A stretch of 64,000 nucleotides of DNA. Origin: Diplonema japonicum (lineage: Eukaryota > Protista > Euglenozoa: Diplonemea). The stretch covers positions 248,001 through 312,000 of the forward strand of contig OZ025722.1 in assembly GCA_964019335.1 (NCBI GenBank). Reading direction: 5' to 3'. A program made the translations under genes and the position numbers. Every line of letters starts with the position of its first letter. Within the stretch, counting starts at the first letter, position 1. Positions 1 through 64,000 of this stretch are shown piece after piece. Under the pieces are notes generated by a model. That model was not told where the DNA came from and did not search any database. It saw only the letters and a program-made list of their open reading frames with translations.

Positions 1-205
1 CCCACGCAGACTGAGCTGGAGGTATTGAAAGAAAAAAAAAAAAAATATTTAGATTGATGGGACATTGCCAACATCAGCGCCTGTTGGGAGCCCTAGTGCG
101 ATAATCTGGCACCAGCTTAAGGCGAGGGAGTCGAGGGGTTTCGGTGGGCAGCCTGCTTTCGGTTATGCTAGCAAGCTTCGGGAACAGGTGCAAAGATCTG
201 GTTGA
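1..205 (+). CDS. 3' end of an upstream gene, partial (exons <1-21 and 53-205); product unknown
   Basis: Frame PTQTELE|IDGTLPTSAPVGSPSAIIWHQLKARESRGFGGQPAFGYASKLREQVQRSG* is open if 22-52 (GT..AG) is removed. TGA at 203-205 is followed by an A-run, as at other gene ends. Confidence 0.6.
22..52 (+). other. Short A-rich GT-AG intron (31 nt)
   Basis: GTATTGAAAG(A)nTATTTAG; removal joins two open coding segments. Confidence 0.6.
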
Positions 206-508
206 AAAAAAAAAAAGTTTAAAAATAGTTATTTATTTGTCCGTTGCTTTCCTCTCCTCCAGTAGTATTTCTTTTTTCTTCTTCTTTTTTTTTTTTTTAC
301 CAACATGTTGTTTACCCCCCCCTTATAAAAATAAAGACATATGTCACTGTAAAACTTCCTCAGAAAATTCTTTTTTTTTTTTAAAAAAAAAGCGGACCAA
401 TTCTTACAGTACTTTTGTTATTTAAAAGTTCCCCCTCCCCCCGTGAAGAACGGAAAAAAAACCCCCCCCACCGTTTCTTATTCTATTTTCTTTTCGCGCT
501 ATTCTTTT

Positions 509-546
<38 letters not shown>

Positions 547-576
547 CCCAAAAAAAAAAAAAGAAGAAAAAAAAAA

Positions 577-1841
577 ATGTCAATAGAACTCGGAGGGTGC
601 GTGCTCCTCGAAACGAGCAAAGGGGACATCGTCATCGACCTGTTCACAAAGGACGCACCCAAAGCATGCGAGAACTTCCTGAAACTCTGCAAAATAAAGT
701 ACTACAACAACACAACATTCTACAGAGTGGAGAAGGATTTTATAGCAGAGTGCGGTGACGTGGATAAGGAGGGCGGGAACTCCGTGTGGGGCGTCATAGC
801 GGGCAAGACAAAAACGTTCGAAGACGAAACAAAAATGCAAACGAGAAAAAAAAACAAAACACGCTTCGAGCGAAGAGGGCTCGTCGGCATGGTGAACAAG
901 GGGAAACCAAACACAAACACATCCAGATTCTTTATCCAACTGGGCGATCGCCACATTGACTTCTTAGATGAAAAACACACAATCTTCGGGGAAGTCTCTG
1001 AAGGACAGCACGTCGTGGAAAAGCTTAACGAAACATATGTAGATTCCAATCATGTCCCAGTGAGACGTTTTGCGATACACCACACCCATGTTCTCTGCGA
1101 TCCGTTTGCAGAGCCTCCCGGTCTGGCTTCGTTAATTCCTGAAAGATCTCCGGAGCCAGATTTTGCCGAGCTTGAATCTGATGACGCTGTCTCGTCTGGT
1201 TCTGAAGAAGAGGACATCGATCCTGAAAAATGGAGCGCGCTGATGGAAGCCCGAGAGGCAAAGTCTCGAGAAGTTATGCTTGAGATGGTAGGCGACATTG
1301 CCGACGCCGACACCGTCCCCCCTAAAAACGTTTTGTTCGTGTGCTGTATCAACCCGGTTACGGAGGACGAGGATCTCGAGCTTGCATTCTCCCGATTCGG
1401 GAAAATTACGTCCTGCGAGATTCTCCGTACAAAAGACGGGACCTCCCTCCAGTACTCCTTCATAGAATTCGCTTCTATAAAATCATGCGAACAAGTATGG
1501 GAAAAATTTTAAAAAAAAAAAAAAAAAAAATCCAGGCGTATCTTAAAATGGAAAACGTTCGAATCGACGACCGGCGTATCCACGTTGATTTTTCGCAGTC
1601 TGTGCCGCGTGTCTGGTCGTCTTGGATGAAGGGCGAGGATTCCAAGTCCCTCAAGGGCGGGAAGGGTGGGAAAGGCGGGAAGGGTGGGAAGGGCAGCAAG
1701 GGTTTTAAAGGCGGGAAGTCGGGCGGAGTGAAACGAAGGCGATCGACCTCGGACAGCTCGTCCGAACCCAGGCACAGGCAACGGAGAGACCGACGACGCT
1801 CGTCTTCAGAGGAAGAAAGAAGGTACCGGAGAAGACGCTGA
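577..1841 (+). CDS. PPIL4: Cyclophilin-RRM peptidyl-prolyl isomerase, PPIL4/CYP59 type (exons 577-1494, 1536-1841; ~407 aa)
   Basis: Cyclophilin domain (VLLETSKGDIVIDLF..P.ACENFLKLCKIKYYN; LDEKHTIFGEVSEG). RRM (PPKNVLFVC.INPVTEDEDL..FSRFG; splicing restores CEQ|AYLKMENVRIDDRRIHVDFSQS). GK-rich and RS-rich tail. Confidence 0.93.
1495..1535 (+). other. Poly(A) GT-AG intron (41 nt)
   Basis: GTATGGGAAAAATTTT(A)20TCCAG; removal restores the conserved RRM motif exactly. Confidence 0.93.
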
Positions 1842-1942
1842 TCGAAGAAATTTAAAAAAAAAAAAAAAGAAAGTGTTTCGACAGTGTCGGGAAAAAAGTT
1901 TTTGAAACTTTTTTTTGTTTCTTCTTTTTTTTTTCCCCCCAT

Positions 1943-1983
<41 letters not shown>

Positions 1984-2070
1984 CTCCAAAAAAAAAAAAA
2001 AATTACACTTTTTTTTTTTTGGAAGGGGAGAGGCCTTTCTTTCTATTTACACAACATTAAAAAAAAAGAA

Positions 2071-2313
2071 ATGCCGTCTGCAGCAGTCAACCTTCAAAAC
2101 GGGGCGTTAAAAATGACCGTTGGTCCCTTCGGCAGTCTCCCTGTCCAGACCACACATTCGCACCCAGACCACGTCTTCTACCACTCTGCAGACAAAGACG
2201 GCTGCGCTCAGTACGACGCGACCTTCATGGGGGAGAAGCCGAAAGGCAACTGGGCCGCAGGCCGCTGCCCTGACAGCAGCGTCGTGGTGCGAAGCTACCC
2301 TCCGAAAATTTGA
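2071..2313 (+). CDS. Small hypothetical protein (80 aa)
   Basis: ATG follows an A-run; GC-richer, coding-like composition between homopolymer spacers (MPSAAVNLQNG...RSYPPKI*). Confidence 0.65.
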   Translation: MPSAAVNLQNGALKMTVGPFGSLPVQTTHSHPDHVFYHSADKDGCAQYDATFMGEKPKGNWAAGRCPDSSVVVRSYPPKI

Positions 2314-2390
2314 CAAAAAAAAAATTTTTTCCCCCCCCACCCAACCCACCCTCCACTTGTTTCCCCCATCATTCCCACAGGGAAAGAAAA

Positions 2391-3833
2391 ATGTTCAACC
2401 AGTTACTAGTATTCGCATCCATCGCAGCCACATCGCCTTCCAACCCAACTTCGCAAACACCTGATCTTTTCGATGTGAGCAACATCAACGGGAGATTCCA
2501 ACCACACGTGGACCCGGGGTACTCGAACACGACAGGAGGCGTTGTTTCATACAAAACACAACCATCATACACAGCCTGCAGGACCGCAGCCACAAAGGGC
2601 GGATGCTACAGCTACACATGGTTCGGTCAAGACGCTGTAAACAGCAGTTACGCAGGGCTCTGCTGGGGCGTTAATTCAAGATTCTACGACTGGTTCCCGT
2701 CGAACTCAAAAGGCGCCGTATCGGGCCGTATATGGTACGGGTGCAGATCGTCCGAAGACTGCGCTCTAAACGGACAATGCGTGTCCGGATCATGCCAGTG
2801 CAACAAAGGCTGGACAGGCGTAGCGTGCACACAACTCAACGAAGGCGTTACAAAGTACAACTCGGGCTACCAACATAAGACAAACAACCTCAACTCGTCG
2901 TCATGGGGCGGGCCGTTCCTCTATGACTCCAAAAAAGGAATCTATCACATGTGGGTATCTGAGATGCTAAACAATTGCGGGCTCGACACATGGGCTCAGA
3001 ACTCCAGGGTGATCCACTCTACCTCGTCCGACCCGCTCGGCCCGTACGAACCACAAGATGTTATATTCACAGACTTTTCTCACGAACCCGATGTGAAACA
3101 ACTACCAAACGGAAGCTTGGTGATGTATCTAACGCAACGTGTTCCCAACAAATGGCCTGTATGCGAATGTTCAAACGGTTCAACACCGAAGGACGGGTCG
3201 TGTGATCTGTACCCAGCGCACCCCGACAACGATCCAACAGTTATGTCCATCTCGCAGGGTTTCAACGGGCCGTGGTCACCACCTGTTGTTGTGATGAGTA
3301 ACACCGATTCAGACACGAATCTTACCCCGTGGTTTGGAGAGGACGGGCTTAGCATGGTAGGGTTGTGGCGAACTTTTTTCCACCCCAACGGAACACGCGG
3401 GTATTCAAGAATACATTGGGTCACCGCCACCGACTACCGCAAACCTGAATCGTACAAATATGACACTTATCTATGGGACGATCTCTTTGGATTGGGTGGC
3501 CCTACCGAGGATCCGTTTCTGTACAAAGATGTGGAAGGGAATTTTCATGCGATTTTTCATAACATGTATGGTTGCTACCCGTGTGGAGGGCATGCGTTTT
3601 CGCCGGATAATGGGGTGACGTGGGTCTATACCGGTGGGGATGCTTACTCTGACACGCTGCACTTCGAGGCTCCCCAGGGGAATGGTGACCCTGTTGCGGA
3701 CCGCATCGCGCGGAGGGAGCGTCCTCACCTTGTCTTCGACAATGAGAGGAATCCTATGTACTTGAGCACAGGGGTTGTTCCGGGGTGGAACCATGACTAT
3801 TCATTTACATCGGTCGTCCCTATCATGGCGTGA
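2391..3833 (+). CDS. Secreted protein with EGF-like module and five-bladed beta-propeller glycoside hydrolase-like domain (GH43-like); ~480 aa
   Basis: Signal peptide MFNQLLVFASIAA. EGF module CRSSEDCALNGQCVSGSCQCNKGWTGVAC. Propeller motifs SSWGG, YHMWVSEM..CGL..W..NS, S.P.GPY, HEP, EDPFLY, ERPHL. Confidence 0.75.
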   Translation: MFNQLLVFASIAATSPSNPTSQTPDLFDVSNINGRFQPHVDPGYSNTTGGVVSYKTQPSYTACRTAATKGGCYSYTWFGQDAVNSSYAGLCWGVNSRFYDWFPSNSKGAVSGRIWYGCRSSEDCALNGQCVSGSCQCNKGWTGVACTQLNEGVTKYNSGYQHKTNNLNSSSWGGPFLYDSKKGIYHMWVSEMLNNCGLDTWAQNSRVIHSTSSDPLGPYEPQDVIFTDFSHEPDVKQLPNGSLVMYLTQRVPNKWPVCECSNGSTPKDGSCDLYPAHPDNDPTVMSISQGFNGPWSPPVVVMSNTDSDTNLTPWFGEDGLSMVGLWRTFFHPNGTRGYSRIHWVTATDYRKPESYKYDTYLWDDLFGLGGPTEDPFLYKDVEGNFHAIFHNMYGCYPCGGHAFSPDNGVTWVYTGGDAYSDTLHFEAPQGNGDPVADRIARRERPHLVFDNERNPMYLSTGVVPGWNHDYSFTSVVPIMA

Positions 3834-3958
3834 ACAGAAAAAAGAAGGAAAAAAAAAAAAAAAGCTCTCCTGAGATACGAAAATTCACGAGGGAAAAAAA
3901 AAAAAAAAAAGGAAAAAAAAAAAGTGTCCATAAAAAAAAAAAAAAAAAACGTTTCTCT

Positions 3959-3995
<37 letters not shown>

Positions 3996-4145
3996 ATGCA
4001 GGTTGCGTTGACGGCCTATAACCGATATACGTCCATGACATTAAAAAAAAAAAACTCTTCTCTTTTTTTTTATTTTTTTTTTGTTTCGCACTAAATTTAC
4101 CCCCCCCCCCCCCAGGAAAGTACCCCCTCACCTCCAAAAAAGAAA

Positions 4146-5782
4146 ATGCAACACTGTGCCCTGGGGATCCCAGAAGGCATCAGCCCCATATGGCTGGAAG
4201 GCGTTGTCACAAGCGAGTACGAAAGAGACACCCTCCCGCTCCTGTTTTCTTCCGACGAAGTGTACAATGAGTACTATGATGCTTTGTGCACAAGACACGA
4301 GGGGTTCCGGGTGCAGCTGGAGTCGATAAAGGTCCGGAACAAGAAGGCAAGGGAAATGAGAAGCGGGGGATACTGGCAAGAGTGCTTGGTAGACCTCAGC
4401 CAGTGCCTGCACCTCCGCAGGTGCGTTTTTGACGATTTGGACTATCAGTACGAAGCTGCCGTACGGCACTATGTGCTTACAGTCTTGAACTTTGCCTCAT
4501 TCTTCTTAAAGGAAGCCAAGACCATCTCACGCGCCGGAGCTAGAGACCAGGTTCTGGCAAAATCCTTTCAACTTTTCAAGCAAGCGGAAGAGGCAATCGC
4601 TCAGATCCACAATCCGCAGTCGCGCGCGTTTTTCAAGGCAATTGCCGCTTCCAACATGGCGAACTATTTTTTTCGTCGAAGAAAGTTCAAAGCGGGGTCG
4701 CAGCAGGCCGCACAGGCCCTGCGATGCTGGGGCAAAGCCAAGATCCCCTTCGGTTCGTCCTTCTTCATAACCCGCGACGCGGTGGCGTTGTGCTTTCGCG
4801 AGCAATACGAAGAGGCGGCACGGGCACTGCTTGCTGCGAAGAAATCTGAAGAAGGCAGCCAGTTCGCTTCTACATCTGCTTCTGATGCAGATTTCGACTC
4901 AGCTCCTGTGCGGTTCAACATCCAGTTGCTGTCCAACCCCATGCCAATCACAGATGCGATTTATATTGTCTGTTGCGAAAAAAAAAAGAAAAAATAAATA
5001 AATAAATAAATAAAAATAAAGGTTCTTCACCACAACCTCTGTGTCGTGATGCTCGCGCTGCGTCGGCACAAGGAGGCTTCCAACTGGTGCCGGCTCGCGA
5101 TGGAGGTTGCGAACAGCAATTCGCAGCATCTCATCCCCACCCACCCCTGGGTGCGGGCCATCAAGGACTGCCAGGCGTACTGTGGGAAAATGGTCGAGAC
5201 ACAGCATTTCCACAAGTTCAAAATGAAGCCCAGCGACAACCGTTTACCGGAGTTCCAGCAAATGCAGGTTTGAAAAAAAAAAAAAAAAAAAAAAGAAAAG
5301 AAAAAAAAAATCCGAAGAAAATCATAACGGAGACACGGACGATGCCCGTCTTCCACTCGCTTCTTCAGATGCACCGAAAGCAGATCAAAGAGGAAAAGGA
5401 AAACAAGCGGAAAAAAGAGGCCGAACAGCAGGCTTACGAAAAGGAGCTGACAGAACGTAAGAAGCAGAGCCAAAAGCTGAAGGGCACCACGGTGTATCAG
5501 AGTAAAGAGAATGCCCGGCCAGCCACCACAGGACAAGTCAGAAGACGGCAGCCGCTCGGATCGCTCAGACTGTACCTTAAGGAGGCCTCTTACAAGCAGT
5601 TTGTGAGTGAATACATGGAAACAAAGCGAGCAGAGCAGCTTGCCTCAGGAAAGCTGTTGGCACTCAAGGCCCCGCACCCACCCGACAACCTCAGTGACAG
5701 TGGTGAGGGGTGCGCACCACGGCCAGCAACGACGGATTTACCACCCGTACCATCGCCGATGAGCAGCTCGGATAGTGTTTAA
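4146..5782 (+). CDS. Hypothetical helical-repeat (TPR-like) protein with coiled-coil C-terminus (exons 4146-4967, 5022-5267, 5318-5782; ~510 aa)
   Basis: Three ORF fragments join in frame through two GT-AG A-rich introns. TPR-like segments: AIAASNMANYFFRRRKFKAG and VLHHNLCVVMLALRRHKEA. Confidence 0.7.
4968..5021 (+). other. A-rich GT-AG intron (54 nt)
   Basis: GTCTGTTGCG(A)n..(TAAA)n..TAAAG. It contains in-frame stops, and removal gives IYI|VLHHNL. Confidence 0.75.
5268..5317 (+). other. Poly(A) GT-AG intron (50 nt)
   Basis: CAG|GTTTG(A)n...TCCGAAG|AAAATC joins QQMQ|KIITETRT in frame. The exact acceptor is slightly uncertain. Confidence 0.75.
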
Positions 5783-5945
5783 GAACCTTAAATCTTTTTT
5801 TCCAAAAAGGTAAACAATTTCTTTTTTTTTTTTTTTTTTCTTATTTGTAGATGTAAGTTTTTCTTATTTTTATATAAATCTTTTTTGTTATCCCCCCCTT
5901 ATTTTCTTTTTGCAAAACGCGCAAAGGGAAAGAAAAAAAAAAAAG

Positions 5946-7772
5946 ATGATGGACGCACCCCCCGACGACATCGATTGGGACAAAAACCGGGAACAAGCGA
6001 AGCTAACCGTCCACGATGAGCTATCTGACCCCGTCGGCTTCGTAGGGAGGCTGGAGTACGAATTGTATTTGGATGGGTTCCTCCATGGTGGCCTAGGGGT
6101 GCATGAAAGGTCGAGAGAGGAGTACCTCAAGGAGAGGCTGCCATCGCAAGTGTTTGATAAATCAGGGAATCCCGTAGAATGGACGAGGCATAGTGAGAAG
6201 GTTGCCACGGCACTCCACACGAACAAACTGAAACCTTGGGCGCCTAGAGAACTGAAACGGCTACCCGTACTGCACGCCAACAGAAAACTCTCCATCATCC
6301 CGAAAACAGCTACAATGCGACGCAACAGTGTTCCACACCCCGCACCCTCCGCCCCTGTACACACAGAATCGTCCAACCCAACTCTCTACGATTCCGGGTG
6401 TCGATACATTTCGGAGTTGATCCAAAGCGACCCTGGAAAGAAGAAAGTCCTCGAAGCGTTGAAGCCCCCGGAAGATCTGACAAGCTCTTTGGAAATGTTG
6501 GAAAGTTTGTTCGGAGTGAAACCGAAGACCGGAACACAACCAAAGAACATTACCAAACGTGCGCATCACTACAACCAGCAACATCACCGAAAACGATTCT
6601 CAGTTGAAACCGTGCTGATCTGTGTGGCTGGTGCCGTGTCTGCAAGCACTGTCAGTAACGACGCAGACGATGTGTCGCTAGGTGGGGTGGCCGTGCAGCC
6701 TTCAGCAACCACTGGAGGGTCGCAAAGTTCTCGTTCTGTTTCTTCTGAAACGTCTGTTGCTGTCCGGAAGATGCCTTTATCTGCGGCTTTGGACAATCCG
6801 CTCGTCAATCTCATTCTCTCGGACACTTCTTGTTTAGATGTTTCAGAACACTTAATGATGGAGCTCCTGCAGGGGTTTTTGAGCGTTTCCTCGCCTGGGT
6901 ACATGAACACAATGCGTCTTGATGACCCGGACTCAGTCATCCTCCAGCACTTCTCTCCCAACGGTCCATCCGTACCATTTCTCGAACTGAAGTCGTGTCT
7001 GCGAAGAGCCGCGCTGAGCCGAGCCGACGCGTACCACAGAAAACTTGTCGAAGGAAATCTGAAACGGGCTGTCAGCCAACGGAGCGACTCGATAACATTT
7101 CTCGCGTTGGTACAATGTCTGCTCCCTGCGAGGCATCTAGGCAGGGTTGTGAAGAGAGTGACGTTTCGACTGGAAAAATCAGTGAAGGAAGGTGCTCTGA
7201 AGGGCAAGGACGACAGAGAGTGTCGTCTTGCCGAAGCGGACGCTCTGGAAGTGGCCGCAATTTTCAACCAGACCGCGGTGTCGGGATATTTAACTAAAGA
7301 TGCTTTTCTCACGCTGGTCCACCCGGCCTCCATGACAAGTGACGAGGTCAGCGCGGTTTTTGAAGAGCACTCAACAAATGGTGTCATGGTATTGGAGCAG
7401 TTTTGCGACATTTTGAAAACATCGTACCCTCCCTTCGGCAGCGACAAGAACGAGCTTTATAAAACACCTAAAAACCAAGGTGTGCACGAGAAGGTCGGGA
7501 CCCTCAAAAAGCAGTTGCAGCGTACCAAGGTGCATTTTGTGGCTCCTCTCGTTTCGACGAAGAACCACCACACACGACAGTCGCGCAGGATGGGTAAGCT
7601 CACGGAACTCTCGGGCTGCGCGAAGCGGGTGAAGAAACTAACCGGTCCCACCACGAACACCTCTGCAACCCCCATGGGACTCAACCCTTTCCGCTCAGTC
7701 AGAGAAGCCATGAAACAATCCTCAGAGGAACCAGCTGACCCTGTATTCATGGGTGGCGTCGAGTACGAATGA
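5946..7772 (+). CDS. Hypothetical protein (~608 aa) with degenerate EF-hand-like pair near the C-terminus
   Basis: Long ORF whose ATG follows an A-run. Segments EVAAIFNQTAVSGYLTKDAFL and EVSAVFEEHSTNGVMVLEQFCDIL resemble EF-hands. Confidence 0.7.
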   Translation: MMDAPPDDIDWDKNREQAKLTVHDELSDPVGFVGRLEYELYLDGFLHGGLGVHERSREEYLKERLPSQVFDKSGNPVEWTRHSEKVATALHTNKLKPWAPRELKRLPVLHANRKLSIIPKTATMRRNSVPHPAPSAPVHTESSNPTLYDSGCRYISELIQSDPGKKKVLEALKPPEDLTSSLEMLESLFGVKPKTGTQPKNITKRAHHYNQQHHRKRFSVETVLICVAGAVSASTVSNDADDVSLGGVAVQPSATTGGSQSSRSVSSETSVAVRKMPLSAALDNPLVNLILSDTSCLDVSEHLMMELLQGFLSVSSPGYMNTMRLDDPDSVILQHFSPNGPSVPFLELKSCLRRAALSRADAYHRKLVEGNLKRAVSQRSDSITFLALVQCLLPARHLGRVVKRVTFRLEKSVKEGALKGKDDRECRLAEADALEVAAIFNQTAVSGYLTKDAFLTLVHPASMTSDEVSAVFEEHSTNGVMVLEQFCDILKTSYPPFGSDKNELYKTPKNQGVHEKVGTLKKQLQRTKVHFVAPLVSTKNHHTRQSRRMGKLTELSGCAKRVKKLTGPTTNTSATPMGLNPFRSVREAMKQSSEEPADPVFMGGVEYE

Positions 7773-7909
7773 GAAAAACCCTGTTTCCACAGCATAGTTA
7801 ATCTGTACCATGTTTTTTTTTTTCTTCTTTTTTTTTTCTTTTCTTCTTCTTTCGTAGAATTCTTACACTTTTTTAAACCGGAAGGAGGGGCAGGAAGAAA
7901 GGGAAGAAA

Positions 7910-8510
7910 ATGTCATTCCGGCACAGCAACAAGCTTGTCCAGACCTTCAAAGAGGCGATCAAGGCAGAAGAAGCGGTGAAGAGGGTTTCGCGGGCCACGG
8001 TAACAGGGCGCAGCGAAGGATGCAGCGTCAAGTACACTGGTCTCGGGAGGGTAGAGAACATTGTCATCGAGGAGTCACAGAGATTTAACAAACATGGTGC
8101 GATGGACTACACCGAGATGGCTAAGGCGGTGAAGGAAGCGGTGTTGGATGGGCAAATGAAGATTGTGTCAGTGAAGCAGGCAGAGTGGCAAGGCGTCAAT
8201 CCAAGAATTTTAACAAAACGTATGCATATAACATAAAAGGGGGTAAATCAAAACAATTTATAAAGACGCCGAAAGCCCTGACTATCTACACCCCCTCCCC
8301 CACCATGGCCCCGCCCACTCCGCGTCTCAAGCTGCCCTCCTCGACTTCCCCTTCGCCCTTTCAGGTGCCGAGGTCACCCTCTCGTCTTCAATTGAGGAGG
8401 CTCTTGAAAATCGTGAGGCCGTTCGTATGTCTGTCGCGAACACTTTTTGGAGCGTGGGGCGGGCGGTGGACAAGCAGGTCGATCGACTTGCGGCAAAGAT
8501 TCCCGAATAA
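7910..8510 (+). CDS. YbaB/EbfC-like (nucleoid-associated family) protein with C-terminal extension (exons 7910-8219, 8266-8510; ~184 aa)
   Basis: Pattern helix-ATVTGRSEG-SVKYTGLGRVENIVIE-DYTEMAKAVKEAVLDG..K matches the YbaB alpha-beta3-alpha layout. Splicing 8220-8265 opens an 81-codon second exon ending KIPE* before an A-run. Confidence 0.6.
8220..8265 (+). other. A-rich GT-AG intron (46 nt)
   Basis: GTATGCATATAACATAAAAGGGGGTAAATCAAAACAATTTATAAAG; the low-GC segment sits between coding-like sequences. Confidence 0.75.
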
Positions 8511-8699
8511 AGAAAAAAAAAGACCGGAGCCCTTTTTTTTGGAAAGGGCTAAACAGTGTGTTGTTTTGTTTTATTCTTCCTTGGGTGCAGAGCTTGTCCC
8601 AACATCGTTAGTATAACACCAACAGGTTAAGCACACAGAAGAGGCCTTCAAACAACCTCTCTACATTGAAAAGAAAACAAGAAACCCCCCGTAAAAGCA

Positions 8700-11600
8700 A
8701 TGGTCAGAAGCCGCATGCCGCTTCTGTTATGGAGCGCGTCACTGCTTGTGGTGCTCGCGGGGGCGCAGGACACGGCACCGTCTACGACAACGACCTCTGA
8801 GCCGCTGACGGTGTTCTCTCTGGCGTCGTCTCTGTCGGAGACGGTGGACGCCTTCAGGGGGACGGTGGCGGACGCGCTGGTGGACCGGGCGGACGCCCTG
8901 ATCGACGCGCTCGGGGTGAAGAGCGCTGTGGAGGCGATGGTGGAGAGCACGGATCGACTGAACGACCTGAAGGACCAGACGGTGGAGGCCCTGGACAACA
9001 TGATGGACTTCCTGGAAGGGGACGAGGTGGACACCTACACGGACGAGCTGACGAACCTCGCGACGAACCTGAAGCCCTACATCCGAACCTTCTCTGGACA
9101 GTGCAACTCGTCGGTGGCCTCGGCAAGCAGGAAGGCCCTGCTCCTGGAGGCGTCGCAGAACCACCTGAAGAGGCGTATCGCGAAGCCGCTGGCGAGGAAC
9201 TGCGACCAGCAGGCCTTCGGGTGCCCGCTCTTCACGGTGACCCTTGGCTTCGACGTCTCTTACACGCGCTTGAAGAAGGGGAACTTCCACTTCACCCCCT
9301 CTGTGGGGCTCGGGGTGAGCGTCGGGGTGGACACGGCCCCTCTGGACAACTGGTACAACCACATCTTTGTCGGGATCGGTCTTGGTTGGGGTGTTGGTTT
9401 CAGCTATGAGTACACGGCTGCTCCTGCTGTTCCTACCCCTGTCCCCACACCTGTTCCTACCCCTGTCCCTACACCGGTTCCTACACCTGTTCCTACACCT
9501 GTCCCTACACCTGTTCCTACACCTGTTCCTACACCGGTTCCTACACCGGTTCCTACACCTGTCCCCACACCTGTTCCGACCCCTGTCCCCACCCCTGTCC
9601 CTACACCTGTTCCGACTCCGGTTCCGACCCCTGTCCCCACCCCTGTCCCCACGCCGGCCCCTACCCCGGAGCCCTCGAGCGCGTGCACGACGGACAACGA
9701 CTGTGGGCTGGACGAGGTCTGCACGATGGGGCTGTGCGTGATGGAGACGACGACGAAAGGGGGGAGGAAGGCGCTGTCCGTGGAGGAGAGGCGGGAGGCG
9801 GAGCTGCTCGCAGCGCCGACGGACAAGAAGGGTTTCTTCGCGAACACGAAGTTCGAGCTGTCTTTGTCGGTGGAGTGGTTCGCGAACGCGGGGGCGTACA
9901 GCGGCTTCGCCTTCACGATCGGGGTGGACATGCCGGAGATCGTGCAGGCGGTGACGGGGATCGAGGGGGCGACGATCGTCTTCACGCACCCGCACTGGAG
10001 GTGCTTCGAGGTGGTGTCGGCGAGCAACTGGTGGGGGAGCGTGCTTTTCGGAGGGTTCGGGCTGACCCTGAAGTCGTGGGAGCTGTTCACGAAGACGAAC
10101 GCGCAGGCGACGGGAGAGATGGACGCGGCGATCGACGGGCTGCAGGAGAAGGTGAAGAAGTCGCTTCCGGAGGTGATCGCGAGTTGGAAGAAGCAGCGGG
10201 CGGAGGCGATCACCGACGCGCTCGGGAACAAGTGGTCCGGGATCGGGTTCAGCCTCGGGATGGCGGCGACCTTGGAGGACACGAACGACAAGACGAGTTT
10301 GGGGTACCGAAAGGAGGAGTGCCCGTTCAACACCCCGGAGCCCCCTGCGGTTCCCGAGGCGAACGACACGGCTTCTATCAACAACAACAACAACAACAAG
10401 AACGGCGGCGGCTCAAGGGAACTCTTGGACTCAGCATCAGACCTCGGAGACTTCGTGGAACTGATAAGACCAGTCCTCAGAGACGGAGAGGTGACGATGC
10501 CCTTCTGCCTCGGAGCCTGCAGCAACCCGACCCCGACCACCTCGATCTCGGGGACCGGACGGATCGGGCAGGCAACGACCTGCGACGGGGTGGAGGCGAG
10601 CGTGTGGTTGGACCAAATAACGATGGCGAACGTGGCCTACCTGGTGACGAGCAACTTCGACAGGGACGTGGCGAACGCCCTGGACACGATCCTGTCGCCC
10701 GTGCTGTCCTTCGGGATCCAGGACACGAAGCTCGCCCTCGCGGCGACGACCTCCGGGGTGAAGCTGTACGCGATCGGGTCGCCGAAGCTTCCGGACGTGC
10801 TGGAGGGGGACTTCTTGGAGGTGATCGCGGACCTCACGTCGAGCTTCCGGGTGTCGGCGAGCGCGGAGCTGACGTTCTCCGGGTCGGCGGTGCTGGAGCT
10901 GCGGGTGGGGACGGACCCGGACAACTCGGAGAGCAACTTCGCCCTCGTGAACACGGCGGGGACCCTCGGGATGAGCATCTACATCCAGTTCGAGCACGTG
11001 TTCGGGGGGACGCCGACGCAGAGCCTCGGGGTGAACATCCCGCTGAAGATCTGCGTGGAGCGGTGCTCTGAGGTCTACGCGAACCGCTACTTCCTGTTCC
11101 TCATCGGGGACCTGTCGCTGGTGGTGAGCCCGACGGCGCAGCTGGTGCGCGGGACCCTCACCATGGACGGGTGGTGGTACCGCGCCTTGGGGCTCCCCTT
11201 CCTCCACATCGGGGACATCGTCCTCGGGGCGGAGTGGGACCTGAAGTCCCCGATCCCGACAGGGTTCGTTATCGGGGGCGCGGTCTGCCTCGGGAAGGAG
11301 GCGAACTGCAAGACGGACACGGCGCCCTTCATCGAGGGCCGCACCTACGTCGGGGTGAGCGCGACCCTCCCGGAGGACAACTTCTTCATCGCGATGGTGT
11401 CGGAGCTCACCATCGGCGGGGTCATCGACCTCGTGTCGGAGTACGTCCCCGCCCTGGACACGGTGTCGATCCCGGGGAAGCTCGGGGAGTCCGGGATCTA
11501 CCCCTACGACAAGGACTACAAGACGAAGTGCGCGGGGCAGCTGGACGGCTACGCGAACGAGACCACGCTGGATTTGGAGTGCTTCGCCTTCTTCTCCTTC

Positions 11601-14600
11601 AGCCCTATCAAGGAGCAGAGGCTGGCCTTCCGGAGCGGGGACGTGGTGATCCCCGCCGGGGTCGCCCTGCAGGGGCGCCTGAACTTCCTCGGCTGGGAGA
11701 TCGCGATCGACCTCGCGGTGAGCAAGACCCGCTTCTACATCAACGCCTGGATGGACCCGGTGGACCTGGACATCGGAGGGTTCAAGATGCGGATCGGGAA
11801 CCGCTTGGAGAACAAGGTGGCGGTGGGCGGGGCGAAGTTCCTGGTGGACCTGCAGGTGGCGCCGTCCCCGAGCGCCCTGATCGACATCGGGGGAGCCTTC
11901 GACATCCCGATGCTGAAGGCGTACGGCTACCTGAACGTGACCCTGAACGCGGAGATCTTCTCCTTCTCGGCGGGGATCAGCCTCTTCGGCGGGGCGCTGT
12001 CCTCGCACGTGAACGTGACCTGGAACTGGGACCTCACCTTCTTCAAGATGGAGCTGCGGGACATGAACTTCCTGGAGGTGGTGAAGATCAAGCAGGTCCT
12101 CTTCATGTACGACTTGACACAACCGATCCCGTACGCCATCTTCCAGTGCAAGATCCAGGTCCTGTTCATAAACCTCGAGGCGAAGGTGGAGGTGAACGGG
12201 AACGAGATCGACTTCGCGGTGACGGTGGACCTGGCGCTCGTGACGACGACGGTGAGCGGGCACGCGACGGTCGCCTCGAGCTTCGAGGACTCGGAGTTCG
12301 ACATCTCTGTGTCGGTGTCTCTGGGGGACCTGGGGCAGGCGATCGTGGACGGGATCAACGACGCGTGCAAGGCGGTGGCGAAGGTGGCGACGGAGGCCTG
12401 GAACTTCGTGGAGGGGAAGGTGCAGGCTTTGTGGACCGGGATCAAGGACGTCTTCAACAACGCTTTGAGCGCGATCAAGAACGCGGTCGGGGCCTTCCTG
12501 GACAGCATCGAGGACGTGATCGCGGACGTGGTGGGGGCGCTGAAGGAGGTCCCGGTGCTCGGGAAGATCGTGGAGGCCGGTGAGAAGCTCCTGGACGGGG
12601 ACTTCGAGGGGGCGGCGCAGTCCTTCGGGAGCGCGATCGGGATCTTCAGCACGGAGGGGCACAAGATCGTGGACGCGGGGGGCAAGAACGAGTACGGGTG
12701 CAAGTACGTGAAGGAGCAGTGGAGGGAGTGCTGGTGCCACGGGCTGTGCGCCTTCGGGAAGACCTGCAAGACGAAGTCCGGGTCGAAGTACGCGGAGCCG
12801 GGGTGCATGGAGGACGTGGCGCTCGCGGCGGCGGAGGTGAAGACGAAGTCCGACAAGATGGCGAAGAAGAGGGGGGTGATCGACGACTCGAAGGAGATCA
12901 ACCCGGGGTTGGAGAGCATCGACGCCGGGACGGCGGTCCCGATGCCGTCGCTGCAGCCGTCGACGGTGTCGGTGCCGTTCGGGTCGAACTCGGCGGCGGC
13001 GGCGGGGGCCTTCAACGGCGGGGTGAAGCAGTACGGCGGGAAGGGCTCTGGCGGCGGGCTGTCCGGGTCGGAGCAGGCGGTGTCCCTCAGCAACATGCCG
13101 TACGACTTCACGTCGCAGGCGAGCTACGACGCGAGCGTGGAGAACACGCAGAACAGGATGGTGACGGCGATGAAGGACAAGGCGCTGGAGAAGCAAGGGG
13201 GGATGGGGAGCGACATCAGCAGCGAGGCGGGGCTGGTGGCGCGGAACCCCCCGGTCCTCGGGGCCGCGACCTCGTACACCTTCCGCTGCGACCAACCGAT
13301 CAACCTGGACAGCCTGAAGCCGCAGCCCGTGTACATCGACCCCGCGTGCACCTCGGGGGCCGTGGTGGTGATGCTGAGGAAGACCACGCTCCCGACCTCG
13401 CAGTTCCCGAACAGGATCTGCGGCTCCTACTTCCTGGAGGTGGTGTGGCAGCTGCAGGACAACCCGGCCTGCGGGGGGACCTCGGACGAGGTGAAGCAGA
13501 TCATCACGGTGGAGCCGGCCCCGCCCGCCTTCTCCTTCTTCCCGGCGGACGCGCACATCAACACGCAGCAGACCCTGGACCCGGCGGTGCTGGGGATCGC
13601 GGAGGGGGAGTCCCCCTGCAAGCAGGAGTTCGACATCTTCTCCGTGGACAGCGACCCGAAGCCGGTGGAAAACCAGTGCGGGAAGTGGACGATCGAGAGG
13701 ACGTGGACGATCGTCCCCTACTTCTCCGACGCGGTGTGCACGGGGACCTTCGCGGACAGCAGCAGCAGGATCCAGACCATTTATATCACGGACGAGACGG
13801 CCCCTGTCTTCACCTACACCCCCGGGGCGGAAATAGAGGTTCCCTTCTTCGAGAACTTCGGGTCGGCGAACCCGATCCCGCTGACGGAGGAGCAGACGCA
13901 CGCCGACTTCGCGGGGATGAACCTGGTGTCGGAGCCGACGACGACGACCTCGGTGGACGGCCCGCTCGTGAGGCAGTCGGTGAACCTGGAGGACGAGCCG
14001 ACCTGCAGGGACCGCGGGCTCGCGCAGCAGACGAGGACCTGGACCACGACCGACAAGTGCGGGAACAGCAGGACCTTCCAGCAGACGGTGAAGGTGCAGC
14101 ACCCTCCGACCGCGCTGACGACGACGCAGCAGTGGACCCCGGCGGACCAGCTCTTCGTCCACTGGGTCGGGATAAACCAGCTCCCCGAGGTGTGCCACGC
14201 CGGGAAGGAGGTGGTCGGGGGCCCGAAGGGGTTCAAGCCGCTGGACGACTCGGCGACGGCGACGCACGACTGCGTGGACGCTCCCTGGACGGAGGACGGG
14301 TGCAGGAGGCTGGCCCCCGAGACCCCGACCTACACGGAGCAGGTCTACTCGGAGCCGCCGCGCTTCGTGAGCTTCCCCTCGGACATCACGATCAACACGA
14401 CGCACTCGCTCCACCCGGACAGCGGGCTGGGGAGCCTACTGCGGGACCCCCCTCAGCATCCCCTTCCGCGACGCGGAGCCCGTCCTCATCTCCTGCGGGG
14501 TGTGGGAGATCAAGCGAACCTGGAAGGTGCAGCCGCACTACAAGGACTGCGGGGAGGACTTCGACGCCTACCCGGACTCCCTGACGACGACGCGCGTGCA

Positions 14601-15954
14601 GACGATCACGGTGGAGGACCTGTTCGCCCCCGAGTTCATCGAGACCCCCGAGGCGGACCAGTTCGTGCACTTCCTGTCGGACTACGGCCCCTCGGTGACG
14701 GGGGTGCCCCTCGTGGAGGACATCGCGACCCACCCGGACATGGCAGCCCTGAACCTCGTCTCCTACCCGATCAAGCTGGAGTACGCGGACGTCGCCTTCG
14801 ACTTCCACAGCGACGCGCAGAGCTGCAGCGAGGGGCTCGCCGCGGTGACGAGGAGGTGGACCACCCGCGACCGCTGCGAGACCACGGCGACCTGGGAGCA
14901 GGTGGTGCGGGTGGAGCACCCGCGCGCGGAGGGCGGGATGGGGGAGATGGGGAACGCCACCCAGTTCCAGGCCTTCTCCGTCGGGGACATTTATTTGGAG
15001 AACACGACCGTCGGGGACGTCGGCTCCGTGGAGGAGGTGACCCTGAAGAGGAGCGTCGCCGACAGGGTCGTCGCGGGGATCGCGGAGCCGCTGACGGACC
15101 ACTGCGGGATGCCCGTCCAGGAGCTCGGGGACAGCGCAGCCGACAACATCACCGACTTCTCGGAGGCGCTCCTGAACCTCCCGCCCCTCCGCACGGGGGC
15201 CATGAAGATCACCTGCCCCGACCAGAACCAGTCCCTCTGCAAGGTCGACATGCTGACCCCCAACTCCACAACGAAGGTCACCATCGACGACGACAACAAC
15301 ATGCTGCTCGAGGGCGACGGCGACCTGTACAACATCTTCTCGGTGAAGGGGAACGAGTGGCTCATTCCTACTCCGGAACTTTTGCACAAGACCTGGTGGG
15401 GCTGGGACCACTGGCACCACAAGTGGAAAAAGGATTTGTGGGCAACAGACCCGAAGCCGACCATGACTGTGAGGGCATCTGGATGGGTCATCATGAACAT
15501 TAAGTACGGACACCTGGACCACAAGCTGGACACCCTGAGAGACACCATTTTCGAGGGGAAGTCCCTCGGGGCCCCCTTCACCATCTACAACATGAAGCAG
15601 ATCTGCGAGAGCCACAGCGACTGGCACAGGGAGAGGGAGTGCAGGTACATCCACCACTGGTGGGGCTGGCACCATTGGCACCACCATGGTCACCACCACG
15701 GGCACAGCCACCACGGGAACCACGGGCACCACACCTGGCACTGGCACTCCCACTGGAAGGGCTTCCACGACACCAACATGCTGCTGAAGAACGTGACCCT
15801 GCACGGGACCCTCGTCACCCAAGATGAGAGGGTGAGGCTCGAGATCGAGAAGTCGAGGGTCTATGGGCAGGTCATCTCCGCTGGGAGAAAATTGTACGTA
15901 GAGGACACACAGTTCCACTGCAACCTCTTCCCTGCCAACACCCCGTGCCCGTAG
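8700..15954 (+). pseudogene. Giant secreted protein, copy 1, frameshifted (pseudogene, truncated variant or assembly error)
   Basis: Lacks AGGCCGAGCGGGGC (14 bp) at 14432/14433 relative to copies 2-4. The correct C-terminal frame continues in ORF 14500-15954. Confidence 0.8.
9432..9647 (+). repeat. 12-bp minisatellite encoding (PTPV)18, copy 1
   Basis: CCNACNCCNGTY units. Confidence 0.95.
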
Positions 15955-17086
15955 TAGCGATGGCTGTCAAGAGGGGAAGGGCTTACTTCGACACTAGTTT
16001 GTATGCGCGGATTTATAGCCGTTGAGGCTAGTCATTTTGTGGAGTTGTTTGCCTTTACTTTTTCATTCTTTTTTTTTCTCTTTTTATCTATACTATTTTA
16101 TTTTATTTTTTTTAGCCACTCCGGAATTTCACAGACTTTTCTGCTCTGATGTTTCAAATGTGGGTTCTTGAAGAAGTTTTATTCTCATCACTTTACTATT
16201 GTTGAGCGAGACAGGGGGTTGTATTGAGTACTCGCAAATCCGTCCCCCCCCCCCCCCCCCCCCCTTGTAGAACTTAGGGACAGTAAAGAAAAAAGAAAAG
16301 AAAAAGAGAGAAGAGGAAGGGGGGGGGGGGGGGGGAAAGGGCTTAATAATGGCTTTGGCTCCAAAAGAAAAAAAAAAGAAGCACGTTCTCCTCTTGTTCT
16401 TTTTTTTTTTTTTTTAATATTTTTCTATTTTTTTCTGTTGTTCCAGTATTATCTCCCCCCTTTTCCGGCCTCTCATCTTTTTGGTTTCCGATGACCTTGA
16501 TCTCACCTTCTTGTGTTTTCATTTCCCAGTAAAATTGTGTAAGATGGCTATCATCATGGACTTGTGATGTGGAGCGGAGGTTATCGTCAATTGTAAAGAA
16601 CACATCAACACAGGTAGAAGCCCGGGTGTGGAAATGAAAAAGGGAGTTGAGAAGGAAGCAAAGGAGAGAGTCTGGCTTGTCTAGACCTGGAAGGAGGGGA
16701 GCAAAGAAGAGAGAGAGGGGAAAAGAAATATTTTTTTAGCCAATATTTTTTTTTTATAGACTAACGTTTTCTTTCATTTTTTTTTTCTTTCGCTTCAAAT
16801 CCGTTAAGTGACCCGGCCTTTGTTCCATAGTGGTTTCTCGCAGGGGCCACATAGATTTTTCCAGAAAATCCATAGGGGCCACATTGGGCCCTGTCTCGAG
16901 AAAGCAATTGGAAATTTTGTTTGTTCGTCATTTCGTCGATTTCTGTTGTGACGCTTAACGGATCCGGGGTGTTTGAAAAATATTTTCCTACAAAAACAAA
17001 ATGTTGTAAAAAAAAAAAGTAGAACGGGAAAAAAAAAAAAAAAAAAAAGAGAAAAAAGGATTTTTTTTAAAGGGGTAAAAAAGAAG

Positions 17087-17120
<34 letters not shown>

Positions 17121-17688
17121 AGACGAGAAGGCCGACGACCCTTTATTTTTTTTTTTGTTGTTCCTGCCTCTCGGTATTACCCTTTTTTTTTTGTTTGCCT
17201 TTTAATATCTTTTTTTTTTGTTTCCTTTTATTGAGGGTGGTCCACAATCGGATTTGCCCTTAAATATCGCTTCCCCCCTCCCCTACTGGACCCCCTTCCA
17301 TTTACACTTCCATTCAGTGTTGTTTCTGTTGTTCATAACGCATAAACCGGGGGGGGGGGGGGGGGGGGGGAATACATACAGTGCCCAAGAAACACTTTTT
17401 GCATTTTCCTTGAATTCCCGTTCCAAAGGCGTGTCAAGTCAGGTAGGGATCGCGCCTGCATTACCTCTGCAGAAACTCTCTTCTATGAGCTCATCCACAA
17501 TACAATTTGCACACTCGTTTTAAAAATAAAGCAACCGGCGAGCATTTTGATCTATATGGTTGATCAAGCCTAGACCGCACACAAAGTGGTGGACTACTTT
17601 TCTACTTAGAAATTTAACAGGGGTTCTTTGCTACCCTAGGAGGGTCATTTGTGTGGATATTTTTTTCCCGGACGAGCTCATATAAAAA

Positions 17689-17719
<31 letters not shown>

Positions 17720-17829
17720 GTAAACAGCATGCAACTCCCCTTTGCGCACTGAAATATTCTGAGCTACGTCCCAAACCTTGATTTGGCCACATCAAAGGTA
17801 TAACTAGCTCAGTCAATCCTGAATATTCT

Positions 17830-17870
<41 letters not shown>

Positions 17871-18329
17871 TTTCTATTATTCTTCCTCTCTTTCTTCCTC
17901 CCTCCCCCCCCCTTTTTTTTACACATAGGTACTCTTGCTGGTGATGATCTTTTCTCTTCTTTGAAAGAGATCAAGTCCAAGAAACATACCTTTACTCCCC
18001 CCCCCTTTATTATCACAAGCACATATTTTCTTCTTTATTTTTTCTCTACCCCCCCCCCCCCCCTCTTCCTCTTTACTTTTTGGTTTTTCCACCTACACAA
18101 CCACTCCAAATATCGTGGCGTCGTTCGCGTTTTATTTTGTTATTTTTTCTGCTTCTTTTTTTTCTCTTCTTTTTTAGTTTGCGTACATCCAGCACACTAC
18201 TTTAAAAAAAAATACTTTGGTACATTCCAAACTTCCTCTTTTGTCCCCCCCCCCCCCCCCCCTCTCTCTCTCTCACCATTAACCCCTTTCCTTCTATTTT
18301 TTACAAGTAACAAAAGCAATTGTCACTTA

Positions 18330-18338
18330 CAACAGGTT
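18330..18338 (+). promoter_or_regulatory. Candidate spliced-leader trans-splice acceptor (CAACAG|GTT), also at 8620-8628, 27081-27089 and 35851-35859
   Basis: CAACAGGTT is kept 75-100 nt upstream of the ATG in all four copies, even where surrounding sequence differs, and lies downstream of pyrimidine-rich tracts. Confidence 0.55.
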
Positions 18339-18427
18339 GACAAACAAACAAAAAAAAAAAGAAAAAGACTAAAAAGGGGAAGCACCCCATCTCCCTTTTA
18401 AAAAAAAAAAAAAAAAAAAAAAAAGCA

Positions 18428-21400
18428 ATGGTCAGAAGCCGCATGCCGCTTCTGTTATGGAGCGCGTCACTGCTTGTGGTGCTCGCGGGGGCGCAGGACA
18501 CGGCACCGTCTACGACAACGACCTCTGAGCCGCTGACGGTGTTCTCTCTGGCGTCGTCTCTGTCGGAGACGGTGGACGCCTTCAGGGGGACGGTGGCGGA
18601 CGCGCTGGTGGACCGGGCGGACGCCCTGATCGACGCGCTCGGGGTGAAGAGCGCTGTGGAGGCGATGGTGGAGAGCACGGATCGACTGAACGACCTGAAG
18701 GACCAGACGGTGGAGGCCCTGGACAACATGATGGACTTCCTGGAAGGGGACGAGGTGGACACCTACACGGACGAGCTGACGAACCTCGCGACGAACCTGA
18801 AGCCCTACATCCGAACCTTCTCTGGACAGTGCAACTCGTCGGTGGCCTCGGCAAGCAGGAAGGCCCTGCTCCTGGAGGCGTCGCAGAACCACCTGAAGAG
18901 GCGTATCGCGAAGCCGCTGGCGAGGAACTGCGACCAGCAGGCCTTCGGGTGCCCGCTCTTCACGGTGACCCTTGGCTTCGACGTCTCTTACACGCGCTTG
19001 AAGAAGGGGAACTTCCACTTCACCCCCTCTGTGGGGCTCGGGGTGAGCGTCGGGGTGGACACGGCCCCTCTGGACAACTGGTACAACCACATCTTTGTCG
19101 GGATCGGTCTTGGTTGGGGTGTTGGTTTCAGCTATGAGTACACGGCTGCTCCTGCTGTTCCTACCCCTGTCCCCACACCTGTTCCTACCCCTGTCCCTAC
19201 ACCGGTTCCTACACCTGTTCCTACACCTGTCCCTACACCTGTTCCTACACCTGTTCCTACACCGGTTCCTACACCGGTTCCTACACCTGTCCCCACACCT
19301 GTTCCGACCCCTGTCCCCACCCCTGTCCCTACACCTGTTCCGACTCCGGTTCCGACCCCTGTCCCCACCCCTGTCCCCACGCCGGCCCCTACCCCGGAGC
19401 CCTCGAGCGCGTGCACGACGGACAACGACTGTGGGCTGGACGAGGTCTGCACGATGGGGCTGTGCGTGATGGAGACGACGACGAAAGGGGGGAGGAAGGC
19501 GCTGTCCGTGGAGGAGAGGCGGGAGGCGGAGCTGCTCGCAGCGCCGACGGACAAGAAGGGTTTCTTCGCGAACACGAAGTTCGAGCTGTCTTTGTCGGTG
19601 GAGTGGTTCGCGAACGCGGGGGCGTACAGCGGCTTCGCCTTCACGATCGGGGTGGACATGCCGGAGATCGTGCAGGCGGTGACGGGGATCGAGGGGGCGA
19701 CGATCGTCTTCACGCACCCGCACTGGAGGTGCTTCGAGGTGGTGTCGGCGAGCAACTGGTGGGGGAGCGTGCTTTTCGGAGGGTTCGGGCTGACCCTGAA
19801 GTCGTGGGAGCTGTTCACGAAGACGAACGCGCAGGCGACGGGAGAGATGGACGCGGCGATCGACGGGCTGCAGGAGAAGGTGAAGAAGTCGCTTCCGGAG
19901 GTGATCGCGAGTTGGAAGAAGCAGCGGGCGGAGGCGATCACCGACGCGCTCGGGAACAAGTGGTCCGGGATCGGGTTCAGCCTCGGGATGGCGGCGACCT
20001 TGGAGGACACGAACGACAAGACGAGTTTGGGGTACCGAAAGGAGGAGTGCCCGTTCAACACCCCGGAGCCCCCTGCGGTTCCCGAGGCGAACGACACGGC
20101 TTCTATCAACAACAACAACAACAACAAGAACGGCGGCGGCTCAAGGGAACTCTTGGACTCAGCATCAGACCTCGGAGACTTCGTGGAACTGATAAGACCA
20201 GTCCTCAGAGACGGAGAGGTGACGATGCCCTTCTGCCTCGGAGCCTGCAGCAACCCGACCCCGACCACCTCGATCTCGGGGACCGGACGGATCGGGCAGG
20301 CAACGACCTGCGACGGGGTGGAGGCGAGCGTGTGGTTGGACCAAATAACGATGGCGAACGTGGCCTACCTGGTGACGAGCAACTTCGACAGGGACGTGGC
20401 GAACGCCCTGGACACGATCCTGTCGCCCGTGCTGTCCTTCGGGATCCAGGACACGAAGCTCGCCCTCGCGGCGACGACCTCCGGGGTGAAGCTGTACGCG
20501 ATCGGGTCGCCGAAGCTTCCGGACGTGCTGGAGGGGGACTTCTTGGAGGTGATCGCGGACCTCACGTCGAGCTTCCGGGTGTCGGCGAGCGCGGAGCTGA
20601 CGTTCTCCGGGTCGGCGGTGCTGGAGCTGCGGGTGGGGACGGACCCGGACAACTCGGAGAGCAACTTCGCCCTCGTGAACACGGCGGGGACCCTCGGGAT
20701 GAGCATCTACATCCAGTTCGAGCACGTGTTCGGGGGGACGCCGACGCAGAGCCTCGGGGTGAACATCCCGCTGAAGATCTGCGTGGAGCGGTGCTCTGAG
20801 GTCTACGCGAACCGCTACTTCCTGTTCCTCATCGGGGACCTGTCGCTGGTGGTGAGCCCGACGGCGCAGCTGGTGCGCGGGACCCTCACCATGGACGGGT
20901 GGTGGTACCGCGCCTTGGGGCTCCCCTTCCTCCACATCGGGGACATCGTCCTCGGGGCGGAGTGGGACCTGAAGTCCCCGATCCCGACAGGGTTCGTTAT
21001 CGGGGGCGCGGTCTGCCTCGGGAAGGAGGCGAACTGCAAGACGGACACGGCGCCCTTCATCGAGGGCCGCACCTACGTCGGGGTGAGCGCGACCCTCCCG
21101 GAGGACAACTTCTTCATCGCGATGGTGTCGGAGCTCACCATCGGCGGGGTCATCGACCTCGTGTCGGAGTACGTCCCCGCCCTGGACACGGTGTCGATCC
21201 CGGGGAAGCTCGGGGAGTCCGGGATCTACCCCTACGACAAGGACTACAAGACGAAGTGCGCGGGGCAGCTGGACGGCTACGCGAACGAGACCACGCTGGA
21301 TTTGGAGTGCTTCGCCTTCTTCTCCTTCAGCCCTATCAAGGAGCAGAGGCTGGCCTTCCGGAGCGGGGACGTGGTGATCCCCGCCGGGGTCGCCCTGCAG

Positions 21401-24400
21401 GGGCGCCTGAACTTCCTCGGCTGGGAGATCGCGATCGACCTCGCGGTGAGCAAGACCCGCTTCTACATCAACGCCTGGATGGACCCGGTGGACCTGGACA
21501 TCGGAGGGTTCAAGATGCGGATCGGGAACCGCTTGGAGAACAAGGTGGCGGTGGGCGGGGCGAAGTTCCTGGTGGACCTGCAGGTGGCGCCGTCCCCGAG
21601 CGCCCTGATCGACATCGGGGGAGCCTTCGACATCCCGATGCTGAAGGCGTACGGCTACCTGAACGTGACCCTGAACGCGGAGATCTTCTCCTTCTCGGCG
21701 GGGATCAGCCTCTTCGGCGGGGCGCTGTCCTCGCACGTGAACGTGACCTGGAACTGGGACCTCACCTTCTTCAAGATGGAGCTGCGGGACATGAACTTCC
21801 TGGAGGTGGTGAAGATCAAGCAGGTCCTCTTCATGTACGACTTGACACAACCGATCCCGTACGCCATCTTCCAGTGCAAGATCCAGGTCCTGTTCATAAA
21901 CCTCGAGGCGAAGGTGGAGGTGAACGGGAACGAGATCGACTTCGCGGTGACGGTGGACCTGGCGCTCGTGACGACGACGGTGAGCGGGCACGCGACGGTC
22001 GCCTCGAGCTTCGAGGACTCGGAGTTCGACATCTCTGTGTCGGTGTCTCTGGGGGACCTGGGGCAGGCGATCGTGGACGGGATCAACGACGCGTGCAAGG
22101 CGGTGGCGAAGGTGGCGACGGAGGCCTGGAACTTCGTGGAGGGGAAGGTGCAGGCTTTGTGGACCGGGATCAAGGACGTCTTCAACAACGCTTTGAGCGC
22201 GATCAAGAACGCGGTCGGGGCCTTCCTGGACAGCATCGAGGACGTGATCGCGGACGTGGTGGGGGCGCTGAAGGAGGTCCCGGTGCTCGGGAAGATCGTG
22301 GAGGCCGGTGAGAAGCTCCTGGACGGGGACTTCGAGGGGGCGGCGCAGTCCTTCGGGAGCGCGATCGGGATCTTCAGCACGGAGGGGCACAAGATCGTGG
22401 ACGCGGGGGGCAAGAACGAGTACGGGTGCAAGTACGTGAAGGAGCAGTGGAGGGAGTGCTGGTGCCACGGGCTGTGCGCCTTCGGGAAGACCTGCAAGAC
22501 GAAGTCCGGGTCGAAGTACGCGGAGCCGGGGTGCATGGAGGACGTGGCGCTCGCGGCGGCGGAGGTGAAGACGAAGTCCGACAAGATGGCGAAGAAGAGG
22601 GGGGTGATCGACGACTCGAAGGAGATCAACCCGGGGTTGGAGAGCATCGACGCCGGGACGGCGGTCCCGATGCCGTCGCTGCAGCCGTCGACGGTGTCGG
22701 TGCCGTTCGGGTCGAACTCGGCGGCGGCGGCGGGGGCCTTCAACGGCGGGGTGAAGCAGTACGGCGGGAAGGGCTCTGGCGGCGGGCTGTCCGGGTCGGA
22801 GCAGGCGGTGTCCCTCAGCAACATGCCGTACGACTTCACGTCGCAGGCGAGCTACGACGCGAGCGTGGAGAACACGCAGAACAGGATGGTGACGGCGATG
22901 AAGGACAAGGCGCTGGAGAAGCAAGGGGGGATGGGGAGCGACATCAGCAGCGAGGCGGGGCTGGTGGCGCGGAACCCCCCGGTCCTCGGGGCCGCGACCT
23001 CGTACACCTTCCGCTGCGACCAACCGATCAACCTGGACAGCCTGAAGCCGCAGCCCGTGTACATCGACCCCGCGTGCACCTCGGGGGCCGTGGTGGTGAT
23101 GCTGAGGAAGACCACGCTCCCGACCTCGCAGTTCCCGAACAGGATCTGCGGCTCCTACTTCCTGGAGGTGGTGTGGCAGCTGCAGGACAACCCGGCCTGC
23201 GGGGGGACCTCGGACGAGGTGAAGCAGATCATCACGGTGGAGCCGGCCCCGCCCGCCTTCTCCTTCTTCCCGGCGGACGCGCACATCAACACGCAGCAGA
23301 CCCTGGACCCGGCGGTGCTGGGGATCGCGGAGGGGGAGTCCCCCTGCAAGCAGGAGTTCGACATCTTCTCCGTGGACAGCGACCCGAAGCCGGTGGAAAA
23401 CCAGTGCGGGAAGTGGACGATCGAGAGGACGTGGACGATCGTCCCCTACTTCTCCGACGCGGTGTGCACGGGGACCTTCGCGGACAGCAGCAGCAGGATC
23501 CAGACCATTTATATCACGGACGAGACGGCCCCTGTCTTCACCTACACCCCCGGGGCGGAAATAGAGGTTCCCTTCTTCGAGAACTTCGGGTCGGCGAACC
23601 CGATCCCGCTGACGGAGGAGCAGACGCACGCCGACTTCGCGGGGATGAACCTGGTGTCGGAGCCGACGACGACGACCTCGGTGGACGGCCCGCTCGTGAG
23701 GCAGTCGGTGAACCTGGAGGACGAGCCGACCTGCAGGGACCGCGGGCTCGCGCAGCAGACGAGGACCTGGACCACGACCGACAAGTGCGGGAACAGCAGG
23801 ACCTTCCAGCAGACGGTGAAGGTGCAGCACCCTCCGACCGCGCTGACGACGACGCAGCAGTGGACCCCGGCGGACCAGCTCTTCGTCCACTGGGTCGGGA
23901 TAAACCAGCTCCCCGAGGTGTGCCACGCCGGGAAGGAGGTGGTCGGGGGCCCGAAGGGGTTCAAGCCGCTGGACGACTCGGCGACGGCGACGCACGACTG
24001 CGTGGACGCTCCCTGGACGGAGGACGGGTGCAGGAGGCTGGCCCCCGAGACCCCGACCTACACGGAGCAGGTCTACTCGGAGCCGCCGCGCTTCGTGAGC
24101 TTCCCCTCGGACATCACGATCAACACGACGCACTCGCTCCACCCGGACAGCGGGCTGGGGAGGCCGAGCGGGGCAGCCTACTGCGGGACCCCCCTCAGCA
24201 TCCCCTTCCGCGACGCGGAGCCCGTCCTCATCTCCTGCGGGGTGTGGGAGATCAAGCGAACCTGGAAGGTGCAGCCGCACTACAAGGACTGCGGGGAGGA
24301 CTTCGACGCCTACCCGGACTCCCTGACGACGACGCGCGTGCAGACGATCACGGTGGAGGACCTGTTCGCCCCCGAGTTCATCGAGACCCCCGAGGCGGAC

Positions 24401-25702
24401 CAGTTCGTGCACTTCCTGTCGGACTACGGCCCCTCGGTGACGGGGGTGCCCCTCGTGGAGGACATCGCGACCCACCCGGACATGGCAGCCCTGAACCTCG
24501 TCTCCTACCCGATCAAGCTGGAGTACGCGGACGTCGCCTTCGACTTCCACAGCGACGCGCAGAGCTGCAGCGAGGGGCTCGCCGCGGTGACGAGGAGGTG
24601 GACCACCCGCGACCGCTGCGAGACCACGGCGACCTGGGAGCAGGTGGTGCGGGTGGAGCACCCGCGCGCGGAGGGCGGGATGGGGGAGATGGGGAACGCC
24701 ACCCAGTTCCAGGCCTTCTCCGTCGGGGACATTTATTTGGAGAACACGACCGTCGGGGACGTCGGCTCCGTGGAGGAGGTGACCCTGAAGAGGAGCGTCG
24801 CCGACAGGGTCGTCGCGGGGATCGCGGAGCCGCTGACGGACCACTGCGGGATGCCCGTCCAGGAGCTCGGGGACAGCGCAGCCGACAACATCACCGACTT
24901 CTCGGAGGCGCTCCTGAACCTCCCGCCCCTCCGCACGGGGGCCATGAAGATCACCTGCCCCGACCAGAACCAGTCCCTCTGCAAGGTCGACATGCTGACC
25001 CCCAACTCCACAACGAAGGTCACCATCGACGACGACAACAACATGCTGCTCGAGGGCGACGGCGACCTGTACAACATCTTCTCGGTGAAGGGGAACGAGT
25101 GGCTCATTCCCACCCCGCACCCTGTGCACCACACCTGGTGGGGCTGGGACCACTGGCACACCCACAAGTGGCACAAGGATGTGTGGAGGACCGACCCGAA
25201 GCCGACCATGACTGTGAGGGCATCTGGATGGGTCATCATGAACATCGAGTACGGACACCTGGACCACAGGCTGGACACCCTGAGAGACACCATTTTCGAG
25301 GGGAGGTCCCTCGGGGCCCCCTTCACCATCTACAACATGAAGCAGATCTGCGAGAGCCACAGCGACTGGCACAGGGAGAGGGAGTGCAGGTACATCCACC
25401 ACTGGTGGGGCTGGCACCACTGGCACCACCATGGTCACCACCACGGGCACAACCACCACGGGAACCACGGGCACCACACCTGGCACTGGCACTCCCACTG
25501 GAAGGGCTTCCACGACACCAACATGCTGCTGAAGAACGTGACCCTGCACGGGACCCTCGTCACCCAAGACGAGAGGGTGAGGCTCGAGATCGAGAAGTCG
25601 AGGGTCTATGGGCAGGTCATCTCCGCTGGGAGAAAATTGTACGTAGAGGACACACAGTTCCACTGCAACCTCTTCCCTGCCAACACCCCGTGCCCGCAGT
25701 AG
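18428..25702 (+). CDS. Giant secreted multidomain protein, copy 2 (2424 aa; HYR-like repeats, choice-of-anchor-A-like C-terminus, His/Trp-rich inserts)
   Basis: Intact intronless ORF with strong GC3 bias. Signal peptide [22 protein letters not shown]|QD; [12 protein letters not shown]-type repeats. Confidence 0.92.
19160..19375 (+). repeat. 12-bp minisatellite encoding (PTPV)18, copy 2
   Basis: Same unit order as copy 1. Confidence 0.95.
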
Positions 25703-27151
25703 AAGTGAAGAAAAAAAAACATACTTATTACCACCTACTACTACTTCTTCTTCTTCTTCTTCCCCCCCTCTTCGCTTTTTATCTTATACCCCTTTTAAAC
25801 ACACAAGGTTTAGTTTCGTTTTATGAAAAAAAGAAAGAAAAAGAAAAAAAAGAAAAAAAAGAAGAAGAAGAAGAAGAAAATACAATAATGAAGGAAGCCC
25901 CTCGTCCTGAGACGGTTCGGAATCATGTTTGTATTCCCCTTCCCTCCCCTCCCCTTTTTTATCCTCCCTCAACTCCTTCTATAACCTAAAAGAAGGTTTT
26001 TTACCGATTCCATTTTTTTTTTTTTGCTCCCATTTTTGTTGAAATGAGGAAAAAAAAAAAAAAAAAGAAATGTTGACGCTAATATCCCCCCCCTCCCCCT
26101 CTTTTTTCTTTTGCATTTATTGCGGCTTCGTAATAGTGGGCCGGTTATCAGAAGTATCGCGAGGTGGTGAGAACTGTAGAGGAAGGAGAAGGGGCAAAAA
26201 AAAAAAAAAAAAAAAAAAACCCATTCTCCATCCACCCACCCAACCTTTCTCAATCTCGCGTTCTGTTACTCCAGACTCCAAAGCTGCTCCTTGCTAGTTT
26301 GGTTTTTTCTCTCTTTTTTTTTTTCTTCTTTTCTTTTTTTCTCTCGTAGTGGCCGATTTAAGTTGAACATGTAAGGCTTTTACCTTTGTGAATTAAGCTA
26401 TATAACCGATTTATCTCTTTTTTCTTGAGGACCACATTTTCTTTTTCTTTTTCTTCTTCTTCCCTTCTTAACATTTTCCTCAACTTGTAGACCATTCCCT
26501 TTTTCATTTTCCCGGCTGACCACATTTTCAGTGTGTTCCAAAGGAATTTAAAAAAAAAAAAAGAAGAAGAAAAGAAAACGAGAGAAAAAAACCTCATTCT
26601 TTTTATGTTTTCTCTCCTCTCTTTTTCACATAAGGTGTTGATGCTCTTGCTGGCTATGATGATACTTCTTTTAACTTTAAAGAAGATCAAGCCCAAGAAA
26701 CACGTACCTTTATTTGCCTCTTTATCATCCCGGACAGTGAGCTCCCCTCCCCCCCCCCCCCCCCCCCTGCGCACTGAAATGTTATCGAAATCCTTTCAGT
26801 AGAGATAAGGGGGACGTTTCAAAACATGGAACCTCCTTCATCTCGTTTCCTTTTTTTTTCTTCTTCTTTCTTTCTGGTTTTTTCCATCCCACAAGCATCG
26901 CCAAAATATCGAGGTGTTGCCGGCTCTTTTCTTTCCTCCTCCTTCTTCGCCTTCTTTCTTCTTTTTTTTAAGAAGAAGAAGCTTCCTTTCAGTAGACATT
27001 CCTTTATATTATATTTCCCCCCCTCCCTCCTTGTTTTTTTTTTTTTTTTTTTTTTTACCAAAATAATAATGACATCACTACAACAGGTTGACAAACAAAC
27101 AAAAAGAAAAAGAAAAAGAAAAAGACTAAAAAGGGGAAGCACCCCATCTCC

Positions 27152-27183
<32 letters not shown>

Positions 27184-27185
27184 CA
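25703..27185 (+). repeat. 1483-bp intergenic spacer, apparently identical to 34473-35955
   Basis: Same length and sequence by eye, including homopolymer runs; the ORF track gives identical spurious ORFs at a +8770 offset. Confidence 0.9.
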
Positions 27186-30100
27186 ATGGTCAGAAGCCGC
27201 ATGCCGCTTCTGTTATGGAGCGCGTCACTGCTTGTGGTGCTCGCGGGGGCGCAGGACACGGCACCGTCTACGACAACGACCTCTGAGCCGCTGACGGTGT
27301 TCTCTCTGGCGTCGTCTCTGTCGGAGACGGTGGACGCCTTCAGGGGGACGGTGGCGGACGCGCTGGTGGACCGGGCGGACGCCCTGATCGACGCGCTCGG
27401 GGTGAAGAGCGCTGTGGAGGCGATGGTGGAGAGCACGGATCGACTGAACGACCTGAAGGACCAGACGGTGGAGGCCCTGGACAACATGATGGACTTCCTG
27501 GAAGGGGACGAGGTGGACACCTACACGGACGAGCTGACGAACCTCGCGACGAACCTGAAGCCCTACATCCGAACCTTCTCTGGACAGTGCAACTCGTCGG
27601 TGGCCTCGGCAAGCAGGAAGGCCCTGCTCCTGGAGGCGTCGCAGAACCACCTGAAGAGGCGTATCGCGAAGCCGCTGGCGAGGAACTGCGACCAGCAGGC
27701 CTTCGGGTGCCCGCTCTTCACGGTGACCCTTGGCTTCGACGTCTCTTACACGCGCTTGAAGAAGGGGAACTTCCACTTCACCCCCTCTGTGGGGCTCGGG
27801 GTGAGCGTCGGGGTGGACACGGCCCCTCTGGACAACTGGTACAACCACATCTTTGTCGGGATCGGTCTTGGTTGGGGTGTTGGTTTCAGCTATGAGTACA
27901 CGGCTGCTCCTGCTGTTCCTACCCCTGTCCCCACACCTGTTCCTACCCCTGTCCCTACACCGGTTCCTACACCTGTTCCTACACCTGTCCCTACACCTGT
28001 TCCTACACCTGTTCCTACACCTGTTCCTACACCGGTTCCTACACCGGTTCCTACACCTGTCCCCACACCTGTTCCGACCCCTGTCCCCACCCCTGTCCCT
28101 ACACCTGTTCCGACTCCGGTTCCGACCCCTGTCCCCACCCCTGTCCCCACGCCGGCCCCTACCCCGGAGCCCTCGAGCGCGTGCACGACGGACAACGACT
28201 GTGGGCTGGACGAGGTCTGCACGATGGGGCTGTGCGTGATGGAGACGACGACGAAAGGGGGGAGGAAGGCGCTGTCCGTGGAGGAGAGGCGGGAGGCGGA
28301 GCTGCTCGCAGCGCCGACGGACAAGAAGGGTTTCTTCGCGAACACGAAGTTCGAGCTGTCTTTGTCGGTGGAGTGGTTCGCGAACGCGGGGGCGTACAGC
28401 GGCTTCGCCTTCACGATCGGGGTGGACATGCCGGAGATCGTGCAGGCGGTGACGGGGATCGAGGGGGCGACGATCGTCTTCACGCACCCGCACTGGAGGT
28501 GCTTCGAGGTGGTGTCGGCGAGCAACTGGTGGGGGAGCGTGCTTTTCGGAGGGTTCGGGCTGACCCTGAAGTCGTGGGAGCTGTTCACGAAGACGAACGC
28601 GCAGGCGACGGGAGAGATGGACGCGGCGATCGACGGGCTGCAGGAGAAGGTGAAGAAGTCGCTTCCGGAGGTGATCGCGAGTTGGAAGAAGCAGCGGGCG
28701 GAGGCGATCACCGACGCGCTCGGGAACAAGTGGTCCGGGATCGGGTTCAGCCTCGGGATGGCGGCGACCTTGGAGGACACGAACGACAAGACGAGTTTGG
28801 GGTACCGAAAGGAGGAGTGCCCGTTCAACACCCCGGAGCCCCCTGCGGTTCCCGAGGCGAACGACACGGCTTCTATCAACAACAACAACAACAACAAGAA
28901 CGGCGGCGGCTCAAGGGAACTCTTGGACTCAGCATCAGACCTCGGAGACTTCGTGGAACTGATAAGACCAGTCCTCAGAGACGGAGAGGTGACGATGCCC
29001 TTCTGCCTCGGAGCCTGCAGCAACCCGACCCCGACCACCTCGATCTCGGGGACCGGACGGATCGGGCAGGCAACGACCTGCGACGGGGTGGAGGCGAGCG
29101 TGTGGTTGGACCAAATAACGATGGCGAACGTGGCCTACCTGGTGACGAGCAACTTCGACAGGGACGTGGCGAACGCCCTGGACACGATCCTGTCGCCCGT
29201 GCTGTCCTTCGGGATCCAGGACACGAAGCTCGCCCTCGCGGCGACGACCTCCGGGGTGAAGCTGTACGCGATCGGGTCGCCGAAGCTTCCGGACGTGCTG
29301 GAGGGGGACTTCTTGGAGGTGATCGCGGACCTCACGTCGAGCTTCCGGGTGTCGGCGAGCGCGGAGCTGACGTTCTCCGGGTCGGCGGTGCTGGAGCTGC
29401 GGGTGGGGACGGACCCGGACAACTCGGAGAGCAACTTCGCCCTCGTGAACACGGCGGGGACCCTCGGGATGAGCATCTACATCCAGTTCGAGCACGTGTT
29501 CGGGGGGACGCCGACGCAGAGCCTCGGGGTGAACATCCCGCTGAAGATCTGCGTGGAGCGGTGCTCTGAGGTCTACGCGAACCGCTACTTCCTGTTCCTC
29601 ATCGGGGACCTGTCGCTGGTGGTGAGCCCGACGGCGCAGCTGGTGCGCGGGACCCTCACCATGGACGGGTGGTGGTACCGCGCCTTGGGGCTCCCCTTCC
29701 TCCACATCGGGGACATCGTCCTCGGGGCGGAGTGGGACCTGAAGTCCCCGATCCCGACAGGGTTCGTTATCGGGGGCGCGGTCTGCCTCGGGAAGGAGGC
29801 GAACTGCAAGACGGACACGGCGCCCTTCATCGAGGGCCGCACCTACGTCGGGGTGAGCGCGACCCTCCCGGAGGACAACTTCTTCATCGCGATGGTGTCG
29901 GAGCTCACCATCGGCGGGGTCATCGACCTCGTGTCGGAGTACGTCCCCGCCCTGGACACGGTGTCGATCCCGGGGAAGCTCGGGGAGTCCGGGATCTACC
30001 CCTACGACAAGGACTACAAGACGAAGTGCGCGGGGCAGCTGGACGGCTACGCGAACGAGACCACGCTGGATTTGGAGTGCTTCGCCTTCTTCTCCTTCAG

Positions 30101-33100
30101 CCCTATCAAGGAGCAGAGGCTGGCCTTCCGGAGCGGGGACGTGGTGATCCCCGCCGGGGTCGCCCTGCAGGGGCGCCTGAACTTCCTCGGCTGGGAGATC
30201 GCGATCGACCTCGCGGTGAGCAAGACCCGCTTCTACATCAACGCCTGGATGGACCCGGTGGACCTGGACATCGGAGGGTTCAAGATGCGGATCGGGAACC
30301 GCTTGGAGAACAAGGTGGCGGTGGGCGGGGCGAAGTTCCTGGTGGACCTGCAGGTGGCGCCGTCCCCGAGCGCCCTGATCGACATCGGGGGAGCCTTCGA
30401 CATCCCGATGCTGAAGGCGTACGGCTACCTGAACGTGACCCTGAACGCGGAGATCTTCTCCTTCTCGGCGGGGATCAGCCTCTTCGGCGGGGCGCTGTCC
30501 TCGCACGTGAACGTGACCTGGAACTGGGACCTCACCTTCTTCAAGATGGAGCTGCGGGACATGAACTTCCTGGAGGTGGTGAAGATCAAGCAGGTCCTCT
30601 TCATGTACGACTTGACACAACCGATCCCGTACGCCATCTTCCAGTGCAAGATCCAGGTCCTGTTCATAAACCTCGAGGCGAAGGTGGAGGTGAACGGGAA
30701 CGAGATCGACTTCGCGGTGACGGTGGACCTGGCGCTCGTGACGACGACGGTGAGCGGGCACGCGACGGTCGCCTCGAGCTTCGAGGACTCGGAGTTCGAC
30801 ATCTCTGTGTCGGTGTCTCTGGGGGACCTGGGGCAGGCGATCGTGGACGGGATCAACGACGCGTGCAAGGCGGTGGCGAAGGTGGCGACGGAGGCCTGGA
30901 ACTTCGTGGAGGGGAAGGTGCAGGCTTTGTGGACCGGGATCAAGGACGTCTTCAACAACGCTTTGAGCGCGATCAAGAACGCGGTCGGGGCCTTCCTGGA
31001 CAGCATCGAGGACGTGATCGCGGACGTGGTGGGGGCGCTGAAGGAGGTCCCGGTGCTCGGGAAGATCGTGGAGGCCGGTGAGAAGCTCCTGGACGGGGAC
31101 TTCGAGGGGGCGGCGCAGTCCTTCGGGAGCGCGATCGGGATCTTCAGCACGGAGGGGCACAAGATCGTGGACGCGGGGGGCAAGAACGAGTACGGGTGCA
31201 AGTACGTGAAGGAGCAGTGGAGGGAGTGCTGGTGCCACGGGCTGTGCGCCTTCGGGAAGACCTGCAAGACGAAGTCCGGGTCGAAGTACGCGGAGCCGGG
31301 GTGCATGGAGGACGTGGCGCTCGCGGCGGCGGAGGTGAAGACGAAGTCCGACAAGATGGCGAAGAAGAGGGGGGTGATCGACGACTCGAAGGAGATCAAC
31401 CCGGGGTTGGAGAGCATCGACGCCGGGACGGCGGTCCCGATGCCGTCGCTGCAGCCGTCGACGGTGTCGGTGCCGTTCGGGTCGAACTCGGCGGCGGCGG
31501 CGGGGGCCTTCAACGGCGGGGTGAAGCAGTACGGCGGGAAGGGCTCTGGCGGCGGGCTGTCCGGGTCGGAGCAGGCGGTGTCCCTCAGCAACATGCCGTA
31601 CGACTTCACGTCGCAGGCGAGCTACGACGCGAGCGTGGAGAACACGCAGAACAGGATGGTGACGGCGATGAAGGACAAGGCGCTGGAGAAGCAAGGGGGG
31701 ATGGGGAGCGACATCAGCAGCGAGGCGGGGCTGGTGGCGCGGAACCCCCCGGTCCTCGGGGCCGCGACCTCGTACACCTTCCGCTGCGACCAACCGATCA
31801 ACCTGGACAGCCTGAAGCCGCAGCCCGTGTACATCGACCCCGCGTGCACCTCGGGGGCCGTGGTGGTGATGCTGAGGAAGACCACGCTCCCGACCTCGCA
31901 GTTCCCGAACAGGATCTGCGGCTCCTACTTCCTGGAGGTGGTGTGGCAGCTGCAGGACAACCCGGCCTGCGGGGGGACCTCGGACGAGGTGAAGCAGATC
32001 ATCACGGTGGAGCCGGCCCCGCCCGCCTTCTCCTTCTTCCCGGCGGACGCGCACATCAACACGCAGCAGACCCTGGACCCGGCGGTGCTGGGGATCGCGG
32101 AGGGGGAGTCCCCCTGCAAGCAGGAGTTCGACATCTTCTCCGTGGACAGCGACCCGAAGCCGGTGGAAAACCAGTGCGGGAAGTGGACGATCGAGAGGAC
32201 GTGGACGATCGTCCCCTACTTCTCCGACGCGGTGTGCACGGGGACCTTCGCGGACAGCAGCAGCAGGATCCAGACCATTTATATCACGGACGAGACGGCC
32301 CCTGTCTTCACCTACACCCCCGGGGCGGAAATAGAGGTTCCCTTCTTCGAGAACTTCGGGTCGGCGAACCCGATCCCGCTGACGGAGGAGCAGACGCACG
32401 CCGACTTCGCGGGGATGAACCTGGTGTCGGAGCCGACGACGACGACCTCGGTGGACGGCCCGCTCGTGAGGCAGTCGGTGAACCTGGAGGACGAGCCGAC
32501 CTGCAGGGACCGCGGGCTCGCGCAGCAGACGAGGACCTGGACCACGACCGACAAGTGCGGGAACAGCAGGACCTTCCAGCAGACGGTGAAGGTGCAGCAC
32601 CCTCCGACCGCGCTGACGACGACGCAGCAGTGGACCCCGGCGGACCAGCTCTTCGTCCACTGGGTCGGGATAAACCAGCTCCCCGAGGTGTGCCACGCCG
32701 GGAAGGAGGTGGTCGGGGGCCCGAAGGGGTTCAAGCCGCTGGACGACTCGGCGACGGCGACGCACGACTGCGTGGACGCTCCCTGGACGGAGGACGGGTG
32801 CAGGAGGCTGGCCCCCGAGACCCCGACCTACACGGAGCAGGTCTACTCGGAGCCGCCGCGCTTCGTGAGCTTCCCCTCGGACATCACGATCAACACGACG
32901 CACTCGCTCCACCCGGACAGCGGGCTGGGGAGGCCGAGCGGGGCAGCCTACTGCGGGACCCCCCTCAGCATCCCCTTCCGCGACGCGGAGCCCGTCCTCA
33001 TCTCCTGCGGGGTGTGGGAGATCAAGCGAACCTGGAAGGTGCAGCCGCACTACAAGGACTGCGGGGAGGACTTCGACGCCTACCCGGACTCCCTGACGAC

Positions 33101-34472
33101 GACGCGCGTGCAGACGATCACGGTGGAGGACCTGTTCGCCCCCGAGTTCATCGAGACCCCCGAGGCGGACCAGTTCGTGCACTTCCTGTCGGACTACGGC
33201 CCCTCGGTGACGGGGGTGCCCCTCGTGGAGGACATCGCGACCCACCCGGACATGGCAGCCCTGAACCTCGTCTCCTACCCGATCAAGCTGGAGTACGCGG
33301 ACGTCGCCTTCGACTTCCACAGCGACGCGCAGAGCTGCAGCGAGGGGCTCGCCGCGGTGACGAGGAGGTGGACCACCCGCGACCGCTGCGAGACCACGGC
33401 GACCTGGGAGCAGGTGGTGCGGGTGGAGCACCCGCGCGCGGAGGGCGGGATGGGGGAGATGGGGAACGCCACCCAGTTCCAGGCCTTCTCCGTCGGGGAC
33501 ATTTATTTGGAGAACACGACCGTCGGGGACGTCGGCTCCGTGGAGGAGGTGACCCTGAAGAGGAGCGTCGCCGACAGGGTCGTCGCGGGGATCGCGGAGC
33601 CGCTGACGGACCACTGCGGGATGCCCGTCCAGGAGCTCGGGGACAGCGCAGCCGACAACATCACCGACTTCTCGGAGGCGCTCCTGAACCTCCCGCCCCT
33701 CCGCACGGGGGCCATGAAGATCACCTGCCCCGACCAGAACCAGTCCCTCTGCAAGGTCGACATGCTGACCCCCAACTCCACAACGAAGGTCACCATCGAC
33801 GACGACAACAACATGCTGCTCGAGGGCGACGGCGACCTGTACAACATCTTCTCGGTGAAGGGGAACGAGTGGCTCATTCCCACCCCGCACCCTGTGCACC
33901 ACACCTGGTGGGGCTGGGACCACTGGCACACCCACAAGTGGCACAAGGATGTGTGGAGGACCGACCCGAAGCCGACCATGACTGTGAGGGCATCTGGATG
34001 GGTCATCATGAACATCGAGTACGGACACCTGGACCACAGGCTGGACACCCTGAGAGACACCATTTTCGAGGGGAGGTCCCTCGGGGCCCCCTTCACCATC
34101 TACAACATGAAGCAGATCTGCGAGAGCCACAGCGACTGGCACAGGGAGAGGGAGTGCAGGTACATCCACCACTGGTGGGGCTGGCACCACTGGCACCACC
34201 ATGGTCACCACCACGGGCACAACCACCACGGGAACCACGGGCACCACACCTGGCACTGGCACTCCCACTGGAAGGGCTTCCACGACACCAACATGCTGCT
34301 GAAGAACGTGACCCTGCACGGGACCCTCGTCACCCAAGACGAGAGGGTGAGGCTCGAGATCGAGAAGTCGAGGGTCTATGGGCAGGTCATCTCCGCTGGG
34401 AGAAAATTGTACGTAGAGGACACACAGTTCCACTGCAACCTCTTCCCTGCCAACACCCCGTGCCCGCAGTAG
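27186..34472 (+). CDS. Giant secreted multidomain protein, copy 3 (2428 aa)
   Basis: As copy 2 with one extra PTPV unit. The start is assigned by homology to copies 1 and 2. Confidence 0.92.
27918..28145 (+). repeat. 12-bp minisatellite encoding (PTPV)19, copy 3
   Basis: One extra CCTACACCTGTT unit. Confidence 0.93.
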
Positions 34473-35921
34473 AAGTGAAGAAAAAAAAACATACTTATTA
34501 CCACCTACTACTACTTCTTCTTCTTCTTCTTCCCCCCCTCTTCGCTTTTTATCTTATACCCCTTTTAAACACACAAGGTTTAGTTTCGTTTTATGAAAAA
34601 AAGAAAGAAAAAGAAAAAAAAGAAAAAAAAGAAGAAGAAGAAGAAGAAAATACAATAATGAAGGAAGCCCCTCGTCCTGAGACGGTTCGGAATCATGTTT
34701 GTATTCCCCTTCCCTCCCCTCCCCTTTTTTATCCTCCCTCAACTCCTTCTATAACCTAAAAGAAGGTTTTTTACCGATTCCATTTTTTTTTTTTTGCTCC
34801 CATTTTTGTTGAAATGAGGAAAAAAAAAAAAAAAAAGAAATGTTGACGCTAATATCCCCCCCCTCCCCCTCTTTTTTCTTTTGCATTTATTGCGGCTTCG
34901 TAATAGTGGGCCGGTTATCAGAAGTATCGCGAGGTGGTGAGAACTGTAGAGGAAGGAGAAGGGGCAAAAAAAAAAAAAAAAAAAAAAAACCCATTCTCCA
35001 TCCACCCACCCAACCTTTCTCAATCTCGCGTTCTGTTACTCCAGACTCCAAAGCTGCTCCTTGCTAGTTTGGTTTTTTCTCTCTTTTTTTTTTTCTTCTT
35101 TTCTTTTTTTCTCTCGTAGTGGCCGATTTAAGTTGAACATGTAAGGCTTTTACCTTTGTGAATTAAGCTATATAACCGATTTATCTCTTTTTTCTTGAGG
35201 ACCACATTTTCTTTTTCTTTTTCTTCTTCTTCCCTTCTTAACATTTTCCTCAACTTGTAGACCATTCCCTTTTTCATTTTCCCGGCTGACCACATTTTCA
35301 GTGTGTTCCAAAGGAATTTAAAAAAAAAAAAAGAAGAAGAAAAGAAAACGAGAGAAAAAAACCTCATTCTTTTTATGTTTTCTCTCCTCTCTTTTTCACA
35401 TAAGGTGTTGATGCTCTTGCTGGCTATGATGATACTTCTTTTAACTTTAAAGAAGATCAAGCCCAAGAAACACGTACCTTTATTTGCCTCTTTATCATCC
35501 CGGACAGTGAGCTCCCCTCCCCCCCCCCCCCCCCCCCTGCGCACTGAAATGTTATCGAAATCCTTTCAGTAGAGATAAGGGGGACGTTTCAAAACATGGA
35601 ACCTCCTTCATCTCGTTTCCTTTTTTTTTCTTCTTCTTTCTTTCTGGTTTTTTCCATCCCACAAGCATCGCCAAAATATCGAGGTGTTGCCGGCTCTTTT
35701 CTTTCCTCCTCCTTCTTCGCCTTCTTTCTTCTTTTTTTTAAGAAGAAGAAGCTTCCTTTCAGTAGACATTCCTTTATATTATATTTCCCCCCCTCCCTCC
35801 TTGTTTTTTTTTTTTTTTTTTTTTTTACCAAAATAATAATGACATCACTACAACAGGTTGACAAACAAACAAAAAGAAAAAGAAAAAGAAAAAGACTAAA
35901 AAGGGGAAGCACCCCATCTCC

Positions 35922-35953
<32 letters not shown>

Positions 35954-35955
35954 CA
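34473..35955 (+). repeat. 1483-bp intergenic spacer, second copy
   Basis: Matches 25703-27185. Confidence 0.9.
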
Positions 35956-38900
35956 ATGGTCAGAAGCCGCATGCCGCTTCTGTTATGGAGCGCGTCACTG
36001 CTTGTGGTGCTCGCGGGGGCGCAGGACACGGCACCGTCTACGACAACGACCTCTGAGCCGCTGACGGTGTTCTCTCTGGCGTCGTCTCTGTCGGAGACGG
36101 TGGACGCCTTCAGGGGGACGGTGGCGGACGCGCTGGTGGACCGGGCGGACGCCCTGATCGACGCGCTCGGGGTGAAGAGCGCTGTGGAGGCGATGGTGGA
36201 GAGCACGGATCGACTGAACGACCTGAAGGACCAGACGGTGGAGGCCCTGGACAACATGATGGACTTCCTGGAAGGGGACGAGGTGGACACCTACACGGAC
36301 GAGCTGACGAACCTCGCGACGAACCTGAAGCCCTACATCCGAACCTTCTCTGGACAGTGCAACTCGTCGGTGGCCTCGGCAAGCAGGAAGGCCCTGCTCC
36401 TGGAGGCGTCGCAGAACCACCTGAAGAGGCGTATCGCGAAGCCGCTGGCGAGGAACTGCGACCAGCAGGCCTTCGGGTGCCCGCTCTTCACGGTGACCCT
36501 TGGCTTCGACGTCTCTTACACGCGCTTGAAGAAGGGGAACTTCCACTTCACCCCCTCTGTGGGGCTCGGGGTGAGCGTCGGGGTGGACACGGCCCCTCTG
36601 GACAACTGGTACAACCACATCTTTGTCGGGATCGGTCTTGGTTGGGGTGTTGGTTTCAGCTATGAGTACACGGCTGCTCCTGCTGTTCCTACCCCTGTCC
36701 CCACACCTGTTCCTACCCCTGTCCCTACACCGGTTCCTACACCTGTTCCTACACCTGTCCCTACACCTGTTCCTACACCTGTTCCTACACCTGTTCCTAC
36801 ACCTGTTCCTACACCTGTTCCTACACCGGTTCCTACACCGGTTCCTACACCTGTCCCCACACCTGTTCCGACCCCTGTCCCCACCCCTGTCCCTACACCT
36901 GTTCCGACTCCGGTTCCGACCCCTGTCCCCACCCCTGTCCCCACGCCGGCCCCTACCCCGGAGCCCTCGAGCGCGTGCACGACGGACAACGACTGTGGGC
37001 TGGACGAGGTCTGCACGATGGGGCTGTGCGTGATGGAGACGACGACGAAAGGGGGGAGGAAGGCGCTGTCCGTGGAGGAGAGGCGGGAGGCGGAGCTGCT
37101 CGCAGCGCCGACGGACAAGAAGGGTTTCTTCGCGAACACGAAGTTCGAGCTGTCTTTGTCGGTGGAGTGGTTCGCGAACGCGGGGGCGTACAGCGGCTTC
37201 GCCTTCACGATCGGGGTGGACATGCCGGAGATCGTGCAGGCGGTGACGGGGATCGAGGGGGCGACGATCGTCTTCACGCACCCGCACTGGAGGTGCTTCG
37301 AGGTGGTGTCGGCGAGCAACTGGTGGGGGAGCGTGCTTTTCGGAGGGTTCGGGCTGACCCTGAAGTCGTGGGAGCTGTTCACGAAGACGAACGCGCAGGC
37401 GACGGGAGAGATGGACGCGGCGATCGACGGGCTGCAGGAGAAGGTGAAGAAGTCGCTTCCGGAGGTGATCGCGAGTTGGAAGAAGCAGCGGGCGGAGGCG
37501 ATCACCGACGCGCTCGGGAACAAGTGGTCCGGGATCGGGTTCAGCCTCGGGATGGCGGCGACCTTGGAGGACACGAACGACAAGACGAGTTTGGGGTACC
37601 GAAAGGAGGAGTGCCCGTTCAACACCCCGGAGCCCCCTGCGGTTCCCGAGGCGAACGACACGGCTTCTATCAACAACAACAACAACAACAAGAACGGCGG
37701 CGGCTCAAGGGAACTCTTGGACTCAGCATCAGACCTCGGAGACTTCGTGGAACTGATAAGACCAGTCCTCAGAGACGGAGAGGTGACGATGCCCTTCTGC
37801 CTCGGAGCCTGCAGCAACCCGACCCCGACCACCTCGATCTCGGGGACCGGACGGATCGGGCAGGCAACGACCTGCGACGGGGTGGAGGCGAGCGTGTGGT
37901 TGGACCAAATAACGATGGCGAACGTGGCCTACCTGGTGACGAGCAACTTCGACAGGGACGTGGCGAACGCCCTGGACACGATCCTGTCGCCCGTGCTGTC
38001 CTTCGGGATCCAGGACACGAAGCTCGCCCTCGCGGCGACGACCTCCGGGGTGAAGCTGTACGCGATCGGGTCGCCGAAGCTTCCGGACGTGCTGGAGGGG
38101 GACTTCTTGGAGGTGATCGCGGACCTCACGTCGAGCTTCCGGGTGTCGGCGAGCGCGGAGCTGACGTTCTCCGGGTCGGCGGTGCTGGAGCTGCGGGTGG
38201 GGACGGACCCGGACAACTCGGAGAGCAACTTCGCCCTCGTGAACACGGCGGGGACCCTCGGGATGAGCATCTACATCCAGTTCGAGCACGTGTTCGGGGG
38301 GACGCCGACGCAGAGCCTCGGGGTGAACATCCCGCTGAAGATCTGCGTGGAGCGGTGCTCTGAGGTCTACGCGAACCGCTACTTCCTGTTCCTCATCGGG
38401 GACCTGTCGCTGGTGGTGAGCCCGACGGCGCAGCTGGTGCGCGGGACCCTCACCATGGACGGGTGGTGGTACCGCGCCTTGGGGCTCCCCTTCCTCCACA
38501 TCGGGGACATCGTCCTCGGGGCGGAGTGGGACCTGAAGTCCCCGATCCCGACAGGGTTCGTTATCGGGGGCGCGGTCTGCCTCGGGAAGGAGGCGAACTG
38601 CAAGACGGACACGGCGCCCTTCATCGAGGGCCGCACCTACGTCGGGGTGAGCGCGACCCTCCCGGAGGACAACTTCTTCATCGCGATGGTGTCGGAGCTC
38701 ACCATCGGCGGGGTCATCGACCTCGTGTCGGAGTACGTCCCCGCCCTGGACACGGTGTCGATCCCGGGGAAGCTCGGGGAGTCCGGGATCTACCCCTACG
38801 ACAAGGACTACAAGACGAAGTGCGCGGGGCAGCTGGACGGCTACGCGAACGAGACCACGCTGGATTTGGAGTGCTTCGCCTTCTTCTCCTTCAGCCCTAT

Positions 38901-41900
38901 CAAGGAGCAGAGGCTGGCCTTCCGGAGCGGGGACGTGGTGATCCCCGCCGGGGTCGCCCTGCAGGGGCGCCTGAACTTCCTCGGCTGGGAGATCGCGATC
39001 GACCTCGCGGTGAGCAAGACCCGCTTCTACATCAACGCCTGGATGGACCCGGTGGACCTGGACATCGGAGGGTTCAAGATGCGGATCGGGAACCGCTTGG
39101 AGAACAAGGTGGCGGTGGGCGGGGCGAAGTTCCTGGTGGACCTGCAGGTGGCGCCGTCCCCGAGCGCCCTGATCGACATCGGGGGAGCCTTCGACATCCC
39201 GATGCTGAAGGCGTACGGCTACCTGAACGTGACCCTGAACGCGGAGATCTTCTCCTTCTCGGCGGGGATCAGCCTCTTCGGCGGGGCGCTGTCCTCGCAC
39301 GTGAACGTGACCTGGAACTGGGACCTCACCTTCTTCAAGATGGAGCTGCGGGACATGAACTTCCTGGAGGTGGTGAAGATCAAGCAGGTCCTCTTCATGT
39401 ACGACTTGACACAACCGATCCCGTACGCCATCTTCCAGTGCAAGATCCAGGTCCTGTTCATAAACCTCGAGGCGAAGGTGGAGGTGAACGGGAACGAGAT
39501 CGACTTCGCGGTGACGGTGGACCTGGCGCTCGTGACGACGACGGTGAGCGGGCACGCGACGGTCGCCTCGAGCTTCGAGGACTCGGAGTTCGACATCTCT
39601 GTGTCGGTGTCTCTGGGGGACCTGGGGCAGGCGATCGTGGACGGGATCAACGACGCGTGCAAGGCGGTGGCGAAGGTGGCGACGGAGGCCTGGAACTTCG
39701 TGGAGGGGAAGGTGCAGGCTTTGTGGACCGGGATCAAGGACGTCTTCAACAACGCTTTGAGCGCGATCAAGAACGCGGTCGGGGCCTTCCTGGACAGCAT
39801 CGAGGACGTGATCGCGGACGTGGTGGGGGCGCTGAAGGAGGTCCCGGTGCTCGGGAAGATCGTGGAGGCCGGTGAGAAGCTCCTGGACGGGGACTTCGAG
39901 GGGGCGGCGCAGTCCTTCGGGAGCGCGATCGGGATCTTCAGCACGGAGGGGCACAAGATCGTGGACGCGGGGGGCAAGAACGAGTACGGGTGCAAGTACG
40001 TGAAGGAGCAGTGGAGGGAGTGCTGGTGCCACGGGCTGTGCGCCTTCGGGAAGACCTGCAAGACGAAGTCCGGGTCGAAGTACGCGGAGCCGGGGTGCAT
40101 GGAGGACGTGGCGCTCGCGGCGGCGGAGGTGAAGACGAAGTCCGACAAGATGGCGAAGAAGAGGGGGGTGATCGACGACTCGAAGGAGATCAACCCGGGG
40201 TTGGAGAGCATCGACGCCGGGACGGCGGTCCCGATGCCGTCGCTGCAGCCGTCGACGGTGTCGGTGCCGTTCGGGTCGAACTCGGCGGCGGCGGCGGGGG
40301 CCTTCAACGGCGGGGTGAAGCAGTACGGCGGGAAGGGCTCTGGCGGCGGGCTGTCCGGGTCGGAGCAGGCGGTGTCCCTCAGCAACATGCCGTACGACTT
40401 CACGTCGCAGGCGAGCTACGACGCGAGCGTGGAGAACACGCAGAACAGGATGGTGACGGCGATGAAGGACAAGGCGCTGGAGAAGCAAGGGGGGATGGGG
40501 AGCGACATCAGCAGCGAGGCGGGGCTGGTGGCGCGGAACCCCCCGGTCCTCGGGGCCGCGACCTCGTACACCTTCCGCTGCGACCAACCGATCAACCTGG
40601 ACAGCCTGAAGCCGCAGCCCGTGTACATCGACCCCGCGTGCACCTCGGGGGCCGTGGTGGTGATGCTGAGGAAGACCACGCTCCCGACCTCGCAGTTCCC
40701 GAACAGGATCTGCGGCTCCTACTTCCTGGAGGTGGTGTGGCAGCTGCAGGACAACCCGGCCTGCGGGGGGACCTCGGACGAGGTGAAGCAGATCATCACG
40801 GTGGAGCCGGCCCCGCCCGCCTTCTCCTTCTTCCCGGCGGACGCGCACATCAACACGCAGCAGACCCTGGACCCGGCGGTGCTGGGGATCGCGGAGGGGG
40901 AGTCCCCCTGCAAGCAGGAGTTCGACATCTTCTCCGTGGACAGCGACCCGAAGCCGGTGGAAAACCAGTGCGGGAAGTGGACGATCGAGAGGACGTGGAC
41001 GATCGTCCCCTACTTCTCCGACGCGGTGTGCACGGGGACCTTCGCGGACAGCAGCAGCAGGATCCAGACCATTTATATCACGGACGAGACGGCCCCTGTC
41101 TTCACCTACACCCCCGGGGCGGAAATAGAGGTTCCCTTCTTCGAGAACTTCGGGTCGGCGAACCCGATCCCGCTGACGGAGGAGCAGACGCACGCCGACT
41201 TCGCGGGGATGAACCTGGTGTCGGAGCCGACGACGACGACCTCGGTGGACGGCCCGCTCGTGAGGCAGTCGGTGAACCTGGAGGACGAGCCGACCTGCAG
41301 GGACCGCGGGCTCGCGCAGCAGACGAGGACCTGGACCACGACCGACAAGTGCGGGAACAGCAGGACCTTCCAGCAGACGGTGAAGGTGCAGCACCCTCCG
41401 ACCGCGCTGACGACGACGCAGCAGTGGACCCCGGCGGACCAGCTCTTCGTCCACTGGGTCGGGATAAACCAGCTCCCCGAGGTGTGCCACGCCGGGAAGG
41501 AGGTGGTCGGGGGCCCGAAGGGGTTCAAGCCGCTGGACGACTCGGCGACGGCGACGCACGACTGCGTGGACGCTCCCTGGACGGAGGACGGGTGCAGGAG
41601 GCTGGCCCCCGAGACCCCGACCTACACGGAGCAGGTCTACTCGGAGCCGCCGCGCTTCGTGAGCTTCCCCTCGGACATCACGATCAACACGACGCACTCG
41701 CTCCACCCGGACAGCGGGCTGGGGAGGCCGAGCGGGGCAGCCTACTGCGGGACCCCCCTCAGCATCCCCTTCCGCGACGCGGAGCCCGTCCTCATCTCCT
41801 GCGGGGTGTGGGAGATCAAGCGAACCTGGAAGGTGCAGCCGCACTACAAGGACTGCGGGGAGGACTTCGACGCCTACCCGGACTCCCTGACGACGACGCG

Positions 41901-43266
41901 CGTGCAGACGATCACGGTGGAGGACCTGTTCGCCCCCGAGTTCATCGAGACCCCCGAGGCGGACCAGTTCGTGCACTTCCTGTCGGACTACGGCCCCTCG
42001 GTGACGGGGGTGCCCCTCGTGGAGGACATCGCGACCCACCCGGACATGGCAGCCCTGAACCTCGTCTCCTACCCGATCAAGCTGGAGTACGCGGACGTCG
42101 CCTTCGACTTCCACAGCGACGCGCAGAGCTGCAGCGAGGGGCTCGCCGCGGTGACGAGGAGGTGGACCACCCGCGACCGCTGCGAGACCACGGCGACCTG
42201 GGAGCAGGTGGTGCGGGTGGAGCACCCGCGCGCGGAGGGCGGGATGGGGGAGATGGGGAACGCCACCCAGTTCCAGGCCTTCTCCGTCGGGGACATTTAT
42301 TTGGAGAACACGACCGTCGGGGACGTCGGCTCCGTGGAGGAGGTGACCCTGAAGAGGAGCGTCGCCGACAGGGTCGTCGCGGGGATCGCGGAGCCGCTGA
42401 CGGACCACTGCGGGATGCCCGTCCAGGAGCTCGGGGACAGCGCAGCCGACAACATCACCGACTTCTCGGAGGCGCTCCTGAACCTCCCGCCCCTCCGCAC
42501 GGGGGCCATGAAGATCACCTGCCCCGACCAGAACCAGTCCCTCTGCAAGGTCGACATGCTGACCCCCAACTCCACAACGAAGGTCACCATCGACGACGAC
42601 AACAACATGCTGCTCGAGGGCGACGGCGACCTGTACAACATCTTCTCGGTGAAGGGGAACGAGTGGCTCATTCCCACCCCGCACCCTGTGCACCACACCT
42701 GGTGGGGCTGGGACCACTGGCACACCCACAAGTGGCACAAGGATGTGTGGAGGACCGACCCGAAGCCGACCATGACTGTGAGGGCATCTGGATGGGTCAT
42801 CATGAACATCGAGTACGGACACCTGGACCACAGGCTGGACACCCTGAGAGACACCATTTTCGAGGGGAGGTCCCTCGGGGCCCCCTTCACCATCTACAAC
42901 ATGAAGCAGATCTGCGAGAGCCACAGCGACTGGCACAGGGAGAGGGAGTGCAGGTACATCCACCACTGGTGGGGCTGGCACCACTGGCACCACCATGGTC
43001 ACCACCACGGGCACAACCACCACGGGAACCACGGGCACCACACCTGGCACTGGCACTCCCACTGGAAGGGCTTCCACGACACCAACATGCTGCTGAAGAA
43101 CGTGACCCTGCACGGGACCCTCGTCACCCAAGACGAGAGGGTGAGGCTCGAGATCGAGAAGTCGAGGGTCTATGGGCAGGTCATCTCCGCTGGGAGAAAA
43201 TTGTACGTAGAGGACACACAGTTCCACTGCAACCTCTTCCCTACCAACACCCCGTGCCCGCAGTAG
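35956..43266 (+). CDS. Giant secreted multidomain protein, copy 4 (2436 aa)
   Basis: As copy 2 with three extra PTPV units and an A>T change near the C-terminus (FPTNTPCPQ). Confidence 0.92.
36688..36939 (+). repeat. 12-bp minisatellite encoding (PTPV)21, copy 4
   Basis: Three extra CCTACACCTGTT units. Confidence 0.93.
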
Positions 43267-43642
43267 AAATAATGGTTTTGGAGCTTAATTGATGGGGAAA
43301 AGAAGCTACTTCTTCCCCACCCATTTAAACACAAGGTTTAGTTTCATTTTATGAAAAGAAGTAATGCAATAATGAAGGAAGCCTCTTCCCGAGGTGGAGT
43401 CATGTTTGTATTCCCCTTCCCTCCACTTCTTTTTCCGCCCCCTTCCTACCTTCTATAACCTAAAAGAAGGTATTTTACCGATTCCCTTCCATTTTTTACG
43501 CTCATTTTTGTATGAAAATGAAAATAAGAAATGTTGACAAAAATCAATCGATAATATTCTCCTTTCCCCCCATCACCTCTTTTTTTTTTTCTTTTCTTTT
43601 TCTTTTTTTATTTCTTTTTCGAAATTTTAATCGTTTTTCATT

Positions 43643-43678
<36 letters not shown>

Positions 43679-43870
43679 ATTTATTGCGGCTTCATAGTTG
43701 TGGGCCGGGTACCAGAGATTATTGAGGTGATGAGAAGTGGTGGGGTGGATGGTACAAAGGAGGTATTGCCTTGTCTTTTCTGATGAGGCATAAACTAAGG
43801 CAGTTTAGATGATGCTGAAGCAAAAAAAAAATAATTATTTTTGAAAATCCTGCTTTGGGCCCTCCTGAAG

Positions 43871-43902
<32 letters not shown>

Positions 43903-44272
43903 TTCCATCCCACTCTCTCAATCTCGCTTCTGTTACTCCAGGCTCCAAGCTGCTCCTTGTTGCAGTTTTTTTTTTTTTTTTTTAATTTTTTTTTTTTATT
44001 ATTTTCATTGTGAATCACCCTTTGCTTCACTTTCCTCAGTTACTATTTGGCGACTTCAGCCAGCTGTAAGTGACTTGAAATACCATGTTAGTTTATTGGC
44101 AAAAGGGGTGCTTTTTTTTTTTATTATTATTATTAGAAAAAGAAAAAAAGAATTGCTGCAAAAACAAAAAAAAGGGGGGGGGGGTGAGGATGGCAAAAAG
44201 AGAAAAAGAATCACTAGATATGCATTATCTCTTGAAATTTTTGTTCACCTCTCTCTCTCCCATTTCCGGAAG

Positions 44273-44316
<44 letters not shown>

Positions 44317-44971
44317 AGCGCAATTTCGTGCCTTACAGAATTCTTTTTTTTCTCCTCTCTCTTCCCAGTACTTTTTTTTCTCTTTTTTTCTTCTTGGCCA
44401 ATTTATGTTGATTAAGTAAGCAACAATCAATGCCAATTTTACTTCCCTCTCCCCTCTCTTAACATTTTCCTCAACTTGTAGACCGTCCTTTTTTTTTTAA
44501 GGCATTTACCTCAAATATGATGCCAAGCATTTCAAATGCTTGGCGCCTATGCACGGTACTTTAATATAATAAAGAAAAAAAAAATAGTTTTTCTTTTTTT
44601 TTTTCTTTTATATTTTTGCTTTTCAAGGACTTCTCCCCCCCCCCCCCCCCCCCCCGCGATCCCACCCTTCCCCCTTTTTTTTTCCACGAACACATAGGTG
44701 CTCTTGATGTCATGAAGATCTCTTTTAACTTTAAAAGAGATCAATTATAAGAGACATGTATTCTTTTTATTGCCGCTCCCCCTTTATGATCTCGGCAACT
44801 TATTAACAGTGGACACCCCTTCCCTCCGCCCTCTGCACACTGAATTTTTTCTATGGAATCCTTCTTCTTCTTTGCTTTCGGTCACAACATCTCAAAAAAA
44901 AAAAAAAAAAAAAAAAGAATCGTAAGCTTATACTCTTTTTTTCTTTCCTCTTGTTCTCCTCCTTTTTTCTG

Positions 44972-45002
<31 letters not shown>

Positions 45003-45305
45003 TTTTTTTTACACCCATGATCTTTTATTTTTTTTGTGCAAACACCCCTTGTTTCACAAATTTAAAAAAAAAGAAAAACAAAAAACAAAAACAAACAAAA
45101 AAAAAGAAGAAGTAAGGATGAAGGATGAAGCTTTCAGTAGACAATTCCTCTTTCCACATCCCCCCCCCCCCCCCCCCCGCCCGCCCTCTTTTTTTATTTT
45201 TTTTTTTATTTACTCCCTCTCTTTTTTATTTTTAAAAACTTTTTACGCCCCTCTAAAATTCTCAACAGAAAAAAAGAAGAGGAAAAAAAAAAAAAAAAAA
45301 AACGG

Positions 45306-45971
45306 ATGGAAGATGTTACCATTCAAAGGTCTGCGATAATACGATTCCCGGAAGACGAGGTTGGGACGGCGGGGGAGTTCGCCTGCAAGCTCGAGGAACT
45401 CAGGCAGAGATACCCCGCATGGGTGGTGAAGGGGTCAGTCTGTGCAGAGGACTTGGTTATACCCGAGAAACCAACACTCCGGAAAGGAAATATAGATGAA
45501 AGGGTGAGGGGGAAACGAAAAGCTGTCCGGGAGTACGTGGCAGAAGCTGAGCTACGCGCTGCAGCAGTAGCTCGAGAAGGGGAGGAGGAAGACGAAGAAA
45601 TTGAAGATTGCCGCTCGTCCAGCGGCGGCGATGTCACCAACGACAACCCTTTTCAAATCGGCTCGGCAGTGGTTATCAACACCCCACCGCACACGGATCA
45701 GAAGGGCACAATAACCTCAATAGAAAACCCGGAGTGTTTCCGAGTGACCCTCCCTTGCGGTACTTCTTGGTGGTGCTCCTGTGATGAAGTGACCCCGCTC
45801 CCTTCTTCGAACCCAACTGTTTCTTTAAGTACACTGGCGCGCCTGCGGTCTCTTGAGAAGCAAAACGCATTGCTTCTTTCCGCCCTGCGTTCCTGCCCCC
45901 CTTCCGCCTTCAGCTCGATGCCCTCCGAGAAGCGAGCTGAATTAGATGGGTTGCTATTGGAGAAAAGTTGA
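45306..45971 (+). CDS. Hypothetical protein (221 aa) with KOW/SH3-like segment and short coiled coil
   Basis: ORF lies between homopolymer spacers; FQIGSAVVI...KGTITSI...FRVTLPCGTSWW. Confidence 0.7.
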   Translation: MEDVTIQRSAIIRFPEDEVGTAGEFACKLEELRQRYPAWVVKGSVCAEDLVIPEKPTLRKGNIDERVRGKRKAVREYVAEAELRAAAVAREGEEEDEEIEDCRSSSGGDVTNDNPFQIGSAVVINTPPHTDQKGTITSIENPECFRVTLPCGTSWWCSCDEVTPLPSSNPTVSLSTLARLRSLEKQNALLLSALRSCPPSAFSSMPSEKRAELDGLLLEKS

Positions 45972-46177
45972 AAAGAAAAAAAAAATTGTTTTTTTTTTTC
46001 CTTTTTTTTTACCCCATTCCCCCACCCCCATTTTTCTCATAACAAAACAGGGCAGGGGGGTGGGGGGAGACGTCCGGACGTCCGGAGAGCGCAAAAAGAA
46101 GAAAAGTAAAAAAAAAAAAAAAAAAAAAACACCCCCCTCCCCCCCCCCTCCCCATTTACACCCCATATCCCCCTACG

Positions 46178-48349
46178 ATGCCATTTTGCTGCTGCGTGAT
46201 GGGCAATTCGAAAAAACCGCAAAAAATGGCCCCGTTGAAACTGTTGGAAAAAGATGTGAACACGGTAACGCTGCAATGGGGAGCAGGGCTGACGGGGCAG
46301 CAGCAAGGGCCGTCTCATGTAGAGGTAAGATGCAGGAGGTACGGAGAGACCTGGATGAACGTGGACCCGAGAAGCAACCAGCTCGTCCCGTTGGGCACAG
46401 GATCCGTATGCAAAGGCTCCACAGGCACCATCATCGTGGGCGGCCTTGAAGAAAACGCCGACTATGAGTTCACCTGCTGCGAACGAGGAAGCAACGGCGG
46501 GACAGGACCGTACTCTGACCCGCTTGCCATAAAAACATCTTCAAAACCAAACCAGGTCTCGAAAATACATGTTTCAGAGATAACGGATGACGCTGCGCTC
46601 ATTACATGGGAGAACCCCAACGGGCTCTTCGACCTCATGCTGAAACTCCGCAAAAAGACGGTCAACGACGAAGGAGACTGGCTCAACATCGATTCCAAAA
46701 CATGTCAAGCTGTACAGAACGGTCAGGGCAAGGCACCTAGCGCCGACACACGCAAGCAGTCTATCACAGAACTCGATCCAAACACAGAGTATGAACTCAT
46801 TTCACGAGGTGGAAACGACGTCGGTTGGGGGCCTTCTACCGAACCCATCACATTCACAACACAACTGCGTTCAGTCGGGAAAGCCATTAAACTCACTTGC
46901 GATTCGACAAACAGGACAAACGCAACATTGTCGTGGGAACAACCCAACCAGGAAGCATTCTGCGTCGCCATCCGCGGGAGGAAAAAAGACCAGGAATGGA
47001 TGACGTTCGACAGGTCCAAAAATAGACTCCTTCCGTCCTCCGAATCCTCAATACCAACTTCGCAAACTACCGCGACGATTAAACGTTTAGAAGAAGGCAC
47101 CATCTACGAGTTCTCGGGGAGGGTCCTGTACAGGGAGGGTTGGTCACAATGGGCGGATTCGATCACGGTGACAACGTTAATAGGAATGCAGCCTGTTACA
47201 ATTGGGAAGATAACATGTTGTACAGCACATTTTGAATGGGAGGTTCCGGACGTTGCGGTCAACATTGCAATCCGGTGCAGAAAGGTAGGAAGCGATAAAT
47301 GGCAGCATGTCAACACACGTACCAACACTCTTGTCCCGCTTGGCGAGGGTATCGCACCTAGAGCGTCCGATCACGCGATTGTCCTCAGAGGCCTCGAGGA
47401 GAAGACAAAATACGAAACGGCAGCATGCGCGCGGACCGCTTCGGGATGGGGATCATACTCCCAAAAAACAATTTTCGAAACCCCCCCTGCAAACTGCGAG
47501 GTTCTAAAATGCCTCGAGGCCACCGCCTCCTCAGTCACACTAAAACTCAACGTCCCTTCATTCAAGGACGGCAGGGACAAGGTATCGATCCGATGTAAGA
47601 AGGAAGGCGACAACCCTTGGATGGACGTCGACGCGTCAAAAGGAAAACTAGTAACACGGGGCAACGGGACAGCTCTGTCAGAAGGAATCGTGTATGTGGA
47701 GGGCCTTGAGGAAGGCGCGACATATGAGATGGAAACGTCACGTGATGCTAAGGGAGTCCCGTCAACCCCTCTGTCCATTCTTCTAGGAAAGCCTTATGTA
47801 TATCGTGAGCCTCCTGCGACGTCGTGTGCTTGCTTCCGACGGTGCAGGGCTGCGTTGATTTCTAAACTGTCGGAAAAACCTATTCTTCTGGAGCATCTCA
47901 ACGATCTGGGTGATAAATGTTTCTGCAGCGGCTGCCACACCGACTACGCTGTATACAAGCGTGGTACCACCGATTACATCCTCCCTCTTGGGTGGTGCAG
48001 GGTCGGTGTTAAAACACACAAACCCCCTGCTCTCGAACAGCTTGCTTTCAAAAAATGGAATCCTTGTTACCACGGGACCTCGCCCGACCATCTAATCGAC
48101 GTGTTGTGTTGTGGGCAGTTGTTGAAACCTGGTTCGAGCACGCCGAAGGGGGGTAAGCTACACGTGCGTGAGGGGCATATACAAAAGGTCTTTAAGCGTA
48201 CGAACGCGCACACGGGGCATCGGGAAGACTTCGACCCTTCGCAGGTGTTCTTCAGCCCGTCTATTCGTTATTGCTCTTATGGCAGGGCTTACATGACTGA
48301 GTTTTCGTTTGCTGGGCATAAGTACCGATTTGCTTTGCAGGTGTGGGAG

Positions 48350-48380
<31 letters not shown>

Positions 48381-48557
48381 AAAAAGGTCCGGATCCAGCC
48401 AGACACCTACACCATAGGGCAGGAGACTGTTGGAGCCATGCGGAAGGGTGACACCATCGACCCTTATGTCCCAAATACTGCGATTGAGTGGTACACAGGG
48501 GAGTTGCATACCCATATGATCACAGGGGTTTTGGTAAATGAACGGGTAGATAAATAA
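46178..48557 (+). CDS. Fibronectin type III repeat protein with C-terminal NEURL4-like ADP-ribosyltransferase domain (exons 46178-48340, 48387-48557; ~777 aa)
   Basis: Five FN3-like repeats (..TL.W..; GLEE.T.YE..; GWG..S). ART motifs LPLGWCRVG, CYHGT, FFSPSIRY, ALQ|VRIQPDTYTIGQETVG, IEWY. Confidence 0.82.
48341..48386 (+). other. Almost pure-purine GT-AG intron (46 nt)
   Basis: GTGTGGGAG(A)nG(A)nAG; removal restores the QVRIQP motif of the NEURL4-like domain. Confidence 0.9.
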
Positions 48558-49337
48558 TTTCCTTTTTCCCCCCCCCTTTTTTTTTTCCCCTTGTTAAATA
48601 TCAGTGGCGGCTCTTCTGTGCTTTGCCTTCTTTTATTAACTTTTTTTTTCCCCCCCCTGATCACGACCTTTATTTTTTCACACATAAGAGGGAACACAAC
48701 AAAAAAAGAGAAAATGGGGGGGGGATTGAAAAAAAAAAAAAGAAAAAGAGAAAAAAAAGAAATTTTCTTTATATGAACTCATCCGGATTAAAATGTCAAC
48801 ACTTTTTTTTTTTTTTTTTTTTTTTTTTCGTTTCTTTTTTTTCTTAATCATTCAATGGCTTCTACGGAATCCCAAGACTATTTCTTCATCGTTGGTATTC
48901 TTTTCCCCGGATGGGCTCTATTTTCCCTCTCGTCTTCTCTGCCCCCTCTTTTTAAAAAAGAAGAAAAACTAAAAAAGAAAAAAAGATACTTATAGTGCTT
49001 TGGTCTCCAGAAGCTCTGCGTGCTTCTTTTTTTTTTTATTGTTCTTCTTTTTCACCATAACCTTATTCCACCCCCCCCCCCCCATTTCTACTGTCCTCTT
49101 CTGTTTCATTATTTCCCCCCCCCTTTTTTTTACCCTTCCTGTCTTCGGATCAGGAAGAAATAAAAAAAATAACAACTGAAAAAATAAATTTCTTTTTTCG
49201 AACCATTGTACTTACTTCCCCCCCTGTTATTTTCTTTTCTTTTCTTTTTCTTTTCTTTTCTTTTTCCCCTTTTCCCTTTTTTTTTCTTAGTAGAAAGTGA
49301 AAGGGAGGTGGTGAATGTGAAAAGAGAAGAAGAAGGG

Positions 49338-49370
<33 letters not shown>

Positions 49371-49820
49371 AAGAAAGAAAGATTTTTTTTTTTAAAAAAC
49401 CAGAAATATTGTCATAAACTACAAAGAGCAAAAGGTAGCATTTGGGAGGGGGCAATTCCTAGCTTCTTATAGAATTTCCCCTTATTGCTTCAGTACTACC
49501 CGACCTTTCTATTCTTTTTCTTTTTTCTTTTTTAGGGGGGGGGGGCTCCCTAACACTCCCATGAGTGATTTATTTTATTTCAAAAAAAAAGAAAAAAAGA
49601 CAGAAGAAGAAAGTCACAAATCTTGTACACTTTCCACCCCCCCCACCTCACTCGTTCCCTTCTTCTTTGCTTTTTATTCTAGTTTTCTTTTTCTTTTTTT
49701 TTTTTTTTTTTTTGAAACATGGATTTTTTTATGTATCATTTTTCTAAATAAAAAAGAGGGTTTTGCTACAGAAGACTTGCTTGTGCAGCTACCTCTCCCC
49801 CCTTCCCTCTTCTTCTTCCC

Positions 49821-49854
<34 letters not shown>

Positions 49855-49891
49855 CCAACTCTTTCCCACTGCTCAAACAATGCGAAAGATG

Positions 49892-49959
<68 letters not shown>

Positions 49960-50301
49960 CAAATCCCTTCCCATTCCCCACCCGCTTGTTTTCTTTTTAA
50001 CTTCTACCCCCCTCCCCCACCCCCTCCCTTCCCCTCCTTTTTTTATATTTCATTTTACACTTTTTTATTTTCTCTTTTTTTTTTTCTCTCTTTCTCTCTT
50101 TCTCTCTTCCCCTCTCTTTCTCTCTTTCTCTCTCTCCCAAAAAAATAACAAAACAAACCCCCCCCCCTGTTCCATTTATTTATATATATATATATTTTTA
50201 CAATTCCCCACCCCCCCCTTTTTTTTCCCCCAAAAAAAAACCATCTCCCACGCCCAGGAGGAGAGGGAGGGAGGGTGGGGGAAAACAACAAAAAAAAAAA
50301 A

Positions 50302-51588
50302 ATGCCACCGTTTTCCGATGAAGTGAGCTCTATAGGATTCCTCTCGGCAGTGTGGGTATTTGAAAAAGCATGCGTGTGGGTGGGAGGCTCACCCCTAGTA
50401 GCGAACATCTTAGTTGGCATGATTCTAGGCCCAGCACTGACAAACATGGTACCTTTCCCTGATGCGTGGAAATTAATAGGAAAGCTAGGCGTTCTTCTGC
50501 TCATTACAGATGGAACCTTGGGCATCGACCTACAAATGGTGAAAAAAATAGGTGTCCGCGCGTTCATAGCAGCATTGGCCGGGGTAGTAGGCCCAGTCGG
50601 ACTGTGTATGCTTCTCACCGTGGTTTTTTACGAAGTGCCTTGGCGAGCAGGGTTGGCCACAGGTGCAGCAATTGCACCCACGTCGCTAGGGTTTTCTGCA
50701 AAACTTTTGCAGGAAACCGGTAATTTGCAAACCCCTCTCGGGCAGCTTATATGTGTTGCGGCGGTTATGGATGACGTTTTGTCGCTGTGCCTCTTGGCGG
50801 AGATCAAAGCTTTGAAAGACTCTTCACCGTCTGCGTGGGACATCGCCCAACCTCTTACGGCGTCTTTCGGTAGCATAATTGTAGGCGCTGTTCTCTCTCT
50901 GTCTGTTCTCCCCGCCTTGTTGCCGCATTTTCTGAACTGGTCCGCGTATCAAGCACTAGACGTGAAAATACAGCGGTATTTCAATGTGTTTTTAATACTC
51001 GGTTTAAGCACGCTGCTCGCCTTCCTCTCTGCCTACGCTGGTTCAAGTGAACTGTTGGGAGCGTTTTGCGGGGCGCTCCCTTTCTCCGCCTTCCCATCTA
51101 TTGTCGAATCGTGGGAAAAATCGAACATGCGATCCCTTGTTGACTGGGGGAGCCGGCTTTTCTTCGCTTGTACAATTGGTTTCGGCGTCCCATCGATTAA
51201 AACCGGATCCGGTGGTCTTCTTGAAGGCGAAGCTGTGTGGAAAGGTATTACGCTTGGTTTTGCAGGATTGGCCGGGAAGTTTTTGGTGGGTTTCCTTGCA
51301 GACCCTTTGACGCTTCCGGACTTCTTCACATTCGGGTGGGCGATGCAGGGAAGAGGCGAGTTCTCGTTCATCTTGGCCGACGAGGCCGCGGAGGAGGAGC
51401 TGTTCGAGAAGGGAACATCCGAGTACGCCTCGGTTGTGTGGGGTTTGCTCATCTGCTGCATTGCAGCGCCAATTGCTTTTAGAGCTGTGCTTAAAGCTGC
51501 TCCACCGAATCCACAAACCGAACCTCCTCCCAGAGAAGTCACTCCCACAACACCTCAGCTTCGTGATGCTACAGAACCCTATGCCTGA
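50302..51588 (+). CDS. Cation/H+ antiporter, CPA2 (NapA/KefB-like) family (~428 aa)
   Basis: About 12 hydrophobic segments; motifs ILVGMILGP, AIAPTSLG, AAVMDDV, LLGAF.G, AMQGRGEF. Confidence 0.88.
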   Translation: MPPFSDEVSSIGFLSAVWVFEKACVWVGGSPLVANILVGMILGPALTNMVPFPDAWKLIGKLGVLLLITDGTLGIDLQMVKKIGVRAFIAALAGVVGPVGLCMLLTVVFYEVPWRAGLATGAAIAPTSLGFSAKLLQETGNLQTPLGQLICVAAVMDDVLSLCLLAEIKALKDSSPSAWDIAQPLTASFGSIIVGAVLSLSVLPALLPHFLNWSAYQALDVKIQRYFNVFLILGLSTLLAFLSAYAGSSELLGAFCGALPFSAFPSIVESWEKSNMRSLVDWGSRLFFACTIGFGVPSIKTGSGGLLEGEAVWKGITLGFAGLAGKFLVGFLADPLTLPDFFTFGWAMQGRGEFSFILADEAAEEELFEKGTSEYASVVWGLLICCIAAPIAFRAVLKAAPPNPQTEPPPREVTPTTPQLRDATEPYA

Positions 51589-51809
51589 CTCCTTTTTTTT
51601 TTTTTTTTTTTTTTTACTGCCAGCCGGACTCTGGCAAAAAGATTTTCCTTTATGTTTCCTTACTTTTTTAATCAGGATAGACAGAAAGAGGATTTAATAA
51701 AAAAAACCTTTTTTGTACAATTTCTTTTTTTTTTTTCGTTTGAAAAAAATCCATAAATAATAACTAATGCAAGCAAAAAAAAAAAAGATTTGGGGGGAAA
51801 AAAAGAATA

Positions 51810-52378
51810 ATGTTGCGAACAACGAGGATGGCGCTGGGGAAGAAGACAGAGTTTGTTGCTAGGCTGGGGAAGTTGACGGAAGGGCTGGAGAAGAAGGTGG
51901 CCCTGAAGAAGCACTGGAGCGAGGTGTACGCAGAGGACTGTGTGATGACGATGGCGGGGCAGGAGGTCAGCGGGCTGAGCAATATCATCGCAGGGCTGCC
52001 TCAGTTCACTAGAAGCTTTGATATTGAACCCGAGATCGTGGAGGTGGTGGGTGATGAAGACGCAGAGAAGTTCGCAGTTTGGTACCGGCACAAGGCTAGG
52101 TTTGTGCAGCCCTATGGAAAGGTCCAGGTATGGAAAAGAGGAAGAAAAAAAAAAAAAAAACTCAGCCCACTGGCCACACCGGCACCTTTGAAGGTGTCAA
52201 CATACACACCGTCGATGCTGAAGGCCGCACCACACACCTTGTTCAGTCCATGGACCTGCTCTCCTATTTTATGCAGGTCGATGCGGCGCCCACCATTTTC
52301 GATGAACAGCAGACCGAGGAGCCTGACCTCGGCGCGGGTGCCGGGACTGTGAAAATCGGTGGTGTGAAAGAACTATGA
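51810..52378 (+). CDS. SnoaL/NTF2-like (ester cyclase fold) protein, probably mitochondrial (exons 51810-52127, 52166-52378; ~176 aa)
   Basis: VYAEDC..; splicing gives YGKVQ|PTGHTGTFEGVNI, the SnoaL PTG motif. The N-terminus MLRTTRMAL resembles a short euglenozoan mitochondrial presequence. Confidence 0.8.
52128..52165 (+). other. Poly(A) GT-AG intron (38 nt)
   Basis: GTATGGAAAAGAGGAAG(A)16CTCAG; removal restores the frame. Confidence 0.9.
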
Positions 52379-52423
52379 AAACGAAAAAAAAAAAAAAAAA
52401 AAAAATCAAAAAAGTTTCTTAGT

Positions 52424-52465
<42 letters not shown>

Positions 52466-52571
52466 GGGCCGTTGCTAACCACTTCGTTCCTATCATAGTG
52501 AATTTTTTTTTTCCACTCTCCGACCCCTAAACTTCAAAGGGTGGGGAAGAAGAAGAAGAAAAAAAAATTCT

Positions 52572-53960
52572 ATGACGCACCTCAACGTGAAACCGCCTGC
52601 TGACTTCCTCCGCACGCTGCGCAGGGCCTCTACTTCAGGAACACCTCGATCGAGACAGAACTCGATTCTGGCCTACGATGTCGTGAAACAAGAGGATGCC
52701 GCAAAGAAAAGAGTCATAGGCGGCGCAATGGGGCAAATCGACAGCATCAAATCCTTAATAGGAATGGTGAAGGGCGTGGCGGGAGGAGTCGTGGGTGAGG
52801 GTGTCTCACCAGAAAGCAAGCTGGACAAGATAGCAAGCCTCCTCGACTCGGTGACGGACAAGCTTCGCAAGCTGGAGATGGTCGTAAAAGACTGTTTAGA
52901 AGCATGGGCCCGATCAACCACCTTACAACAAGAACCCTCAATGAACCAGATGCAAGGTACATCGGGCTCCACACAAAATTCAGGAAAACCTCTTGCAAAT
53001 CTTCTCGACAAGCTTTCCAGCTGCCTCCATCTCGGGTTGGAGTCACTTCTGTACGAGACAAAAGCAGAACGCGGGCACATCTACCTGTACTCGGGGCGTA
53101 AAAGCGACGATTTACAAGTCATCGCAACCGTGGGCACTGCCGCACCAATATCACAGAGCACACCAGTGAAAGTCCCTGTCACGGCAGGCATGATAGGAAA
53201 TGTGTTCACAACGGGAGTTGCTGTGAATCAAGGTGTCTCGACTGTGGACCGTGATCATACGTCAGAAGGTATGAAGTACAGGACAAACGGTGTTTTATGT
53301 ATGCCGCTGCAGGCCTTTGGTTCCGCGGAGCCCATCGGCGTCGTGCAGCTCCTCAACAAGCACAAGGGCGCAACGTCGTTCACGTCGGAGGATGAGAACG
53401 ATTGCTACGTGGCGACGAAGACCCTGTCCTACATGCTAAGGAGGTACCCAGTCGACTGGTTTGCAACATCAGGAAACCCACTGGCCGCACTATCCGCTGT
53501 TCCATGTCCTGGGCCATCTGATAACATGGCGAAAGACAAGTCAATGACAACCGTTTGGAAACATGAGAGCAGGCGATTGGTTTACCGTGTGAACCACTCC
53601 GGGCAGTGTATACGGCAAAAAATGCAAGGGTCGAACCTTCCTAAGATCTCGCCCAGCGCAACGCTTATCGAAGTCGATGCATACATCAAGAACCTTGAAG
53701 AGTGTTGGAAGCGCTCCGTCTCGTTGAATATCGACTACGAGTCCACCCACGACGGCAGGCTCCAGCAGCTCCGCAACATGCGCGAAGAGTCCCGCAAGGA
53801 CAAGTCGCTCATCCACTCCCTTCAAGACACCATCAGCATGCACACTGACGAGTACACCAGCTACAAGGACAAGATCGACAGTGTGAAGCATGACCTGCAA
53901 CGGCTTGTTGACGCCAAGTACTGCAAGACACCTGGGGAGCTTGCAAAGATCACATCATGA
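52572..53960 (+). CDS. GAF-domain protein with coiled coils (462 aa)
   Basis: AERGHIYL, GMIGNVFTTG.AVN, YRTNGVLCMPL, IGVVQLLNK..G..FTSEDE (NKFDE-type GAF motif). Confidence 0.85.
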   Translation: MTHLNVKPPADFLRTLRRASTSGTPRSRQNSILAYDVVKQEDAAKKRVIGGAMGQIDSIKSLIGMVKGVAGGVVGEGVSPESKLDKIASLLDSVTDKLRKLEMVVKDCLEAWARSTTLQQEPSMNQMQGTSGSTQNSGKPLANLLDKLSSCLHLGLESLLYETKAERGHIYLYSGRKSDDLQVIATVGTAAPISQSTPVKVPVTAGMIGNVFTTGVAVNQGVSTVDRDHTSEGMKYRTNGVLCMPLQAFGSAEPIGVVQLLNKHKGATSFTSEDENDCYVATKTLSYMLRRYPVDWFATSGNPLAALSAVPCPGPSDNMAKDKSMTTVWKHESRRLVYRVNHSGQCIRQKMQGSNLPKISPSATLIEVDAYIKNLEECWKRSVSLNIDYESTHDGRLQQLRNMREESRKDKSLIHSLQDTISMHTDEYTSYKDKIDSVKHDLQRLVDAKYCKTPGELAKITS

Positions 53961-54069
53961 CGAAAAAAAAAACACCCCCCCCCGGCCTTCCGGTCTCGAG
54001 GGGTTTTTTCTTTTCTTTTCGTTTTTGAAAAGAGGAAATAGCTTTCCAATATTTTCATGCCCCCTTACC

Positions 54070-54103
<34 letters not shown>

Positions 54104-54134
54104 GATATAAACACCCACACACCCACAGCTACGG

Positions 54135-54911
54135 ATGTATCAGCATATTAAAGTAACCTCCGATGCTGGTGTGGCCACCGTTCTGATTTGCAGGAAGGGT
54201 GTACGGAACTCGGTCAACGGGGCGTGCGCAGCGGAGCTGAGGCACGCCTTCGAGGCGATCGAGAAAGATGAAACGATAAGGGCTGCAGTGTTAGCTGGGG
54301 AAGGTGGGGTGTTCTGTGCAGGTGCGGATCTGAAGAGTGTCGGGTCGCAGGAAGGGGCACCCATCGCTGTGAAGGGTATTAAAGACGGTCCGATGGGACC
54401 CACAAGAATGCTGATGACGAAGCCCGTGGTAGCAGCAGTAGCGGGTCCTGCCGTGGCGGGGGGGCTGGAGCTTGCTTTGTGGTGCGATCTTCGTGTTGTT
54501 GAACACGATGCGTATTTCGGCGTCTTCTGCAGGCGTTTTGGGGTTCCTTTGATCGATGGTGGGACCGTCAGGCTGCCCCGTCTTATAGGACAGTCGCGGG
54601 CCCTTGATATGATCCTGACTGGACGTAAAGTGACAGCAGATGAAGCCTTCTCATGGGGTCTCGCTAACCGTGTGGTTCCTCATGGTGCTTCCCTAGCAGC
54701 GGCGCAAGAGCTCGCTCGTTCCCTCACCCTGTTCCCACAGGCCACCATGAAGGCCGACCGACTCTCCCTTTACCGATCGTTTTCGGAGCCGTTGGAGGCC
54801 GCTCTTCAGGAAGAGATCGACGAAGCCATCAAAACCCTGCCAGACGCCATCGAGGGCGCCAAGCGGTTCATGGGCGGTGCAGGCAGAGGCGGGGACTTCT
54901 CGAAGTTGTGA
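54135..54911 (+). CDS. Enoyl-CoA hydratase/crotonase family protein with C-terminal PTS1 (SKL)
   Basis: FCAGADLK, AVAGGLELALWCDLRV, FCRRFGVPLIDGGTVRLPRLIG; ends DFSKL*. Confidence 0.93.
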   Translation: MYQHIKVTSDAGVATVLICRKGVRNSVNGACAAELRHAFEAIEKDETIRAAVLAGEGGVFCAGADLKSVGSQEGAPIAVKGIKDGPMGPTRMLMTKPVVAAVAGPAVAGGLELALWCDLRVVEHDAYFGVFCRRFGVPLIDGGTVRLPRLIGQSRALDMILTGRKVTADEAFSWGLANRVVPHGASLAAAQELARSLTLFPQATMKADRLSLYRSFSEPLEAALQEEIDEAIKTLPDAIEGAKRFMGGAGRGGDFSKL

Positions 54912-55162
54912 ATTAAAAAAGAAAAAAAAAGATGAACGAAGAAAGAAAAGGAAGAAGAAGAAGAAAAAGAAAAAAAAAGCGTACACTTCCCCGCCACTAT
55001 ACGGTGGATGTCTCTGCGTTCCCCCTCCCCTCCCCTTCCCTTCCTCCCTGGGGTGGTTGGTAGTCTGATAAACTCCCATTCTTTTCTGGTTGTTCTCTAC
55101 CAAAGTGCACCACAGGTTTTATACACGTCATATTGTCTTGCAAGAAGAAGGGAAAAAAGAAA

Positions 55163-56503
55163 ATGCGAGTTGCAATGCTGCTCCCGTTGCTGCTGCTGTC
55201 AGGTTGCAGCTGCCTGAAGATTGGCTTCCTCGGTGACACGAGCGACAAGTCGAGTGCCGGGCTGGCCTACAGGCTGATGCGAGACGACGGCGTTGACCTC
55301 GTGATGCAGAACGGGGACTTCGACTACACGAACAACCCGAAAAAGTGGGGGAGATTCTTGGACTCGAACTGGTTCGGGCACGGCAAGGAGCATGTCGTGA
55401 TGACCAGTGGGAACCACGATATAAAGAAGTGGTATGGAAGCAGAGGTTACCAGAATGTCTTGTACAGCAGAATGTCGAAAGATCTGCGCGACGCGTGCAC
55501 AGGGAGGGACCAAAGCCTGGCGTCCGACTACGGGCTGTGGATGTCATGCAAGTACCAAGGTGTCCACATGGTGATGATCGGGTGGAGGCAACTCTCGCCC
55601 AGCTGGCCCCGCAGGCGCGAAAACTCGACAACAATGCAACCTGCTGTGGACTTCATTGACAACTCGTTCGCAGGGAGCACTGAGCCATGGAGGGTGTGCA
55701 TGTGGCACCGCCCAGAGGGGACATACCAGGCGGGCCATCGCTACCCCAGGGCTTACGGGCTGTCCCAAGCTTTCGATGCCTGTAGGAGGAATGGAGCCTT
55801 CATCGTGTCAGGGCACAGCCACCTGTACAGCAGGACGAAGCTTCTCTCTAGCTTCTCGTCGAGAACGGTGTCGCCTCGCAGCTCTCCCAACGACGTGAAG
55901 CTCTCGTGCGGGGAGTCAATGTTCGTGGTCTCCGGGTTGGGAGGCTGGAACCGTGGCCTTGACAAGGACGGTCCGGCCGCCGGCCGGTCGTGGATCGAAA
56001 CGAGGTACACCCAGTCGGTGGGGACCGAAACCATTGGTGTCCTCGTGTGTGACCTCGCCGAGTCCGGTGAGGGCGGGGAGTGCAGGTACATCATGGGGGT
56101 GAACGCCACTGAACAGGACTCCTTCAACATCAGCAGCACCTGCGGTAGAACAGCTGAGCCAACTGTTGCTCCGGACACACCTGTGCCTGATACACCTGCT
56201 CCAGACACTGTTGCCCCCGATACGCCCCACCCTGATACTTCTGCACCTGCCACACCCCACCCTGACACTTCTGCACCTGATACTTCTGCACCTGATACTT
56301 CTGCACCCGCTACACCGAGTCCCACACCGCCGCCGCCCCCTGCGTGCCCTTCCCGTGTTCCCCTGTGGGGCAACTGTTTACACACACCGAGCTGCTGTGC
56401 TACTCCTGCTAGGTGCTATTCGCAGAGCCAGTGGTACGCGCAGTGCCTGGACTTAAAGAGATTTCCTGGGACTAACTACTGGAACGGCCCAAGGATTGGC
56501 TGA
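55163..56503 (+). CDS. Secreted calcineurin-like metallophosphoesterase with Pro/Thr linker and CBM1-like domain (~446 aa)
   Basis: Signal peptide; metal-binding motifs GD, GDFDY, GNHD, WH, GHSH.Y.R; (PDTxA)n linker; C-terminal LWGNC..CC...C..QSQWYAQC. Confidence 0.85.
   Translation: MRVAMLLPLLLLSGCSCLKIGFLGDTSDKSSAGLAYRLMRDDGVDLVMQNGDFDYTNNPKKWGRFLDSNWFGHGKEHVVMTSGNHDIKKWYGSRGYQNVLYSRMSKDLRDACTGRDQSLASDYGLWMSCKYQGVHMVMIGWRQLSPSWPRRRENSTTMQPAVDFIDNSFAGSTEPWRVCMWHRPEGTYQAGHRYPRAYGLSQAFDACRRNGAFIVSGHSHLYSRTKLLSSFSSRTVSPRSSPNDVKLSCGESMFVVSGLGGWNRGLDKDGPAAGRSWIETRYTQSVGTETIGVLVCDLAESGEGGECRYIMGVNATEQDSFNISSTCGRTAEPTVAPDTPVPDTPAPDTVAPDTPHPDTSAPATPHPDTSAPDTSAPDTSAPATPSPTPPPPPACPSRVPLWGNCLHTPSCCATPARCYSQSQWYAQCLDLKRFPGTNYWNGPRIG
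56168..56316 (+). repeat. 15-bp repeats encoding an (APDTx)n linker
   Basis: CCTGATACTTCTGCA-type units. Confidence 0.8.
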
Positions 56504-57668
56504 AGAGGTGTAATAGGCACACAATCCGAAAACTTAAAAAAAGAAAAACCAACACCACACCACACACCTACCCACGCTAGCGGCTAGTCAAGACGGCGCC
56601 AATATGGTTACTCTCTCCCTCTTTTTTGTTCTGTAAATTTCTTACTTTTTTTTTCATGCCCTGGTGCCAATGGTCGGCCCCCCCCTCCGGCAACCCCGCC
56701 GTGGCTATACGAGGAAATTAAGAGGTTTGCAGTATTTTACTTTATGGCCGCACAAAACAATAATGGCCTTCGCTCCTCTCTCTCTCTTTTTTTTTCTTTT
56801 TTTTTTTAATACAAATATTCTATGATAGAATGATAAACACTTTGATTTCCTCCCTTTTTTTCAGAAACATTCGTTGGGGTGGAGTGCAGTACAGCCCCCT
56901 CAAGAACACGCTCGACAAAGCTGGACGGGCGCTACGGCCTCTCTAGCTTTCAAAGAACGTCTCATATTCCCATATTTAATCACAACAAGAGGGAAAATAA
57001 AAAATAACACAATGGGATGTTGTCTGTTGTCATGTATTTTAATTTGTTATGGGTGAGGAGAGAGAGAAGCAGAGAAGGAAGGAGGTGATCGGTTCGTGGG
57101 GAAAAAAAAAAAAGAACAAGAGGGGGAATATGGTTTATGCGTCATCGCACCTTGTGGGGGGGAGAAGAAAGAAAAAAGGATGGAGGCGGTTCTTCTGCAG
57201 CTTTGTCCGTTTCTCGTGGTTGCTCATGGCTTGATGACACAATGCTGCAGTAGGTACCCTCCCCTGAGCAAGGTAGACCCTCCCCTCATTCAATTTGAAA
57301 AAAAAAAGAAAATCAACCATTCCTTTTTTTCCCTCTTCCGTTTTCCTCTTTCTCCTCACCCCCTTTCTTTACCATTAGTAGATGCGCCTTATTGGCTTTT
57401 GACTACTATTTGCTCTCTACCCCCACCCCCCACCCCCCTTCCGGGCTGAAATAACACCAATTTCTTTTTTTTTTCTCCCTTCTTCTTTTCCTTCCAATTG
57501 TTTGCGTGGGGAGGAAAAGAAAGGGGGGGGGGAGGGGAAAGAGAAAAAAAACCCAATCAGCTCCCTTGTTCTTTTTTTTTTTGTTGTTCTTCCCCCTTTT
57601 TTTTTTCTTCCTTTTTAAAAAAGAAATCCATATTTTGGTGTGAAGAATTCACTCACCACAGCAGGGGG

Positions 57669-58172
57669 ATGCATGCGAGCGGAAACCACCAACACCACAG
57701 CCACCACCACCACCACAGCCACCACCACCGCAAGGACAATGAAGAAGTTTACGCTGGGAGCAAGTACTCAAAGATGGGACAGCCGAGTAAGCTAGTTGGC
57801 ACCAAGCACCACCACAGCCACCATGGCCATAGTCATGGAAATAATAACCACCACCACCACCACCATAAACACCACCGTCACCACCGCCATCAAAAGGGCG
57901 GAGATGAAGAGTCTGGTGCAGGTGCAGCACCACTCCCACCCCCGGACTACAAGCCACCTTCTTCTATTGAGAACCCTTATGGCCTGCACCCAGTGTACTT
58001 CAGGGACGACCCGTACAGCATAGGGAAGCTTGAAAACGATTACCAGTCACCTGATCTACTTGCGGAGGCGCCGAACCCCATACGGCACCCTATTCAGTTT
58101 CTAGAAACCCCTTTGGGACCCTACGCAGCATCGGTGGTGCTGGGATCGGCTGTCATGGCCGTCGGGGTTTAG
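57669..58172 (+). CDS. His-rich protein with C-terminal hydrophobic tail (~167 aa)
   Basis: Two poly-His tracts; ends YAASVVLGSAVMAVGV*. The ATG follows CACCACAG|CAG. Confidence 0.7.
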   Translation: MHASGNHQHHSHHHHHSHHHRKDNEEVYAGSKYSKMGQPSKLVGTKHHHSHHGHSHGNNNHHHHHHKHHRHHRHQKGGDEESGAGAAPLPPPDYKPPSSIENPYGLHPVYFRDDPYSIGKLENDYQSPDLLAEAPNPIRHPIQFLETPLGPYAASVVLGSAVMAVGV

Positions 58173-58372
58173 TTTTTTACACAGTAGGATTTCGCTTTCT
58201 TTTCTTGTTCTTTACTACACGCACGTTTAATTGTTGAGATGGAGGAGGTGGGGGGGGGGTCTTTATTACCTTCTCTTTGTTTTTTTTTTTCTTTTGCAAA
58301 ACAAAACCACCAACGAGAAAAAAAAAAAAAAGAAAAGTAGGGGAGGACGGGGGGGAGGGACAAAGGGTGAAA

Positions 58373-59560
58373 ATGAACGACTTCCACGGCACGGGCAGCA
58401 CGCCGTGTCCGGACATAATGTGTGATGGGTTTTTGGTAAACTCGTCCGACCACGGGGAGATGCAGTGCTCCACCTGTGGAACGGTACAAGGCGGGGAAGA
58501 ATACGAAGTGGAGTTCGGCGAAGCCACAGGCAACGGACCACGCAGCGCAAGGATCACCCTGGAATCACAGAACAAAGAAGGCAGAGAGTACAAGAGATAC
58601 ATGAAGACAAAGACTGCAGTGACAAAACTATGCGAATGGCTGCGCCTCACCAAAACCGAAGCCGTTGCGGTGATGGCCGTCTTCACAAGGATGGGCGTCT
58701 CAAAAAGTTTCAAAGAACGCCTCGACGGGTGGAGCTTCACCAAGCAAGACGACATCATGGCATGCGCGGTCTTGACACAAGCCTCAGACGAGCTTCACCT
58801 TGGCTTAGTCCTGAAAGATATCCTCCTCCCAGGTGTCACAGCGAGACACGTTGGAGACTTACTCGACAGTATCACACTGGAGCAAGCCTCTCAAGAACCG
58901 AACGCAATTGGACCTGTTACATCAGTATTCGATTTCATCAAAACATGGTTGGACAGAAAGCTTTTTTCGGAACCGTTAAGAACGCTATTGGGTGCGGAGC
59001 AGGATCGAAAAACCCCGGAGGAACAGGTAGAGCTGCGGTTTCAAGAAGGTCATTGCGTCGCACCTGTTGTAGAGGCGAAGCTGAACGATATCTCCGTCAA
59101 GGTGCGTAAGATCGTGTCGCTCTCTAACATCCTGCACGGGATCAGCACGAACTCGCTTCTTCTTTTCGATGTTCTTGCTGCGGTTTATGTAACCGCCGTT
59201 GCCGTTGATCCTATCTGGCTCCATCACAAGCTCACTGACAAGCTTGTTTCTTCCCTCGCCAAGGCCGGTTCCATAAGCGACAGTGCATTGCTGCGTCGTG
59301 TCAAGCGGATCAACAACACCCTCTTCATCCTCGCTACAGAAGTGTCCGGAACCGCGTTCGCCATACATGGTAAGACTTTTGAACGAGACGGGCATTTGAA
59401 GCACACGCTTAAGAACATTGATGGTCTCATGGCCCGGCTCCCCGAGGTGCGGAGAAAACGAAAAGCGTTCCTGGACGAGAACCCAACCGGGAAGAAGAAA
59501 ACAAAAACCCTCTCCCCCTCCCCCGAACCGGTAAACGAAGATCTAGAACCGGAAAATTGA
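58373..59560 (+). CDS. TFIIB/BRF-related factor (Zn ribbon plus cyclin-like folds; ~395 aa)
   Basis: CPDIMC...DHGEMQCSTCGTV ribbon; helical repeats (LCEWLRL; MACAVL; LAAVYVTA; ISDSALLRRVK); basic NLS-like tail. Confidence 0.65.
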   Translation: MNDFHGTGSTPCPDIMCDGFLVNSSDHGEMQCSTCGTVQGGEEYEVEFGEATGNGPRSARITLESQNKEGREYKRYMKTKTAVTKLCEWLRLTKTEAVAVMAVFTRMGVSKSFKERLDGWSFTKQDDIMACAVLTQASDELHLGLVLKDILLPGVTARHVGDLLDSITLEQASQEPNAIGPVTSVFDFIKTWLDRKLFSEPLRTLLGAEQDRKTPEEQVELRFQEGHCVAPVVEAKLNDISVKVRKIVSLSNILHGISTNSLLLFDVLAAVYVTAVAVDPIWLHHKLTDKLVSSLAKAGSISDSALLRRVKRINNTLFILATEVSGTAFAIHGKTFERDGHLKHTLKNIDGLMARLPEVRRKRKAFLDENPTGKKKTKTLSPSPEPVNEDLEPEN

Positions 59561-59663
59561 AAAGGAAAAAAAAAAAAAAAAAAAAATAAATAAATAAATA
59601 AATAATATTTCAAGTCCCCCCACACAACCCATTTTAAAAGAAATCTTAACACAGGCTTCCCGT

Positions 59664-62600
59664 ATGAGTGGGGGCGGCACGGAGTGGTTAGATGGGATAA
59701 ACCATATCGATCCGTTTGGAAGCAGGCTGCATGTCGAGGCCGTCACAGCGAGGATACCCGAAAGGGACCCGAATCGGTCTCGGAAGGCGTCGTTTCTTAT
59801 TGACGCGACCACACCGCACGGGGATGTTTTGGTGAACGAGAACAGAGCGATAAAACCGGCTACAGGATGGGTCACTCTCCACTCCGTGGAGCCGATCATA
59901 GGCGGGGTCCACGAATGGTCGATAAAGATAGAGAACCAGGGTGAGACATCAGACGGAAGCGGCCTGATGTTAGGTATCGTTCCGAAGTCGTTCACGAGGT
60001 ACGATTCGTTCATATCGCAAGGGGGCGGGTGGTGCATCTCTCGTGCGGGGAAGTTCTACGGGCAGTGGAAGAGAATCGAAGGCATCGGCAGCCCTTCCAC
60101 GCTTGTCTTCGGGACTGGGGATACCGTAACATTCGTCTTGGATACCGAAGCATCACGTCTCACCGTCTCGGTGGGGACCCGTTTCATCGTCGGCGAGATA
60201 TCGAAGCTGCCGCCTGAGGTGTATCCAGCTGCTTCCTTGCACTACAGACAGCAGCACGTCTACTTCGAGAGCAACAGGGTCCGGCAGCGGTTGCCGTCAA
60301 CAAGCGGGTGGTTTCATAAAACGCTAAACCAAGGTTGCGATCTCATCTACCACCTCACGCCTTCTCACCTTCGGGCATGGGTCGACCAGCTGCTCTCCAA
60401 AGGCCTCGTTGGTAACGACGAACTATGGGGGCCTTCCCAATGGGAGCGTTACTACCGTCTTCGCGAGGACATGGTACGTGGCGTGTGTAACGGCATGAAA
60501 AAAGCAATGGACGCGCCCAAAGTCATCCAGCCCTCGTATGAAGAGCTAAAACCGAGCGTTGCTGACGGATGGCCGCGTGATACAGAAAGCATCGTCGCGA
60601 CGTGTGGGGTGGAGTTGTGTCTTTCGCTAGTCGCAGCCATGTCCGCAGGGAGCCCATGTGCCACCGATGCCATTTTTGATACCCTTTCCAATCAGTTCGC
60701 CTCGCAGCCCTTGTTCTCGCTGTCCCCGGAGACGAATAAAAGCCGGACCCAGTTCCCGCAAGAAGCCCTCGACAGAATATGCGAGATGGCCTCCAAAACC
60801 ACCACCCCCTCGTCCCTGCGACTGCTTCTCACCATCGCCCTTCAGCGTGGGTCAGCAACAGAGTGCCTTGTGGTGTTGTTGATGTTGTTGAGCGCCCGTG
60901 AAATGGAGCTCAAGGTCGCACCCCTAATGAACGAGCTTGCAAAGCTGCGTGCGTCGTACCACCTCCCATTGCTGCGGTTCGCCATTGATAATGAGAGGGT
61001 TGAGGTGCGGGCTGCAATAAGACGCGCGCCTGCAGCTGTTTGGGGCAGCGATCAAAAAAGCGACAAATGGGTAGTGCATAGCATGTCTAGTGACGGGCAC
61101 TGCGTGTATCTCTCTACAGCAGAGGGGCTCATCAAGATGGGGTGCGGAAAGGGCGGCGTGCCCGCCGAGATCATCGCCAGGAACTTCACCGACTTCCCAG
61201 GGCAGTCGATTTCCGTTGCGTACGTCGCCGGCACGCTGTACGCAAGGCCATCTGCTGCATATGTTGCAGCGTGCAAGCTTCCCTCTGGCTACGACATCCT
61301 TGTTGTGAACCCCGACAGCCTGTCTGTGGAAGGGTACATCAGTGCCAGCGGTGCCGGGAGTATCAAAACAGATGACAACAGGTACACTGCGATGGGCCTT
61401 GCTCTCGACACAACCGTACCTGAAGCACCTTCTACGGAAGCAGGCCAAGAGGTGCTATCCCCTCGCAAGAAAGGTATCGAGTCGCGTATTCTAACCGACG
61501 GGGTGTACTTGTACCTGGTGTCCGGTCATGCTCAGACTATATGCCGCGATGAGTTGGGCGGCCTAACGTACCCACCGACATACCCGCAGCAGTGCCGCAG
61601 CAAGCAGCTGAGCGTGACGGTCACCTCGTACGACCCCACCAACAACATGGCGCCTATCAGAACGGTTGTGCTGTCGGGGCCCCTCGCGGAAAACCTTCTG
61701 GAATCAACCGGCAGACAGCGCAAGGTTCTGCAGATATGCAAAGATACTTATGTGGATTTCGGGCCTGTTTCAGAGCGGCTGAGCTCGACCATTGGACATG
61801 TTACGATAGAAATGTGGATCCGACCAGGCTCGCCCGACGAGAGCAAGAACATCTACGTACATGGAGATAAAGCAAACGGGGGAGAGGTGTTTGTGGATAT
61901 CCACTCTCTGGATAACGGGTGGTACGTAAAGGGTGGGGCAAGGGTCGATGCAAGGAACGGTGTAAGATCTTGCGGGGCGGTGGCGAGCCTTCCCTCGCGC
62001 GCATGGGTCCACGTCGCACTGATCTTCGACGGGAGGTGGAACCTTCTCATCAATGGCATCGTGTCGGGCATGTCACGTGCCGAGGACCCACCTGTTGTTG
62101 TCACACGGCCGACCAAAAAATGGGTGCTCGGTGCTTCGTACGTGGGATGCATTGCAGAGCTACGAGTGTGGAAGTACGCACGGGCGCCTGCTGTTATCAA
62201 GCGCGACATGAACACGTCGCTCGTCGGCAACGAGTCGGGTCTTGTCTCGTACTACCCTTTGGATGAAGGACAAGGCCGTGTCGTATACGATTGGGCCTGC
62301 GGTACACTACGGCAAAACGGATGGATCTCGCGGAAGCCTTCCCCGGTATGGCGTGTGGTTCCCGACTTCCCCGTCGTGCAGAACTCACAGAGGCTTCACG
62401 CACATGCTGACATCTCCCCATGGCAGATCTTCTTGCCGTCTATCGAGAGCAGCGGGATGTGCACCAACGGTAGGGAGCTCGCGGTGCTTATACCAGACGT
62501 TGAAGATGCGGGTGCTGGGCAACGGCATGGGCTGACGATGTACTTCTCGCTTGAGGACGGTTCGTTGATACCACGGAACGATTTGGTGGCCCCGCCTGTT

Positions 62601-64000
62601 GACGGTGCATGTCACTTCGACAGGTGGCACAACGGGGTATGGTACGCGTCCATCACGTTCCAGGTGTTATGCTGGTCGCCGAGTGAGTGCGCGGTGCCTC
62701 CTCCGCGTTTGGACGCGTCGTACGATCAAGACAAGCCCACCCTTACTGCGTGGGAGACTGCTGTGAGGCTAGCAGATGCAATGAACGACCGTGCCTGCCG
62801 ACACATGGACCATGAGTGGCCGGCTGTGTTTCGCGACCTTGCGATCGACCCGAGCGTCAAGATGTTCTTCGTCATTGAAAGCTTGCTTCAATCGCAGTTC
62901 AAGACCATCTCCACGGGACGGCGTGCGTCCATCGTCGAGGACGACAGCATCGGGGTGGCATGCCTCCGCTTGCTCAGCGCAAACTTCCGTGTCATAAAAG
63001 CAGCAGGAATCGACCCCAAGGTTTTCGACCTCCGTGTGACTGATAAAAAAACCGGCTTCCTGTTGTATAACAAACTGCTCAGTATCATCGAGGCGCCCGA
63101 CCCCTCACGGGTCATCGACGAAGCTTGCAAGGCGTTCCGCGTGGGGCTGCAACTTTTTTTTAAACCAGAAGACCTGCTTGATCTCCTGAAGGATCTTCTA
63201 AAAAAAGGTGCTGGGGTCTGCAGCAGGGTCCTCGATGCGGTGTGCGGGCACATGGCAGGGTACAAGCAAGCCATCGGTGTTCTAAACACCTTTGACGGGA
63301 AGGAAGAAGAAGTAGAAGAGTTCTTCAGGCTGCTTCTCGATGCTTCTTTCGGCGAGGTGATCTCCGTGAAGGACTTCAGCGACGGCGCACGGCGGGAGTT
63401 CCCAATCACAGACATCGTCGTGACTCTGCAGGCAGCGATACTAGGTGCCGCAATGAAGGGAAAATCTCCGTATTTCTTGCTGATCTATAAACTGCTGTTG
63501 CTTCACGCAAGCAACCTTAAAAGGCTCGCGGAGCACTTCAAAGATCTAGACATCAACACATGTCTCCACGCACTGCGATGGTCGGCTTCCGGCAAGGCTC
63601 TCGGGTACCTAGTGATCTCAGTGCCCGTGATACCGCAGGACGAAATGGGGAAGTACCTAGCTGCATTGAAAGGAATCGCCTTGACACTAGAGGAAGTGTG
63701 TAAGCGGTTCAAGGAAGTCAAGGAAGTGGAGGACCAGTGGTCTGCGAACTGGAATGCGCAGGACCTTATCAGAAACGGTGGCGAACATGGCGTGAGCTCA
63801 TGGGTGTACGTCATGCGGCTGACTGTTGAATGTGTGGCAGCAAGGACGGCAGGGAAGATGATACAAGGTGTGCCAGAGGTGGCAGACGACTGCATCAACA
63901 AATGGGTTGATTCCCCGCTTTTTGCCGGAGGGTTACGTGACCCCACCGCAGGCATGCGGCTCTGCGACGAAATCGTCAGCGGGACAGGAACAGGCGGCGA
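59664..64000 (+). CDS. 5' part (>1445 aa, open at window end) of a giant SPRY + LamG/ConA-domain protein, probably a HECT E3 ubiquitin ligase
   Basis: Absent from the ORF track because there is no stop in the window. SPRY: GVHEWSIKIENQGETSDGSGLMLGIV. LamG: IEMWIRP, WVHVALIFDG, IAELRVWK.AR, GLVSYYPLDEG. WVDSPLFAGGL near the window end is in the same frame. The HECT domain itself is not seen. Confidence 0.8.
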   Translation, partial: MSGGGTEWLDGINHIDPFGSRLHVEAVTARIPERDPNRSRKASFLIDATTPHGDVLVNENRAIKPATGWVTLHSVEPIIGGVHEWSIKIENQGETSDGSGLMLGIVPKSFTRYDSFISQGGGWCISRAGKFYGQWKRIEGIGSPSTLVFGTGDTVTFVLDTEASRLTVSVGTRFIVGEISKLPPEVYPAASLHYRQQHVYFESNRVRQRLPSTSGWFHKTLNQGCDLIYHLTPSHLRAWVDQLLSKGLVGNDELWGPSQWERYYRLREDMVRGVCNGMKKAMDAPKVIQPSYEELKPSVADGWPRDTESIVATCGVELCLSLVAAMSAGSPCATDAIFDTLSNQFASQPLFSLSPETNKSRTQFPQEALDRICEMASKTTTPSSLRLLLTIALQRGSATECLVVLLMLLSAREMELKVAPLMNELAKLRASYHLPLLRFAIDNERVEVRAAIRRAPAAVWGSDQKSDKWVVHSMSSDGHCVYLSTAEGLIKMGCGKGGVPAEIIARNFTDFPGQSISVAYVAGTLYARPSAAYVAACKLPSGYDILVVNPDSLSVEGYISASGAGSIKTDDNRYTAMGLALDTTVPEAPSTEAGQEVLSPRKKGIESRILTDGVYLYLVSGHAQTICRDELGGLTYPPTYPQQCRSKQLSVTVTSYDPTNNMAPIRTVVLSGPLAENLLESTGRQRKVLQICKDTYVDFGPVSERLSSTIGHVTIEMWIRPGSPDESKNIYVHGDKANGGEVFVDIHSLDNGWYVKGGARVDARNGVRSCGAVASLPSRAWVHVALIFDGRWNLLINGIVSGMSRAEDPPVVVTRPTKKWVLGASYVGCIAELRVWKYARAPAVIKRDMNTSLVGNESGLVSYYPLDEGQGRVVYDWACGTLRQNGWISRKPSPVWRVVPDFPVVQNSQRLHAHADISPWQIFLPSIESSGMCTNGRELAVLIPDVEDAGAGQRHGLTMYFSLEDGSLIPRNDLVAPPVDGACHFDRWHNGVWYASITFQVLCWSPSECAVPPPRLDASYDQDKPTLTAWETAVRLADAMNDRACRHMDHEWPAVFRDLAIDPSVKMFFVIESLLQSQFKTISTGRRASIVEDDSIGVACLRLLSANFRVIKAAGIDPKVFDLRVTDKKTGFLLYNKLLSIIEAPDPSRVIDEACKAFRVGLQLFFKPEDLLDLLKDLLKKGAGVCSRVLDAVCGHMAGYKQAIGVLNTFDGKEEEVEEFFRLLLDASFGEVISVKDFSDGARREFPITDIVVTLQAAILGAAMKGKSPYFLLIYKLLLLHASNLKRLAEHFKDLDINTCLHALRWSASGKALGYLVISVPVIPQDEMGKYLAALKGIALTLEEVCKRFKEVKEVEDQWSANWNAQDLIRNGGEHGVSSWVYVMRLTVECVAARTAGKMIQGVPEVADDCINKWVDSPLFAGGLRDPTAGMRLCDEIVSGTGTGG

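Follow-up and report, generated by a model that had tools for sequence, protein, structure and literature searches.

The window, a 64-kb stretch of the genome of Diplonema japonicum, contains on its plus strand, at positions 18428 to 25702, an open reading frame of 2,424 aa without internal stops. It is a real, intron-less gene, and the predicted product is a secreted protein of 2,424 residues. Nearly all protein features listed in a preliminary description of this DNA are present in the frame. The features of the gene and the tandem copies in the window are as follows (all on the plus strand).

8700–15957, plus strand: copy 1; 14-nt deletion after 14432, which shifts the frame at aa 1912
18428–25702, plus strand: copy 2, the gene studied here; 2,424 aa
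18428–18493, plus strand: start codon and signal-peptide-like N-terminus, aa 1–22 (translation)
18494–19147, plus strand: Thr-rich tract, acidic helical region, 3 Cys and Gly-rich amphipathic strands, aa 23–240 (sequence)
19148–19402, plus strand: (PTPV)n linker of ~21 units; its length differs between copies
19412–19465, plus strand: 4-Cys knot [18 protein letters not shown], aa 329–346 (sequence)
19466–20149, plus strand: fast-evolving strand/helix region, aa 347–574 (dN/dS ~0.6)
20150–22057, plus strand: core of ~35 antiparallel amphipathic strands, predicted barrel-like, aa 575–1210 (AlphaFold2)
22058–22657, plus strand: long amphipathic helices, 6-Cys hairpin cluster and a further helix, aa 1211–1410 (DSSP of the model)
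22658–22969, plus strand: Gly/Ser/Ala-rich low-complexity spacer, aa 1411–1514 (sequence)
22970–23830, plus strand: Ig-like (HYR-type) sandwiches 1–3, aa 1515–1801 (AlphaFold2 model)
23831–24079, plus strand: Cys-containing insert between Ig-like sandwiches 3 and 4, aa 1802–1884 (pLDDT <50)
24080–24664, plus strand: Ig-like sandwiches 4–5, aa 1885–2079 (model and Foldseek)
24683–25693, plus strand: head, a predicted beta-solenoid with the ice-binding-protein (IBP-1/DUF3494) fold, aa 2086–2422 (VIA-align)
25118–25186, plus strand: His/Trp-rich loop 1, aa 2231–2253 (disordered in the model)
25397–25513, plus strand: His/Trp-rich loop 2, aa 2324–2362 (sequence and model)
27186–34472, plus strand: copy 3; 2,428 aa, one VPTP unit more
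35956–43266, plus strand: copy 4; 2,436 aa, three VPTP units more and one substitution

The opposite strand is also open, with ORFs of up to 1,832 aa. The strand and frame given above are identified as coding because about 204 homologues exist (relatives of aa ~580–1420, clustered at 50% identity) and because dN/dS among the paralogues of group A is 0.12–0.42 beyond the N-terminal ~575 residues; within these residues it is 0.33–0.65. As judged from these sequence comparisons, the gene is under purifying selection. Trinity transcripts of family members from Rhynchopus euleeides and D. japonicum reveal that the family is transcribed, and contigs from a marine metatranscriptome match the gene with zero to one mismatches (for the best-matching runs, the kind of library is not on record). 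A non-functional gene, i.e. a member of a dead repeat family or a long frame that merely arose from GC-rich repeats, would be in line with the extensive antisense ORFs and with the frameshift in copy 1, but we regard it as next to impossible: it is refuted by the homologues, some of which come from the transcriptomes of other diplonemids, by dN/dS ratios far below 1, by confident fold predictions for the core and the head, including the fold match of the latter, and by three intact copies that are nearly identical.

The gene is one of four tandem copies in the window, three of which are about 100% identical while one is frameshifted; this copy 1 also carries 23 substitutions, mostly in the head. 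For copies 3 and 4, longer ORFs had been listed, but their upstream ATG is spurious, being located in the polypyrimidine spacer, and the true starts are 27186 and 35956. Genome-wide, D. japonicum possesses at least 26 copies of the core, and the family, with at least 26 genes of ~7.3 kb, accounts for ~0.3% of the genome. The fourfold amplification described earlier is thus correct for the window, with the deletion in copy 1 as a qualification, and understated for the genome; the high gene dosage postulated at the same time is well founded in these near-identical tandem arrays.

On direct reading of the sequence, the N-terminus [23 protein letters not shown] resembles a signal peptide. Residues 1–22 form the sole strongly hydrophobic, helix-like stretch, and the same N-terminus is found in all paralogues. 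The earlier statement that TM and GPI signals are missing agrees with our analysis as well: no segment after the signal peptide resembles a TM helix, and a hydrophobic C-terminal tail is absent. Given the signal peptide, a total of 50 Cys, the PT-rich linker, and the EGF, PAN and Sushi modules in relatives, the protein looks extracellular. According to BLAST coverage, aa 23–240 are common only with the closest orthologues, P0001 and P0002 (33% identity), and this region evolves faster than the core (dN/dS 0.33–0.55). The (PTPV)n array is confirmed as a tandem repeat with a 12-nt period and 18.3 copies at 19155–19374, and the 4-Cys knot is likewise present, its match to Pfam DUF7107 staying below the threshold (E 4e-4, 21 bits; cut-off 24.6). 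For aa 347–574, no Pfam match was obtained; BLAST coverage along the query indicates that more relatives share the sequence from ~aa 385 onward.

The widely conserved portion of the protein comprises aa ~580–1420, and about 100 of the 150 relatives listed cover aa 575–1210. The AlphaFold2 model of the core (m13b7d3a69f3b; 55 sequences) has a pLDDT of 85–93 across most of aa 575–1210. For the ~600 residues of beta strands noticed initially, it predicts ~35 amphipathic strands over aa ~597–1208, followed by the helices and the Cys cluster (6 Cys at 1334–1369). The helices of aa 1211–1410 are coiled-coil-like and of low pLDDT, and the beginning of the spacer (aa 1411–1425) forms the lowest-confidence end of the model (pLDDT 32–34).

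All of the 50 best structural neighbours of the core (VIA) are membrane beta-barrels: Sam50 (Z 11.7), TamA and BamA (Z 10–11), as well as porins, Tom40 and VDAC. These neighbours align with core residues ~590–1020 over ~230 residues, at an rmsd of 5–9 Å and 5–12% identity; whole 16-strand barrels are aligned to ~75% with an rmsd of 5.2–5.7 Å and a Z of ~10, values that derive from the alignments. The strands of the core, about 10 residues in length, alternate in strict dyads, with a KD value of +2.1 for the hydrophobic and −1.0 for the polar face. Across 38 strands, the hydrophobic face is made up of V, L, I, F, G and A; of its ~186 residues, only 2 are Tyr and 4 are Trp (~3%), and the aromatic girdle of membrane barrels was not found there. 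Such an aliphatic face is at least as compatible with a buried core as with a surface exposed to lipid. The earlier proposal of an N-terminal half that interacts with membranes or lipids remains a conjecture: the strands are amphipathic and the model is similar to membrane barrels, but the hydrophobic face lacks the aromatic residues typical of such barrels.

Neither Pfam nor NCBIfam places the core in a barrel family, and a PDB profile search returned only helical, compositional matches. The Teneurin/Rhs shell, the SprA translocon and LptD appear only as weak Foldseek matches (probability 0.04–0.69, TM ~0.1); a TamB-like taco chain is not among the fold matches listed for the core. ESM Atlas yielded only non-informative bacterial 'hypothetical' neighbours below 0.9 for the core and no neighbours for the relative P0031, and the word-indexed homologue search with the core retrieved three relatives only. 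With this core, the family establishes a conserved domain that is new and whose predicted, barrel-like fold is unusual.

Five tandem Ig-like sandwiches are modelled over aa ~1515–2079. The AlphaFold2 model of the C-terminal third (m902f8cd8fe5b) has a pLDDT of 70–85 for Ig-like domains 1–2, and the tandem array matches those of cadherin, protocadherin, titin and contactin with Foldseek E-values of 3e-10 to 1e-6. The insert at aa 1802–1884 is kept in the orthologues, according to the alignment consensus. With respect to Pfam HYR_4C (PF23237; cut-off 27 bits), repeat 3 scores 22.2 and repeat 5 scores 14.6 bits, there is no match for repeats 1, 2 and 4, and whole proteins reach 22.0–24.2 bits; the orthologues P0001 (38.3 bits) and P0005 (33 bits) exceed the threshold. 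Of the five HYR-like repeats proposed before, the number and the Ig-like nature agree with the model, while the HYR assignment remains sub-threshold and limited to repeats 3 and 5.

The head was modelled from 10 sequences (mean pLDDT 61.6; ~75–83 for the domain outside the loops). Its best match is 5uyt_B (VIA-align: Z 14.9, rmsd 3.2 Å, 182 residues aligned), followed by 7bwx (Z 14.1), 3wp9 (13.0) and 6bg8 (12.8), whereas the next unrelated match has a Z of 8.8; across 5uyt, 7bwx, 3wp9 and 6bg8, 175–191 residues are aligned at an rmsd of 3.1–3.7 Å. The model also displays the DUF3494 trait of a right-handed solenoid with a long, packed alpha-helix (model residues 647–659). The predicted head thus has the IBP-1 fold, clear of the background, although function does not follow from a matching fold. 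At the sequence level, PF11999 is not matched at E-values up to 10 (Pfam), the NCBIfam scan gave no match at all for the C-terminus, including TIGR choice-of-anchor-A, the PDB profile search with the head contained no solved IBPs, and no stand-alone head relatives of 184–586 aa emerged from the word-indexed homologue search. The solenoid-like end with His/Trp inserts was already recognized in the preliminary description, and its interpretation as a stalk with an adhesive tip fits the Ig-like array and the fold of the solenoid. The two loops are lineage-specific: they are absent in the D. papillatum orthologues, and in the C64 paralogue an acidic loop takes the place of loop 1.

Every traceable relative is a diplonemid, a long genome contig or a metagenome. 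The comparison shows that the N-terminal ~1,700 aa are conserved as a unit, with the large amphipathic, barrel-like beta-meander at its centre, and that the C-terminal part is exchangeable. In D. japonicum, 12 copies bear Ig-like domains and the solenoid, and at least 12 carry GH18; these sister genes, about half of the paralogues, combine one Ig-like domain with one or two GH18 domains (Pfam E 5e-20 and 6e-24). Most GH18 domains contain the motif DG(I/V)(D/N)(I/L/M)DY(L/G/P), in which the catalytic Glu is replaced by Leu, Gly or Pro (DGIDIDYL, DGINIDYL, DGIDMDYL, DGVNMDYL, DGINLDYG, DGINIDYP), and hence deviate from DxxDxDxE. Single domains on C33 (both copies), C43 and C111 retain the Glu but have Asn in place of Asp; in the C111 paralogue, a Cys-rich tail matches CBM1 below threshold (E 0.19). 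Relatives elsewhere possess EGF, PAN or Sushi modules, and one has four tyrosinase domains.

Homologues at 30–46% identity include DIPPA_17775, DIPPA_34312, DIPPA_26457, DIPPA_26451 and KAJ9445237 ('Fibropellin-1') of D. papillatum as well as R. euleeides transcripts. DIPPA_17775 and DIPPA_34312 have the core, the Ig-like repeats and the solenoid head in common with the protein studied; the homologues of these two species are longer (3,784–4,046 aa), contain additional Ig-like repeats and N-terminal sequence, and lack the His/Trp loops. Pfam, NCBIfam and PDB sequence searches with the whole protein and with segments found nothing above threshold; the PDB matches are artefacts of the PT linker and of helical composition. 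Named relatives are annotated as 'hypothetical protein', and the earlier impression that no described family covers this architecture was right. Identifiers of the D. papillatum orthologues were not found in full text or in the covered part of the supplements to two proteomics papers (PMC12697944 and PMC10161547). The family is present across cultured diplonemids and marine metagenomes and is entirely unannotated.

With about even chances, we interpret the protein as an abundant extracellular adhesin- or lectin-like binding protein, organized as base, stalk and head, for attachment or feeding. Once secreted by way of its signal peptide, the molecule would be held by its base on a surface or within an assembly, with the PT-rich linker and the Ig-like domains as spacers; the solenoid head would bind a ligand that is solid or polymeric and belongs to particles, cell walls or prey. 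The variable His/Trp loops may tune its specificity, possibly via metal ions or sugar stacking; near-identical tandem copies would supply dosage, and head swapping would diversify the targets. The tandem Ig-like stalk, the predicted IBP-1 fold of the head, heads exchanged on a constant base and the copy number of at least 26 argue for this interpretation, and diplonemids have been reported to attack algal and plant cell walls and to expose digestive enzymes at their surface (PMC10161547, PMC12697944). Against it are the absence of a recognizable membrane anchor (TM helix, GPI), the absence of a sequence-level link between the head and DUF3494, and the small number of sequences behind the head model. 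As for the base itself, anchoring or self-assembly has roughly a one-half share of our confidence; membrane attack or pore formation is unlikely, lipid carrying highly unlikely, and a plain soluble scaffold takes up the rest.

The high copy number would also fit a structural protein that helps to build a secreted matrix, a cell coat or cyst wall, or an ejectable organelle, in which a soluble base self-assembles and lectin-like heads cross-link polysaccharides. This explanation, which overlaps largely with that of a binding protein, gains from the near-identical arrays, the coiled-coil-like helices and a hydrophobic face compatible with a packed core; yet diverse, fast-changing heads suit external targets better than a fixed matrix, and we consider it doubtful. 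Slightly less plausible is an attack on prey or membranes, with the head targeting a surface and the beta module and amphipathic helices inserting as a pore or extracting lipid, thereby killing or opening the prey. The exclusively barrel-type neighbours, the strict alternation of the strands, the resemblance of targeting heads on a constant module to toxins with a separate binding part, and the reported predatory habit of diplonemids (PMC10161547) point in this direction. However, known secreted pore formers do not work as preformed monomeric barrels of 16–35 strands, the aromatic girdle is lacking, the rmsd is large and a sequence relation to any barrel family is absent, the hydrophobic face may point either way, and tandem arrays of high dosage and Ig-like stalks would rather be expected of adhesins or matrix proteins.

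Very improbable, in our view, is a lipoprotein-like carrier or coat, whose sheets would hold neutral lipid or membrane fragments in the manner of the ApoB100 beta-belt or vitellogenin and whose heads would direct the particle. ApoB100 does appear in the Foldseek list for the core (probability 0.72–0.87), its middle region is aligned by VIA with a Z of 9.7 over 362 residues, and long amphipathic strands are accompanied by amphipathic helices; but this alignment is poor (rmsd 18 Å), Pfam finds neither Vitellogenin_N nor another lipid-transfer family in the protein, and the rest of the architecture gives no hint of lipid transport.

To our knowledge, the attachment of diplonemids to particles and prey, and their feeding on them, are largely unexplained. 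The family follows a simple evolutionary scheme in which different heads (IBP-fold solenoid, chi-lectin, tyrosinase, EGF/PAN/Sushi) are exchanged while the base stays constant, and this scheme could explain how different surfaces are recognized. The predicted head also extends the DUF3494 ice-binding fold to a temperate eukaryote; ice is an unlikely ligand because D. japonicum is a temperate marine protist. Genetic tools are available for P. papillatum, a species with orthologues, and these ideas are therefore directly testable. It is rather improbable that the core represents a new class of the eukaryotic secretory pathway, i.e. porin-sized barrels of 16 to ~35 strands that embed in or attack a bilayer without insertion machinery of the bacterial or organelle type; if so, diplonemids would have independently evolved a display or attack system resembling inverse autotransporters, with a barrel anchor plus an exchangeable head.

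The order of a beta-barrel-like module, Ig-like repeats and a C-terminal tip is that of intimin and invasin, the inverse autotransporters of type Ve secretion, to which the protein has no sequence relation; ~35 strands are predicted here compared to 12. We know of no barrel-insertion machinery in eukaryotic plasma membranes. Omp85, porins, Tom40 and VDAC, the best neighbours of the core, have similar strands of ~10 residues with dyad amphipathicity, but the protein studied combines a secretory signal with disulfide-rich extracellular modules and matches none of their HMMs. Chitinase-like lectins (inactive GH18) are resembled by the sister paralogues only, not by the gene studied, and differ in that the paralogue domains ride on a 1,700-aa carrier and some copies keep the Glu. 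A run of Ig-like domains that ends in a beta-solenoid head is likewise found in SfIBP_1 of Shewanella frigidimarina (PDB 6bg8), whose DUF3494 domain is among the top structural matches to the head, and in the 1.5-MDa MpIBP of Marinomonas primoryensis. Compared to these, the D. japonicum protein is eukaryotic, takes the signal-peptide route with no recognized RTX or type-1-secretion parts, lacks a DUF3494 sequence match, has an unrelated ~1,700-aa module as its base, and adds two His/Trp loops to the head. Ice-binding adhesins follow a logic of base, extender and ligand-binding tip (PMC5550230), and for many DUF3494 proteins from habitats without ice, binding to other surfaces is assumed (PMC11645318).

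The open reading frame of copy 2 (18428..25702, +) extends over 2,424 codons with no interruption in the window scan. Its product, to which all residue numbers refer, includes a base with its core (residues ~580-1420), a stalk of Ig-like domains and a C-terminal solenoid head (residues 2086-2422); the interpretation with the best support is that of an abundant, extracellular binding protein with a base-stalk-head layout. The parts named in the preliminary description were recovered from several sources: the translation begins with a signal-peptide-like N-terminus, the tandem repeat scan returns the (PTPV)n array, and the 4-Cys knot is present with a sub-threshold Pfam match to DUF7107. The long series of amphipathic strands, followed by helices and a Cys cluster, appears in both the sequence and the AlphaFold2 model. 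The five repeats described as HYR-like are present as Ig-like repeats according to the model and Foldseek, the solenoid end with its two His/Trp loops is seen in the sequence and by VIA-align of the model, and the sequence contains neither a transmembrane helix nor a GPI-type tail.

Long ORFs are present on the opposite strand of the window too. We regard the plus-strand frame as the coding one because of its homologues, the purifying selection acting on it and the confident fold predictions. The plus strand carries all large ORFs of the window that have homologues, and a one-strand gene layout is the expectation for a polycistronic euglenozoan genome. GC content is ~65% in coding regions of the window versus ~40% in spacers. 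Homopolymer runs of ~20-23 C or ~26 A (18240-18262, 26745-26767, 18400-18425) occupy the spacers just 5' of genes, with an A-run immediately 5' of each start codon. Genes for a protein with fn3 and purple-acid-phosphatase N-terminal domains, for a metallophosphoesterase and for an EGF-module protein are among the plus-strand neighbours (46178-48451, 55133-56503 and 2310-3833). In this chromosomal region, several genes seem to have extracellular-type domains.

The window contains four tandem copies of the gene:

8700-15957, copy 1
18428, +, true start codon of copy 2
27186, +, true start codon of copy 3
35956, +, true start codon of copy 4

Copies 2, 3 and 4 differ solely in the number of VPTP units and in one substitution. 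For copies 3 and 4, longer ORFs are listed that start from a spurious ATG in pyrimidine-rich low-complexity spacer; their upstream extensions of 120 codons (26826-27185 and 35596-35955) are homologous to nothing and are almost certainly non-coding. Copy 1 has a 14-nt deletion at 14432, shifting the frame at residue 1912; the missing nucleotides, AGGCCGAGCGGGGC, lie at 24161-24174 in copy 2. It also shows 23 substitutions, most of them in the head and grouped near the codons of the first His/Trp loop, and resembles a recent pseudogene or a tract converted from another paralogue.

With 2.5 kb of core DNA as query, 26 full copies of at least 81% nucleotide identity were found on 15 contigs of the genome, together with one partial and one distant copy. 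Another distant paralogue (1,449 aa; locus L017, at G000:C40:516273-520619 in the D. japonicum genome) has only ~26% identity to the core and is devoid of the long stalk and the head; it is transcribed, being represented by a EukProt D. japonicum transcript. The EukProt D. japonicum transcriptome protein P0043 maps to the genome at 99% identity over the full length of P0043. The D. japonicum paralogues fall into two groups.

D. japonicum paralogues by contig
Group A, five Ig-like domains and solenoid: C75 (4 copies), C86 (3), C64 (3), C39 (2)
Group B, one or two GH18 domains: C11, C61, C98, C20 (3 copies), C111, C5, C33 (2), C43, C108

Members of group B are collinear with the gene up to residue ~1708 and then continue into the GH18 domain or domains. 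In most of these domains the catalytic Glu of the DxxDxDxE motif is replaced by Leu, Gly or Pro; in a few, Glu is kept and Asp is changed to Asn. Beyond its pair of GH18 domains and its PT linker, the C111 paralogue terminates with a small module rich in Cys (L015:886-1125, -), whose likeness to the fungal-type cellulose-binding CBM_1 reaches only E 0.19. Five of the ~17 family loci (on C5, C11, C61, C108 and C111) are situated within ~15 kb of a contig end, against about one expected by chance, as ~6% of the genome falls within that distance. Each of the five is a single GH18-type gene, and the tandem arrays are internal.

Within group A, the N-terminal ~575 aa evolve faster (dN/dS 0.33-0.65) than the remainder (0.12-0.42). 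Between arrays (18428-25702 against loci L005, L008 and L009), dS is ~0.24 in the core versus ~0.6 in the first 575 codons, a contrast in the sequences that suggests either that the core underwent gene conversion or that the N-terminal part has a mosaic history or origin.

Residues 350-1500, used as query in an exhaustive HMMER search, yielded 204 homologue representatives at E <=1e-3 and 41 at E <=1e-30. The module common to the relatives spans residues ~580-1420, and ~385-1680 in the closer ones; among the members tested, none has a Pfam family across the core. The named relatives, all uncharacterised, are the hypothetical proteins DIPPA_17775, DIPPA_34312, DIPPA_26457 and DIPPA_26451 from Diplonema papillatum and transcripts of Rhynchopus euleeides; one D. 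papillatum relative is wrongly labelled 'Fibropellin-1'. All others come from long ENA genome contigs and from Tara, other ENA and JGI metagenomes. The full plan through the C-terminal solenoid is shared by the homologous protein P0001, DIPPA_17775 and DIPPA_34312, which possess more Ig-like repeats. Relatives from other diplonemids and metagenomes carry four tyrosinase domains, or EGF, PAN or Sushi modules, all of which are extracellular binding or modifying modules.

The gene stretch was found in 20 public runs from 12 studies, and contigs from a marine metatranscriptome (an RNA library) match ~200 nt of the gene with 0-1 mismatches. In the best run, whose library kind is unrecorded, depth is 776-1,300 (locally <=8,500) at 18435-23899 versus ~18 at 17900-18212, a unique spacer upstream of the gene; this excess reflects either very abundant RNA or arrays with many more copies than assembled. 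Trinity transcripts establish that R. euleeides and D. japonicum transcribe members of the family.

The AlphaFold2 model of the core (55 sequences; mean pLDDT 75.8, and 85-93 across most strands) predicts ~35 antiparallel strands of ~10 residues each, joined by tight turns into a barrel-like beta-meander and followed by long low-confidence helices, three strands and a helix. Foldseek returned only weak matches (SprA translocon, SlpA, LptD, ApoB100, teneurin), and the VIA-align list was filled by membrane beta-barrels in the independent search and in re-ranking alike: Sam50 at Z 11.7, TamA and BamA at Z 10-11, and OprB and chitoporin at rmsd 5.2-5.5 Å over ~225 aligned residues. The ApoB100 belt scores Z 9.7, but with an rmsd of 18 Å. 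The strands are dyad-amphipathic, with a mean KD of +2.1 on the hydrophobic versus -1.0 on the polar face, and Tyr and Trp are nearly missing from the hydrophobic face. PDB sequence and profile searches relate the core to no solved protein. The base may anchor the protein or serve as an assembly platform, attack membranes, hold lipid or simply be a soluble scaffold.

For the C-terminal third, the model is built from 10 sequences only (mean pLDDT 61.6; 70-85 in the well-modelled domains). Its Ig-like run matches tandem cadherin, protocadherin and titin arrays in Foldseek (E 3e-10), and VIA-align of the model singles out the ice-binding-protein (DUF3494) fold for residues 2086-2422.

VIA-align matches of the modelled head to DUF3494 structures
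5uyt: Z 14.9, rmsd 3.2 Å, 182 residues aligned
7bwx: Z 14.1
3wp9: Z 13.0
6bg8: Z 12.8

The next fold follows at Z 8.8. Judged from the model, the predicted relation is one of fold only: the head gives no PF11999, NCBIfam or PDB sequence signal, and a search with the head alone found no stand-alone relatives. The two His/Trp loops (residues 2231-2253 and 2324-2362) are insertions at fixed loop positions. They are found in group A, the second also in two ENA relatives; the C64 paralogue has an acidic loop in place of the first, and the D. papillatum orthologues possess neither.

The chi-lectin and tyrosinase heads of sister genes suggest targets that are rich in polysaccharide or resemble a cuticle. 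Published work describes diplonemids as attacking algal and plant cell walls and as bearing surface digestive enzymes, not all of which have a recognisable anchor (PMC10161547, PMC12697944), and DUF3494 proteins of ice-free habitats are believed to bind other surfaces (PMC11645318). The gene product finds its closest parallels in bacterial adhesins (6bg8; PMC5550230), in which a DUF3494 or other solenoid is placed at the end of an Ig-like run; inverse autotransporters resemble it in the order of their parts.
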